Assembly: GCA_951406725.2 (NCBI GenBank) | Contig: OX597820.1 | Span: 44,020,001-44,084,000 of the forward strand | DNA: 64,000 nt | Reading direction: 5' to 3' | DNA from: Octopus vulgaris | Taxonomy: Eukaryota | In this document: in pieces, positions 1-64,000 of the stretch | How positions within the stretch are numbered: the first letter of the stretch is position 1 | How the letters are laid out: every line of letters begins with the position of its first letter | Translations under genes and position numbers: made by a program | The notes under the pieces: model-generated | Databases searched by the model: none | Told to the model about the DNA's origin: nothing | What the model saw: the letters and a program-made list of their open reading frames with translations, nothing else

Positions 1-30
1 TACACACTGGCAAAATGTCCTATCCGTGGC

Positions 31-300
31 ATGAGCAAATGTTTGCGACCATACATGGTGTACCAGATACGGTGTTCCATATGCGGTGACCATCACATTA
101 CTAGTACAGTACAATTATTTCACACCCGACAGAAGAGACACTTGAATACCACCGCATCTTCCGTCCACAGGCATTTGATTAAATGCGGCAACACCAGCAA
201 AGAGGTAGACGCTTATATACTGGTAACGGAGAGGAATACATGAAATCTCTGGATCAAGGAATCCTTACTGATTCACCGACTTAAAACGCGAAGATCAATA
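31..300 (+). mobile_element. Penelope-like element fragment, GIY-YIG endonuclease C-terminal region (decayed)
   Basis: Translation VYQIRCSICGDHHITST...HTRQKRH...SSVHRHLIKC...ILVTE..*NLWIKESLLIHRLK fits the PLE GIY-YIG pattern (VY.I.C..C...YIG.T...R..EH...H...C...E.L.I). A hammerhead-like motif follows at 723. Confidence 0.75.
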
Positions 301-722
301 GACGATCAGAGTTACTGACCGCCCCCTACATCGCGGTGACAATCACCAGCATCATCATTACGACGATGATTGGTTCTGTGCCTACCAACACCATATTCGC
401 CGTCGCTACAGCTTCCACCACCACCGTTTCCTACCGCGATAAGGAATGTTGTTCTAGGCAGCCACCACCTTGTCAACGACTACTACAAGGACATATACCA
501 CCAGTGCTATCACCATCACCAACAACATCAACGTAGACAACACCGAATATTACCACGGCATTTACCTCCACTGTTGCCAACCTACAGCCAATCTTCAACA
601 CCGACAGCAACGCCATTTGGAGAGCTGCTCCTGCTAGCACAAACACCGGACTAAAACGGAGTCACTGCGCATCCGGCTATCCGATTGACAGGATCCACGT
701 AGACGCACATTTTTAGTTGTAC

Positions 723-762
723 TCTTCTGAAGATGGGCCTCTGCGCTCGAAATATATGAAGG
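723..762 (+). ncRNA. Degenerate minimal type I hammerhead ribozyme (PLE pLTR-type)
   Basis: TCTT-CTGAAGA-T-GGGC(ctctgc)GCTC-GAAA-TATA-TG-AAGG: core boxes, stem II, palindromic stem III and a short stem I are present. Cleavage-site residue is G, so probably inactive. Confidence 0.55.
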
Positions 763-858
763 TTTTTCAACTTTCATCTCTGCATTGTTAAAAGCTTTCT
801 TCATTTCATTTATTATTTCACTTCTCTACAGCAATGTTTCAAACGAACTACAACGCTC

Positions 859-861
<3 letters not shown>

Positions 862-941
<80 letters not shown>

Positions 942-995
942 TCTCTCTCGCTGTCTCTCTCTCTCTCTCTTTCTCTCTATCTCTCACACACACAC
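862..995. repeat. (CT)n/(CA)n microsatellite
   Basis: Seen directly; source of the SLSL/ERER ORFs. Confidence 0.95.
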
Positions 996-1091
996 ATACG
1001 TATAAGTGGTTGTGCATAGTTCTGTATTTATAAGAATAAGAATATGTACATAAATGTTACTCTATTCGGACGAGTAATTGCTGTAGAACAG

Positions 1092-1395
1092 GGAAGCACT
1101 CCGTCGGTTGATCCGATCAACGGAACAGCCTGCTTGTGAAATTAACGTGTAAGTGGCTGAGCACTCCACAGACACGTGTACCCTTAACGTAGTTCTCGGG
1201 GATATTCAGCGTGACTCAGAGAGTGACAAGGCTGGCCCTTTGAAATACAGGTACAACAGAAACAGGAAGTAAGAGTGAGAGAAAGTTGTGATGAAAGAGT
1301 ACAGCAGGGATCACCACCATCCCCTGCCAGAGCCTCGTGGAGCTTTAGGTGTTTTCGCTCAATAAACACTCACAACGCTCGGTCTGGGAATCGAA
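1092..1395 (-). mobile_element. SINE family C, 5'-truncated copy
   Basis: Near-identical to about 40277-40603, where the full tRNA-like head is present. Confidence 0.85.
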
Positions 1396-1804
1396 ATCTG
1401 TAGAACAAAAGGACATGTCACAAAAAAAAAAAAAGGATTTCAGTACACATTCTTTTTCAGTACATGAAATTGGGAAAAAGGGCAGTATTCATGGCTTTCG
1501 AATATCAATGATATTGATGCCATTTAATTCATGTTTCTCGTGCACTTTTTAAAGTCAACATCTGCAGGAAAGATATGAACAGGGACTGAGTTTTAGAGGC
1601 TGGACGATCGTAAATAACACACTCTCCAAGCTGTAATGAGTACTCACTTTTTCCGTAAAATTTGAATGCGTATGCGTGTGGATATGTGTATCTGTGTCTG
1701 TGTCTGTGTCTGTGTATGGGTATGTGTGCGTGCGTGTGCGTGGGTGTATGTATTTGCATGTGTGTGTGTGTGGGTGTGTTTGTCTTTATATATACTTACA
1801 TACG

Positions 1805-2351
1805 TGGCAGAAACGTAAGCACGCCGGGCGAAATGCGTACCCGTATTTCGTCTGCCGCTACGTTCTGAGATAAATTAAGTACCAGTTATGCACTGGGGTC
1901 GATGTAATCGTTTTAATCCGTTTGTCTGTTCTTGATTGTCCCCTCTGTGCTTATCCCCTTGTAGGTAGTAAAGAAATAGAAATAGGTATTTCGTCTGCGG
2001 TTACGTTCTGAGTTCAAATTTCGCCGAGGTCGACTTTGCCTTTCATCCCTTCGGGATCGATAAATTAAGGACCAGTTACGCACTGGGGTCGATGTAATCG
2101 ACTTAATCCGTGTGTCTGTCCTTGTTTGTCCCCTCTGTGTTTAGCCCCTTGTGAGTAGTAAAGAAGTAGGTATTTCGTCTGCGGTTACGTTCTGAGTTCA
2201 AATTCCGCCGAGGTCGACTTTGCCGTTCATCCTTTCGGGGTCGATAAATTAAGTACCAGTTACGCACTGGGGTCGATATAATCGACTTAATCCATTTGTC
2301 TGTCCTTGTTTGTCCCCTCTGTGTTTAGCCCCTTGTGGGTAGTAAAGAAAT
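1805..2351 (+). mobile_element. SINE family A head plus three head-to-tail body+tail-A units (period about 184 bp)
   Basis: Head TGGCAGAAACGTAAGCAC, B-box-like GAGTTCAAATTCC, core GCCTTTCATCCTTTCGGGGTCGATAAATTAAGTACCAG. Units restart at GGTATTTCGTCTG near 1985 and 2169. Confidence 0.9.
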
Positions 2352-3629
2352 ATATATATATACTTACATATAAATTACAGTCAAGCATTAATTGACAAAT
2401 CACTCACTACCTTAAAATGGAATACCATGTATGTTGCATCTTAATAATGAAAATGTTGAAAGTGAATAAACTAGCTTGTTTTAGTGCATCTACTTTCAAA
2501 ACACATTGCTCACCGACGGATGCATAAAAAGTGTAAGAAAACCCTTTAAAAAAAATACGGTAGCTTAATTTAATCAGAAACTTATGTTACTGTCAGTATA
2601 TTCCGTGTAAAATCTACACGTACAAATGTGTGTGTATACAGTGTACGGTTATGTTATTGGTAGGATCGTAGGATCAACAAGAAAAGTGTCTAGTGAGAAA
2701 TAAATATCATTAAGTAAACACACGATTTAAATGTCAGCTACTATAAGTTTCATACTCGGATTGTACAATAACCAAGCAAGGATTTAAAGCGTGACATATA
2801 CTATCCTGCAATGGCGGTGGATCAAAATAAACATGTCCGATTATTGTACAATCTGCGTATGTAAACATATAGTAACACACATTTAAATCCTGTATGTGTG
2901 TGTATATATATACACCGACAGTGATACATGTATACATTTATATATACAGGCGTACATATATATCTGTGCTAGTGTACCTATGTGTCTACGTCCATATAAC
3001 ACTGAGAAGTAGGAAGAAATTGTTCGCGGATGTTTAACTGTTTTTACACGGGTATATACGCATGTTGAAACATTTTGCGAAATTGGTATTACATTGTGTT
3101 GAGATCTTTTTTTATATATGATACATATATATTATGAACCAGACCGTTCGTTTTAGTCATTAAAATAGCTTTTCACAGTAATTCTTTATTCCTTTTTTGT
3201 TTTTCCTTTATTTTCTCTATATTTCCATGCCTCATCTTTTAAAAAGCTTGAAAAAAAAAAAAAAAAAACGTCGGAAGTTTAACGTGGAATAATTTCAAAA
3301 GCAAGAAATCCGGTTTTAGGTTTTATGGTACGGATCCTTTCGCCGAAGATTAACTTAACTATAGATGTAAGGTCTAAAATGGTAAATAATTGATGCAAAG
3401 ACGAACATTCATCTCTTTTTGCCTGCTGCTGTCATATTAGCCATTGATGAGATACTCCACACAAAATCAGTAGTAACACTGACGATGTATTTCGCTGACA
3501 TATACTTATTTATTTATGTGATTAGTATTTCCTCTCTTTCTTTAACTTATCTCTGGCACAGTGGAATCTCATATATGCCTTTGTGTGTATGCATGTACGT
3601 ATATTTAACATATGTTCACATAATAGCGT

Positions 3630-3677
<48 letters not shown>

Positions 3678-3712
3678 CGCAAATACATACATACATACAT
3701 GAATACATACAT

Positions 3713-3787
<75 letters not shown>

Positions 3788-3811
3788 TGAATGTATATAT
3801 ATGTACATATT

Positions 3812-3844
<33 letters not shown>

Positions 3845-3999
3845 ATATATATATTTGTGTGTGTATGTATGAATATATATATATACATATATAGGTATAT
3901 ATGTATATATGTATTTACGTATATGTATATATATGTATATGTATGCATGTGTATATATATGTATGTATATGTATATATATATATGTATATATATGTATG

Positions 4000-4030
<31 letters not shown>

Positions 4031-4105
4031 GTATGTATGTGTACATATATAATGTATGTATGTATAATGTATATATATGTATATATATGCATATGTATAT
4101 ATATA

Positions 4106-4153
<48 letters not shown>

Positions 4154-4283
4154 TATATATATATATGTATCTATATGTGTGTATATATATGAAATAATGA
4201 ATCCATAAAGATAAATATTTTGTTTCACCTGACAGCGAAATGGATATGAAGTTTGCAGAACTCACTTTTATGGGGAAAAGCGA

Positions 4284-4327
<44 letters not shown>

Positions 4328-4406
4328 TATATTTATACACACACAGACACACACATATATATGTATGTATCTATGTATGATCCATGTATGTATGCATATG
4401 TATATA

Positions 4407-4452
<46 letters not shown>
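3630..4452. repeat. Compound (TA)n/(TATG)n low-complexity tract
   Basis: Seen directly; source of the YIYI ORFs. Confidence 0.95.
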
Positions 4453-4455
<3 letters not shown>

Positions 4456-5108
4456 TGACACTATGATTCGACGTGTATTTTGGTTCTTGTTTTATTCCAC
4501 CCCACAAAATTGCAGGTAATCAATATTTTTTTAAATATTTGATTTGTGTTGGTAAATTATATATCAAAGAAATTTATTACACGAAGATATTTTTAACTTG
4601 AATGCGTTCTGTCCGTCGTCTTTAAACATTAATATCGCAAAAACGAAGTCGTTCTCTGGTAACATGCGCCTTTATAGTAATAGCAATTTTCTTTTGGTTT
4701 TTAAACCAGTCTCAATGTGAGATAATTTTTTTCTATATCTTAATACATCTTAAGTGAGAATCTCATTAAATTTTGTTTTACGTTAAACATTTCGACACTG
4801 TTTATCGCATAACACGTTCCCTTTTCTTCTGTTTTCATAAACATCACGAACTCTCACCCTTTTTTGTAGCAAATTTTTTTCTTTTTTTTTTTTCTCACTG
4901 CTCATTCTACGACCTTTTGAACTATCTTTATAGATAGTACTATCGAAATAACTGTACCTCACTTTCTTTCTAAACTTCCCGCTTAAGGTTTGTTCTAAAT
5001 TGTACTCTTTCTAAATCCTTCATTAACCTTTATTTTATATTGTACTCCTGTTTCGCATTGTTTTCTACGCGCCCCGTTTCTTTATTTTCCCCTGTAACAC
5101 GATCTCTG

Positions 5109-5172
<64 letters not shown>

Positions 5173-5201
5173 CCTCTTTCTCTCCCACTCTTGAATTATG
5201 C

Positions 5202-5265
5202 TTGCACTGAGGAGTGAAAAGTGCCTAAAACTGCACCGATTACGAAATCACAGTGCGATATGCAG
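5202..5265 (+). ncRNA. Type I hammerhead ribozyme, intact core
   Basis: Stem I TTGCA/TGCAG; core CTGAGGA (5207-5213); stem II GTGA...TTAC with inner GTGC/GCAC hairpin; GAAA (5244-5247); stem III TC(ACAGTGC)GA; cleavage triplet ATA ending at 5260. Confidence 0.8.
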
Positions 5266-5502
5266 CTACATTCTGTTTTTAAATGACCTGCTTCGAGACT
5301 TGGTTTCGGTACGATATGTTTATTTCTTTTAGTAGTTTCGACTTTAAGAGTCCCTCCTAGCGTGTGGAATCTATGTGTAATATTGCCCTCTATATAATAT
5401 AAATAAATAAATTTAAAGGAAAGAAATTGATGGTTTTTTCCCTTATGAGGTTTTTCACGCTAACTACTTGATAAATTCCTATGAAGATTTTATCCTATTT
5501 TA

Positions 5503-5535
<33 letters not shown>

Positions 5536-5911
5536 GGTGCAGGAGTGGCTGTATGGTAGCTTGCTAACCAACCACATGGTTCCGGGTTCAATCCCACTGC
5601 GTGGCACCTTGGGCAAGTGTCTTCTGCTATAGCCCCGGACCGACCAATGCCCTGTGAGTGGATTTGGTAGACGGAAACTGAAAGAAGCCTGTCGTATATA
5701 TGTATATATATATATATGTGTGTGTGTGTTTGTGTGTCTGTGTTTGTCCCCCTAGCATTGCTTGACAACCAATGCTGGTGTGTTTACGTCCCCGTCACTT
5801 AGCGGTTCGGCAAAAGAGACTGATAGAATAAGTACTGAGCTTACAAAGAATAAGTCCCGGGGTCGATTTGCTCGACTAAAGGCGGTGCTCCAGACTGAAA
5901 CAAGTAAAAGA
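5536..5911 (+). mobile_element. SINE family B (tRNA-like head, CORE-like GTGGCACCTTGGGCAAGT, internal TA/TG tract)
   Basis: A/B-box-like head GTGGCTGTATGG...GGTTCAATCCC. About ten copies in the window, with tails ending ACTGAAACAAGTAAAAGA. Confidence 0.9.
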
Positions 5912-6081
5912 TATATGTATTTATATATATATATATATATGTATATATCAATAGCTAGGCAAAATATCAATAGCTAGGCAAAATATAATACTATAAAGGA
6001 ATAAATATATATATACATATATATATGTATATATATGTATATATATATGTATATATATATGCATATATATGCATGTATATA

Positions 6082-6117
<36 letters not shown>

Positions 6118-6267
6118 AAATGTTTTTATCTTCATTTCACTTAATTTATCAAGCTTCTGTATTCCTAGCACATATTTCGCCTTAATGTACTGATATATGA
6201 AAAATATATGGCTTGTGTTAGTAATACCAGCGATTATAATTATTTTTATTTTATCGCAATTTGATTT

Positions 6268-6311
<44 letters not shown>

Positions 6312-6359
6312 ATATAAATATATAGTCAAACGTATATATGTATACACATACACATGCAC

Positions 6360-6392
<33 letters not shown>

Positions 6393-6397
<5 letters not shown>

Positions 6398-6749
6398 CTA
6401 GGGTGTTAAAAATACCTACATTGCTAGAAATACGAGCTAAAATGCTCTAATGCTGTTGTTAACGCACATAGATGAGAATAAATACACTAGCAGTCACCAT
6501 AGTTGTCCGGAAAATGCCGACCAAGAAGTTTTAAGACTGGCGCGTCAGTTTCGGCAATTTCCGTTGCCATCTTCAGTGAAGCCAGCTTAATGTTCGGCTA
6601 TTTCTGCACCTGTTTCTCTATTAGCATATATGTTTTCCTCATCCGAATTAGTCAGTCAATGTTTTCATTCATGTGCGTTAGCTACAGCATTTGGAGCATT
6701 TTAGCTATTATTTCTAGTAATGTAGATGTTTTTTAACACTCTAGTTACA
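6393..6749. mobile_element. Foldback/MITE-like element with about 88-bp terminal inverted repeats enclosing a hammerhead motif
   Basis: Arm 6393-6480 (TGTAGCTAGGGTGTTAAAAATACCTACATTGCTAGAAAT...) is an imperfect reverse complement of 6661-6749. Confidence 0.8.
6531..6580 (-). ncRNA. Type I hammerhead ribozyme, intact core, GUC site
   Basis: Minus strand reads TTCA-CTGAAGA-T-GGCAA(cggaaa)TTGCC-GAAA-CTG(acgcgc)CAG-TC-TTAA. Stems II and III are perfect; stem I is short with one mismatch. Confidence 0.8.
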
Positions 6750-7765
6750 TTCAGTAACAATTATAATTCTCCGTTTTCGTGAAACATTACAACCTACAGT
6801 TTACATTATATGTGTGTGTGTGTGTATTTGTTGTCGTTTACTGCATTAATTTTGACGGTATTGTTATTGACGTTGTTGTCATTTTAACGGCTGTGGGAGT
6901 ATAGATGTGCTGGTTGACGAGATAAACCTGTCAGCTCGAGACCTTGTCACTATGGACATTGCCAACACCTCACTATTCAGTGATTTCATATAAATTATTC
7001 AAGACCCGATATTCTTGTGAGCTGTCACTTCTTTCAACGAGCAGCGATTACATATATTTCTGTTTTGATGCATGTACGTATATATATATATACGTACCTG
7101 AATGTATCAGTGTCTGCGTGTGCGTGCGTGCATGTGTGTTCCGCGTGTGTGTGTGTGTGTAGTGGAAATATGAAACAACACTCCAGTATAAAGGCTTACT
7201 TCTTACGTACGTTTCACTATTACGTTATGTGAAGCTCAGCATTGCATGTTCCAAATTCATTTGGATTACCGAACCACAATGGATCATCAAGGAAGTATTT
7301 TATTACATTTTGCTACAGAAATCTAATTTACTGATGTTTATCTTAATTTTCCACTACATATGTTCTGTATATAGTAACTAACATCACTACTACGTACAGT
7401 ACTCGACAAAGCTTTGAAAGCTGACTGGAAAATAATAGTCTCTGTGTGGAGCTGTAAATCATGCTCCATACTCATACATCTAACTGTACACACACGAAGT
7501 GTGTGTATGTATACGTGTGTGTGTGTGCAATTGTGTGTATGCATACATACGAACATACCTATATAGAGAGATAGGGGGAAAGTGGGATAGATATAGAGGG
7601 AGATGTGTGTTTGTGTGTGTATGTATGTATGTATGTATGTATGCATGCATGTATGCTTGTATGTATGTATGCATGTATGTATGCATGTATGTATGCATGT
7701 ATGTATGTATATGAGCATACCTATATAGATAGACAGAAAGAGAGAGGGAGAAACAGATAGACACA

Positions 7766-7796
<31 letters not shown>

Positions 7797-7865
7797 TTTT
7801 ACATTTACAACCGAATGCCTGCAAGAGAGGGAACTCCGCTAATGATATATCTAAGCGCCAAGTAG

Positions 7866-7975
7866 AATGGTAGCCAAAGGATGAAAAGCAATGCTGACCT
7901 TCGCAGGATTTGAACTCGGCACGCACTACAAATACGGCCAAGTATTCTAGCCAACACTTAAACAATTCTGCCAAT
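7866..7975 (-). mobile_element. Diverged SINE family A fragment
   Basis: Minus strand TGGCAGAATTG...GAGTTCAAATCC...GCTTTTCATCCTTT. Confidence 0.6.
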
Positions 7976-8261
7976 TTTCTGCCTTCAATTTAAATAATAA
8001 AGTTGACAATACCCAAGTCTATATTTTAAGGAAGGGCAAATGTGGAGAGATAAATACGCATGGCGTGTATTCCTCCGCAGCATATATTTTCTGTTTCAGT
8101 AAAACAAGAGTATCGCGAATCTTGTATCACGTAAGGAGGTGGACAGAGAAGGTCAGGGCAACAGTTTCTCAAGTAAGCTATTTATGAGGCACTGATCAGT
8201 ATTCCATACTGCCATTTACGATCTCTAAAAGCAACAAGGCATCAACGAAGTAACCTCTACA

Positions 8262-8410
8262 TTAGTCATGAGCAAACTGCACCCCGCGGGAATTTCTGAA
8301 TGGCACACCTAACGAAAAATTATCTTGGATTTTGTTTCAATAGAGCGGTTCTCTTGATGATAAGCCATATCTCATGCGGCCCGCTTCTCGAAAAAGATTG
8401 CGCATGCCTG
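8262..8410 (+). repeat. Dispersed repeat (second copy inverted at 50800-50925), possibly hAT-derived
   Basis: Shared GAGCAAAC...AACGAAAAATTA.CTTG.ATTTTGTTT...CTCATGCGGCCCG.TTCTC. The GCGGCCCG motif is typical of hAT subterminal repeats; the family assignment is inference. Confidence 0.55.
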
Positions 8411-9016
8411 CTCTATACTATCGCTCGATCTACAGAAGATCGCGGCCAACTCCCTCCTTCAAATCACATCTTAATTGTCTTAAACAAAAGAAGAAATATA
8501 CATCCAAAGAGATGGTCATGACTGGAATATCTTTACTCGTACGTTTTCTCAGCAAAGGCTGACCTGGGGCTATGCAGCAACAAAATATAAAATTGTTCAC
8601 AACAACAATTTTAACACAAATTGTCCCGAATTTATTGATAGAATTTCGATCCTGTTTCCAAATATTATTGGCTATATCTTGAAAATTGATTTTAAAATGT
8701 CGTTATATCTCATTATGGAGACGATATTTATATGTTATGTAATTAATGTAAATTCATTCATACAAAAAAAAAACAAAGAAGAGAGAAAACAATCTAAAAT
8801 ACTTTATTTTAGACTGAATTAAACATCATTGTTGTTTATAAATATTTATGCGTGGGATTTTTACGTAAACCATGATTTTTGAACGGTCACAATAATTTTG
8901 CTTTAAACTTGATTCCATCTCTGTAAGTTTGTTATCATTCCAACTATCATTTATTTCACTATCATTATTATAATGTATATTATTATCATCATTACCTACA
9001 TTATCATTATCATGTT

Positions 9017-9019
<3 letters not shown>

Positions 9020-9113
<94 letters not shown>

Positions 9114-9345
9114 GGTGGTGGTGGTAGTAGTAGTAGTAGTAATAGTAGTATCATCATCATCATCATCATCATCATCTTTGCCATCATCATCTTCATCATC
9201 GTCTTCTTCATCATTATCTTCTTCATCATCATCATCTTCATCATCATCTTCATCATCATCTTCTTCATCATCATCATCATCTTCATCACCATCTTCATCA
9301 TCATCATCATCTTCATCATCATCACCTACGTCGTCACCATCGTCA
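9020..9345. repeat. (AGT)n-(GGT)n-(CAT/CTT)n trinucleotide tract
   Basis: Seen directly. Confidence 0.95.
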
Positions 9346-10254
9346 TTATTATGTTAATTTTGACACCAATCTGGAGGCAAAATAAAAAACAACCACATCG
9401 GTTTTGTCTAGCCGCTCGAAGTTTCAAGAGAGTGTTTTTTTTTTTAATTTTATAGCTCGGTCGTTTTTTTGTTGTGCATTGTTGGACATAATTGCAGAAT
9501 GGCGAAAGCAATGTTTACATTACCAAATCGAGAATATATAATTATATTCAACATAGACTTATATACTTGAAGTATTACCTACGTAGGAAGTGTAGTAAAT
9601 CGTCTGAAGATACCTCAATTTAATAACAGTTAATAATGATATCTTTTATTAGGCACAAGGGCCCATGACGTCAGACATATAACCATTGATATCATACTGT
9701 AATTTTTCATTAATTACTATCATTAATATTGTTCATAGTATTATTTATGTCATAGTATTATTCATTACCATTGTTGTTGTTGTTGTTGTTGTTGTTTTTG
9801 TTGTTGTTGTTGTTGTTGTTGTTGTTTTATATTTCATCCGCAAAACGCCTCCTCGAATTGCTCCTAAGTTTTGTATGTTCTAAGTGTGTTTAAAAGTCTA
9901 CTGTTAAACGTTTTTTTCTATTTTGTTGTTAATCTGTCCAGGATCCTTAGGAAGGTGTTAGCTTCGATTTGTTTTGGCCCCGTGGAACGGAATTTGTTAA
10001 ATTTTCCACGAATTTTAATAATTCTTTTTTATGAAACTGAAAACAAAGATGGCGTCGCAAATGGAGGATATGGACGGCTGTTTTTGGAAGAGTCAATGCC
10101 AAAAAAAGAATTTTTCCATAACTTTCTCTCGCTGTTCTTATTGTGAACTCAACAATGTAGTTGTAAACGGCATAACAGAAGCCAAAACAACACCACCACC
10201 ACCGCCATCACTGCGACAGGGGAGAGTCACGGCAACAACTATTACACAGGGATA

Positions 10255-10700
10255 ACGATGATGATAACAGTGATGGTGGTGGCGGCGGTGGTGGTTGTGG
10301 TGGTGATGGTGGTGGTGGTGGTGGTAGTGGTGGTTGTGGTGGTGGTGATGGTGGTGGTGGTGGTGGTGGTGGTGGTCGTCGTCGTCGTGGTTGTCGTGGT
10401 CGTGGCGGTCGTGGTGGTGGTGGTGGTGGTGGTGGTGGTGGTCGTCGTCGTCGTCGTCGTCGTGGTTGTCGTGGTCGTGGCGGTCGTGGTGGTGGTGGTG
10501 GTGGTGGTGGTTGTCGTGGTCGTCATCGTCGTCGTCGTGGTCGTCGTGGTCGTCGTGGTCGTCGTGGTCGTGGCAGTGATGGCGACGATGATGTGTATAA
10601 CAACGATGGCGATAATAGTGACAATGGTAATGATGATGAAGATGATGATAGTGATGATCACAACTGCAAATGATTATGATCATGATAATGATGATACAGA
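10255..10700. repeat. (GTG/GTC/GAT)n trinucleotide tract
   Basis: Seen directly; gives the spurious poly-His/Val/Thr ORFs. Confidence 0.95.
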
Positions 10701-11152
10701 TACCTTTATCAGGCTAGGACGGCAGTATCTTACAAGTACCTTTACTTATCGCTCAGTTATGTATATCTGTTCACATACCTTGCAACAGAAGCCATACAAT
10801 AAGAACGTTAGCAAGAAACGACAGAGAGTCATACAATATGTTATGTGGCATTTATTTTGACGGTTTTTTCCTATTGCTGAATCTAGAAGAATGGGCAGTA
10901 TGCATAGTCTTCGTACCCACAACCCACCACCTTTAGGCCGGTAACACTGGCAGTGTTAATGTCCCCGTAGCGGAGAGATTGATGCAGTTAACATTAATGT
11001 TCTTTTGCATTAACGTGCTCAAAATTGCCAATATCGATTATGCTTCTTTTTTTTTTATTTCTCTGGAATTGATAAAATAATAAATTAGTACAAGTCAAGA
11101 ATATGAGTTAATTTAATCAACTATAATCATACTTTAATATATGTGAGATCTT

Positions 11153-11182
11153 ATCGTTTCTCGGTCTTTTAGCTTAGATCAA
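11153..11182 (+). pseudogene. U2: U2 snRNA 5'-end fragment (3'-truncated pseudogene)
   Basis: ATCGTTTCTCGGTCTTTTAGCTTAGATCAA versus the U2 5' end ATCGCTTCTCGGCCTTTTGGCTAAGATCAA (recalled consensus): 26/30 identical, starting exactly at U2 position 1. Confidence 0.75.
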
Positions 11183-11570
11183 AGAATAATAAATAGGAGT
11201 TCTAAATCTTAGGAATCTAGTTGAAGGTTTGTGTTAGCGAAGTTAGTCTAAAGATACAAATTATGTTTAAAATAAGCAATAAACAAAGATGGAGTATAAG
11301 GTTTGTAGGAAAAGAAAAAAAAAAGCACCAATGCATTTAAGATATGTAATCTAGCGTTAAAGTTATAAATCCATGCATATATTAATGTTCCTCTATGTCT
11401 TGATGGAGAAACCGTCAACACTGTCTTTCTTATATATTTTTCTCTATGTTTGATAAAATAAATTGAAATAGAAATACCAAAACTGTCGTTATTATGTATT
11501 TCACAATGTACTTGTTCTTTTAAGGTTATCTAAACAACGACATCACGTGTCAATATCTCATTGTTGTTTA

Positions 11571-12119
11571 AGGCGGCGATCTGACAGAATTGTTAGCACG
11601 CCGGGCGAAATGCTTTGCGGTATTTCGTCTGCGTTACGTTGTGAGTTCAAATTCCGCCGAGGTCGACTTTGCCTTTCATCCTTTCGGGGTCGATAAATTA
11701 AGTACCAGTTACGCACTGGGGTCGATGTAATCGACTTAATACCTATGTCTGTCCTTGTTTGTCCCCTCTGTGTTTAGCCCCTTGTGGGTAATAAAGAAAT
11801 AGGTATTTCGTCTGCCGCTACGTTCTGAGTTCAAATTCCGCCGAGGTCGACTTTGCCCTTCATCCTTTTGGGGTCGATTAAATAAGTACCAGTTACGCAC
11901 TGGGGTCGATGTAATCGACTTAATACCTATGTATGTCCCTGTTTGTCCCCTCTATGTTTAGCCCCTTAGCGTTCTGAGTTCAAATTCCGCCGAAGTGAAC
12001 TTTACCTTTCATCCTTTCGGGGTCGATAAATTAAGTATCCGATGAGCGCTGAGGTCGATATAATCTACTATCCCTAACCCTCAAAATTTCAGGCTTTGTG
12101 CCCAGAAGTAGAAAAGAAT
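11571..12119 (+). mobile_element. SINE family A array: head, two tail-A units, then a final body with a different tail (tail B)
   Basis: Junction AATAAAGAAATA|GGTATTTCGTCTG at 11802. The last unit ends CAAAATTTCAGGCTTTGTGCCCAGAAGTAGAAAAG. Confidence 0.9.
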
Positions 12120-14240
12120 ATGTCATTATTGTTTAATTCCAAGTTATCTGATCGGACACACAAAGAATGAAAGGCCCTCTGGCCGTGACCATCTTGTCTT
12201 TGTATATATACATGTGTGTGTGTGACTACATTGTCCAGCATATCTTTTCTTTTTTAAATGACAGGGTGTCATTCGAGGGGTACTTAGATCTTATTTCCAG
12301 TGAGTCGAATAACCGCGTAAAAAATCCACATTAACTCGACTGGTTATTTATATTCTTGTTATTTGAAATATGAAAGTCTATATTTACGGAGAGAAAATGC
12401 TTTCAGAATATTCGACAGTTCCATTGAAATGAACTATGTAACAATGAAATAAAGCTTACACAAATTTCAATGAATTTTGTAGCTGTTGGTCTATAATGCG
12501 AATCTAGGCTGCTTTTCTGTTGGTATTTTCTTCCAACCCATATAAGATACAGTAAAATGGCCGAATGTCAAGGCGTTAGAGCGTTGGATATAATGCGTTG
12601 AGATATGTCTTCAGATTGTTTATATTCTGATTTCAAATCACACCGACTTCAAATTTACCTTTCATTCTTCCAGAGTCAATAATAAAAGGTACCATCCCAA
12701 CAGTGGTACAGCATTTTCTCTTCTTCTAGCTTCTACATCCTTGATATTCCACTGAATCAAACTAGTAGGGAAAGGCCGGGAGGGTGTCACTGTTTGTACG
12801 CAGATACATTGGGCAAATAAAATAACTTAAAGCCTGATGCATTCTACAAAGTTGTACACAATCGCGTGAATGGTGGCCTTCGTTATAAGATCAAGTATTA
12901 TTCTCGCCAAATACACTACTCCTTTCCTGTTGATCCAGCAAATATAGAAACAAACAACAACGTATTGATGAAGGATGTAAGTAGATCACATGTACAACGG
13001 TTACCTATCTACTATCTGTTCTGTCTCCCACATTGAGATATTACCAGCGGAAAGGAAATGAAATGGTTTCAACTAAGAACATCGTTGAAAAACGATGGTA
13101 AGAAATGATAAAAAAGGACAAACGTGTTCTTTCTTTACATTTGTATCAGGCAAAAGTATTTTTTCTTCTATTATCTATATAAAAAAAAGTCTACAATGTA
13201 AAGCATGGAGTAAAGGTTCGATATAAATAAAAGGTAGACCTCATTCTTGGTTAAGAATTCAAACTTCGAAGCTGTCTGCCCTCATTTCCCACAATAAACA
13301 TTCTATTAAACAATGAAGAGGTTGACTAGGAACTTGAATAATTCTAGAATACAACAGATGTTGATTTCATCCAATTTTAAGGGATTTTTGCCTGTGATTT
13401 CATCCAATTTTAATGGGTTTTGCCTGTGAAAAACATGTAAATGTTGATAAATACGTCCAGCTTGGTATATGAAGGTGTCTCTGATTACACCTTTGTATCA
13501 CTTTCTTTCCTTTCTCATTATGTTTTTGCACAATTTAACTTTAACTTATATTCACCAATTGTACATGAGCACATGAGCTTTACCTATGAGATATATTAAT
13601 GATATCGAAACATGCATCTGTGGATATCGAAAAAGAAGCAAAAAAATAGAGCAGAACATTTGTTTTAACTCCGTGTTTTACATTGAATAAATATTAATAA
13701 CAGATGATAGGAGAAAATATTACTTTCGTAAATTCGGTTTAGAGTATCAAACTTTAACTGGAATCAAAAGATCACACAATGCTTTCTATGAAACAGTAAT
13801 AGCTTCACCATCGGAACGTAAAATATAAACTGTTCTACTACACAATGGAAAGAGGTAGATATGTCATGAGAGTGATAAAATAATACAAAATGAACGACAA
13901 GCAAAGCTCTTAACCACCCAGCACGCTCGTAGCTGCACATGCACACACACACATACATACATACATACATACATACATACATACATACATACATACATAC
14001 ATACATACATACATGCATGCATGCATGCATGCATAGACACATACACACACCCTGCGATGGACTCCAAACAATGGTGAAACACACGTAGGAACTTTAGTAT
14101 AAACTTGTGTTTATCCTTATTTCTCCAACGTTTGCTCTGTATCTCATAACTAGTATTTTTACTCAGTATACAAGTTGCTCAGACTAGTTTATTAGAATTC
14201 ATGTAGACCTCTGACAAAACTGTAGCAGCCTTACATTATA

Positions 14241-14805
14241 TTGGGTTGTCCGGAAAGTTCGTTCCGATTTTTAAAGGAAAGCAAAAGGTGAATAAATACT
14301 TGCCATTACATTTTTAATCAAACAAATATGAACCATTTTATTGCACAATGCATCTCCATCTTTCCTTAACTTGAAAATACCCTCTTCCCAGAATTGAAGT
14401 GGTTGCATAGCAAAGAATTCATCAAGGTATCTTTTTACGTCATCCAAGAAATTGAAATTTTTACCATTAAGACTATTCTGTAGAAACCTGAATAAGTGGA
14501 AATCCGAAGGAGCAACATCTGGTGAATATAGAGGGTGGGGTAACACATCCCAGCTGAGCTGCAGCAATTTTTGTCTGGTTCTCAAAGCATTAAGTTCCGA
14601 AAATGAACTTTCTTATCTTCTAGTTTAAAGGATTACAGAATTAACAAAGGTTATAGGAACATAAACCTTCTTCCAGGAAAAGATAGCTTAAACTCTGCTC
14701 TAAATGGAGGTGTAGTCAAATCCTATTTCATGGAGTCAACCATGTTCTAAAATAAATCGAAACGTAAGCTACTATATATCAACACGAACTTTCCGGACAA
14801 CCCAA
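14241..14805 (-). mobile_element. Internally deleted mariner transposon (565 bp)
   Basis: Perfect 22-bp TIRs TTGGGTTGTCCGGAAAGTTCGT with TA on both flanks. Transposase N-terminus EDKKVHFRNLML is joined to the C-terminus LPHPLYSPDVAPSDFHLF (mariner YSPDLAPSD motif). Confidence 0.95.
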
Positions 14806-16423
14806 TACTTACACACACACACTATCTATCTATCTATATATATATATATCTACTATCTATCTAGCTAGCTAGCTAGCTAGCTAGCTAGATACAGTGAGTT
14901 TCTGTATAGTTTCCATTTACCAAATTTCTCACACAGTAGTTCAAATTATGCAGACTTCGTCTGTATCTTTTACTATAAACAACTTTTGAATGTCTATCAC
15001 TGATGGGACCTAGTTACGAAGTGGAATAATTCTACAGCGCAACAGTTAGTGGTTTCAAACATAGCATGCAAAACCTCGCGAATTTGCATGAATCCCCTGT
15101 AAAATAACAGAAAAGTATTTAACCACTTCGGACTTGTTTGACAAAAGACGTCTCTGATCCCACCTCTTTTCCATTTCATTTTTACTATACGTCTATATAT
15201 TTATAGATGATTCTGTAAAAAAAGAACATGACAATTCACTAATTGTCCCTAAGATTAATCAATGAAATATAAGGCTATCAAAGCGTGTGTCAACAGATGA
15301 TAGCTGAGAAAAATAAAAGCAAAGTCCAGGACTATAAAATAGAATACTTAACTTTTAACTAGAATATTTAATGTATGCTTAACATCGAAGGTTAATTCAT
15401 ATGATGGATAAAGGTTAAATAAAAAATGCATTTTCCCAAACACTCTACAGAATACTAATCTTTAACTGGATTCGAACTTTCACACCGTACTTTACATAAA
15501 ACAATAAATAATTACTGCTATCCTGAAAAAGCAAAGTATAAAAAAAAGCATAAGCTATTCCATTAAGCAGTTGGAAGAGGATGATGATATGTCATGCGAA
15601 GGATACAAAATTGCTATGATTTTTTTTTTCTTTACTTGTCTTCTTATTGTTTGTGTTTCGTTTGTTTTATTGTATTTTTTCAAAAAAAAAAAGGAAGAAA
15701 AGGAAACAAAGCAACGTGTATCGAGCGTCCTTTCGTAGTCGTCGTCATCATCTCCTTCCATCTCCAGTCAGGACACAAAATGTCCAATGCATGGTATTAT
15801 GCATGGTGTTACGCTCTATGAATCGATTACAGAACTGTAATTATGAACCGAATCTAAAACTAAAAACTACACAACAAATCACTAAAACAAACTAAACTGA
15901 TAATCTGCATCACTCAGCTAATCACTATTGAGTATGTTTATTTTTTATTTATATTTATATTTTTTCTTAATACTTCTCTACATTTTAATATATTCTTTAC
16001 CTGTTTTTCTTTTTCTTTTTTCTAGCCATATTAGGAGCATTCACACGTTTGCAAAATTACGCATGCACTGACACTTTTATTTAATTTTTTTTTTTATTTC
16101 TTTTTGTTCCCTCTTTCATAGATTTATGCTTCGAACTAAACATCCTGTGGCTAGGGCTATTTATTCCCTTACGGATTTACTGCGTAATAGCTTCTACATG
16201 GATAATTCCTGGCCGTATAAAACCAAATATGAACAAGACTATCGATCAAACAGGATTCACACCTCTTCTTCTCCGTAGTTTTTTTCTTTGTTTCTTTTTT
16301 GTTTGTTTTTGTAATGCCTTAACTCTTTACATTGAGAGCAGTTTTCCGAAGATACCTTAACGTATGAGGCCTGAGGAACAGAGGGTTTATAAATGTTATT
16401 ATAATCAAACTATTACTACTACG

Positions 16424-16495
<72 letters not shown>

Positions 16496-17033
16496 CAAAA
16501 ACAACCCTTTCTTTATTAGTCACAAGAGGCTACAGATACGAAACATGTCGTACAAATGTGTTACAAAAAGATGTGGAACTGTACACACATATACACGACG
16601 TGGCGTGACCAAGCAATACAATATAATAAAGGCAGGTTAAACACTAGGTGCACAAAACAAATGCAAATAAGGGCAAACCACAAGCACTGAGCAGAGAAAC
16701 TTCTCATAAGTAGGGTCACGGTACAGCAGGACGCTGAAAACCTTCGGCTCCGATTGTGTTTTACGATCTATTGGCCTCGTGCGTGCCCATGAGCATATTC
16801 AGTCTTAACCGATTCGTCAAGAGCTCCAGGTACTCTAGAGGATCTTGGTCCTTAAGCTGTCAATAAATCACTCTTTTACTCTTTTGTTTGTATATATATA
16901 TATGTATATATATATATATGTATATATGTATATATATATATAGGGAGAGTTTACGAAAAAAACAAAAGACAAAGACAGGTGGTGTACAAAACAAACTGAT
17001 GTATTAGTATAACGCTCAGGAATAAAAAAAAGT

Positions 17034-17069
17034 CTTTTACTTTTCGAGCCTACGCTCTTCTACAGAAAG
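17034..17069 (-). ncRNA. Degenerate minimal hammerhead-like motif
   Basis: Minus strand CTTT-CTGTAGA-A-GAGC(gtag)GCTC-GAAA-AG-TA-AAAG. Stems I and II are intact; the core has A6>T and stem III is non-palindromic. Confidence 0.45.
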
Positions 17070-17097
17070 GTACACAGAAAAAAAAACAGGAAACTCA

Positions 17098-17403
17098 TTG
17101 AGGATAAGTGAAATACTAAATGAGCAATTCAAAAGTATTTTCACTCCACCTCTAGGACACTTGCAAGTCAGCAATCCAACTGACTTTTTTACCACTGCAG
17201 GTATAAAAACAGAGGTAGTGATGATCGATTACATCAATATAAAGGAAGACGATGTAATATGGGCTATAGATGAAATGAACCCAAACTCAGCTACTGGTCC
17301 TGATGGATTCCCAGCAATCCTAAAAGTCTGTAAACGAGTCCTAGCCAGACTACAGCACTCCCTCTTTCAGAGCTTCCTTGCAACTGGCAAACTTCCAAGA
17401 AAA
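17098..17403 (+). mobile_element. LINE ORF2 fragment (CR1/L2-like, region just upstream of RT)
   Basis: EILNEQFKSIFT...DVIWAIDEMNPNSATGPDGFPAILK.C...L..LFQSFLATGKLP matches the N.FF.S.FT / A.GPDG / G..P motifs. Confidence 0.8.
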
Positions 17404-17455
17404 CTTGTGAGTGGATTTAGTAGGCGGAAACTGAAAGACGCCCGTTGTATATATG

Positions 17456-17545
<90 letters not shown>

Positions 17546-17720
17546 CGTGTGTCCCAGCATCACTTGACAACCGATGCTGGTGAGTTTACGTCCCCGTAAC
17601 TTAGCGGTTCGGCAAAAGAGACCGATAGAATGAGCTCTGGGGTCGATTTGCTCGACTATAAAGGCGGTGCTCCAGCATGGCCGCAGTCAAATAACTGAAG
17701 CAAGTAAAAGAGTAAAAGAG
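17404..17720 (+). mobile_element. SINE family B, 5'-truncated
   Basis: Matches 5654-5911 and 41650-41985. Confidence 0.88.
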
Positions 17721-17742
17721 TATATGCATATACATATGTATG

Positions 17743-17919
<177 letters not shown>

Positions 17920-17930
17920 AGAGCATTGTT

Positions 17931-19065
17931 ATACACGGTGGATTATGGAAAAGGCAAGAGAATACCAAAAGAAGCTGTACATGTGTTTCATCGATTACTC
18001 CAAAGCCTTTGACAGCATTGATCATGACAAGTTATGGAAATGTCTGAAGGAAAAGAGAACACCTTTACACCTTGTTTAGTTTATTAGATCACTCTATCAA
18101 AACCAAGAAGCTACAGTACGGACACTATATGGCGACACTGATTGGTTTGAGATTGGAAAAGGCACTCGGCAAGGTTGCATCCTGTCACCAGCAGCCTTCA
18201 ACATGTACGCTGAAAAGGTCATGAGGAATGCAGGCCTGGAGGATAGCAGCATTGGAGTGAGGATTGGAGGAAGAAATATTAATAACCTTCGCTATACAGA
18301 TGTTACAACCCTGCTGGCAGAGAGTGGTAAGTGTCTGGAGGATCTTGTCCTACTGGTCAAGAGAGTGAGAAATTTGGGCTGTACCTCAATGTTAAGAAAA
18401 CAAAGATCATGTCAACAGCAGCCACAACAAACATCAGCATCAAGATCGATAATGAAGAGATTGAAGTGGTTGATGATTTCATCTTCCTTGGCTCCAAAAT
18501 AAATAGAGATGATGACTGCACTCCAGAAATAAGACGGCGGATAGCACTAGGCAGAGAGGCAATGGTCAGCATGAGCAGAGTCTGGAAGAGTAGAGACATC
18601 AGACTCGCTACCAAATGCAGATTGGTGAATGCAATTGTCTTCCCAATAGCAAAATATGGATTCGAGACCTGGACACTAAAGAAAGCTGACCAGAAGAGAA
18701 TTAATGCATTCGAGCTTTGGTCTTGGAGAAGACTTTTACGGATTCCATGGACAGCAAGGCTCACCAAGGGAGAAGTTCTTAAGCAGATAAGGCCGAAAAT
18801 GTCGCTAGAAGCTAGGATCACCAAGCATAGATTGGAATATTTCGGTCATATTATGCGGAGAAAATCCCCGGAGAACGACATCATGCTCGGAATGGTCAGT
18901 GGCAAGAGAGGAAGAGGCCGACCAAGAAGCCGCTGGCTTGACACCATCAAGAATGATACCGGAATGGACATAGCCAATCTGAAAGAAGCGGCCCAGGATA
19001 GAACTGACTGGAGGACACTGATCCAATGAGTGACCGAGAGTCGACTTCGACTGAGCGGATAGAGA
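17931..19065 (+). mobile_element. RTE-clade (BovB-like) LINE, 5'-truncated, RT to 3' end, frameshifted
   Basis: [34 protein letters not shown] (decayed YADD), GLYLNVKKTKIM, AFELWSWRRLLRIPWT, YFGHIMR, GKRGRGRPRSRWLD, short 3' UTR. Confidence 0.95.
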
Positions 19066-19440
19066 GTTGTACACGTGTGCATTTTGATCGAAAGTCTCTT
19101 CATTTGCAGATAAATCATCGATTCTGATCGAAATTGCAGTAACGATCCTATCTATAGTGAATTTTGGGTGACTGGACGATACATTGATATATGAAATTGA
19201 TTTGTTTGGCTTACGAAATGGGTAGTATAAACCCGTATCCAAACACAATGTAACGTCCAGGAAATTCACCACTCTTGAGTTGACATTAAAGATAATGTTA
19301 AGATTTTAAAAATTCTTTAATAAACCTCTCGGAGATTTCCTCAATCCATTTAATGCAGTTTTAGACTGGGTTCGTACAGCTAGAATTGCATCATTCCTAT
19401 ACAGTCCCCAAGTGAGAAGACGAAAACTATCCTTAATCAT
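19066..19440 (-). mobile_element. Penelope-like element RT fragment
   Basis: GLYRNDA (GLYRDDG-like), VNFLDVTLCLDTGLYYPFRKPN..SYINVSSSHP, LSANEETF. Truncated where the RTE element ends. Confidence 0.9.
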
Positions 19441-19465
19441 TAGATAAATTCACGGACAAATTAGC

Positions 19466-19582
19466 ATTTGGGGCGACTGTACGTAGCTACCGGACCACAG
19501 TCGACGCTATGGCGACGAGAACTCGCCCTGGCGCCATTGGGGCGACTGTACGCAGCTACCGGACCACACTCGACGCTATGGC
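19466..19582. repeat. Two-copy direct repeat (about 46 bp, period about 69 bp)
   Basis: TTGGGGCGACTGTACG(T/C)AGCTACCGGACCACA(G/C)TCGACGCTATGGC occurs twice. Confidence 0.9.
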
Positions 19583-19847
19583 ATTGGTGTCACTATTACA
19601 GATGGCTTGGCTTGGCTTGGCTGCCTATGCGAATATTCCATTTACTTCGAATATATTTCTATAGCAAAACTACTCAACCTATTTCATTCAAATTTTATAC
19701 ATGCCTTACTTAGAGTCCATGTAGTGTTATAAGCTAATAAGAGCAATCTCTTATCTCCTACACTATATCACTATTACGTGTCAAAGTGAAACAATAACAT
19801 CTCTCTATTGCAATGTGAAATACTTACCCTTTAACCTCTCTCTCACA

Positions 19848-19908
<61 letters not shown>

Positions 19909-21179
19909 GCATACATATTCCTCAAAAACACTCTACCACTGCTACTAATAACTGTTGGTAACCCTTTCAGACCTGCCTTACATTCCAACCGGATTCTCGA
20001 AAAAATTGTCCCCTTACATCGCATTCTCATTTCATTACCACGGCAGAACTTACTTCTCGCGAAGGGACAAGGGAAGACGGTAACAGACATTAACCACATG
20101 CTACCTTGTCAAGTAAAATATATTGTCATCCACTTCACCTCTAACCTAGCGAACGGAGAGTTCAAACGACCCCACACCACTAATATCTTTCTTCATCCTT
20201 CTAGCTGTCTGCTATTTTATTAATACGACAAAATTCATGTCCTGACAAACAACATTCAGAACGCAATTCATAATCCCTGTCTCCTTTCCTTGTTACCATT
20301 TCGCTCGTCTTCTCTTTCTATCAAAGCAATACTGATTAACTAAAGCACATTTATTCATTTTGTTGAATTCCGTCCGTAACCTTTTTCATTTGTAAATTAC
20401 ATCAATTTCCCTAAATGCAACCGCACGCGTTTCACAAAGGAAATATGAAACATTTCACTGCTATTTCTACCACGCGCTGCTGCCACGCATTAAAATTTAC
20501 CAATGTTTTTTTGCTTCTTCCTTAATGCGGGCCTGCAGACCTACCAACTTACCTATAACTATCCCTACACTCATATGCAGCATCAACGGCAGTTTCTGCC
20601 CCACGAAACAAAGCTAAGCAATTCATCCAATTGCTCTTTCATTAACTCTTTTCCCATCCAATCTATACGGCAGAGCAGCCATGCATTGACAAACAACACC
20701 CCCAAAAATTCATGTCCACACAAACCACAACATTCTCAACGCAATTCATAACCACTTTCTCCGTTGCTCTTACCATTTCCCTCACCTTGCCTTTCACAAC
20801 TGCTTCCATTTTCATTTTGATGACATCATTTTACTTTACACATTTACTTTTCTACTACCTGTTCGTTATTACCGCAGCAGCTGCAAGTTTGCAACTTATC
20901 TACGCTTACATACTAACCCTTCAATTAATATTTAATACTTAACAGTGTATCTCACTGCATTTCATCATGCTTATTTTAGATCATGCCCCGAAGGAAGATT
21001 TCAATTGGACGAAAAACTGCGAAAGCTGCAAGATCATCAGCAAGAAGGGAAAATTCCTAAAATTCACTGAAGTTTGTATTTGGAGGGGGAGTAGAAGACA
21101 CAGTTGGAATGTGTTAAAAAATATATTTTTAAACTTTGAGATGATCCCCAGCTTTTTTCTGCTAAATAATCAGCGGCCT

Positions 21180-21392
21180 GGTAGTCAATCATCGGTCTCG
21201 ATTTATGACTATAAAGATGGCTCATGAGCGCAGCTTTACTGAGGCAGGGTCTTGCACAGACATTGTATGTCAGTGTCATAGGAAGACCCTTACCGTCAGG
21301 AAGTGCAACAGGGATGCCCTTCCTGGCATCGCTCCTTACTTTCTCATGCGCAAATCGAGATTTCTCAAAAGTAGCTGATGCCTCATGCACAA
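21180..21392 (-). mobile_element. RTE-type LINE 3' fragment with terminal C2H2-like finger
   Basis: IVHEASATFEKSR...RSDARK...YNVCARPCLSKAALMSHLYSH resembles the C..C.R.C.S..GL.SH..H end of some RTE ORFs. Confidence 0.6.
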
Positions 21393-22429
21393 TTCTTAAC
21401 CAAGGCATCCCTAAACCTCCCTTTAAAGTCTTTTGACAGCAGGCAGAGCGTTTCACAAGTGGCGACCTCCCCTTCCACAAAAAGCTAAAGAACTGTCTCT
21501 TTAACCTGATCAACTACGAATCTAATACAACCTGTTCTGTTTGAATTAACAGGTGTACCGTGTGGCCGGTCCAATTTGCCTTTTGTGAAACGCTAGCATG
21601 AAGTATTATCTCATCTACCCTATCTGCCAGGACTGCCGCCAGCAAACACATAGGGTCGACTTGAGATGGGACCTTTGGTATTCGTATTTTGGATGTCCTC
21701 ATACCCATGTATATTGGTATTAAAATCACATCTTCTGTTTCCAAAGATTTTACCGTGCAATTGTGTACCGAATTTTTTCCCTCTGGCTAGATATCTTATA
21801 TCCTGCCAGTTGGGCTTTAGACATTTTTCTACCTTCTCCTCGCTTACTCGCTAGATTTTTCTTTCTTTTCGGCAGGATGTGTTTTAAATATAATTGTTTT
21901 TTTCTTCTCTGTCAATAAAAGCTCTTCTGCGGGTTGAACCTTGAACCTTGACAACGTCGTCTTGAATTTTTACCATGTCCTTGTACATTAAAACGTCACT
22001 TTTCTTCGTCGACAGTTGGCGAGTTCTGTCTCCAGTTGCAGACGCAAAACTTCTTTCCTGTTTACCCTCCTCCGTTTGAAATCCTTTAACTTCGATGCTC
22101 TTCCCTGCAACGTCAGTCCTCGACAGTGGCGGGAATTCGCTCTCAGACGAATCCGTAACATCTTCCAACAATGCTCTTTCCACTTTTCTGGCCTCCAAAT
22201 CTGTCGAATCCTCGTCATATAAATACACACTTTTTGGCATCCTGCCAGTAATTAGTGTTTCCCCTACAGGGAAAAACACACAATAAATTGCAAGCAAAAA
22301 CTATTATACAAATTTTAACAGCAATTAAAACAGGCAGCAACACGGAAGCAATCAACAGAAACTACACTTACTATACAGACGCACTTCGGCAACAATACCA
22401 ACACTTCCAACTCACACAGACGCAATACC
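21393..22429 (-). mobile_element. Tx1/L1-clade LINE copy 1 (5' UTR, decayed ORF1, deletion into a short ORF2 piece)
   Basis: ORF1 remnant EARKVERALLEDVTDSSESEFPPL...IPIYMGMRT is homologous to copy 2. ORF2 piece FLWKGRSPLVKR..CCQK.LKGGLGMPWL is about 90% identical by eye to 23520-23645. Confidence 0.85.
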
Positions 22430-25400
22430 AATTTCTTTATTGCCCACCGGGGGGCCAAACATAGAAATGGACAGAACAACTGATGGGATCAGTGAAGTGA
22501 TATGATTTTACATATAATATGACTTCAAAACTTTTAATACAATAGAAAAAAATGGAATGGAACAAACAATAGAAAAACAAAACAAATGAAGTGATGATCA
22601 GGCCACACTCCGACCACACAAGCCACGATCTACCGCTGGTACTTTTATTTTCTTATTTTTTCCGTCTATTCACACGGTTCTTTGCACGCACACCACTCGT
22701 GCTACATGCTTCCATCTCTTTTGGAACGTACACTCCGACAGACATCTCTTCACCAGCCACAGTTTCCTTTTCAAATGAAAAGAAAAAAATGATCGTAAAT
22801 TGTGGCCAGAGATAAAGTTGCCTGTCTTAATTCATTTTTATCCTAGTCTTCCTTACTGCATCTTTCGCTATTGCTACAACCGTGAGAAAACAATTCTTAC
22901 GATCGTTCGTTAAAACTCCCGGTGGGTCAAGTTTTATAATTCACTCAGTTGACAGCTGTACTCTTCCTTCGCCGGACAACAGGTATTCAGCATAAGCCCA
23001 CATTTCAGTTATCTCCAGACACTGAACAATAGTGTGAGGGACGGTTTCCCTGTCCCCCACCCCGCCCCGGCATCTTGGACAGGTCGGCGACTGACGCTTA
23101 CCATGTCTTGCGAGCTTATCCCAAACGGGCAAGGAACCTCTGTAGCATTGCCAGGTTAAGGACTTTTGGAAGTTGTCCAACCTTCTCAACCCGAATGTAC
23201 GGTGAAACAGGCTGTCCAGTTGAATAAACCCGAGACCTAGAGTCACACCTAGGCCATCGTCACATTCAGACTCTACCAACCCACTATATAAAATCCGTGT
23301 GGAACCCCCACCTCTGGCGTTGCCCGAGCGCCGGTATAGCAAGAGGCCCTTACGGCACTCTTTATGCCACTCACTCGACCTCGGTCTACGAGAACACCAG
23401 GCTTCCTGATCGCAAAAGTTTTGAACTCGGGGAAGATTTGTCTGGCCAGCGGAAAACACACTCGTCCACAATCCAGGAGAATCCAGAGGTGCCTCAACCT
23501 CAACGCATGTCTGAGCATTATTAACCAAGGCATCCCTAAACCTCCCTTTAAAGGCTTTTGACAGCAGACACAGCGTTTCACAAGTGGCGACCTGCCCTTC
23601 CACAAAAAGCGAAAGAGCTGTCTCTCATACCTGATCAACCACGAATCCGGAGAGGGCAGGACGGTCAGGCGGTAGGTAATGACAGATGCGATAAACACAT
23701 TTACCACGTCCGCCCTCCCTTTCAGGGATAGACACCGCCAAGACCAGGTCTTGACTACTGCAGCCACCCTGATCAATATCTCCGTCCAGTTCATCTCTAT
23801 CTGGAGGCCTGGTCCAAACCAAACTCCCAGCAACTTAACCGGTCCCTCCGCCCAGCGCCCAACAACGCTGTCTAAAGGCATCAACTTGCCAACCTAGGTG
23901 CCGAGCTGCAAGTCGACCGACTTTTCCCGGTTAATCTTTGCTCCTGCCACCTCCTCGTAAGCCTCAATAGTTTTACCCACCTCACGTAGGCTTGCTACCG
24001 AGGTTACGCTGATTGTGATATCATCCGCGTAAGCCGTAACAAACTCATCTACACCTGGTTCTCTCGGGATGCCACTCAACCTTCGCAGTAGGGACTCGAG
24101 AGCCATTATATACAAAAGTGGTGAGAGCGGACATCCTTGACGAACCGAGCGTCTGATGCAGAGCGGCTTCGAAACGAAACCGTTCACCCGAACTATCGAG
24201 TCAATGTTGTGGTACAAAGCGATAAACCACCTGAGGAAGCTAAGGCCTTGGCCGAACCGCGCAAGCACACTCGCCAGGTATAGATGGTCAACCCAATCAA
24301 AAACTTTAGACTGGTCTAAAATGTACCAATACCCCACCTTTGCCAGATTTATTACCAACCCTCTATGGTATAGCGAATAAGATGGAGGGTATCCTGAATG
24401 GTTCTGCCTGAGATGGCACATGTTTGTGCCTCCCCGATTATACCATTCGCGACGCGTGCCAACCTTTTTGCTAAGACCTTGGCCAAAATCTTCACTTCTG
24501 TATTTAACAGAGTGATGGGCCTGAAATTCTCTATAACATCCCCCTTGTCCGGGTCCTTTCTGACAAACGTCACTACTCCCCAGCGCACAGATCTGGGGAT
24601 TAACCCATTCTGTTGCCAGTTCGCGTACATGTCAGCCAGTAGTTGCCCGAACAAGTCTGACATACATTTATACAGCTCGTACGGAAGACCATCATGTCCC
24701 GGCGACTTACCCGCTTTACAGTCGGCCAAAGCCTCCATCACCTCCACGGGCGTGATTGGCCCTTCGCAAGACTCCGCATCCGACCCCGAGAGGCACGGCA
24801 ACCCAGCAGCCCGGCAGCCGGCCACACTGGAAACATCGTGGTTTACGCCCCTCAACAAAAATATTTAGAACTTCCTCCCCTACTTCCCCGATTTCTGGGA
24901 GCTGTTCTCATTCCCATGTAAATTGAGATTAACATTGTGTCTTCCGGCTCTAAAAATTTTAGAGTATTTTTGTCCCGTTTCTGCATTCTTGAACCTCACC
25001 ACGATGGTTCCAAACTTCTTTCCTCTGGCTAGATATGTAATGTTCTGCCAGATGGGTTTTCAATTTTTTGCTCACATATTTTATCAATTTTACAAGCTTC
25101 TAAGCAGAATGTCTTAAAAATAATGATTTTCTTTTTTTCCTCTGTTAATTCTTCTTCTGGTATTTCCACTTTTACTATTCCATCTCGTTCCGTTATCATA
25201 TCTTTATAGTTTAATAATTATTTTATGTCAGTTGACAGCAGTCGCGTTCCACCACCAGCCGCTAGCGCAAAAATGTCTTTCTTTATTTTGGATGGTCCTT
25301 TCTTCGGTCTTTCTTTTCGTGTTCGTAACTCTTGGTAATGCCGGAAATTCGCTTTCCGACACATCAGAAACGTTATCAAAAATTAAGCTTTCTATTTTCT

Positions 25401-25630
25401 TTGCTTCTCGCTCAATCGATGATTCGTCCCCCGACGAAGACGAACTTTTCAGCATCTTGCCAGCAATTAATATTTTCCCCCACAGGGGAAACCCCAGAGA
25501 GCTTTCGAAAGGAAACTATGCTACAACAATTTTTTTTAACAATAAGTCCAACAATAGGCACAACAAGAGATATAACAATTAACAGAAACTTACGAACACA
25601 CTCCAACAATAAATTTTCGGTAACACACGT
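22430..25630 (-). mobile_element. Tx1/L1-clade LINE copy 2 (both ends present, endonuclease region deleted, frameshifted)
   Basis: KSPGHDGLPYELY, FRPITLLNTEVKILAKVLAKRL, LDQSKVFD.VDH, VRQGCPLSPLLY, AYADDIT, LSLKGR, GGLGMP, CPRC...ETVPH..VQC, FQKRW. 3' UTR ends GTGGGCAATAAAGAAATT. Confidence 0.93.
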
Positions 25631-25688
25631 ACGAAATATCGCTAAGCATTTCGCCCGACGTGCTAACGATTCTGCCAGCTCGCCGCCC
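25631..25688 (-). mobile_element. SINE family A head, cut off at the Tx1 5' junction
   Basis: Minus strand GGCGGCGAGCTGGCAGAATCGTTAGCACGTCGGGCGAAATGCTTAGCGATATTTCGT, then Tx1 sequence. Confidence 0.9.
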
Positions 25689-26555
25689 TAAAAATTGTAA
25701 TGTTTTCAGTTCAAGTCTGCTTGGCACAAAGTCAGCAGTGTGTTGGGGTGAGGGAGTCGATTACATCAACCCAAGTGCTTAACTGGTACTTTATTCATCG
25801 ATCTCGAAAAGATGACCGCAGCAGAATGAATTTGAAGAAGTGCCGCAAAGCATCTTCCCAACGCTCTAACGATTCTGCCAGCCTAGAAAGGAAGAGAGCA
25901 AAAGTTAACTTGGACGGGATTTGAGCTCAAGACAATACTCCGGAAGAAATACTGCCGAGCATTTCGTCCAGAACTTTATTGATACTATCAATCCATTAAT
26001 AATTCGTTTATTGGCCACAAGGGCTACCATAATAATAGTTTTAATTCTTCGTACTCCTCTCCCCTTCTCTCATCATTAAGCAAGAAGGGTCAAGTGTCCG
26101 CCAGTTCATGATGATGATGATGATGATAGTGGTTGTGGTGATGATGACAATAGTAGCATGAAGATAGTAGTGGTCGTGGGACGATGATGGTGATGATGAT
26201 CCTGCCAAGGATGTTCTGTGCAATCACGTGACATCTCACCCGTCCTTTTTTAAGTGACAGCATCCCTTATCTTTTCTTTTATCTCAAACCTTCCACCTGT
26301 TGTCACTTGACCTTTCGCCCAGTTTTGGTCCCCCTTCCATCATCCATTGTGTTTCTCGAAGCAATGTGGTGGGCGCTATGAGATCGCTCACATTACTAGA
26401 AATAACAGCCAAATCTCCCTCAGATCACTGTTGTCTTCTTATAAAAGAATACTAGATATACTGCTAGAAATATAAACAAGATGGTCACAAAAGCAACGTC
26501 TTCAACCTTGCCTAAAAAATAGTTGCAGCAATATCTATGAGCATTTTGCGATATA

Positions 26556-26625
<70 letters not shown>

Positions 26626-26627
<2 letters not shown>

Positions 26628-26745
26628 GGTGCGTTGCCTAGTGGTTAGGGCGTTGCATTCACGATCACTAGATCGCTGGTTCGACTCTCCAGACTAGGCA
26701 GCACGTTATGTTCTTGAGCAAAACATTTCATTTCACCTTGCTCAG
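26626..26745 (+). mobile_element. tRNA-derived SINE head fragment
   Basis: TGCCTAGTGGTTAGGGCG...GGTTCGACTC followed by CORE-like TGTTCTTGAGCAAAACATTT. Confidence 0.7.
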
Positions 26746-26749
26746 CTGT

Positions 26750-27625
26750 AAATATCCTCCTGAACCTACAAAAGAGATGAGTAGTACCAAATTACCATTC
26801 CTAGATAGAATGGCAATTAAAAAGGACACCACCATTACCACAGATATATACCACAAATACACGGACGCACATCAATACCTGAATTGTAAGTCATGCTATC
26901 CACCACATACAAAACACAACATTCCATACTTTGTACTCTACTTATAGAAAATGGCATACAGCGAGCTATAAAAATACCCATACAACAACTGAGAATAACC
27001 GAAAGAAGAGGATAACTGGAACAGGTCATACCATTTATAGTGACACACAACCCATGTCACCAGAATATCTTCAACATTGCCAAAGCAAACCTACCAACCA
27101 TTGCTCAAATGAATTAAAAGATATAATCACAGATCGAACTATGGTTCTTAGTAAAAGACAGTATAAAAACTTGAAAAAAATTGTTAAAAGGCAAAGTTTG
27201 ACCTTAGCAAAAGAAGACCAATCATTCACTGTATCTAAATGCAGTGATAGCCAATGTGGAACACGTGCCAATTCATTCATACTGGCCAATATAGGAACAC
27301 AAATGCAGGGAAAATATTCAAAAGCAAATATTTAATTTACTGCATCAAATATCACAAAAGTAAAAATTTTACTTACTGCACCAAATGCCTAAATTGTGAA
27401 GAACTCTATATGGACACACTGAAAATGCACTATCAGAACGTTCACATGTGCACCGACACAAATTAGAGAACCAGATGTCCGTCAGATACCTTTGAGTAAC
27501 CAGCATTTGAGTAAATGCAGACGGAAAATATATTTTCATTCTACAAACTATACAGTCCAAGTGAAATTGAGAGAAAAATCAGAGAAAAGAACTTTATTAA
27601 TAAATACCAAACCAAGCTAAATAAA
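26750..27625 (+). mobile_element. Penelope-like element, RT C-terminus to GIY-YIG end (decayed)
   Basis: LPFLD...TDIYHKYTDAHQYLNCKSCYPPHTKHNIPY; IPFIVTHNP; YCTKCLNCEELY; terminal FINKY..KLN-like motif. Hammerhead about 500 bp downstream. Confidence 0.88.
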
Positions 27626-28111
27626 CAATAATAATAATACTTAGAGGTACTCTTTCTACTGCTACGACCACTAACAACACTAAAGGTGCTCATTATGATG
27701 ATAGCATGAAAATACCAGCGAAAAGTCAGTAAAAATAATCTTATTTTCAGGTTTAAATTTCTATTACCACAGCTATTCCTACCGCCGCCACCGCCACCAA
27801 CAGCGACAACAATAATAAAGGAGATGATAATGATGATGGCGATAAATGAAATATAAAAATCGCTGGGAAATAATATTTACAACATTTCTAAAAATAGACC
27901 AACAATTACTGCTTTGGCCAGGGTCAAAACACAGGTCTCTTGACATGTTCAGCAAACCATGACGCCTAAACCAAACAATCAAATTAAATAAATAAGTAAA
28001 ATCACACACTGATTAGTCAGAATACAGTTTGCTAAATTTAACATTCTGGAACACAGCTTATCCACTGACTACAGTTAGAAATTGTAAAACATAACTGTCA
28101 CCACGACTATA

Positions 28112-28156
28112 TGAGTCTGAAGACTGCATAGTTTAATGCATGAAAGTACTAGTTCA
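28112..28156 (+). ncRNA. Minimal type I hammerhead ribozyme at the 3' end of the Penelope-like element
   Basis: TGAGT-CTGAAGA-C-TGCAT(agttta)ATGCA-T-GAAA-GTAC-TA-GTTCA. Palindromic GTAC stem III is typical of dimerising PLE hammerheads. Confidence 0.75.
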
Positions 28157-28284
28157 ATCAGAATGGACATTTAATATTCTATCATTTCGTTATATTCTCG
28201 TATCTAATATAACATCACTATAAGTTTGTGAATAAAACGTAAAAATCAAAGTTGGAATTTCTTTGAGTAATATATATATATATA

Positions 28285-28640
28285 TTCTTTCATTTGTTTC
28301 AGTCATTTGACTGCGGCCATGTTGGAGCACCGCCTTTTGTCGAACAAACCGACCCCAGGACTTATTCTTTGTAAACCTAGTACCTACTCTATCGGTTACT
28401 TTTGCCGAACAACTAACTTACGGGAGAGTAAACACACCAACATCGGTTGTCAAGAGATGGTGGGGGGACAAACACAGACACACAAACATATATGACGGGC
28501 TTCTTTCAGTTTCCGTCTACGAAATCCACTCACAATGCTTTGGTCCACCTGAGGTTATAGTAGAAGACACTTGCCGAAGGTACCACACAGTGGGACTGAA
28601 CACGGAACCATGTGGTTAGTAAACAATCTACTTACCATAG
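28285..28640 (-). mobile_element. SINE family B
   Basis: Reverse complement of the family B sequence. Confidence 0.88.
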
Positions 28641-29337
28641 AGATTCAGCGCTTTCAGATATCGTCAGTAAATAAGACTTTTAACCGAAGGTATTTTACCA
28701 GTGAACTTCCTTGTAACCCTTCAATTTCTTCTATGGGACCGGATGAGTTAGAAGATGTGTCTATTAATAATTTTAACCATACAATGCAATTTTGTATTAC
28801 ATACAACCCGTAATAAAGTTTCTATATATTTAATATTTCGGCGCAGAAATATTATACAAGCAGTTTTGCATTATAAGACATATTCTTCAAATCAGACACT
28901 GGCATTTAAGATCGCCGCATTGGCATATATATATATAACTATACTGTTTCGTAAACTTTCGTGAGATGATAAACCCTAAGCAGGTTAAGCGGGCAAATAT
29001 ACAGTTTTATATAGTTGTAGAGTTAAAAAAATCTTCTCGAAATCTCCATCGAAATGTAGAGTGTAAATAGTATTTTTGTTTTCCTTCCCTTTTTTTATTC
29101 TTTACACCTTTCTTCAAATGATGGTTCCTAGTCTGGCTAGAGAAGTGTTGCACACATACACGCGCACACACGCACGCACACTATACGCGTACGCGCGTAT
29201 GAGTAAGTAAATATGCATGCACATATACATGTGTCTAACATATTTCGGTGATATATATCATTCCATGTTTCTCCAAATGGCGACTCTTTGGTTGAACAGG
29301 TGTTACACACACGGCCACAACGCATTCTCTGACATAC

Positions 29338-29385
<48 letters not shown>

Positions 29386-30215
29386 CACGCACACTCACAT
29401 GTGCATACATTCGTATATATATGCGTGCGAATATGAGGTTCCAAGTAAACATGCATATATGTATGTTTTTATACGTGTAATGCTTTTCGATGTTTACCTT
29501 TCACCGAACGCTGTAAAAATTGTAAAATGGTGCTTTAAAACCCATTCCTTGTGGTATTTGTTTCATCCCAGTTCCGCAGACAATCGCTCGCCATTATCCC
29601 CATTTTAAATGCAGTAAACCAATGATTGGCTCGTTAAGACCCTATAACCAACGAGATGGTTGCTTTTTTTACCAAACGCTCTATCAATAAGGAAAATAAT
29701 AAATATCAAGATCTGGTGAATTGCAATAACTTCCATTGTTACAAAACTGGTGAAATAGACAATTAGAGAAAAAGAAAAACACGATGAGATCATAAGTATA
29801 TTTTTTTTTTCTTAGAAAAAGAAATTATGAAGTTGTCTCAAAGAAAAGCATCAGAGATTCTTTTTTCACTTACTAAATTATCGAAATATGTATAAGTGTG
29901 ATGAAAGATGGTGAAGAGCATATAAGTTGTATAACTTCGTAAAACACCTGCGGAAGAATTAAAGCATCGCTATGTCTTTCTCAATGGCCAAAATGTCGCG
30001 AAAAAAAACGTCATTATACTGATCTTTATGATATTTAAATGCTAGTATTTTTAAGTTTATTTTGTAATTGTTTGATATGCTTGTTTTTTTTCAGTTTTCC
30101 GGGTATTTTTTTTTTTTACTTTTAGAATTCTAAAAATCAACTGACATAAAAAAAAGTGTTGCTAATAGTTCGTTCTCATTCTACCGCTATTTTCCATTTC
30201 TTTGTCATTATTCTT

Positions 30216-30603
30216 CTCTTTTACTCTTTTACTTGTTTCAGTCATTTGACTGCGGCCATGCTGGAGCACCGCCTTTTAGTCGAGCAAATCGACCCCGGGA
30301 CTTATTCTTTGTAAGCCCAGTACTTATTCTATCGGTCTCTTTTGCCGAACCGCTAAGTAACGGGGACGTAAACACACCAGGATCGGTTGTCAAGCAATAC
30401 TATGGGGACAAACACATATATACATATATATACATATATACGACAGGCTTCTTTCAGTTTCTGTCTGCCAAATCCATTCACAAGGCATTCGTCGGTCCGG
30501 GGCTTTTGCAGAAGACACTTGCCCAAGATGCCGCGCAGTGGCACTGAACCCGGAACCATGTGGTTGGGTAGCAAGCTATTTACCACACAGCCACTCCTGC
30601 GCC
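30216..30603 (-). mobile_element. SINE family B, full length
   Basis: Head GGCGCAGGAGTGGCTGTGTGG through tail (GTAAAAGA)n. Confidence 0.92.
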
Positions 30604-31264
30604 ATTATACTTATTCTTTTTTTTTCCTGTTTTGTTTATTTCTGCTATTGGGGACGTTGCTGTTGTTACTGTAGCTGTTACTGCTTTTCCTGCCACTGCT
30701 GCGATTTCCTACAACTATTGTTGTCCATTCACTAACGAAGGACCGTCTGCGTGTTCGCTCAACATGCTTAAAAAATTGTATCCAAAACTCTTCCTTAAAT
30801 GATACTCACCTCCTACCACCATTTTTCTAAACAAGTGTAGAAGAATACATTGACTGAGAGTTTCTCAAGGGGAAACTCAAGAGTGACAGGTAGGCTGCGG
30901 CAGCGTCTGGTGGGACATGGAGTTTTGGAATGGGACGTAAATAAGTAACATATATAAAACTTGCAATAAAGATTTTACTAAAACTATGCATGTATGTATG
31001 TGTATATATATATATGCATATATGTGCATATATGCATACATATGTGTATATATACATACATATGCGTATATATACATACATATGTGCATATATACATGCA
31101 TATGTGTATGTATATATATATACATATATATATGCATATACATAAACATATTTATATATATATATATATACATACATATATACAAACACACACATATATA
31201 TATATATATATAGATATATATAATATACATACATTTTTATATATACTTATATACACACACACAC

Positions 31265-31315
<51 letters not shown>

Positions 31316-31499
31316 TACAAACACATGTATATATATAGAGAGAGATATATATAATATACATACATTTTTTTTATATATTCTTATACACACACAGACACAC
31401 ACACGTATATATATATATATATACATATATATAGATACATATATAAATAATTTGTATATATGTGTTATGTGTGTGTGTGAGTGTATATGTGTGTGTGTG

Positions 31500-31601
31500 T
31501 ATGTGTGTATACTTTGTTCGTTCATCGTGAAGCAGTTTTTTTTCTTCTTTTTTTCCTTTTTCCGAAACATCGAAGAAGTGCATGGGGCAAAAAAACGTTG
31601 A
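31500..31601 (+). repeat. About 100-bp dispersed repeat (second copy about 40678-40778)
   Basis: TGTGTATACTTTGTTCGTT.ATCGTGAAGCAG...CCGAAACATCGAAGAAGTGCATGGGGCAAAAAAACGTTGA is near-identical in both places. Confidence 0.85.
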
Positions 31602-31689
31602 AACATACTGCGTTGAATAAGGCACTGGTTTTGGATCACTTAGAGTTTGAATGTATTCCGTCAATAGTGTCTACGCTGAATACTTTGGA

Positions 31690-31990
31690 TCACGAAAGGA
31701 AGAAAATCAGAAACACTAACGTCCTGAAAATAGCGAATCTGCGCAAACGCACAAGATGTTGGGACGAATAGAAGAGTGAGATTTGCAGATCTCTGCTTGC
31801 GACAACCAGAAGAATGCATACCCAAAACAGCTACACAGTAGGTACCGTTAGAGGAGCGAAGGTAAAGAGGGAGACCCAAGAAAACATGGGATCCCACCTT
31901 CAAAGATCTGAAGCAACTTAGCACCACCTAAGACGATTGATAGCTACTATACTCAAAATTGGGATGACTGAAGACGTCTTGATACCCGAT
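31690..31990 (+). mobile_element. RTE LINE 3' fragment
   Basis: KIRNTNVL...RVRFA..CLRQPEECIPKTA...R*RGRPKKTW..T.KDLK. Confidence 0.75.
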
Positions 31991-32774
31991 GGACAAAAAG
32001 TGAAGGTTATCTTGACTGGAATCAACGCTGATCATATGCTTTAAGTTTTGATCGGAGGATAAACATCATGCTCAACAGCTTTAGTTGACCATCCAAGCTA
32101 ACATTACAGTATTTCATATTTGTTTGATATTTCGGCGGAAAATGTCTTATGCTAGCGGTGTGAAATTACATGACAAATTTTCTTCAGATAAGGCTCTTTC
32201 TTTTAAGATTGCCGTATTGGCATATTAACTGTCTTGTTTCGTAAACATTCGTATTGTTGATTTCATCACCACATCTTTTACAACTCTTTCTTAATGAACC
32301 AGCGAAGAAGCTTCAATACGGAGTCCCGAATTGCCAGAAATTGCAGTCAAATCTCTCACAAATTACATTCTAATATCTAAACTAATAAAGATACACTTGA
32401 TAGCGTAGTCTCTAATATACAATAAAATGAAATGTCCTTACTCAATTTCGATCTGGATTGACAATGGACCAAACAATTAAAGCATTTTGTATATTGTTTT
32501 TCCATTATATTTTTTATACATATACTAATCTTACTATAGCTGTAAACATTTCAGATAAACCTATAAAGTTTTTAAACGTCCATACCTTTCTTGTCTTACG
32601 CAATTTCAAGCTTTTCTTTTAATTATATCATTTCATAAAGTACAAATTCGCTTGTAGAATGGATTAACAAAAACAAACCAACCCATGTAAATAAAAATTC
32701 CTAGCTTACTAAAATTCACCAACAAATAAAGATTTCAAGAAATATATTAGCAACACAGTCTGCGTGGGTGTATA

Positions 32775-32962
32775 TTCTTTTCTACCATGGGCACAAAGCC
32801 TGAAACGTTGGGGTGGGGTAGTCGATTGCATCAACCCAAATGCTCAACTGGTACTTATTTCATCGACCCCGAAAGGGTGAAAAGTCGACTTCGGCGGGAT
32901 TTGAACTCAGAGCGTAAGGACGGACCAGATGCTGCTCAGCATATCGCCCGGCGTGCTAACCG
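32775..32962 (-). mobile_element. SINE family A, single unit with tail B (no tail-A insertion)
   Basis: Head, GAGTTCAAATCC, core, and tail TTTCAGGCTTTGTGCCCATGGTAGAAAAG. Confidence 0.8.
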
Positions 32963-35900
32963 TCTTTGTGTGCGTATGCAATACCAATAATGTTGTACAA
33001 GTTGCAATTCCCCCAACTATACATGTGCATGCACGCGCGCTCTTGTATGTGTGTGTGTGCGCGCATGCGAATGTGTTGAATTGTTCAGTGATTGTGGGTT
33101 TTATATTCAATAAGCTAGAGTAATCCCTTTTGTGTAAGTGAAAGCACCAGTTACACTTCGTTATTAAACTCTAACAGATGTCTTACTTCCTAGCTAAAAT
33201 CAGTCAGCGAGTGAGCCACTGCGCGGCAGCTTGACTTGCTACAAATTGTAAGCAACTCTCACTAAAATCACACCATATGTCTAATAAAATTAAGGAAAAT
33301 TTTTATATAATGTATTGTATAGTAGAACATTTGTGTCGTTGGTGGACTGACTTTGAACATAGATCTGATCTGTTAGGGTTTCTGCAGGTTATAAGAATAA
33401 TGACAACTTTAATCTGGCTTTTTTTTTATCCTTCTTGGGACCTTCAAATGTGATGGAAGGAATAAAGAAATTTAACTTCAAATTGGAGGACTGAACGCTT
33501 TGAAACAGGTTGGGGTTCACTAAAGGTACACATGGCGCCAAGTGATGATGTTAAATTGGATTTTGAATTAAGTCTATGACACAAGTGGGCCATGGATGGA
33601 TTTGAACTCATGGTGCAAAAGATCTGGAACAAATGCTGCAAGGCAGCCAGTCTGATTTTCTTGCAATTCCACCAACTCATTGCCTTGGATTTGTACTTTT
33701 GGATCTTTACCTTTTGACCGGCAGATTTACAAAATATTTTTTTTAACTAAACACTTTCAAACTTCGAATACTGGTAGAATGTGTCATATAAAATATCTTT
33801 TAGTCTTAGCGTTTTTGAGAAAAGTTTATGTTTACGAAGTTATTTCGTGTTAAAGTTCTCGTATTTCGGTAATTTCAACCAATCAATGACGTGTATTCAG
33901 CTGAATAAAATTACATGTTGGACAGGTCAAAGGATAAAGGCCAGACTAATATGGACAACCTCTTCCTTGAGATGAGAATTGATTTGCGTAGTACCAACAC
34001 CCCTAACTAGGAAAAACCAAAGTTACAGAAATATCGATGACAACCCCAAACCAGCAAGACTTGGGAAATGAGGGTCTTCCCTCAGAGAAGCATATGATGA
34101 CACGTCAGGCCCTAACCTCGAACCCATGAGGAAGGTGGGAAAGCGGATGCCCTAAAAATAACTGAAAATGTGATGCTGAAACGGAGATGTAAAAGAAAAA
34201 CTGGAGAAAAGCAGAAAAGATAGTCCAGAGTCGAAAATAGTGGACACTTTCAATAACTCCATGTATGAAATTTCAGGAAATGAGTCGGATAAAAGAATAA
34301 GGTATTGAACTACTTATTCCTTTGCCATGAGTTTTAATCTCAACAGTGGTGTCCTTGTGTGCCTGAAAATATATTTTCTATATTGCTCCATTTTTACTCA
34401 ATTGTCTAAAATAGGCACGAGATAATCAGAGAATATTCAGTTTTTGAACTGCGTCTTGCAATCGTCTTATTCTACCTCTGGTTCTTACATTAAGTTACAT
34501 GTTCTGGTCGGTGTAGACATAAACTCGGTCCACGGTCATCTTACTTCAATCAAGTGTGGTGATATTTTTTGAAGTGATGTTCAGTTTTAACCTGAAGGGT
34601 AAAACACAGAGATTCACTTGACAGTATGGCGGGTTATAATTTCCAGAACGAAGCAGTTCCGATGAGAAAATATCAATATACGCTAACTGCGCGTAATAGA
34701 TAACGCATTAAACTGATGATAGCGTATTAAACTCATTAGAATATTTAATATGTTATCTAAAACATAGAAGAGAGAAATTGTTGTTAGGTATGGCTTTTAG
34801 ACACCGTTCACATGATTAGAAGATTGAAGACCGTTGTGGTATTGATCGCAGGAATATAGACGGGTAATACAGCTCAACAATGTGATAGTGTTTGCAGCAT
34901 ATTGGCAAGTACAGGCTTGGTTATATAGATAATGTTCTAATGTGCTTGAATTTGTATGCGTTTGTCTGTATATTTATTATGTGGTTGTGTGTATACAACT
35001 GATTTCTTTCCGAAATCTATAAGGAGTACTTTAATGCAACGAGTACATGCCTTGTAGAAAGTCGGTTACTCTCCGTGGCTTTACTATATTAGGAGAAAGT
35101 AGAGTTAAAAACGTGACTGTTGGTGCGGATCCGCTCCACTAAAATTCAAACATTGAAACTTCTATCCTTGATATAATCATAAAATTTGTTAGTTCTATAT
35201 TTGAAAAGTTGGGGAAATTAATAATCTCCAACAGGCTTCTTGTTTTGTTTTGAATTTATTTTCTTTGTTTCTTTAATTTTATTTTGCTGTGTGGATAGGA
35301 GAGCATGCGGTATAAAAATTTATATATTTTTATATTTTTGGTTTTTAATGTTTAACCCTTGGAACATTAGATTAAATAATGTCGCCCAGAAAGCTATAAA
35401 ATGCATTCATTTGGATAGATGAAAGAAAAAGAAATACCCATTTGATTTACTGGAATTATCGACCTTAACGTATCTAACTTTGAGAAATATTCATTTAATG
35501 TCATAAATTGCTTATATTTTAATGCTGAAAAAAAATATTTTTAACACGAATTTATGTAACAGAACTTCATCGTTTAATATAAATGCATAAATCAGTCATC
35601 ACCTATATTAGGCGCTACTTTTATCCAGTTTATCTCTACAGTATTTTAGATATATCTATATTAACGGTTTGTTTTGTTTCTCTTCTGTTTTTTTATTCAT
35701 TTTCATACCTGATTTCTATATTGCTAAAATAATATTGATTCTATTTTAACAACGACGTCCATTATCCTGTATAAACTGTCGTCTGAAGATACAAAAATAA
35801 TAAAAGTTCTTTAACAACGATAAAAAAGCAAAATATTGCACACATTTTCATTGCATGAAGTTTTAAGTGTACAATAAATACATATAAGTGGATGGATATA

Positions 35901-36639
35901 ACTATACAGATGTACACTGGGAAGGTTCTCCGAACGTTATGGACACTAAATCTCTTCCTTTGGATAAAGAATATAGAAAATATACTCAGACTATCGATTT
36001 CATTTGACTCTACACACACAGCGCTGTTTTGCGGGGTGGTTTATAATTGACTGAATTTACTCCAGGATATTTCATGGTACTTATTTTATCAAACTCCAGA
36101 GCCTGAAGTTCAAAATTACTCCTGGTGGAATTAACTCAAGGGGAATGAGCTGAATTAAATTTGGGCTTCTACCTCAGCACAAGTATAATCATAGCTACGG
36201 TTTTGTTTTTGTTTTGTTATTCGTTTTGTTTTTGTTTTTTTGTTTGGCTTTTTTTTTCTTGTTTTCATAATTGGCCTCGATTTTTGTAAGAGAGTAAATA
36301 GATTTTCTGAGAATAACAAACGCATAATTGATGAGAAATATCTCTTGGCAGGAATTCAAGCTTCGTCCAGTTCTCGATCCACTCATACATTGAAAATGGG
36401 TCTGAAACTATTAACAGTTTACAAATTTACCAGAGGAAGTATTGCTTACATGTAGTAATTGTAGACAGTAATACTTATATAATTTCACTTATGGTGGTGA
36501 AAAATCATTATATTATTGATTAATCTGGTCAAGAAAGAGAATAATTAAAAATAGAATGTCGTAGGGAGTGAGTATGATATTATGTAACGATTAATATTTG
36601 TTTTAAAAAAAAAGCAAACTGTTGTACTTTTGCATAGGA

Positions 36640-37230
36640 ACTATAACTGGGATGAAGCGACGGATTTCTTGGATTGATTATCGGGGATAGCTTTAAGAGG
36701 AACTTAATAGAAAATTCCCAAGTGTTTACCTGAATCATAACTATAATCACCAATCTAAATACTGTCAATACCTTGGGCATTACTTTAGATCCCCAAGACA
36801 GGCAAATATTACCGCCACAGAAAAGCAACCAACGAGAAGACAGTTTACATTCATAGTAAGTCCAATCACCTACAGCTATTATTAAGACAGAGTATCCACA
36901 GTTATTAGATGCATCTCAAATTTATCCACAGATAGGGATTGCTCTAAGAGAATTACATTTCATTACGAACAGGCGTTATCAAGAAGTTTTAGTAAGAAGT
37001 TACTATACATTAAAGATCTTCCATACTAGTCCGACTTCCGAAGACAATTAGCAAAAGAAAACAATTTAATACAGTATTCCATGCAACATAAAAGCAAGTA
37101 GCAAATAAATTTCTATCCCTTATTAGACACCATTCCATTTTCAGTCATATATATATATATCGCAACAGTTTAACATACATAACGTTAAAATTGCATGGCG
37201 TCCAAAGCCGATAATAGAAAAAGGTATAAA
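36640..37230 (+). mobile_element. Highly decayed Penelope-like RT fragment
   Basis: ITIITNLNTVNTLGITLDPKTGKYYRHRK..NEKTVYIHSKSNH...ISNLS...YEQAL is homologous to 19066-19440. Confidence 0.75.
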
Positions 37231-37886
37231 TCTTTACAACCACTAGTCTAGGAACCGACGTGGAATTGATGGAACAATCAACCTACCCACTCCGGTGATT
37301 CTGTCTGTCTAGCGCAGAATTTTATAGATCGACTCTCACAGCATGCGATATCATCTTGGTGATTTACATGAGATGCACTCTTTTGAATCCAGAACCAAGG
37401 AAATCACTTCAACCTTCCTATCCGATTTGGTCCAGAGACTTCGAGAGCATAACATAACAGGGGCTATCCTTAGGTCTGTCTGCCAAACTGTACATAGAAA
37501 GTACTGTATTCGTTAAGAGGAAGGCTGAAATTTCATACAACTATCATTAACGGACCTCGCTATTAATTTTATATCATTAGTTAATCGCACTGTTCTATAA
37601 TTTCCACCAAAATTCTCCAGTAATTCTGCTGGAATTCCTACTGAAATTAAGAGAAACTACTCTTATCAATTACATGTGAGATGTTCCCCATTCCGTACTG
37701 CTTATTGTTGACCAGTGTTTCATTACGGACTTGGATGGGCTAATATTAACGAGCTTTATCCAATTTCAAAAGGTGTTCTGTGAGACGGCTAGCGACCTCA
37801 GATTTGTAGGTGTAGTATCGGAAGGATTATTGACGTGAATTTGTGTTGAAATAAATTTTGTTGAGTCTTGGCAAGGTCGTTACACC

Positions 37887-37930
<44 letters not shown>

Positions 37931-38744
37931 TAATAAACACGTACTGGATGTTTATTATTATTATTGGTGTATTGGTGTAATGCGCCTCCCAAGGCTCGTG
38001 TTTGTGTGTGTGTGTGCGTGCGTGCGTGCACGAAGCAAACTTTTGTAGAGATTCGACACGCTCATACGTTACTCATACGGTTAAAATTAAGAGACGTAGA
38101 ACTTCTTAGTAGCTACATCTGCTAAGAAAAGTAGCAGCTAAATCTGCCTCGAACCACATCTTATCATCCAAAACAGGGAACGACAAGGTGGGTAACAACA
38201 GCCTTAGAGAAATACGATGTATTGTTCATAACTAACTCAGTTATCATCATAACCCGTTCTATCAGGGATGACCGTTAGATGAGTGAAAAGAATAGCATCA
38301 TAAAGAACATTATTACGCTGCTTCTTTCATTTTTCTTTTTTTGCGTTTTTCCTGCTATTGACATTTATCATTTTATTCTAAAACAATGTAGAAAGTTCTA
38401 ACAATGGAAAGAGGAGAATATCTAAACATTAAGCGATATACAAAACAATGAAGAGAATTAAAATATATAAAAGACAATTTAGACTATTTAGAAAATGAAT
38501 ATAATCTTTAGCCTATCAAAGAGAGAGAGGGGGTTGGGAGGCAAACACAAACGTACAAACACTACATATACACACATCTTAGCGCACACGCACACACACT
38601 CATGTATGCACATATATGTGTACAGCTTATAATAAATACTTATATATATATATATAGATATAGATATACACACACAAATATATATATATATTACAAATAT
38701 ATTTGTGAATGTATGCATGTATGCAAACATACATATACATACAT

Positions 38745-38955
<211 letters not shown>

Positions 38956-39239
38956 CGTAGCAGTATGTGTGTGTTCTCTGCTACTTTTAATTATTAGACA
39001 TCTTCCTATAGGAAGGAGCCAGTTTCAAAGATACAACACTCCATCATGAGAATACATTCGCATTTTGAACTTCAGGAAAGCTTTGCATACTTTTACTATT
39101 CCGCTAACAGACTGTATTTGTCCTAGTGAGCTAGGACTTTTTTTTTTATCATGTTGATGAATTTCCAACTGGCGATGTTCTAACATCGGTTTGATTATTT
39201 TGCTTCTAATAATGTACTTATAAAACCTATCTAAAACAG

Positions 39240-39874
39240 AGTGCTCCATAGAGAGTGCTTTTACGCCAACAAAGATATTAGCAAATTCAAAACGATTTCT
39301 TGCTCATTTTCGCACCGAGGCGTGTTATACTGCCGAAATGTTACGCTGAAATGATTGTTGTCTCGTCTGTCTGAAGCTGGCCGTTCTGCCGACCTCCCTG
39401 AACAGGGAGGAGCGAGCCTGTTTTCTCTTGGTAGTTGCTGTTGTGAAAGAGATAGTATGGAAGACGAGAGTGAAAGGAATTGCAACGGGCATATTCATCT
39501 CCAGTCTCGAGCTAATCAACTTTTTCGTTTTCCACATGAAACGGAAAATAAGGCTGGAAAAGAAATGCCTATTGCAAAGAGTGTTTCGTAAAAGATGGAA
39601 GTCTATAGCAAATATGTTGCGAGGAAAGAACCTGTTTAAACGAGAATATAAAAAGGAGAAAGCAAAGTCTTCAGTGTGAGTATGTGGTTTGTGGGGTCGA
39701 CCGCGTCCTCCGCTTCATTTTTTATAAATCACTCATTCTCATTTAATTGTATATATTTTAATTGTTTGTTTATTCATACGTTTCGTCTCATTCGATACCC
39801 TGACCCCAATGTTTGTTTTCTCTGTCCTCGTATCGTCCCCTCTTTTTCTCAACCTCATGGTTAATAAAGAAATT
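39240..39874 (+). mobile_element. Tx1/L1-clade LINE 3' fragment (third copy, diverged)
   Basis: VVAVVKEIVWKTRVKGIATGIFISSLELINFFVFHMKRKIRLEKKCLLQRVFRKRWK aligns with the copy 2 C-terminus VVAIAKDAVRKTRIK..KTGNFISG...HLKRKL...FQKRWK. Ends AATAAAGAAATT. Confidence 0.8.
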
Positions 39875-40276
39875 AACTGATGAAGGAAGCTGCCGTTTGG
39901 TTTGCAGAAACGAGACCTCTAGTTACGTGGGGTTTTTTCTGAGTTATTCATTTTGTTCTTTGCCCTCCAAGTGGAAAATTTCCACAGCTTTGAATTTCTT
40001 CACTTTTAGTTATTTATTGATTACTTCGTATTACAATGTAGCACATTACATCGGGCGAGCGTGCGCTGGATTCAGCGCATACAACCATGCATCCATACAC
40101 GAATGATTACATACATACATGAACTATAAAAATCAGCAAGACCTTCTTAAGATGTAAAGATTGATGATCAAAACAACATACTTTCCCTCACAACCATACT
40201 ACCGAGTAGATAGTTGGTCAAAATTTGCTCTAAAATTAGAAAGAGAAAGAGTACATACATATATACATACATACAT

Positions 40277-40658
40277 GGAAGCACTCCGTCGGTTACGACA
40301 ACGAGGGTTCCGGTTGATCCGAATCAACGGAACAGCCTGCTCGTGAAATTAACGTGTAAGTGGCTGAGCACTCCACAGACACGTGTACCCTTAACGTAGT
40401 TCTCGGGGATATTCAGCATGACACAGAGTGTGACAAGGCCGGCCCTTTGAAATACAGGTACAACAGAAACAGGAAGTAAGAGTGAGAGAAAGTTGTGGTG
40501 AAAGAGTACAGCAGGGACCACTACAATCCCCTGCCGGAGCATCGTGGAGCTTTAGGTGTTTTCGCTCAATAAACACTCACAACGCCTGGTCTGGGAATCG
40601 AAACCGCGATCCTATGACCGCGAGTCCGCTGCCCTAACCACTGGGCCATTGCGCCTCC
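40277..40658 (-). mobile_element. SINE family C, full length
   Basis: tRNA-like head GGAGGCGCAATGGCCCAGTGGTTAGGGCAGCGGACTCGCGGTC...GGTTTCGATTCCC; second copy at 1092. Confidence 0.9.
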
Positions 40659-41257
40659 ATATTAATTTTGTGTGTGTATGTGTGTATACTTTGTTCGTTA
40701 ATCGTGAAGCAGTTTTTGTTCTTTTTTTTTTCCTTTTTCCGAAACATCGAAGAAGTGCATGGGGCAAAAAAACGTTGATCATACATACATACATACATAC
40801 ATACATACATACATACATACATACATACATACATACATACATACATACGTGTAATTATATAAGCTGATCTAAATCAAAACCAGTAAGTAAAATGAAATTT
40901 TCTTTCTCCTGCAAAAATCTTTTGGCTACCATCTGCATTGCAGTTTCAGTAAAACTTTTTACGCGTTATCTTTTTTATATGAAAACTTTTTTATACAAAA
41001 TCTTTTTTATACGAAAACCTATTTTCTGCACGAAAACTTGTCAGTAATATGTGTGTGTAAACCTCACTTTGTGAAACCATACTAATGTTTTTACAATAAA
41101 ACTGTTATACGGAAATATCTTTATTTTGGTATATTTATATAGCTATATAATAGAAATATTTACCTTTTACGTTAAAAATACAGCTTGTTTTATTCAAATA
41201 TGTATAAATCTGGTGCATTCTGAACCCATTATTATTATTTCCATATGTGTGTGTGTT

Positions 41258-41312
<55 letters not shown>

Positions 41313-41531
41313 TTTCTCTAGTCTCCTATTTTCCACCCGTTTCGCTGTCTATCTGTTGTACTGTTGTGTGGTAGGTTAGCATATAAATGCATATTGGGCA
41401 TTCCATTATGAAAGACATGGTATGACTATTTTAGAAAGAAAGGGAAAATTTACAGTTTACAAGGAATAAAATTCCTTTTCTAAAGTTTATAAAGAATAAA
41501 ATATAATAAAATATAATAAAATATAATAATA

Positions 41532-41696
41532 GGCGCAGGAGTGGCTGTGTGGTAAGAGGCTTGTTTACCAACCACATGGTTCCGGGTTCAGTCCCACTGC
41601 GTGGCACCTTGGGCAAGTGTCTTTTACTATAGCCTCGGGCCGACCAAAGCCTTGTGAGTGGATTTGGTAGATGGAAACTGAAAGAAGCCCGTCATA

Positions 41697-41766
<70 letters not shown>

Positions 41767-41995
41767 CGTGTGTGTGTGTTTGTGTGTCTGTGTTTGTCCC
41801 CCTAGCATTGCTTGACAACCGATGCTGGTGTGCTTATGTCCCGTTACTTAGCGGTTCGGTAAAAGAGACCGATAGAATAAGTACTGGGCTTACAAAAGAA
41901 TAAGTCTCGGGGTCGAGTTGCTCGATTAAAGGCGGTGCTCCTGCATGGCCGCAGTCAAATGACTGAAACAAGTAAAAGAGTAAAGAGAGTAAAGA
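41532..41995 (+). mobile_element. SINE family B, full length
   Basis: Same structure as the other copies. Confidence 0.92.
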
Positions 41996-43109
41996 GAGAG
42001 TAATAAAGGAGTAAATAGAAGAATAAAGAGTTAAGGTAGTTAGAAGAATACAGGCAAGAGAATAATGTTCACAATCCATCTTTTTCCAATGGATATGGAT
42101 GTTTGATCGGTAGTTCCATGAAGTTTACAAGTCCTTAGCTACAAGTCCAGTCAAATCCAGGCAGTATTTTGGCAGTATTTTGAATGGTTTATTCATATTG
42201 TAAATGTGTATATAGAGCGAGAAAGTAAGGTAGACATAAATTAGTTTTGTGAGTGGGTATACATGGTAGAGAGAGGAGAAAGAGAGAGAGAGAGAAGAGA
42301 GGGAGGGGAGAAAGGAATGAAAGTAAAATAGGGATAAAAGGGTAAATACATAAGAAAAAAATTAAAATAAAATAAAAGTAAAGGTAATGATAGAGATATC
42401 ATAAGTTTTCTGAGCGGGTGTATATGGAAGAGGGATGAGAAATGGAATAAAAATAATATAGGGATATATGAGTAAAAATAAGAATAAAAATATAATAAAA
42501 GTAAACGTAATGATAGAGATATGTCAGTATTGTATCGGGGTGAGAGGTCAAACATTAAAGTTTCAGTAATGAGGGAGTTACAAAGAACGATATTATAGTG
42601 GATAGTACTGATATTTAGAATTATATTTCAAGCTTAATAGCATTTAAATGATACGAGATAAAGTATTAAGAATTAGATTTAAAACTTAAAATTAAAAATT
42701 AAAAGATTAAAAATTAAAACTTAAGCTTAAAATTACAAACTAAGAAAAATAAAACCTAAAAACTACAAAAACTAAAAACTTTGAAATGAAACTAGCTTCT
42801 AAGATACTTATGTCGATAGAGAAGTAAAAGAAAAGAAAGCCTAGCTATCGTCTAAGATGCTTGTGTTGATGGAGAGGTAGAAAAAATAGAAGAAATCGTA
42901 CACTCTCGCACACACAATCACACATATACATACATATACATACACATATATACATACATATATACATGCACATAGATATATACATACACATATATGTATG
43001 CACACACATGAGCGCACATACACACACCCACATATTCACACACATACATACATATATATATATTGTAACGACGGTGGATGGATGTGTTATGCGTTTTGAT
43101 TTTGTTTGC

Positions 43110-43570
43110 ATTTGGACAAATGGAAGAATTTAAAGGTGTGATAGAACCTATGACAACATGTAGAAAAATCCTCGTGTTGTTTATTTAGTAATTGCGGGGA
43201 ATTATGCATTAATATTTCGGGGGCTTATTTTAGGCATAGTCCACAAGTAGATCGCTGGCCTTTGTATGGGACTCCGGAATTTATAATGGCTCATGATATC
43301 CTTTATGGTACCGTTCTGTTTATTAGAAGGTGTGTATAGTTGGCTAGGTAGGCAGATTTGCAATGCTCATCATACTTAAATGAGTTTATATGTGCAGAAT
43401 ATATGATAAATCCGATATGATAGTAGAATTACGCAATATGTTGTGGACCGTGCATTTGTATATCACGTTAAACCTTCTGCAGTGGGCTTGCAACGGGCAT
43501 TCGGATCGGGAATTGCAGTTATCTGTCCTACGAGTATTATTAGTGGAAAGAGAAGATGTAGTACTATTTA
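43110..43570 (-). mobile_element. Penelope-like (Neptune-type) GIY-YIG region, decayed
   Basis: NCNSRSECPLQAHCRRFNVIYKCTV...AIINSGVPYKGQRSTCGLCL...LLNKQHEDFSTCCH. Confidence 0.8.
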
Positions 43571-43986
43571 TGGTGAAATTAAAATTAAGGATGTTATTAG
43601 GGGATTGGATCGTATTATTATTGTTGTTGTTGTTTTATTATTATTATTGCTATTACTGTTATTAGTAATAGTAATGTTTTTATTATTAATTATATTAGTA
43701 TTAGTAGTAGTGGTGGTAGTGGTCGTATTAGAGTTATTAATATTAGTATTAATGGTGTTGCTATTAGTATCTAAATGAGTTGAGATACTGGTTCTGCCTT
43801 TATTTTTGATTTTTCTTCTAATATAATATATACCTGCTATAACGAAACCCTGATACGGATCCCTTGATCCAGCCTTTGCTGTGGTCTTGAAACCCATCGG
43901 TCGACGAACTATAGCGCTTACTCAACGTACTATTCGTGTAGAAGTGAACTAAACTCCTTATTATATATATATATATATATATACAC

Positions 43987-44140
43987 GTTAGGCTTCTTTT
44001 AGGTTCGGTCTCCCAAATCCACTCACAAGGCGTTGGTTGGCCCGAGGCTATAGTAGAAGACACTTCCTCAAGGTGCCACGCAGTGGGACTGAACCCCGAG
44101 CTATGTGCTTGGAAAACAAATATCTTCCCACACAGCCACG
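43987..44140 (-). mobile_element. SINE family B 5' half
   Basis: Head and CORE-like region on the minus strand. Confidence 0.85.
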
Positions 44141-44912
44141 CGTGTGTGAGTGTAACGTTCTCTACATCGTCCAGACAACCATTGAAGAGCGTTGATCTAA
44201 AGCGGTTACAGAGGAAAATTGTCGGCCAAGATTCTGTACGATACCATCAACCATCGAACCCGGAAGCGTCTGGTTTCGAAGCGAACATTCTAATCACACG
44301 ATCATGCCAGAGATTTTAAAACCTAAGTTGACTCAAATCATGAAGAATACGAACAACGTTCTTCCAGCCCTGACGATTTCACTTTTAGGGACATAATTGA
44401 TTAATGACTATGACGTTCCAAATGGCTCTCTTTTTCAAGATGTAGCCTGGACTTGGAAAGAGATTTTGCCATTATGTTGTTGCTGCTGTTCCTGATGCTA
44501 CAGTTGGTGCTGGTACTACTGTTGCTGCTCTCGGCTAAACTTTAGTTGAGAAGACCTATGGACAATGAGATCAAATTCGATAGCTATAATTATTACTAAG
44601 ACACGTACTAGACCTGAAATTCAGTAGAAGTGGTTAGACGATGAAATTGTCCCAGTATTTGACAGAGTAAAGTTAACCTGGTAGGATTTGAACTGAGAAC
44701 ATAAAATGCGGCAAATGTATCTTGAATGATTGAACAGAGAATAGTAGTAGAATGAGGGAGCGAGTGAATACAAGAGGATAGCTAGACGCTGTAAAAATTA
44801 AACCTACCAATAATGCAGCAAATTGCCGACATATTCGACAATAGACTTATAAGTTATCATACAAATATGGAAAAACTTTATATCTAAGCGTATGTATCTG
44901 CCTATCGATAGC

Positions 44913-45180
<268 letters not shown>

Positions 45181-46507
45181 CAGGTTTTTCAGCGGACACA
45201 AGGTATGATTTCGTGTACACTGGACGGTGAAATTATCTCGATAATATTGAATATAATGCTAACGCATGGTCATAAATTCGTGGGAATTTGTGTTGAATGG
45301 ACATTGTTGATCCTGGGTAATTTATAGGTACTTTATACCATGTTGACCTCCAAAGAGAAGAGAAACGAATTACGGTGATAAGATTTGAACTCAGAACATA
45401 AAGTAATTGAATATCGCAACGAATTCTGGTTCTGGTGCGCCACCGATTTTACTAAAACACAACGGTGGCTATATTCTTGGAAGTTTAGCGAAAACAGTAG
45501 AGCTTTGTGTAAAATAGTTTACCGTATTCATTTAGTCATTTTATGTTCAGAATTGAAAACCTGCCTAGCCTGAGGTACATAAAATGGATTATATTCTTGG
45601 AGACAGTACTCCACAATGTACACACAACAAAGATTGAAACCAATGTGAGAACGAAAGAAAGATATTCACTCTTTCTCTATGCATGCATGCATGTATGTAT
45701 GTGTCTATTTATCTATCTATCTATCTATCTATCTATATCTATCTCTCTATTATATTCACGACGGAATATACAAAGCATCACCAAAAAAAAAGAAAATTCT
45801 CCCGCTGTATGATGTATTTGATCGCGGCACCGACAGATTTAAACTTTAAAAGCTCTCCTGTCTCCGATCCTCGCTAACACTCTACGTTGATGGGATATTA
45901 TAAAAACAAGTGTCACTATAAAAATAAATAGGCGGAAAATATTTTTAATGGGTTGGACAGACTCTCAAAAGCTTATGACTCAGCGGCATTCGTACGGCTT
46001 TGTGCAAGCGTGAATCTTGCTGACATTAATGAGGAAGTTATAGATTCTTGCTTTAATTTATAATTTTCGAGAGGAAACTGAGCTATTTCGCGCTAGTGAT
46101 ATGCATACACATATACACATATATCAGTACACTCACACACACACACACAAACAGACACACACATACACACACATACATACACACACACACACGCATACAT
46201 GTTTGTGTATCTTTATGTGAAAATATGTGTATGCACAGACAGAGATTGTGTGAGAGACAAAGAGAGAAGGAGAGGAACTGCGAATAATAGAGAAGATAAT
46301 TATACAGCTGACAGCACATACTAACAGAAAATAACGCATAAATATAATATATAGTTACACACGCACTCGCAGACGCGAACACGCACACGCTAACACTTAC
46401 TAATATGTGCGCACATACATTATTTTTGTATCTGTCTCAGTCAATCTCGTCTCTTTATTTGTCACATAGCACTCTCATGCTCAGAAACTCCCATGTATAT
46501 ATGTATG

Positions 46508-46599
<92 letters not shown>

Positions 46600-46712
46600 A
46601 ACACAGACATGCAGATATGTGTGCAATTGTACGATATGCAGGCATGTGGCAATATATATCTATGACATGCATAATGCACAGCTACACACATTGATGCATA
46701 ATTATATGTATG

Positions 46713-46772
<60 letters not shown>

Positions 46773-46856
46773 CATATATATATACACGCACACATACATA
46801 ATATAGATACATAATATGTACATATGTGGGTATCTTTGTGGTGCGTGAATACGACT

Positions 46857-46897
<41 letters not shown>

Positions 46898-47024
46898 TGT
46901 ATATATGTATGTATACACACACAGACAGATAGATAGATAGATAGATAAACTTGCATATATATATATATATATATGCATATATATATGTACATATATATAT
47001 GTATATATATATATATATATATAT

Positions 47025-47105
<81 letters not shown>

Positions 47106-47889
47106 CATACATATATATATTCGCAGAACGCTACTTCCATAAATAGGCAATTATCAGTCAATAGTTGTATTAGCAGAGGTGTAATTTGAAGAAATATGTT
47201 TCCTGACCATAATTGATCATAATAAACCTGATTGTTTCTTCTATTTATTATGTTACTTTAATTCTTATTTATTTATTTATTCATTTTGCGAGCGTGTGTG
47301 TGTGTATTTGTTTGTATGTGTTGTGTGTGTATGAATGTGTCTCTGAAAGTGAATATGAGTTGGGTTTTTTTGTTACTTGCTTTCCTTATTTCTCTGTCTC
47401 TCACTCTCTCTGTGTCTCGCTGTGTGTGTATGTGTCTCTCTCTCACTCTCTCTTTCTCTCCATCTCTCTCTTTCTCTCCCTCTCTCTCTCTTTCTCTCCC
47501 TCTTTCTTTCTCTTGCGCGGGGCTCCTTTTCTTTGTCTGCATGCATATGTGTGCATCCTTGGTTTCCTGTGTTTTAATACTTGCAGTTATATAAAACACA
47601 TGACTACACACATTCACGCATTAAGTTCGCATAAAGACAGGCATGCAGACGCACACGTTTATATACATACACACACACACAGACACACTCACATACATAC
47701 ATACAAACACATGCACAACCATACACATACACATGCATATATACTTATATACAAACATCTATATATACATATACATGTGAATGCATGCATATACAAATAC
47801 GCATTTATAAATTTATGCATATATATATGTATTTATATATGTATATATGTATAACTGTATATATATGCGCATATATATATGCATGCGTG

Positions 47890-47928
<39 letters not shown>

Positions 47929-47965
47929 TCACACAAATATCCATATATGTATCTATATATACATT

Positions 47966-48012
<47 letters not shown>

Positions 48013-48320
48013 GTGCAGGACATATACATATTTCACACACCCCACACTCACACACACACATACACACACACACACACCAATCAATGAATAGATGAAGTTG
48101 TAAACCGTCTGCTTAGCAGATAAAGATGGATATGAACATATTCGAAAATGGACGAAATGAAATCAGTTGTGAGAAAACTAATTCAAGTCCAGCGTTCATT
48201 GTTTTTATTATGTTATTTGAGAGTAACATACTTTTCTGTATGAAAATAATTGATGGGGGGAAGGAAGGTATAGGTGAGTGAGTGAGTGAGTGTTGAGCAG
48301 ACCGGAGTGCCTAAGTGAAT

Positions 48321-48361
<41 letters not shown>

Positions 48362-48471
48362 CAAGAGAAAGAGAGAGAGAAAGCGAGAGAGACGTGAATG
48401 AATGCGAGAACTTGTGTATGTTTGTGTATGAATGGTAATTGAGTGCGTAAATGTTTCTGTGAATCTATGTT

Positions 48472-48504
<33 letters not shown>

Positions 48505-48532
48505 ATGTGTGTGTATGTATATATATATATGT

Positions 48533-48589
<57 letters not shown>

Positions 48590-48719
48590 GGACTAGATAG
48601 ACTGACAGACAGAAAAATAGACAGACATACAGTCAGACAGATGAGTGTGCGTTAGATGATCTAAGTGTATGTATGTGTATGTATGAGAGAAATGAGCGGG
48701 TGAACGTTTGTATGAGTAA

Positions 48720-48803
<84 letters not shown>

Positions 48804-49120
48804 GGGATGAGTTAGTGTATGTTTGTGAATGAGAAGAGAGGCTAAAAAGAGGGGGGTGAACGAAAGTGTGAATGTGTATGTATGTGTTTGAAAGAAAGAT
48901 GTGTGTGAGCTACGAACGAAGATTTGAATGATTGTATGCATGTCAAAGAGAGAAAGAGAGAGGGGAGAGAGAGAGATATTGGTTGAATGAGAGGGCTGTG
49001 GAAGTTCTGAATAAGTGCGGCAGAGAGGAAAGGAGAGCGGGGAAAATGGCGAAGGACAGTGAAGGGAAGGTGTTTCTGTGTGTAACTGAACGAATCTTTA
49101 GTAAGTGAATGCCTAAATGA

Positions 49121-49164
<44 letters not shown>

Positions 49165-49363
49165 GGAAGGAATGAGCGAGAAAGAGAGTAAATGACAGGA
49201 AAAGTTGAATGAGTACGTGGTTAAATGAGTAACTGAGGTTGAAACAAATGCGTGCGAATGTGTGCGTGTATGCGTGATTGTGTGTGTTGTTTTGAGTGTT
49301 TGTATGTATTCAATGTACCTGTACATATGTGTTTGCGTGTATATGAGCGTGTGTGTGTGTGTA

Positions 49364-49400
<37 letters not shown>

Positions 49401-49714
49401 AATGTGTGAATGTGCGTGCAATTGAATGAAGTAAGGTGTGAAGACTGGAATGAGTGTGTGTGTGTGTGTGTGTGTGTCTCTCTCGCCGTATGAGTGAAAG
49501 AGAAAGAGAGAGAGGGGGAGGTTGAGAGGCGGATAATGAGTGCATGGAAGAATGAACGTCTCAATGAATGAGTATTTGTGTATTTGCAGGGATGTGTGAT
49601 GTGAGAGGGAGTAGTGGGAGATGAACTGGTATGTGATCGAATGAATTATCGAGCGAAGGTGTGAATGTATGTTTGTGTGTGCGTGTGAGTGTTAACGTGT
49701 GAGTGTGTATGTGT

Positions 49715-49757
<43 letters not shown>

Positions 49758-49789
49758 AGAGAGAAAAGGTGAATAACTGTGTGATGAGT

Positions 49790-50345
49790 GACAGAGTGAG
49801 TGAGTGAGTGAGTGTGTGAATTAGAGTGTGAGTGAGCGTGTTAAGGAATGAGAGAAATCAGAATAAGTGTGCGGCTGTTGTGAGAGTGAATGAGTGAGTG
49901 AGGGTGTGAACGTTTGTATGAGTGAGTGAGTGAGTGAGTGAGAGAGTGTGTAAGCGAATGAGTGAAAGTTAGGATGAGTGTGCATCTGCTGTGAGAGTGA
50001 GTGAGAGAGTGAGTGAGTGAGTGAGTGAGTGAGTGAGTGAGTGTTTGAATGAGAGCGTGATTGAGCGTGTGAGCGAATGAGTGAAATCAGAATAAGTGTG
50101 CGTCTATTGTGAGAGTGAGTGAATGAGAGAGTGAGTGTTCGAGAGAGTGAATGAGTGAGTGAATGAGTGAGCGAAGTCAGGATAAGTGTGCGTCTGCTGC
50201 GGGAGTGAATGAGTGAGTGAGTGAAAGAGTGAGCAAGTGTGTGAGTGAGAGAAAGAGTGAGTGAAAGTGTGAGCGAACGAGTGAGTGAGTTAAGTTTCGA
50301 TTGATTATGGTCTGGTGTGAGAGTGAGGGATGAATGAATGAGTGA
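49790..50345. repeat. (GAGT)n tract with higher-order repeat
   Basis: Motif GAAATCAGAATAAGTGTGCG.CT..TG.GAGAGTGA recurs near 49854, 49965, 50083 and 50173. Confidence 0.8.
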
Positions 50346-51376
50346 CAAAAAGAGTGAAAGTGTATGTGATGAAGGAACTGGTAAAGTATGAATGAATATG
50401 CGTCAATGTGTGCGAGAGAGGGAGTGAATGAGTATGAGAGAGAGACGGTGATAAGAATGAGTACAATGAAGGGTGCGAGGGAGTAATGGTCTTGATAAGT
50501 ATGTTTGTGTAAGAGAAAGAGAAGGGAAGGGAGAGAGAATGAAAGAATGTGTGATTGTTGTTGTTGTAGATGAGCCCTAGGTTAGTCTTGTTAGATGTAA
50601 ACTATTCTATGATCATATATCATTACAGCCATGACCACTACGCCGGTTGTTCTTCTATATCTAGAATAGTGGACCATTGACATTATTCAATTCTTTGTTT
50701 TCAAAGAGGTTTTGGTTGTTATTTCTAGTAAATCGATTGACCTCATAAAGGCTCCCTTTTCAATGAAATGGTGAGAATGTAAAAGCCGAAAGCACACCTG
50801 AGCAAGTTTTTTGAGAATCGGGCCGCATGAGACATAGCTCATCATTTGGGGAACTGCACTATTAAACAAAATTCAAGGTAATTTTTCGTTCGGAAAGTCC
50901 CAAGGGATGCGGTTTGCTCTGACTGACCTAAAGGAATGTTTGCATAACAGAAAAAGAAAGAAAGAAGGAGACGGTTTAAAAAGAGTTGATGAGTGAAGAT
51001 GGGAACCGCGTGTGGAGTGGGGAGGAGAAAGCGAGAGAGATTAGAGAATGAATGACTGAGTGTTGGTATAAATGAATGTCTGGGTGTTTGGAAAACTGTA
51101 AAGGTGAGTGTGAGAATGAGTGTGAGTGTGGATGAGTAAAAATATAAGAATGCTGTGTGAAAGTGTGTTAGTTGCTGTTATTGAATGGACGCGCATATGC
51201 ATATGAGTATGTGTATATTGCTGTATATATATATGTGTATGCGTGCATATATTAGTATGTGTGTATATACATCTGCATGTATGTGTGTGTTTGTGTGTGT
51301 GTGCGCGCGCTTGCATACGTGTGTGGGGGGTGTTGGTATATACTTGTATATGTATGTTTATATACATCTGTGTAAA

Positions 51377-51446
51377 GGCGCATGGCTCAGAGGTTAGAGC
51401 GTCGGGCTCACAATCATGAGGTGGCGAGTTCGAATCTCGGACCAGG
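51377..51446 (+). mobile_element. tRNA-like SINE head fragment
   Basis: TGGCTCAGAGGTTAGAGCG...GAGTTCGAATCTC. The acceptor stem does not close, so this is not a tRNA gene. Confidence 0.65.
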
Positions 51447-51520
51447 TAGCCAGAGACGAAATTCTACAGCTGCTGACCCTTAAGCTGGAGTCAGCAACTA
51501 TATTTTCTTTGATTTACATA

Positions 51521-51736
51521 CGAGAGGAGGCTTAAAAGTTCCTGGCTTTGGGTAAAGGAAAATACAGGAGAATCAATTGATTATGGTTATATTCAACATA
51601 TAATCCTCTCGGATTCACACACTTATTACAATGGTCCTTCAGTTTTTCTGAATACTGTAAAAGAACTCAGAAGGTTGGGCCACCAACCAGGCCTTTTGCA
51701 ACACCCTTCAAGCCAGGAACCTTTCAGCACACTTTA
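51521..51736. mobile_element. Mariner-type MITE
   Basis: Imperfect TIRs sharing GCT.AAA.GTTCCTGGCTT, with TA at both flanks and no coding capacity. Confidence 0.7.
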
Positions 51737-51744
51737 TACGGATA

Positions 51745-51984
51745 AGGCGGCGAGCTGGCAGAGTCGTTAGCACGCCGGTCAAAATGCATAGCGGCATTCG
51801 TCTGTCTTCTCGTTCTGAGTTCAAATTCTGCCAGTTTGGCTTTATCTTTCATCCTTTCGAGCGTCTATAAAATAAGTACCATTGGGGTACTTGGGATACC
51901 CCATTGGGGTACACACTGGGACCGATGTGACCGACTTACCCGCTACACCGAACTTGCTGGCTTTGTGCCAAAATTTGAAACCAA
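51745..51984 (+). mobile_element. SINE family A single unit with a third tail type (tail C)
   Basis: Head, core, and tail TTGCTGGCTTTGTGCCAAAATTTGAAACC. Confidence 0.8.
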
Positions 51985-52047
51985 TTTACAGATAGATAAA
52001 TGCAAATTAAGCAGCTGATGTTGGATTAATTTTAATAATTAAACATA

Positions 52048-52449
52048 GGCGCAGGAGTGGCTGTATGGTAAGTAGCTTGCTTACCAACCACATGGTTCTG
52101 GGTTCAGACCCACTACGTGGCACCTTGGACAAGTGTCTTCTACTATAGCTTCGGGCCGACCAAAGCCTTGTGAGTGGATTTGGTAGACGGAAATTTAATG
52201 AAGCCAGTCGTATATATGTATACATATGTGTGTGCTTGTTTATGTGTGTTTGTGTGTCTGTGTTCGTCCCCCAACATCGCTTGACAACCAATGCTGGTGT
52301 GTTTACATTCCCGTAACTTAGCGGTTCGGCAAAAGAGACCGATAGAATAAGTACTAGGCTTACAAAGAATAAGTCCTGGCGTCGATTTGCTCGACTAATG
52401 GCGGTGCTCTAGCTTGGCCGCATTCAAATGACTGAAACAAGTAAAAGAC
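52048..52449 (+). mobile_element. SINE family B, full length
   Basis: Same structure as the other copies. Confidence 0.92.
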
Positions 52450-52874
52450 ATAAAAGAGAATTGAAACCTTCCCCGTCGCCAACGTCCTTACTACGTCCAT
52501 GTGATTGTACCCATTTCATCGTCTTCGTAGGAACAAAATGCAAAAGTTAATCTCTAGTTAATGTGAACTCAAACTTTAAAAGGACGAATAAAAAATATTT
52601 CAATACGGCTCTCTACCTAACAACTCACCGGTCTCATAACTTGAGTGATCCATGGAGTCCTCATGTGGCAGCGGCTATCCTGCTTGAAAATGCATCTCTC
52701 TCAAATCACATTCTGCTACCTTAAGTGAAGCAAGGAAGTACAAGATATTGTATTGCTATTAATAGACCACTGAAAACAAATAAAAAAAGCCAGAATCGTA
52801 GCTGTTGGAATTTTTGTTCTCAAGAGTTCTCAATCAAGATTTACCTGAAGTTAAATACTTCAAATAACAACAAT

Positions 52875-54632
52875 CCTTTCTACTATAAGCACAAGGTCTG
52901 GAATTTTGGGACAGGTGATAGTCGATTTCATCGACCCCCAGTGCTCAACTGGTACTTATTTTATCGACCCCAAAACAATAAAAGGCAAAATTGATCAGAG
53001 CGGATTTGAACTGAGAACATAAAGACGGACGAAATGACGCTAAGCACCTAGCTCGCCGCCTTAACGACAATAATAATAATATTCCTTTCTACTATAGGCA
53101 CAAGGCCTGAAATTTGGGGAGAGGCGATAGGTCGATTACATCGACCTCAGTGCGTAACAGGAGCTTAATATATCGACCCCGAAAAGATGAAAGACCTCGG
53201 CGGAATTTGAACTCAGAACGTAGCGGCAGACGAAATACCTATTTCTTTACTACCCACAAGGGACTAAACACAGAGGTGACGAACAAGGACAGACAAACGG
53301 ATTAAGTCGATTACATCGACCCCAGTGTGTAATTGGTACTTAATTTATCGACCCCGAAAGGATGAAAGACCATTTCAACCTCAGCGGAATTTGAACTAAG
53401 AACGTAACGGCAGACGAATTACCGCTAAGCATTTTGTCCAGCGTGCTAACGATTCGGCCATCTCGCCGCCTAATAATAGCAATAGCTTATAAAAGTAAAC
53501 CATACGTGATTGTGTATGTATTTGTGTACGTATCGGCGTTTACTGTATGTAAATATGAGTGAACATGTGTATTTCGTCTGTCTTTACGTACTGAATCGAA
53601 ATTCCGTTGAGGTCGACTTTGCCTTTCATTCTTTCGAGGTCGATAAATTAAGTACCAGTTGCGTACTGCGGTTGACCTAATCGACTGCTCCCCCCCCCCA
53701 CAAAAAAAATTCGAGCCTTGTGCTTTGAGTAGAAAAGATTATTCTACAAACTTTAATACCTGCCCGTATTAAGCCGGCGAGCTGGCAGACTCGTTAGCAA
53801 GCCGAGCGAAATGCTTTGCAGCATTTTGCACTTCCTTACACTCTGAGTTCAAATTCCGCCGTGGTCGTCTTTGCTTTTCATCCTTTCGGAGTCGATAAAA
53901 TAATAAATACCAGTTCAGCACTGAGGTCGATGTAATCGATTTACCACTTCCCCCAAAACTGGCTGCTCTAAGCCAAAATGCGAAACCAATATAAGCCTGA
54001 ATTTAGACAGCGAGATGGCAGTCGTTACCACGCCAGGCGAAATGCTTAGCGACATTTCGTCCAACTTTAGGGTCAGAGTTCAAATTCAGCCGAGGTCGAC
54101 ATTGCCTTTCATCCTTTTGGCGTCGATAAAATAATAAATACTAGTTGAGCCGGCGTGCTAACGATTCTGCCAGCTCACCGCCTAATAATAGCAAACCATA
54201 TGTGATTGTATATGTGTTTGTGGGCGTATCGGCGTTTACTGTATGTAAATATGAGTGAACATGTGTATTTCGTCTGTCTTTACGTACTGAATCGAAATTC
54301 CGTTGAGGTCGACTTTGCCTTTCATTCTTTCGAGGTCGATAAATTAAGTACCAGTTGCGTACCGGGGTCGATATAATCGACTTAATTCGTTTGTCTGTCC
54401 TTGTTTGTCCCTTCTGTGTTTAGCCCCTTGTGGGTAGTAAAGAAATAAGTATTTCGTCTGTTTCTACGTTCTGAGTTCAAATTCCGCCGTGGTCATCTAT
54501 TCCTCCCATCCTTTTGGAGTCGATAAAATAAGTACCAGCTGAACATTGTGAATAGGTGGGGGGGCAATGTAATCGAATTACTCCTCCCCCTCTCCCACGA
54601 AACTGCTAGCGTTGTACCAAATTTGGAAACCG
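52875..54632. mobile_element. Dense cluster of about 8 SINE family A units on both strands
   Basis: Minus units at 52875-53062 and 53080-53472 (tail-A junction about 53239). Plus units at 53568-53742, 53772-53990, 54010-54150 and 54265-54632 (tail-A junction about 54449). Confidence 0.88.
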
Positions 54633-55549
54633 ATATATGCCCGAATTATTAAAGAATTACTGCTGCCATTAGTTGTCGTTTTGCTGTTGTAGTAATTGTT
54701 GCTGATTTTTGCTGCTGTTGAACTCGAGATCTGGCCCCATCGAGTAGATCTATGATCATATTCGTTTTCTCAGTGAACCATTCCATTTTTATTTCGCAGT
54801 TATATATATATATATATGGCAGCATCCTCAAATGTGTTCTATATTTTCATGGTAGGGTGTGACTAGAGAGACATTCAGCTCCTACTGTTGTCAGGTTGAC
54901 TGACCGCTCCCAAGTTGGCTGCTTTGCCCCTTCGATGTTCTTATTAACGTTGACCACTCAGCTGTGATACTGCAGTTGTAATTATGATAATCTTCTACAG
55001 GTTTTATTAAACCATGAAGTGTAACACACTCGGCCGCATAAGCGTGCGGTATGGATTGAACGTTTGACCTTTAGGCCACGAAGGCCCAGAGAGTTAACTG
55101 ATCAGGCAAAACGTCTCCGATGGAGAGTGAAGAAGGGAGTAGAAAGAGAAGGAAAAAAGGGGGAAAAGAAAACAGTGTATAGTTACATAAAAACCTCCGG
55201 AAGAAAAAAAAAAGAAGAAAAAACATAATAGCTTCAGACCATGCGCTTGACATTCATGGTTTCTTAACTCCATGGAGACAATGGACAGAGGAGGAAGATG
55301 ATTTTGTTTTTGTTTAGTTATTTATTTATTTTATAATTACTTCGAAGGAACTGAATCAAAGATCGGGGTGCGCGTGCGTGTGTATGTGCGTGTGTGCACG
55401 CGTGCATGTGTGTGTGCACGCGTGTATGTGTGTGTGTGTATGTGTGTATATGCGTGTGTATGTGTGTGCGTACGTGCGTGTGTATATGCATATGTGTATG
55501 TGTGTTTGTGTGTGTATGTGTGTGTGTGTGTATGTGTGTGCGTACGTGC

Positions 55550-55595
<46 letters not shown>

Positions 55596-57264
55596 TATGT
55601 GGTGAGTGAGGGTAGGGTTAATATCTTGTTTAGATTTTGCACTCCTGTAGATATTGCCCAGCAGCTACTGTCTTCTTGTGCCGGTAGTGAATGGCATTTA
55701 GAAGTGGGCGGAATGGATTTGGGTAGCGGTGAGAGACAGAACAGAGTTGGCGTGAGTGTGGGCAGGGCAGGGGAGAGGCGGCTGGAATGGTGCTGCCAAA
55801 GGATGCGCGTCTCCATCCTACCAACCAGAATAGGTCGGACCCGGTCATTTTGATAATACAATGACTCATGTTTGGAACCGGATAAATGATGGCTGAGTAG
55901 AAGGCAAGAACAATGTGTAACGTAGAATTGTGTGGCGGCATTGGCGGCAATGGTGGGATGGCAGCGGCGGTGGTGATGGTGATGGTGATGGTGATGGTAT
56001 TGGTGGCGGCAATGGTGGGAGAAAATACTGCAAGCAAGGGAGATAAGAATGGAAGCAGGTGGGGAGAATGGGGAAAAAAAGAGAAGGAAATGGTTTTTAA
56101 AATGGTAGAGAGGAAGGAAGGAGTGCAATGAGATGAAAAGAAGCAGGATGAAAAAGAACATGAATGGCGAAGAACGAAATGTGAGAAAAGAAGCCAGACG
56201 GAGAAGAGGCTGAGAGAAAAGGTGAGCGTTAGGGGGGTGATGTGGGGATACAGTGGAACGAGAGGACAGATAAAAGAAGGGTGAATGAGAGGAAAATATA
56301 TTGACGAAGGAGAGAGAGAAAGTTGAATGGTATTATTTGAAATTCTGTAGAAGAGGAATTAGTAAACGTAAAGGAAAATAGGAAGAGGCAGTAAATGATG
56401 AGCGAGGTATTAAGTCACACATGTAAAAGGAAAGTCATGTTTACGGAGACATAAGTGAAAGTGGCTTTAAGTAGGAATCGAAACCGTGTTATACACATGC
56501 TATTGCACCTTGTCAGTCACTACTCAAAAGTAATGCAAAGTTATTGCTTCTGAAACCGAAACAATAACTTTCTAACGTAACTTCTTGCCCATTTTGTGAT
56601 GGGAAAATGGCGAATTCACACGTTTACCCGTTAATTTTATTTCTTACTGGGGCACAAAGGCTCAAATGTAATAGACGGGTTTAATCTATTAGATTGCTTA
56701 CAGTATTCAATCAACTGATGTTGTGTTATCGACAACGGAAGCGTGAAAGTAATAGTTGACCTTCGCAGAATTTGAACTCAAACGCAAATTTTGTCAAAAT
56801 ATTCTTTTTCTATAGGCACAAGGCTTAAAATATTGGGGGAGTGAGGTCAGTCGATTACATGAACCCTTGTAATTAACTGGTACTTATTTTATTGACTAGA
56901 AAAGAATGAAAGGTTAAAGTGACCTCGGCGATATTTGAAATCAAAACGTAAAGAACTAGAAAAGTGCCACAAAGCACTTAAGCATTTTATCCCTTGTGTT
57001 AACGAACCTGCCAGTACACCTTATTAATTTTGTCAAAATATTAGTTTCAAAGTTTGGAACAAGGCCAGCAATTTCGGACGAGCGGCTGTCGTCTGTCTTG
57101 GTGCACAATTTCTATTCTCACGCTATCACTGAGGTTTGATACAATTTCTAACAGACATACAAAATGACAATTATTTCCTTTTTTATAAGGATAGAGACAG
57201 TCAATAATATTGCTCCAGGATTTGATTAGTATTTATTTTAATGATAGCAAAAGGATAAAAAGTA

Positions 57265-57622
57265 AAAGGCCTGAAATTTTGGGGGAGGGTACCAGTCGAT
57301 TAGGTCGACCCCAGTATGGAACTGAATTTATCGACCCCGAATGGGTGAAAGGCAAAGTCGAGAATGTAAAGACAGACGAAATACCTATTTCTATTTCTTT
57401 ACAACCCACAAGGGGCTAAACACAGAGAGGACAAACAAGGACAGACAAACGGATTAAGACGATTATATCGATCCCACTGCGTAACTGGTACTTATTTAAT
57501 TGACCCCGAAAGGATGAAAGGCGAAGTCGACCTCGGCGGAATTTGAACTCAGAACGTAACGGCAGACGAAATACTGCTAAGCATATTGCCCGGCGTGCTA
57601 ACGTTTATGCCAACTCGCCGCC
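57265..57622 (-). mobile_element. SINE family A: head, tail-A unit, then body with tail B
   Basis: Minus-strand junction GTAAAGAAATAGAAATA|GGTATTTCGTCTG at about 57385. Confidence 0.88.
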
Positions 57623-57803
57623 TATATATTATGATGTATCATATACATTATAATATAGGTAGTTATAGAAATTAAAAGCCAAAACCGTAAAATACATAAA
57701 TAAGGGTGCAATTGCTTGAAATAGGAGCTAAAATATTCGAGTTATATTTTTTAGCTTCTACTTCTAGCAATTGCAGGTGCTGTTTGCGCCCTTATATATA
57801 CAT

Positions 57804-57862
<59 letters not shown>

Positions 57863-57909
57863 GATAAACTTAATTGGATGCGTGGCGTTCAATCAAATAA
57901 GAATATAAA

Positions 57910-57964
<55 letters not shown>

Positions 57965-58075
57965 GCATATATACATACATATATGTACGTACATACATAC
58001 ATACATACATACATACATACATACATACATACATACATACATACATACATACATGCATACATACATATGCATATG

Positions 58076-58397
58076 GGTATGCATATATGGGTACAGGACG
58101 TAACAAAGCGTAAACAACATGAAATACGAAAATAGAGTTGGATACGCAAAGAACTCGAGAAACAAATGGAAAACAAGACAACATAAAAAAACGACCCTTC
58201 ATCAGTTGTCAGCTGTCCTTGTCGTTCAATGCTCGAAATAAAGAGTAGAAAGACAGCCGACAACTGATGAAGGGTGCTTTTTTTATGTTACTTGTCTTCT
58301 TTCGCATTTGTTTCTCTCGTTCTTTGCGTACCCAACTTTATTTTCGTATTTCATGCTGCTTACGTTTTGTGACGTCCTGTACCCATATATGCATACC
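58076..58397. repeat. Foldback element, about 142-bp inverted arms with 34-bp spacer
   Basis: 58076-58217 is an imperfect reverse complement of 58252-58397. Confidence 0.9.
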
Positions 58398-58437
58398 TAC
58401 ATACATATATATGTATATATGTACATATATGCATGTA

Positions 58438-60137
58438 CACTTGCGTCGGAAATTAATTAGCACTTCTCAAATTTCTACATTTTCTTACATTTTCTTAATT
58501 TAATTAACTTATTATCAGAAACAAACTCGTTTTTAATCAAAAATTTATTAAAACATATCCCAGCACACCACATAATTGTTATTAATCGTGAAATTTAGTC
58601 AATATCTTGTTGCTCCTCCTTTGGCAGCAATGACAGCTGCTACGCGGGTCGGCATGCTGTCTATGAGTGCCTGCAGGTACTGTGCAGGGATGCCCCCCCC
58701 TTGCAGCAAGAAGTGCCCCAAACAACTTGTGTCGGTTCCTGTATTGTTGCACATTCAAATCCCTACCCAATCGACTCCAGATGTTCTCAATAGGGTTCAG
58801 GTCAGGTGACTGGCCAGGCCAGTCCATGACCGTCACCCCATGGTCCTTGAAGAAACCGGTTGTGAGCTTGGCTGTGTGGGAAGGCGCGTTGTCCTGCTGG
58901 AATCAGTACTCCTCGCCCCCAAAGAGGTATCCCGTACTATCTCAACGTACTTTGCTGCGTTGATGTTGCCTTCGACGGCATAGAAACGCCCGACACCACT
59001 GTAGCTGAACGCCCCTCACACCATCAGACCACCCCCACCTTGCTTCATGGTGGGAGCAATGCAGTCTTTGTTGAAGCGCTCACCCCTGCGGCGTCGCACA
59101 TGGACAGGCTTGTCACTGACGAGACTGAATCGCGACTCGTCAGTGAACATCACTGTCCGCCACTGCTGCACGGTCCATGTCTTGTGGGCACGGGCCCAGA
59201 GCAGCCGCCTCTTCCGGTTTTGGGCTGTAAGGAGAGGCCCTACAGGATTTTAGACCAGCTTCCAGTAATCTGGTCATGACGGTGGTTGTAGACAACTGCT
59301 TCCCTATCATCTTTTGCATCTCCTCCGCCAGTTGCCGGCTCGTTACCCTTCGGTTGTACAGTGACTTTCGGATCAGCATCCGGTCCTCCCGCTGGGTCGT
59401 CAGCCTCTTCCGTCCCCTACCCTTTTTGTCAGCTGCTGATCCGGCTTCCTCGTATTTCTTAAATAAGCACTGAATTGTGCGCCTGGCTACACCAAGTTTT
59501 CTGGCTATTGCAACCTCCGACAGCTTCCCACGCCACGAGAGAGCCTTGTACCGTCTCTCCAAGGTCATGCGAGGTCTTGGGCCCATCTAGGAATGAACGA
59601 TAAAAACCAGTTATTTTCATTAAAACTATTCATTTGAATAATGTTATGCTATAACAAAACTGCTATGAGTTATTATTCATTAAACAAAAAAGAAAGAAAG
59701 CAGAATTTCTCACCTTATTTGATGTATAACAGAAAGTTTTGTGAACTGGAAGTGACGTCACCAAGCAGAGTGTAGGAGAATTTGTGAGGAAAAAAATCTT
59801 GCAAATACACAAATCAATTAACCTACAAGCTGTTCAAAACGTCTTACGCGATGAGAAAACTTAGTACGGTGTGATTTCGGTCCTTGCGAGGTGCTACCTA
59901 TATCTATTAAACAAAGGAAGATTTGTCTGCATCCGCACTCCAAGTTGTTGTTGCACTGCTATGTCAACATCATTAGGCTGTAGACTCTCAAACCGCTCTG
60001 CAAACAAAGTTACGTCATCGTTCTGCGCAACAGTGAACTCGCAACAAAGCAATAGTTCGAGATATGGCCACTAGGTGACAGCAAATACCTTGAGTGAAGA
60101 GCAAATCAAGGGTGCTAATTAATTTCTGACGGTAGTG
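58438..60137 (-). mobile_element. Near full-length Tc1 (DD34E-type) transposon, 1.7 kb
   Basis: 26-bp TIRs CACT..CGTC.GAAATTAATTAGCAC, TA flanks, transposase inside. Confidence 0.95.
58599..59586 (-). pseudogene. Tc1 transposase, frameshifted
   Basis: HTH region IARKLGVARRTIQ, GRGRKRLTTQREDR, FTDESRF, FQQDNAPSHTA, WPGQSPDLNPIENIW, C-terminal AVIAAKGGATRY*. Confidence 0.93.
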
Positions 60138-60292
60138 TATATATACACATACACACACACACACACACATATATATATACATATACATATACACACACAT
60201 ATATATATATATGTTACAGGAATGTAAACACACCAACACCGGCTGTCAAGCAATGGTGGTGGGGACAAACACAGACACAAAGACACACACGC

Positions 60293-60367
<75 letters not shown>

Positions 60368-60423
60368 CACTTGCGTCAGAAATTAATTACCGCACGAAGT
60401 TCAGTATAATATTGTATATACAG

Positions 60424-60623
60424 GAAAACAGGCTTGAAATCGAAAAATTAGAAATGGCAGTCAAGAATGCTTATTTCTATCAAAGTTGGACTCGGGCATG
60501 ACAGACCCTGTAATTCACATATGCAAAACACTGTCATGTCATGCCCGGAGTCCAACTTTGATAGAAATAAGCATTCTTGACTGCCATTTCTATTTTTCGG
60601 TATGCGTCAAGCAACCTGTTTTC
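60424..60623. repeat. Inverted repeat, about 80-bp arms, core nearly perfect
   Basis: TAGAAATGGCAGTCAAGAATGCTTATTTCTATCAAAGTTGGACTC is mirrored exactly on the other arm. Confidence 0.92.
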
Positions 60624-60635
60624 TGTCCCTTTTTT

Positions 60636-60700
<65 letters not shown>

Positions 60701-60716
60701 TATATATATATATATA

Positions 60717-60913
60717 CACTTGCTATGTCAGAAATTAATTAGCACTTCTCAAATTTCTACATTAAATAGGTTAAATCAATTAACCTATGAGCTGTTCAAA
60801 ACGTCTTACGCGATGAGAAAACTTAGTATAGTTCAAGATATGGCCACTAGGTGACAGCACATACCTTGAGTGAAGAGCAAATCAAGGGTGCTAATTAATT
60901 TCTGACGGTAGTG
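60717..60913. mobile_element. 197-bp MITE derivative of the adjacent Tc1
   Basis: Both TIRs plus segments matching 58438-58480, 59811-59866 and 60052-60137; TA flanks. Confidence 0.92.
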
Positions 60914-60930
60914 TATATATATATATATAT

Positions 60931-61107
60931 ATATTTATGCGCGTGTCTTTGTGTCTGTGTTTGTCCCCACCACCATTGCTTGACAGCCGGTGTTGGTGTG
61001 TTTACATTCCTGTAACTTAGCAGCTCGGTAAAATGACTGATAGAATAAGTACTAGGCTTACAATAAATAAGTCCTTGGCCGCAGTTAAATGACTGAAACA
61101 AGTAAAA
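60931..61107 (+). mobile_element. SINE family B 3' half
   Basis: Matches the family B 3' region. Confidence 0.85.
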
Positions 61108-61427
61108 ACAATAGGCAAGACATTGTTTTATCTATCGTTCTAGCAATTCTATCAAGTTACCAGCGTCGTTGCAGTTTAAAATGAAAAATAACTAAATGTT
61201 TCGAAGACATGAGGGATGCTGATGATAAAGCTATGTGGGGACAGGCTTGGTACTTCATCATATCGAACGTAAAATCTTACCTATACGAACTGTGCCTTTT
61301 ATCTGCGCAGAGTGGATACAATAAATACCATTAAGATACTCATATCGGTGTTATCGACTCTACTTTAAGCTCTAACAGAAACAAGTGTGTCATTGCTGTT
61401 TCTATGTCGGTAGGTTTTTTTTTTTCA

Positions 61428-61470
<43 letters not shown>

Positions 61471-61508
61471 TACTACTACTATTATTATTATTATTATTAT
61501 CATCATCA

Positions 61509-61544
<36 letters not shown>

Positions 61545-61777
61545 GTTTGACTTTTGCTTTATGTCTGTATATATATATACATATATATATATACGTGTGT
61601 GTGTGTGTGTATTATATATATATACGTGTGTGTGTGTGTGTGTATTATAATTATTTATTAATTATAAAATTTCATTTATAAGCCATTTAACGGCATTATT
61701 GCTTGCACCCACTAATATTATTGTTACTGTTATTAACACATTGACTACTAATGATGATGATGATGATGATGATGATG

Positions 61778-61828
<51 letters not shown>

Positions 61829-62095
61829 TCTATATGAATATTCATTTGAATATTTACTCATATATGTATGTGTGTGTGTGTATTATTTGCTTCACTCATT
61901 AGACTGCAGCCATGTTTGGGTACAGTCTCGAAATTTTTACGTCGAATGAATTGACACAAGTACTTTTCATTAAGGTCTTGTGCTTATTCTATGGAACTCT
62001 TTTGCTAAGCTGTTAGGTTATGGCAACGTAAACACAGACACACATACATACGTACATACATACATACATACATACATACATACATACATACATAC

Positions 62096-62160
<65 letters not shown>

Positions 62161-62164
<4 letters not shown>

Positions 62165-63247
62165 ACGGAATCTACCACCTGCCTTCGCTCAAATTCTTCG
62201 GGAAAAAAACCCGGGACCCTACCAAGTCAAGCGACGACGATTTACCGGCCCGATCGATTGGAAAAAAGGTCGCCACGGAAAGAGAGAATTCGGTGGGGGA
62301 AAGCGGCGGCAAACACGGCAACCGGCGACCGGAGATAACGACAACAACAACAGTAGCAAGAGATACAAAGAGAGACAGCGGAAGGCAATTGGCTTACATT
62401 TAACAACAGTTTATACAATTATACAACAAATCAAATAAATCAAAGATACATCAGGTATACAACAAATCAAAGCATTTAAACATGCAGATACAGTTCAATG
62501 TTCAAATCAGTTCAATTCACGATACAGTTCAGAGACAAATTAGAACAGTTCAATACATTAAAGTCTTTCTCTTTCTTTTACATTTCATTATCAATACAAC
62601 AATCAAACACAGTTCTTTTCTTGCTTTCTGCAATTCTGTAACAGTTCTTTATAATCTCTGTTCCTTAATTCACAGTTCTTTTCACATATCAAACATAAAC
62701 AACACATACCGTTTCAACTCCTACTATAATAGCAGTGCCTTCTATCCGCCGTAATCCCTCTCTCGCTCTCAGTCCTCTGTGTATGTCTTTCTCAACCTCT
62801 CATCCTCTCACTGTCTGCCTGTCGTTCTCAACGATGTAGTTGCCCCTCGACATCGCCACCTCTTGGCTGACCGTCCGTATCACTGCTGTCCCTGGCCAAA
62901 ACTGCCCCGTTGCCGTCTCAGGCAGAACTACATATTGCCAACTCGCTCTGTTCCCGACTGTCTGACTGACTGCCTGAACACAATCCCAACTGCCGACTGA
63001 ATGTCCCGTCTCTCGTATCAGTCCCGTCTCTTCTAGAGCTCCCGGCCGAACTGTCACAAACTCACAGCTCGTCGCTTTTTAAAGGGTCTTCTTTGACCGG
63101 GAAAAGGACAGAGGTCTTTCCGAAGGCCATTACTCTTTCGTGAATCTGACAGAACAAAGGACAATAACTTTAGATTCCAGACCTTCAGACTACAAACGAG
63201 CCAAGTAGGTCATAGCAGTTGTTTCCCGAATTGACCTACTCGTATCA
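62161..63247 (-). mobile_element. Probable solo LTR (1087 bp) inserted in (TA)n
   Basis: TG...CA termini with imperfect inverted ends TGTTACG/TGATACG, ATAT on both flanks, and a TATA-like TTTAAAAAG followed by CAGTT on the minus strand. Orientation is inferred. Confidence 0.7.
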
Positions 63248-63291
63248 ATATATATATATACTTGTGTGTGTGTGTGTGTGTGTGTGTATAC

Positions 63292-63428
63292 AACGGGTTT
63301 CTTTCAGTTTCCGTCTACCAAATTCACTCAAAAGGCCTTGGTCCGCCTGAGGTTGTAGTAGATGACACCTTCTCAAGGTACCACGTAGTGGGACTGAAGC
63401 CCAAGCCATGTGGTTGGGAAGCAAGCTA
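63292..63428 (-). mobile_element. SINE family B 5' part, diverged
   Basis: Head remnant and CORE-like region. Confidence 0.8.
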
Positions 63429-63449
63429 ACCACCAGCCAGGAAAGTATG

Positions 63450-63953
63450 GAATGGAGCAGGTGAAACACGGATTACAACCGTTTCATAGTAGAGCAATGC
63501 TTGTAACATACACAGAATCAGCTTGGCCAATCTTGAGGAGTTATTACTGATAAGTTGCTTACATTGCCACGTTGAAATGAAGAAATGAACTACCAAACAA
63601 GTCACAGCTCGAATAGCAAGTTGAATAAAGACAAACATCAAAATCAAATGATCAATGAAAGTATTAGTTAGAGGGTAGGTCGCCCTGAAAGGAAACAAGG
63701 TGTGTGTTTCTATTGTTGTTATTAGTGGAAAGAAAATGATGCGATGTAAAGGTGGCAGGAGGACTAGCAATAAAACTTCTTTACATTAAGGTGTCATAGA
63801 AATAGTAAGAGACAAAGAACTGATAGCGCAAAAGTTCTAGACGGTAATAGCACCTGAAGGTTAGCTAGGCTGGTTTTGTGTATATTACAACTTATGTAAC
63901 AAGCATTGCTTTGGTATGAAACGGTTGTAGTCCGTGTTTTACCTGTTCTATTT
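63450..63953. repeat. Foldback/MITE-like element, about 100-bp inverted arms
   Basis: CAGGTGAAACACGGATTACAACCGTTTCATA...AGCAATGCTTG is mirrored at 63899-63945, with weaker pairing extending inward to about 63549/63841. Confidence 0.85.
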
Positions 63954-64000
63954 GTTTTTGCTACTGTTGTTTAGCAAGTGCTGTCTGAAAAAGACTGCGA

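What the first reader, a model, noticed from the sequence alone, without database searches (positions are those of the whole stretch)
1805..2351. SINE-A variant carries a Tx1-derived 3' tail and appears to insert into its own family, building head-to-tail arrays
Seen: tail A (TAATCCGTTTGTCTGTCCTTGTTTGTCCCCTCTGTGTTTAGCCCCTTGTGGGTA(A/G)TAAAGAAAT) resembles the 3' ends of Tx1 copy 2 (CTGTCCATTTCTATGTTTGGCCCCCCGGTGGGCAATAAAGAAATT) and the third Tx1 (CTGTCCTCGTATCGTCCCCTCT...AATAAAGAAATT). Tail A is followed by (G)GTATTTCGTCTG at about 1985, 2169, 11802, 53239, 54449 and 57385. The exception is 2351, where it runs into (TA)n. Established: SINEs borrow LINE 3' ends to be mobilised, but L1-clade partners usually rely on poly(A). 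Inference: this is a non-autonomous partner that inherits the LINE's target specificity and also carries the target, so each insertion makes a new landing site.
Basis: partly seen in the sequence, partly recalled or inferred. Interest (0 to 1): 0.85.

Follow-up and report, generated by a model that had tools for sequence, protein, structure and literature searches.

The report
SINE landing inside its own family
A short jumping DNA element sits head-to-tail at one exact spot inside older copies of its own family, the same spot where two long jumping genes with a similar end also sit, so it likely borrows their site-specific insertion machinery and likely leaves a fresh landing site each time it inserts.

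Summary
Six of 7 complete tail-A copies are followed directly by the 13-nt motif GGTATTTCGTCTG from inside the SINE, against 0 of 11 B/C tails (p=4e-4). Tail A matches both LINE 3' ends (66-73% over 42 nt for most copies, shuffle p<=0.0005). New here: the LINE sits at the same site. Copy 2 starts behind a SINE head at the motif, ends on the motif, and a second LINE starts there. Downstream halves are older and of mixed B/C type, and their motif is intact, while unoccupied copies have a decayed motif. Best reading: an L1/Tx1-type endonuclease cuts this SINE site and tail-A RNA is inserted. Because the RNA contains the target, the 5' end likely joins by homology, giving headless units and regenerating the site. 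Not shown: genome-wide junction counts, the exact partner LINE, and one-by-one growth. Both units of array 2 share a rare variant, array 1 sits at a non-motif site inside one 16-bp TSD, and one locus shows DNA-level copying. Precedent: crocodilian SINEU with Tx1-Mar. The self-target and the shared tail are the new parts.

The parts
1787..1802 (+). left copy of 16-bp target-site duplication of array 1
   Evidence: 16/16 identical to 2355-2370
1805..1842 (+). 5'-truncated SINE head (A-box-like part; box names recalled)
   Evidence: head profile hit E=1.7e-14, though this copy was in the profile; 5 of 38 differences from majority
1843..1984 (+). unit 1: motif + body with 47-nt deletion + tail A with doubled AGAAAT
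1985..2168 (+). unit 2: headless, motif + body + tail A
2169..2352 (+). unit 3: headless, motif + body + tail A, ends on (TA)n and the TSD
2355..2370 (+). right copy of the 16-bp TSD
11552..12136 (+). array 2: TSD (18/20) - head 11571-11618 - unit 11619-11801 - unit 11802-11967 (tail A cut short) - older body + tail B 11968-12121 - TSD
21352..22416 (-). LINE copy 1: 5' UTR, ORF1 start (ATG 22240), internal deletion, short ORF2 piece (21513-21352); 3' end lost
22417..22429 (-). motif copy (1 mismatch) between the 3' end of LINE copy 2 and the 5' end of LINE copy 1
22430..25627 (-). LINE copy 2: 5' UTR, ORF1 start (ATG 25455), deletion that removes the endonuclease, frameshifted RT + zinc finger, 3' tail ending AATAAAGAAATT
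   Evidence: Pfam RVT_1 E=2e-17, zf-RVT E=2e-5; tblastn with homologues
25628..25687 (-). SINE head + motif (3 mismatches) directly in front of LINE copy 2
   Evidence: profile built without this copy hits at E=3.8e-19
39389..39874 (+). LINE copy 3: 5'-truncated 3' fragment with a tail like tail A, not followed by the motif
53078..53471 (-). head 53471-53424, tail-A unit 53423-53240, older body + tail B 53239-53078
54265..54636 (+). chimeric tail-A unit 54265-54447 (its 5' part lies in a 138-bp exact copy of 53529-53666), then older body + tail C 54448-54636
57266..57623 (-). head 57623-57576, tail-A unit 57575-57386 with doubled AGAAAT, older deleted body + cut tail B 57385-57266

Best explanation
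The tail-A SINE sits at one fixed nucleotide inside copies of its own family, the same nucleotide at which two L1/Tx1-type LINE copies sit, and it was likely put there by that LINE's site-specific machinery. Shown: the tail-motif junction, the LINE at the same site, the tail similarity, older and mixed downstream halves. Inferred steps: (1) an older SINE with tails B/C gained a LINE-type 3' end (tail A) by template switch or recombination; (2) the LINE endonuclease nicks the SINE at GC^GGTATTTCGTCTG, between the A- and B-box-like parts, and reverse transcription starts on tail A; (3) because the SINE RNA contains the target, the cDNA would pair with the upstream target end, so the new copy fuses in register and no second head appears (head-body-tailA-body); (4) every insertion would leave the motif on both sides, so the number of sites grows, and the new unit would use the host's head as promoter; (5) arrays are likely also shaped by read-through multi-unit RNAs, local duplication or gene conversion, and some insertions go to non-motif sites.
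For: 6 of 7 tail A vs 0 of 11 B/C tails followed by the motif. LINE copy 2 lies behind a SINE head in register (E=3.8e-19), and its 3' junction is the same as the SINE's to the base. LINE copy 1 starts at the next motif copy; the two diverged LINEs have their ATG 185 and 189 nt behind the motif. Tail A vs LINE ends p<=0.0005. Bodies in front of tail A are 91.5% alike (15 pairs) while the four downstream halves are 77.6% alike (6 pairs). The downstream halves carry tail B (3) or C (1) and do not group together in the tree. The three older hosts whose motif is visible behind a tail A keep it with 0, 0 and 1 mismatches although their bodies are 11-15% diverged; all 8 unoccupied head-bearing copies examined have 3-7 mismatches. 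An element ending in tail A has its own perfect 16-bp TSD, so tail A works as a 3' end. Units share minority variants across loci (u1843 with u57574; u11803 with u57574). In array 2 the upstream unit has 1 private change and the next has 8 (p=0.04), which a recent local duplication would not give. Precedent for a SINE taking over a Tx1 target and stacking in tandem: PMC4494074.
Against: Only 5 loci in one window, two of them in one SINE cluster; the genome-wide junction count failed (skipped 2338-2420). Both units of array 2 carry a three-base variant seen at about 4-5% of depth in other runs, and units 2 and 3 of array 1 share a variant at <=19%, more than independent draws would give. Array 1 lies at a TA-rich non-motif site, and its last unit, the expected founder, has the fewest changes (1 vs 7 private, p=0.07). 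Locus 54265 contains a 138-bp exact local copy, so DNA-level copying occurs. LINE copy 3 has an equally similar tail but is not followed by the motif. No LINE in the window is over 73% alike in the tail, none keeps an endonuclease domain, and the SINE body expected downstream of LINE copy 1 is missing. Unoccupied copies are also older, which confounds the motif comparison. Tails B and C have a similar terminal hairpin.
Confidence: 0.68

Rival explanations
1. Targeted insertion made the first junctions, but multi-unit arrays grew mainly at the DNA level (unequal crossing-over or conversion between neighbouring bodies) or were copied as whole multi-unit RNAs. Register is kept automatically in such events.
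For: Array-2 units group together (89/87, not starred) and share a 4-5% variant. One TSD encloses all of array 1. A 138-bp exact local copy exists at 53529/54225. Units 1986, 2170 and 11620 contain no run of four T, so read-through is possible. Similar headless arrays in the blood clam are attributed to unequal recombination (PMC11481361, passages).
Against: Neighbouring units differ by 5-10% and unevenly (1 vs 8 private changes). u11803 shares no derived change with the host body behind it (read). Unit 1 of array 1 shares variants with a distant locus and not with its neighbours. This model does not explain the LINEs at the same site.
Confidence: 0.2
2. Head-body-tailA-body-tailB/C is a dimeric SINE family that arose once or a few times and is moved by the B/C partner; tail A is an inner linker.
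For: A TSD (18/20) encloses the whole of array 2 and ends at tail B. Dimeric SINEs are known (PMC10702118, passages).
Against: Downstream halves are only 77.6% alike, carry different tails and are more diverged than the units in front. Tail A ends a TSD-flanked element at 2351. LINEs share the junction.
Confidence: 0.08
3. The tail likeness is low-complexity chance plus a poly(A)-signal-like end, and the LINE at the site is coincidence or assembly error.
For: Tail A is T/G/C-rich and also matches a 23-nt piece of another SINE at E=0.009. Three other window sites score against tail A in shuffles.
Against: Significance remains without the last 11 nt. Two diverged LINEs start at the motif with the same spacing to ATG. 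Units differ from each other by 4-16%, so they are not collapsed copies.
Confidence: 0.04

Closest known systems
SINEU families with Tx1-Mar LINEs, crocodilians (Kojima 2015, PMC4494074; parts 1-4 of 5 read)
   Same: A SINE shares the target of a Tx1 LINE, the target is another interspersed repeat, tandem insertions are separated by the TSD, and transcription from the flanking target is proposed.
   Different: There the target is a Mariner DNA transposon, not the SINE itself; heads come from U1/U2; no LINE with a shared 3' end was found and SINEU ends in poly(A). Here the target is inside the SINE's own 5' part, the tail resembles the LINE's, and the units are headless.
Target-specific Tx1 clade LINEs: Tx1L in Tx1D, Keno in U2, Kibi/Koshi in microsatellites (as listed in PMC4494074)
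   Same: L1-group LINE at one fixed site in a multicopy sequence, stacked in tandem.
   Different: The target here is a SINE. Clade membership was not tested by phylogeny.
Tandem SINE arrays of the blood clam Scapharca broughtonii, TSD1-(SINE)n-TSD1 (PMC11481361, passages), and squamate SINE-derived satellites (PMC10702118, passages)
   Same: First unit with a head, later units with the same head truncation, one outer TSD.
   Different: Those inner units have truncated tails and are ascribed to unequal recombination; 'Tx1' does not occur in the clam paper's main text. Here inner units end in a complete LINE-like tail, and a LINE occupies the same site.
R2 retrotransposons joining their 5' end by homology with co-transcribed 28S target (noted in PMC4494074 discussion; details recalled)
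   Same: RNA that carries target sequence gives precise, in-register 5' junctions and uses the host's promoter.
   Different: R2 is autonomous, has a different endonuclease and destroys its target gene; here the element would be its own target.

Membership tests
tRNA-derived SINE (SINE2) | short, non-coding, interspersed, many copies | tested here: met
   about 20 clear body copies in the window; 147,000-379,000 contigs laid per run in three runs
tRNA-derived SINE (SINE2) | tRNA-derived head with A and B boxes | tested here: inconclusive
   ARAGORN 0 genes, Rfam 0 hits; box-like motifs recognised from recall only; one head folds with z=-1.9
tRNA-derived SINE (SINE2) | retrotransposition marks (TSD, 5' truncation) | tested here: met
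   16-bp perfect TSD with truncated head at 1805; 18/20 TSD at 11571; of 12 elements searched, clear TSDs were found for these two and a 17-bp repeat at 56799-57014
tRNA-derived SINE (SINE2) | transcription by RNA polymerase III | not testable with these tools
   no raw RNA reads among the 24 runs listed
SINE with LINE-derived tail (stringent pair) | 3' end homologous to a LINE 3' end | tested here: met
   p<=0.0005 against two LINE ends; identity 62-73% over 42 nt, so family level only
SINE with LINE-derived tail (stringent pair) | conserved 3' stem-loop with compensatory changes | tested here: inconclusive
   a similar hairpin is predicted in two tail-A copies and both LINE ends, but z-scores are -1.1 to +0.4 and covariation does not exceed shuffles (225/500)
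L1 group LINE | RT closest to L1 ORF2p, C-terminal zinc finger, two ORFs | tested here: met
   RVT_1 and zf-RVT; the best homologue P0001 hits L1 ORF2p at 7e-43 against R2 at 1e-22; many homologues have endonuclease+RT+zf-RVT
Tx1 clade | RT phylogeny with named Tx1 families | not testable with these tools
   no clade-labelled reference among 89 hits or in the atlas
Tx1 clade | APE endonuclease at the start of ORF2 | tested here: inconclusive
   deleted in both window copies (alignments start at residue 423 of 1155)
Tx1 clade | insertion at a fixed site in a multicopy sequence | tested here: met
   2 of 3 LINE copies start at the motif; copy 3 does not end on it
MetaSINE superfamily | 66-bp Meta domain in the body | tested here: inconclusive
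   resemblance recalled only; three short motifs and the name SepiaSINE2 not found in 2 supplements of PMC4824008, file 1 not searchable, figures not held

The most novel reading that the evidence does not exclude
A self-targeting SINE: by taking a Tx1-type tail it became the substrate of an endonuclease whose recognition site lies inside its own sequence. Each insertion drops its head, takes over the host's promoter and adds one more site, a chain reaction that builds head-to-tail arrays genome-wide by retrotransposition rather than recombination and made tail A the commonest young form of a very abundant octopod SINE.
Probability: 0.45. Interest if true: 0.82.

Novelty: new variant of a known kind. 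Interest (0 to 1): 0.62.

Why it matters
SINE-LINE pairs with a shared tail are rare in the L1 group (3 known in PMC3747384), and the known SINE that follows a Tx1 target goes into a different repeat. A SINE that carries its own target would give a retrotransposition route from interspersed repeats to tandem arrays, which are usually ascribed to recombination. It would be a safe-harbour strategy with positive feedback, and it would explain why repeat annotation splits or merges these copies. It also points to a LINE endonuclease with a 13-nt or longer recognition site, and the claim can be tested at once on any octopod assembly.

Tried and rejected
No whole genome is held, so no genome-wide count was possible. 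Laying reads on 2169-2420: the tool skipped 2338-2420 as repeat, so the tail-motif joint was not counted; the raw-read run X24 gave only 12 reads and is uninformative. The three contig runs show that body and tail A are abundant (tail-A depth 0.58-0.70 of body depth; the tool warns that depth is no copy number), that heads precede the body, and that tail B follows it. Pattern scans: metagenomes gave 1 hit, L001, which reads as bacterial coding DNA with no SINE around it, a chance match; viral contigs 0; prokaryote genomes 0; LINE protein in viral contigs 0. A possible decayed head before LINE copy 3 (about 39320-39370) was not detected by the head profile at E<=5 and is rejected. Covariation in the 3' hairpin is not above shuffles. 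The body tree is poorly resolved, with no starred branch. Literature: ten searches found no paper on a self-targeting SINE or on this octopod pair; Repbase reports and subscription papers (e.g. Ohshima and Okada 1994, seen only as a citation) were not searchable, so absence from print is not shown. Earlier scan notes: none by sequence, by genome or for the self-target words.

Full report
Setting. The window is repeat-rich animal DNA without tRNA genes or Rfam hits. The best protein relative of its LINE is from Argonauta hians (56% identity), so an octopod source is likely (inference). No whole genome is held.

Anatomy of the SINE. It has a head of about 50 nt, the motif GGTATTTCGTCTG, a body of about 118 nt, and one of three tails, A, B or C. 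A-box-like and B-box-like parts lie on either side of the motif (recalled consensus, not a tool result). Array 1 is a truncated head plus three units (period 184), the first with a 47-nt deletion, enclosed by a perfect 16-bp TSD. Four more loci hold tail A: 11571-12121, 53471-53078, 54265-54636 and 57623-57266. No array has an inner head.

Observation. 6 of 7 complete tails A run into the motif, and 0 of 11 recognisable B/C tails do (p=3.8e-4); degenerate bodies without a tail were not counted. Three of the 8 tail-A copies were scored against the two LINE ends: 42-50 against shuffled means of 16-18, none of 2000 shuffles as high. The result is still significant without the last 11 nt, and B/C tails do not score (11 of 12 tests p>0.15). 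Identity over 42 nt is 62-73%: same family of ends, not the donor itself.

The LINE sits at the same site. On the minus strand a SINE head (25687-25641; profile built without it, E=3.8e-19) runs into a motif copy and then into LINE copy 2. Copy 2 ends in AATAAAGAAATT and is followed by a motif copy with one mismatch, which is where LINE copy 1 begins. The two 5' ends are homologous but diverged, with ATG 185 and 189 nt behind the motif. This is the layout of two insertions at one target with a TSD of about 10-13 nt (inference). Both copies are internally deleted and lack the endonuclease; copy 1 has lost its 3' end and no SINE body follows it. Copy 3 has a similar tail but no motif behind it. 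The RT is of the L1 group; Tx1 proper could not be tested.

Are tail-A units inserted into older hosts? Bodies before tail A are 91.5% alike (15 pairs; chimeric u54265 and deleted u1843 left out), the four downstream halves 77.6% (6 pairs), and seven solo copies 73% (21 pairs). Downstream halves are 11-15% from the B/C majority, tail-A bodies 1-8.5% from theirs. They carry tail B three times and tail C once. The three hosts whose motif is visible keep it with 0, 0 and 1 mismatches, while all 8 unoccupied head-bearing copies have 3-7; the ninth solo copy, with 1 mismatch, has no head. Age confounds this, since solo bodies are 13-25% diverged. These data argue against a single dimeric family, as does the TSD at a tail-A end.

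Results against one-by-one insertion. Units 11620 and 11803 share three tail changes and group at 89/87. In contigs of run X2 those letters make up 4.8%, 28% and 3.8% of depth, so this is a minor subfamily found twice side by side. Units 1986 and 2170 share a letter at <=19%. These comparisons were chosen after seeing the alignment. On the other side, private changes are uneven (1 vs 8, p=0.04), and variants are also shared across loci, including the doubled AGAAAT of u1843 and u57574. Array 1 lies at a non-motif site, and its last unit looks youngest (1 vs 7, p=0.07). Locus 54265 holds a 138-bp exact copy of 53529-53666. In the alignment, tail B, spacer and head of the first copy are replaced by tail A in the second; this fits an insertion joined by homology to an upstream body, but also a later conversion. 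So arrays probably have mixed histories.

Mechanism. Shown: site, junction, tail similarity, age contrast. Inferred: nick at GC^GG, priming on tail A, and pairing of the cDNA with the upstream target end because the RNA contains the target. That pairing would remove the second head and leave a motif on both sides. Three units have no run of four T, so multi-unit RNAs are possible. A terminal hairpin is predicted in tail A and both LINE ends, but it is not significant, and tails B and C have a like hairpin.

Abundance. In three contig runs labelled as three organisms (B, C, D), 146,990-378,519 contigs lie on one unit, with tail-A depth 0.58-0.70 of body depth. This is no copy number, but tail A is not rare. 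The junction itself was skipped by the tool.

Comparison. Crocodilian SINEU follows Tx1-Mar into Mariner-N4 and stacks in tandem, without a shared tail (PMC4494074, parts 1-4 of 5). Headless SINE arrays in a clam are ascribed to recombination (PMC11481361, passages). SINE multimers and satellites are reviewed in PMC10702118 (passages). L1-tailed SINEs are rare (PMC3747384, passages). L1-Tx1 and abundant SINEs are reported in octopuses (PMC8967140, passages). PMC4824008, PMC4758252 and PMC10294476 (passages) did not identify this family; one supplement of PMC4824008 could not be searched and may bear on the Meta-domain question. Ten searches found no self-targeting SINE, but the library lacks Repbase and most subscription papers. 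Unchecked scan notes report LINEs at fixed SINE sites in other genomes, so LINE-into-SINE targeting may be common; the self-target is the distinctive part.

Verdict. Real, well supported within the window, and a new variant of the target-sharing SINE/Tx1 kind. Targeted insertion as the source of the junctions: 0.68. The full self-amplifying chain: 0.45. Interest 0.62.

Noticed in passing
window 16507-16860 (-): An element ending in a tail like tail A (p=0.0005-0.001 in shuffles), followed by (TTA)n and not by the motif; weak protein match to LINE homologues (E=0.001). Possibly a fourth 5'-truncated L1/Tx1-type fragment.
   Followed up: partly
window 51962, 53104, 53717 and tail-A copies: Tails A, B and C share a 4-bp hairpin with a (C/T)TTGT loop shortly before the end; 8 of 9 such GC-rich hairpins in the window lie in these tails. 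B/C tails may come from related LINE ends with other targets; several B/C copies sit in (TTA/TTG)n-like flanks.
   Followed up: partly
window 11600-11632 and the tail-motif junctions: The target lies at the top of an inverted repeat in the head, and the tail end GAAATA with the following TATTTC again forms an inverted repeat, so the new junction mimics the original site.
   Followed up: no
window 52874-54636: Dense cluster of about eight SINE-A copies in both orientations with an old partial duplication (53438-53666 / 54150-54362) that contains a 138-bp identical tract; 53569 is a headless copy that starts exactly at the motif.
   Followed up: partly
window 5533-5893, 17404-17722, 28283-28637, 30214-30609, 41511-41991, 52045-52460, 43962-44139, 60908-61074, 63287-63439: A second abundant SINE family with an inner (TA)n(TG)n tract; its 3' part weakly matches the 3' half of the SINE-A body profile (E 0.04-0.5).
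   Followed up: no
window 1105-1396 and 40311-40603: A third short repeat family, two copies 95% alike over 293 bp.
   Followed up: no
window 17920-19060 (+): 5'-truncated LINE RT fragment of another clade (about 28-32% to the L1/Tx1-type homologues); looks RTE-like from recall.
   Followed up: no
window 58430-60900: A decayed transposase-like reading on the minus strand with terminal repeats seen by eye at about 58440, 60110, 60370, 60720 and 60890; looks like a Tc1/mariner element (recall, not tested).
   Followed up: no
window 21392-21522 vs 23517-23647: The ORF2 piece of LINE copy 1 is 91.6% identical to copy 2 although their 5' regions match at only about 75-80% in short stretches; copy 1 may be a chimera.
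   Followed up: no

Follow-up and report, generated by a model that had tools for sequence, protein, structure and literature searches.

LINEs of the Tx1 clade are known to insert into a range of repeated targets, including piggyBac, Mariner, Harbinger and LTR elements, U2, and microsatellites (PMC4494074). Xenopus Tx1L resides in Tx1D, Keno in U2 snRNA, Kibi and Koshi in microsatellites, Tx1-9_AMi in Harbinger, and Tx1-8_Crp and Tx1-4_AMi in LTR elements (PMC4494074). The same work treats a LINE as target specific when one target accounts for more than 20% of its flanks. The crocodilian pair Tx1-Mar and SINEU is the nearest described system to the one reported here; in it, SINEU shares the Mariner target of its carrier (Kojima 2015, PMC4494074). 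R2, which is also relevant, is cotranscribed with 28S rRNA (PMC4494074).

The octopus elements described below have features of several of these systems. Like Tx1L, Keno, Kibi, and Koshi, they are APE-type LINEs that insert sequence specifically into multicopy targets (PMC4494074). As with Tx1-Mar and SINEU, the LINEs prefer fixed sites inside another transposon, a SINE shares the target, tandem insertions sandwich a duplication, and the target holds two hot spots; as with Tx1-Mar, some of the LINE families bear small-RNA-derived 5' additions (PMC4494074). They differ from Tx1-Mar, whose target is a third element (Mariner-N4_AMi), in that the SINE is itself the target, and from SINEU in that this SINE bears a tail belonging to the LINE clade and uses the heads of its own kind as insertion sites (PMC4494074). 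None of the Tx1 families named in the accessible text of PMC4494074 is given a SINE target there. SINE arrays in the clam Scapharca broughtonii likewise consist of one complete head followed by head-less units; they have been put down to unequal recombination between duplications, and the accessible part of that report describes no site-specific LINE (PMC11481361). L1-Tx1 families have been counted in an octopus, in the available part of that source without target analysis (PMC13282606). We found no report of a SINE-targeting LINE in the literature, including the available portion of PMC8869645; Repbase, Dfam, subscription papers, or the supplements of PMC4494074 may hold one. LINEs that target other transposons are already known, and what we found no report of is a LINE whose target is a SINE bearing the tail of the LINE's own clade.

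The locus that led to these elements lies in a 64-kb window at C7: 44,020,001-44,084,000, by which we mean the whole stretch of DNA that was analyzed. An earlier note on this window had described, on the minus strand, a SINE head joined to one LINE (copy 2), then a short motif, and then a second LINE (copy 1). These junctions were borne out, and the relevant features, together with two SINE arrays elsewhere in the window, are as follows.

25641 to 25687, minus strand: SINE head, the 5' part of the target, with a Pol III A-box-like TGGCAGAATCG at 25677-25667
25631 to 25640, minus strand: 5' copy of the target motif, GATATTTCGT, between the SINE head and copy 2
22430 to 25630, minus strand: copy 2 (family B), with 5' UTR, partial ORF1, frameshifted RT and zf-RVT, and 3' UTR
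22417 to 22429, minus strand: middle copy of the target motif, GGTATTGCGTCTG, between copy 2 and copy 1
21393 to 22416, minus strand: copy 1 (family A), with 5' UTR and partial ORF1
11571 to 11967, plus strand: uninterrupted SINE with a LINE-like tail, then a head-less 184-nt unit starting at the target motif
1805 to 2352, plus strand: second SINE array, a head and then 184-nt units each starting at the target motif

The SINE head at the locus is 89% identical over 62 nt to an intact SINE at 11567-11628, and in the intact SINEs of the window the same head runs on into GGTATTTCGTCTG. Copy 2 ends in AATAAAGAAATT (22441-22430) without poly(A). The ORF2 fragments in the window match RVT_1 and zf-RVT; comparison with an intact relative shows that copy 2 is missing ORF2 residues 1 to 425, which comprise the entire endonuclease, and also has frameshifts. 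In copy 1, the partial ORF1 is fused to ORF2 residues 813 to 854, and the 3' end and the downstream SINE half are gone. Because the 5' regions of the two copies are only about 70% alike by alignment, we assign them to separate families, A and B; the last 700 nt at the 3' end of a full element of the copy 1 family are 75% identical to copy 2. The description of two copies stacked at one SINE site stands for the site and the stack, with the amendment that the copies belong to different defective families. The elements at the window locus are decayed remnants that show no indication of being functional. A repeat search of the whole 64 kb was dominated by microsatellites.

The stack is not confined to this locus.

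19668 to 28280, minus strand: duplicated segment of about 8.6 kb carrying the stack, with pieces at eight other loci at 87-96% identity (C7: 42.9, 47.4, 48.6, 71.2, and 80.4 Mb; C6: 55.7 and 97.6 Mb; C5: 62.5 Mb)

At least seven of these loci hold the whole stack or part of it with the same deletions or flanks, and the upstream flank of the stack is present in four copies, indicating that the stack arose as one old event and was later copied. Two small features are likewise common to duplicated paralogs: the 5 nt next to the 5' motif, ACGTG, and the G variant of the middle motif, the latter shared by four of them. The structure gives no order for the two insertions. The claim that copy 2 came after copy 1 does find a hint in a single paralog, L097, whose family B copy falls outside the clade of the window's B copy (clade support, 0.997). 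Between the window and L097, the B copy is 91.5% identical and copy 1 plus flank is 93.5% identical (z = 2.0), a divergence which hints that family A inserted first and that family B then hit the upstream motif twice. An early split or gene conversion would fit the L097 pattern too.

Genome-wide, the motif GGTATTTCGTC, allowing at most two mismatches, directly follows the family B 3' end at 28 of 30 loci. Twenty-one of these 28 continue into the SINE body in register, five into family A, and two otherwise; at seven further 3'-end loci, the motif follows in five and the SINE body in six. Removal of five duplicates (four copies of the window stack and one tandem duplicate) leaves the motif after 28 of 32 independent ends, the other four lacking it at two mismatches. 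The loci were the best-scoring matches and not a random draw, and the copy 2 3'-end query also catches some family E ends. In 400 kb sampled at arbitrary places, the frequency of the motif is 1.85e-4 per position, and the per-junction chance expectation is 5.6e-4. Tabulating the DNA 3' of the LINE ends in this way shows flanks that are not random and upholds what had been proposed from one locus, namely, insertion at a single site between the A and B boxes of the SINE.

The 5' ends, counted as rows with duplicates kept, give a similar picture. The motif precedes 28 of 30 family B 5' ends (15 after a SINE head and 13 after a SINE tail) and all 28 family A rows that hold a 5' end, which include six from the single duplicated stack and two from one locus. 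Further, 5'-truncated copies show the same 3' junction. Family A elsewhere has both ends in SINE sequence; among eight of the 16 family A loci first chosen, three hold the LINE 3' end, all three in a SINE. We also considered whether copy 1 might be an ORF1-only passenger, which was ruled out by L334, a full two-ORF family A LINE.

A young family, E, shows the same pattern. All 18 copies fetched have a SINE head before them and the motif after them, and one of these (L276) has no SINE body past the motif. Pairwise identity is 98-99% for the first and last stretches of the element versus 88% for the surrounding heads and 87% for the bodies. The SINE halves are about 10 points more diverged than the element between them, which argues for independent insertions and not for a chimera moved whole. 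A C-variant of the SINE head is present at both family E junctions and in 4 of 33 random free SINE heads; this may reflect strict recognition or carriage of the variant.

Copies L269 to L271 of family E have an intact APE-RT-zf ORF2. In L269, this ORF is 1,134 amino acids long and contains the feature set of the L1 group (APE endonuclease, RT, and a C-terminal zinc domain in ORF2), and the DNA is 91.7% identical to copy 2. Among solved structures, the best match of family E ORF2 is LINE-1 ORF2, with E = 2e-64 (residues 6 to 868), compared with E = 2e-20 for R2. A CCHC zinc knuckle in ORF1 is a feature of the Tx1 clade, and a zf-CCHC scores above the curated cutoff in ORF1 of L270 and L296. Membership in the Tx1 clade is likely. 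Protein searches gave no match named Tx1, Atlas matches were to RT/APE clusters only, and among named proteins the closest relative belongs to Argonauta.

Sister families with similar tails provide controls within the same genome. The motif follows 0 of 30 family C and 0 of 30 family D ends; the flanks of family C are varied with no evident target, and family D prefers GGATG. With the sisters at 0 of 60, the abundance of the SINE does not explain the pattern. By the measure of target specificity given above, one target accounts for 28 of 32 flanks in family B and 18 of 18 in family E, compared with 0 of 60 in these controls. Two copies of these sister families do lie in the SINE, one of C at a second head site and one of D in the core. 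Families F and G have several long fixed targets, and F/G copies that are 95-99.9% identical nevertheless differ in target and in short stretches of the endonuclease. In a quick tree, B groups with E in a single clade (SH-aLRT, 99), next to C, D, and F/G; its rows include no named Tx1 or L1 references, B_L122 was excluded because its overlap was short, and four rows fill less than half of the columns. Some of families C, D, F/G, B, and E have an intact ORF2.

From these sequence comparisons, we consider it likely, with a probability of roughly 0.8, that the lineage inserts almost only at the start of GGTATTTCGTC, probably through endonuclease nicking and priming at that point.

Insertions into variant or non-SINE targets bear on where the cut is made. 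The same locus-specific sequence stands at both ends of the LINE (15 nt in L126, 16 nt in L129, and 11 nt in L114, with L102 and L275 as further cases), which places the cut where the motif begins and gives a duplication of about 15 bp. That the motif is duplicated upon insertion, as the earlier note held, is confirmed by these 11- to 16-nt repeats; its length of 13 nt came close, most duplications being 14 to 16 bp. The two sides do not agree in several other copies. A 21-nt head variant, AAATGCATTGTGGTATATCGT, has eight exact matches in the genome, and all eight lie directly before a family B 5' end with unrelated DNA upstream. The two of these copies for which both ends are covered have the ordinary motif at the 3' end. 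The element itself brings the AAATGCATTGTGGTATATCGT piece along, probably on an RNA whose start lies within the donor's SINE head. The suspicion that the motif is a fixed 5' part of the element is thus correct for one subfamily and does not extend to the 3' end. The 5' junctions of R2 look as if made by homology. The octopus elements are like R2 in their homology-like 5' junctions and in the upstream target sequence that their RNA would carry, and unlike it in that R2 has a restriction-like nuclease and a host gene as target. Contigs from four runs with four other organism labels cover both the LINE end and the SINE; among the contig pieces listed, none spans the LINE-SINE junction with 31 letters on each side, the best, in these four runs, having 29. 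No RNA run was among the matching sequencing runs listed.

The head of the target SINE contains TGGCAGAAACGT and GAGTTCAAATTC, the commonest forms of its Pol III A and B boxes. This SINE probably corresponds to the octopus tRNA-derived CORE SINEs OR1/OR2, which are similarly abundant and have Pol III boxes; these are reportedly the octopus SINEs of Ohshima and Okada from 1994. The accessible text of PMC4758252 and PMC4824008 cites OR1/OR2 and mentions no LINE partner or self-targeting. tRNA-derived SINEs (SINE2) are defined by at least 60% identity to tRNA (PMC3531059). ARAGORN found no tRNA in the window and, at a relaxed setting, no SINE head among the matches listed; Rfam gave no tRNA match in the SINE. 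SINE heads number 52 per 400 kb, or about 360,000 in the 2.8-Gb genome by extrapolation. The tail of the commonest young form shares 35 to 43 of its last 46 nt with six LINE families of the clade (G, 43; D, 41; F, 40; C, 38; B or E, 35), so that it is nearer to the nontargeting families than to the targeting families B and E.

SINEs also land in the heads of other SINEs. Among 41 random SINE tails, 13 continue into the target site and SINE body and 4 into a second head site, giving 17 of 41 in the head; the other 24 run into other DNA, 9 at other GGTA sites and 15 elsewhere. Twenty-two of the 41 end at the target or another GGTA site. Some arrays appear to have moved as units, and recombination, as proposed for the clam arrays (PMC11481361), can also lengthen arrays, so 13 of 41 is an upper bound on self-insertion at the target site. 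Several SINE insertions show 13- to 15-bp duplications starting with GGTA, and at non-SINE sites the duplications are 13 to 16 nt. The 415-nt dimers L136 and L168 have apparent duplications on both sides (exact over 6 to 7 nt and longer by eye). Copying of the GGTA after SINE tails from the RNA was considered and rejected for insertions whose duplication is readable: of eight cases at other GGTA sites for which a SINE head was found, four have a duplication that begins with GGTA at either side. One paralog of the window stack, L093, contains an additional SINE unit, located at the 5' motif, and its head is of the C-variant, the incoming form; in the window and in two further paralogs, the head is the ordinary one and the unit is absent. 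The incoming variant in the L093 head fits an insertion that overwrote the head and not a deletion elsewhere.

A mechanism can be proposed from these observations. The APE endonuclease would nick the bottom strand where the motif begins, RT would copy the RNA starting from its AATAAAGAAATT end, and a second cut would follow about 15 nt downstream. If the RNA begins in the SINE head of the donor, its cDNA could pair with the head at the target and overwrite it with the donor variant. Both new junctions carry the motif, and the site can therefore be reused and elements can stack. The SINE is probably moved by several families of the LINE clade whose tail it carries. When moved by a GGTA-cutting family, it would often land in another SINE head and keep an A box in line with a B box; insertion of a LINE would instead leave 5 kb between the two. 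The window stack is an old double insertion, likely of A and then B, that has decayed and was copied within the duplicated segment.

Specificity might instead be set at priming, with a loose nuclease whose nicks are used only where they pair with the RNA 3' end or with SINE read-through. The GAAAT of the tail is complementary to the ATTTC of the target, a hairpin forms across the junction in L269, and members of a subfamily share the same base directly after their tail, this being C in 17 of 18 copies of family E. The L269 junction fold, however, is no better than those of shuffled sequences (z = +0.77), and the z-scores for predicted RNA folds of the tails and the head were not significant. 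The duplicated bases at variant sites, including the first GG, are locus specific and hence derived from the target. A SINE tail precedes 0 of 18 family E copies but 13 of 30 family B 5' ends, a difference which suggests that the DNA upstream of the nick is recognized, and the near-identical F/G copies differ in target together with their endonuclease stretches. We regard this explanation as unlikely.

We give still less credence, and consider it very improbable, that the SINE is by-catch of a lineage that cuts a host Pol III gene or a short GGTAT, being merely the commonest carrier of the site. Insertions at non-SINE GGTAT sites do occur (L114, L129, and L018), sister family D prefers a short GGATG, and Tx1 families are known to target small-RNA genes (PMC4494074). 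Against this, none of 37 family B and 18 family E loci was seen to lie in a tRNA-like gene, nearly all being in a SINE or stack, and family E keeps to a head variant that is rare among random heads. Finally, a single chimera of SINE head, LINE, and SINE body could have been amplified as a unit with no targeting at all. Such a process holds for the local stack, which spread within the duplicated segment, and would agree with the element-borne head variant of one subfamily; as a general account it is scarcely credible, given the greater divergence of the SINE halves around family E, the several SINE subtypes to which the bodies downstream of family B belong, the shared 3' junction of 5'-truncated copies, and the duplications that flank the LINE itself. 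Targeted insertion at the SINE motif is the reading that we retain.

The additions made here are a young intact subfamily with its age contrast, a carried head variant, in-genome controls, a tail result at odds with a simple one-partner story, and the finding that the window stack is part of a duplication. The targeting could account for the SINE arrays with 184-nt units, and consensus sequences in repeat libraries for this genome will include SINE-LINE chimeras. A wider and more tentative reading, to which we give somewhat less than even odds, is a closed LINE-SINE loop: the clade's passenger SINE would be both landing site and 5' leader, LINE subfamilies would track SINE subfamilies, and SINE-into-SINE insertion would overwrite old heads and found new dimeric SINEs. 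If this is true, the passenger SINE would itself construct and reshape the niche that its carrier occupies, and the young family with its intact ORF2 would provide a naturally occurring nickase with several hundred thousand target sites in the genome. One genome holds the series from C (no evident target) through D (a 5-nt preference) and F/G (long targets) to B/E (the SINE site), which makes the gain and switching of APE endonuclease specificity directly testable. The lineage's own DNA-nicking enzyme likely sets the targeting, and this makes it a natural model of how such enzymes become sequence specific.

Family E is a young, SINE-targeting LINE family, with copies (loci L269-L278 and L295-L302, fetched from the same genome) that share 95.7 to 99.7% identity with the copy at L269. 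A full 1,134-aa ORF2 is present in three of these copies, and the family E endonuclease reads GDSN where older copies and the sister families carry GDFN. Every family E copy is inserted in the C-variant, a minority form of the SINE head, and a SINE tail never precedes the element in these loci.

The SINE head also contains a second hot spot near the A box, where a tail is followed by AGAAACGTTAGC (L108, at position 7675 within the locus, L116, L119, L125, L195, and L270); one family C-like copy is located there. At L170, a locus from the random sample, the insertion site of a SINE is GGTACTTAATTTA, which reads as the SINE core in antisense; the duplication there is 13 nt long.

Among the sister families, F/G (L279-L294 and L303-L308) are very young (95 to 99.9% identity), with an ORF2 of ~1,132 aa and an endonuclease that differs among copies in short stretches. 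These elements form head-to-tail stacks with a spacing of ~5.26 kb and have several other fixed targets, such as CATGGAGGAAAGCACC in another repeat. Family D (L201-L230) prefers a 5-nt GGATG site, and three or four of its copies have in common a longer repeat on their downstream side (GGATGTAGAGGGTT...). At L104, positions 3349-4602 hold a 418-aa CCHC ORF1-like frame directly preceded by a family C tail and followed by a B-like RT region, an arrangement that represents either a mixed-family stack or a passenger.

Further features annotated around the LINE stack are as follows.

Window 17950-19030: decayed LINE fragment with RT, unrelated to the SINE-targeting finding
Window 19668-19835; L095:3440-3894; L096, L328: short repeat bounding the duplicated segment
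Window 21064-21392, minus strand: fragment fused to copy 1, ending in a C2H2-like stretch
Window 25742-25969, minus strand: older decayed SINE immediately upstream of the target SINE head

The repeat at window 20000-21050 is unnamed; at least 40 of its copies were scored, at 76 to 94% identity, and it contains an internal 90-nt repeat. The fragment fused to copy 1, presumably the 3' end of an RTE-type LINE, is also found in the paralogs. In some paralogs, the duplicated segment is bounded by the short repeat, which ends in a CA microsatellite plus TATATAGAGA and which we take to be Helentron-like; this repeat may have carried the segment.
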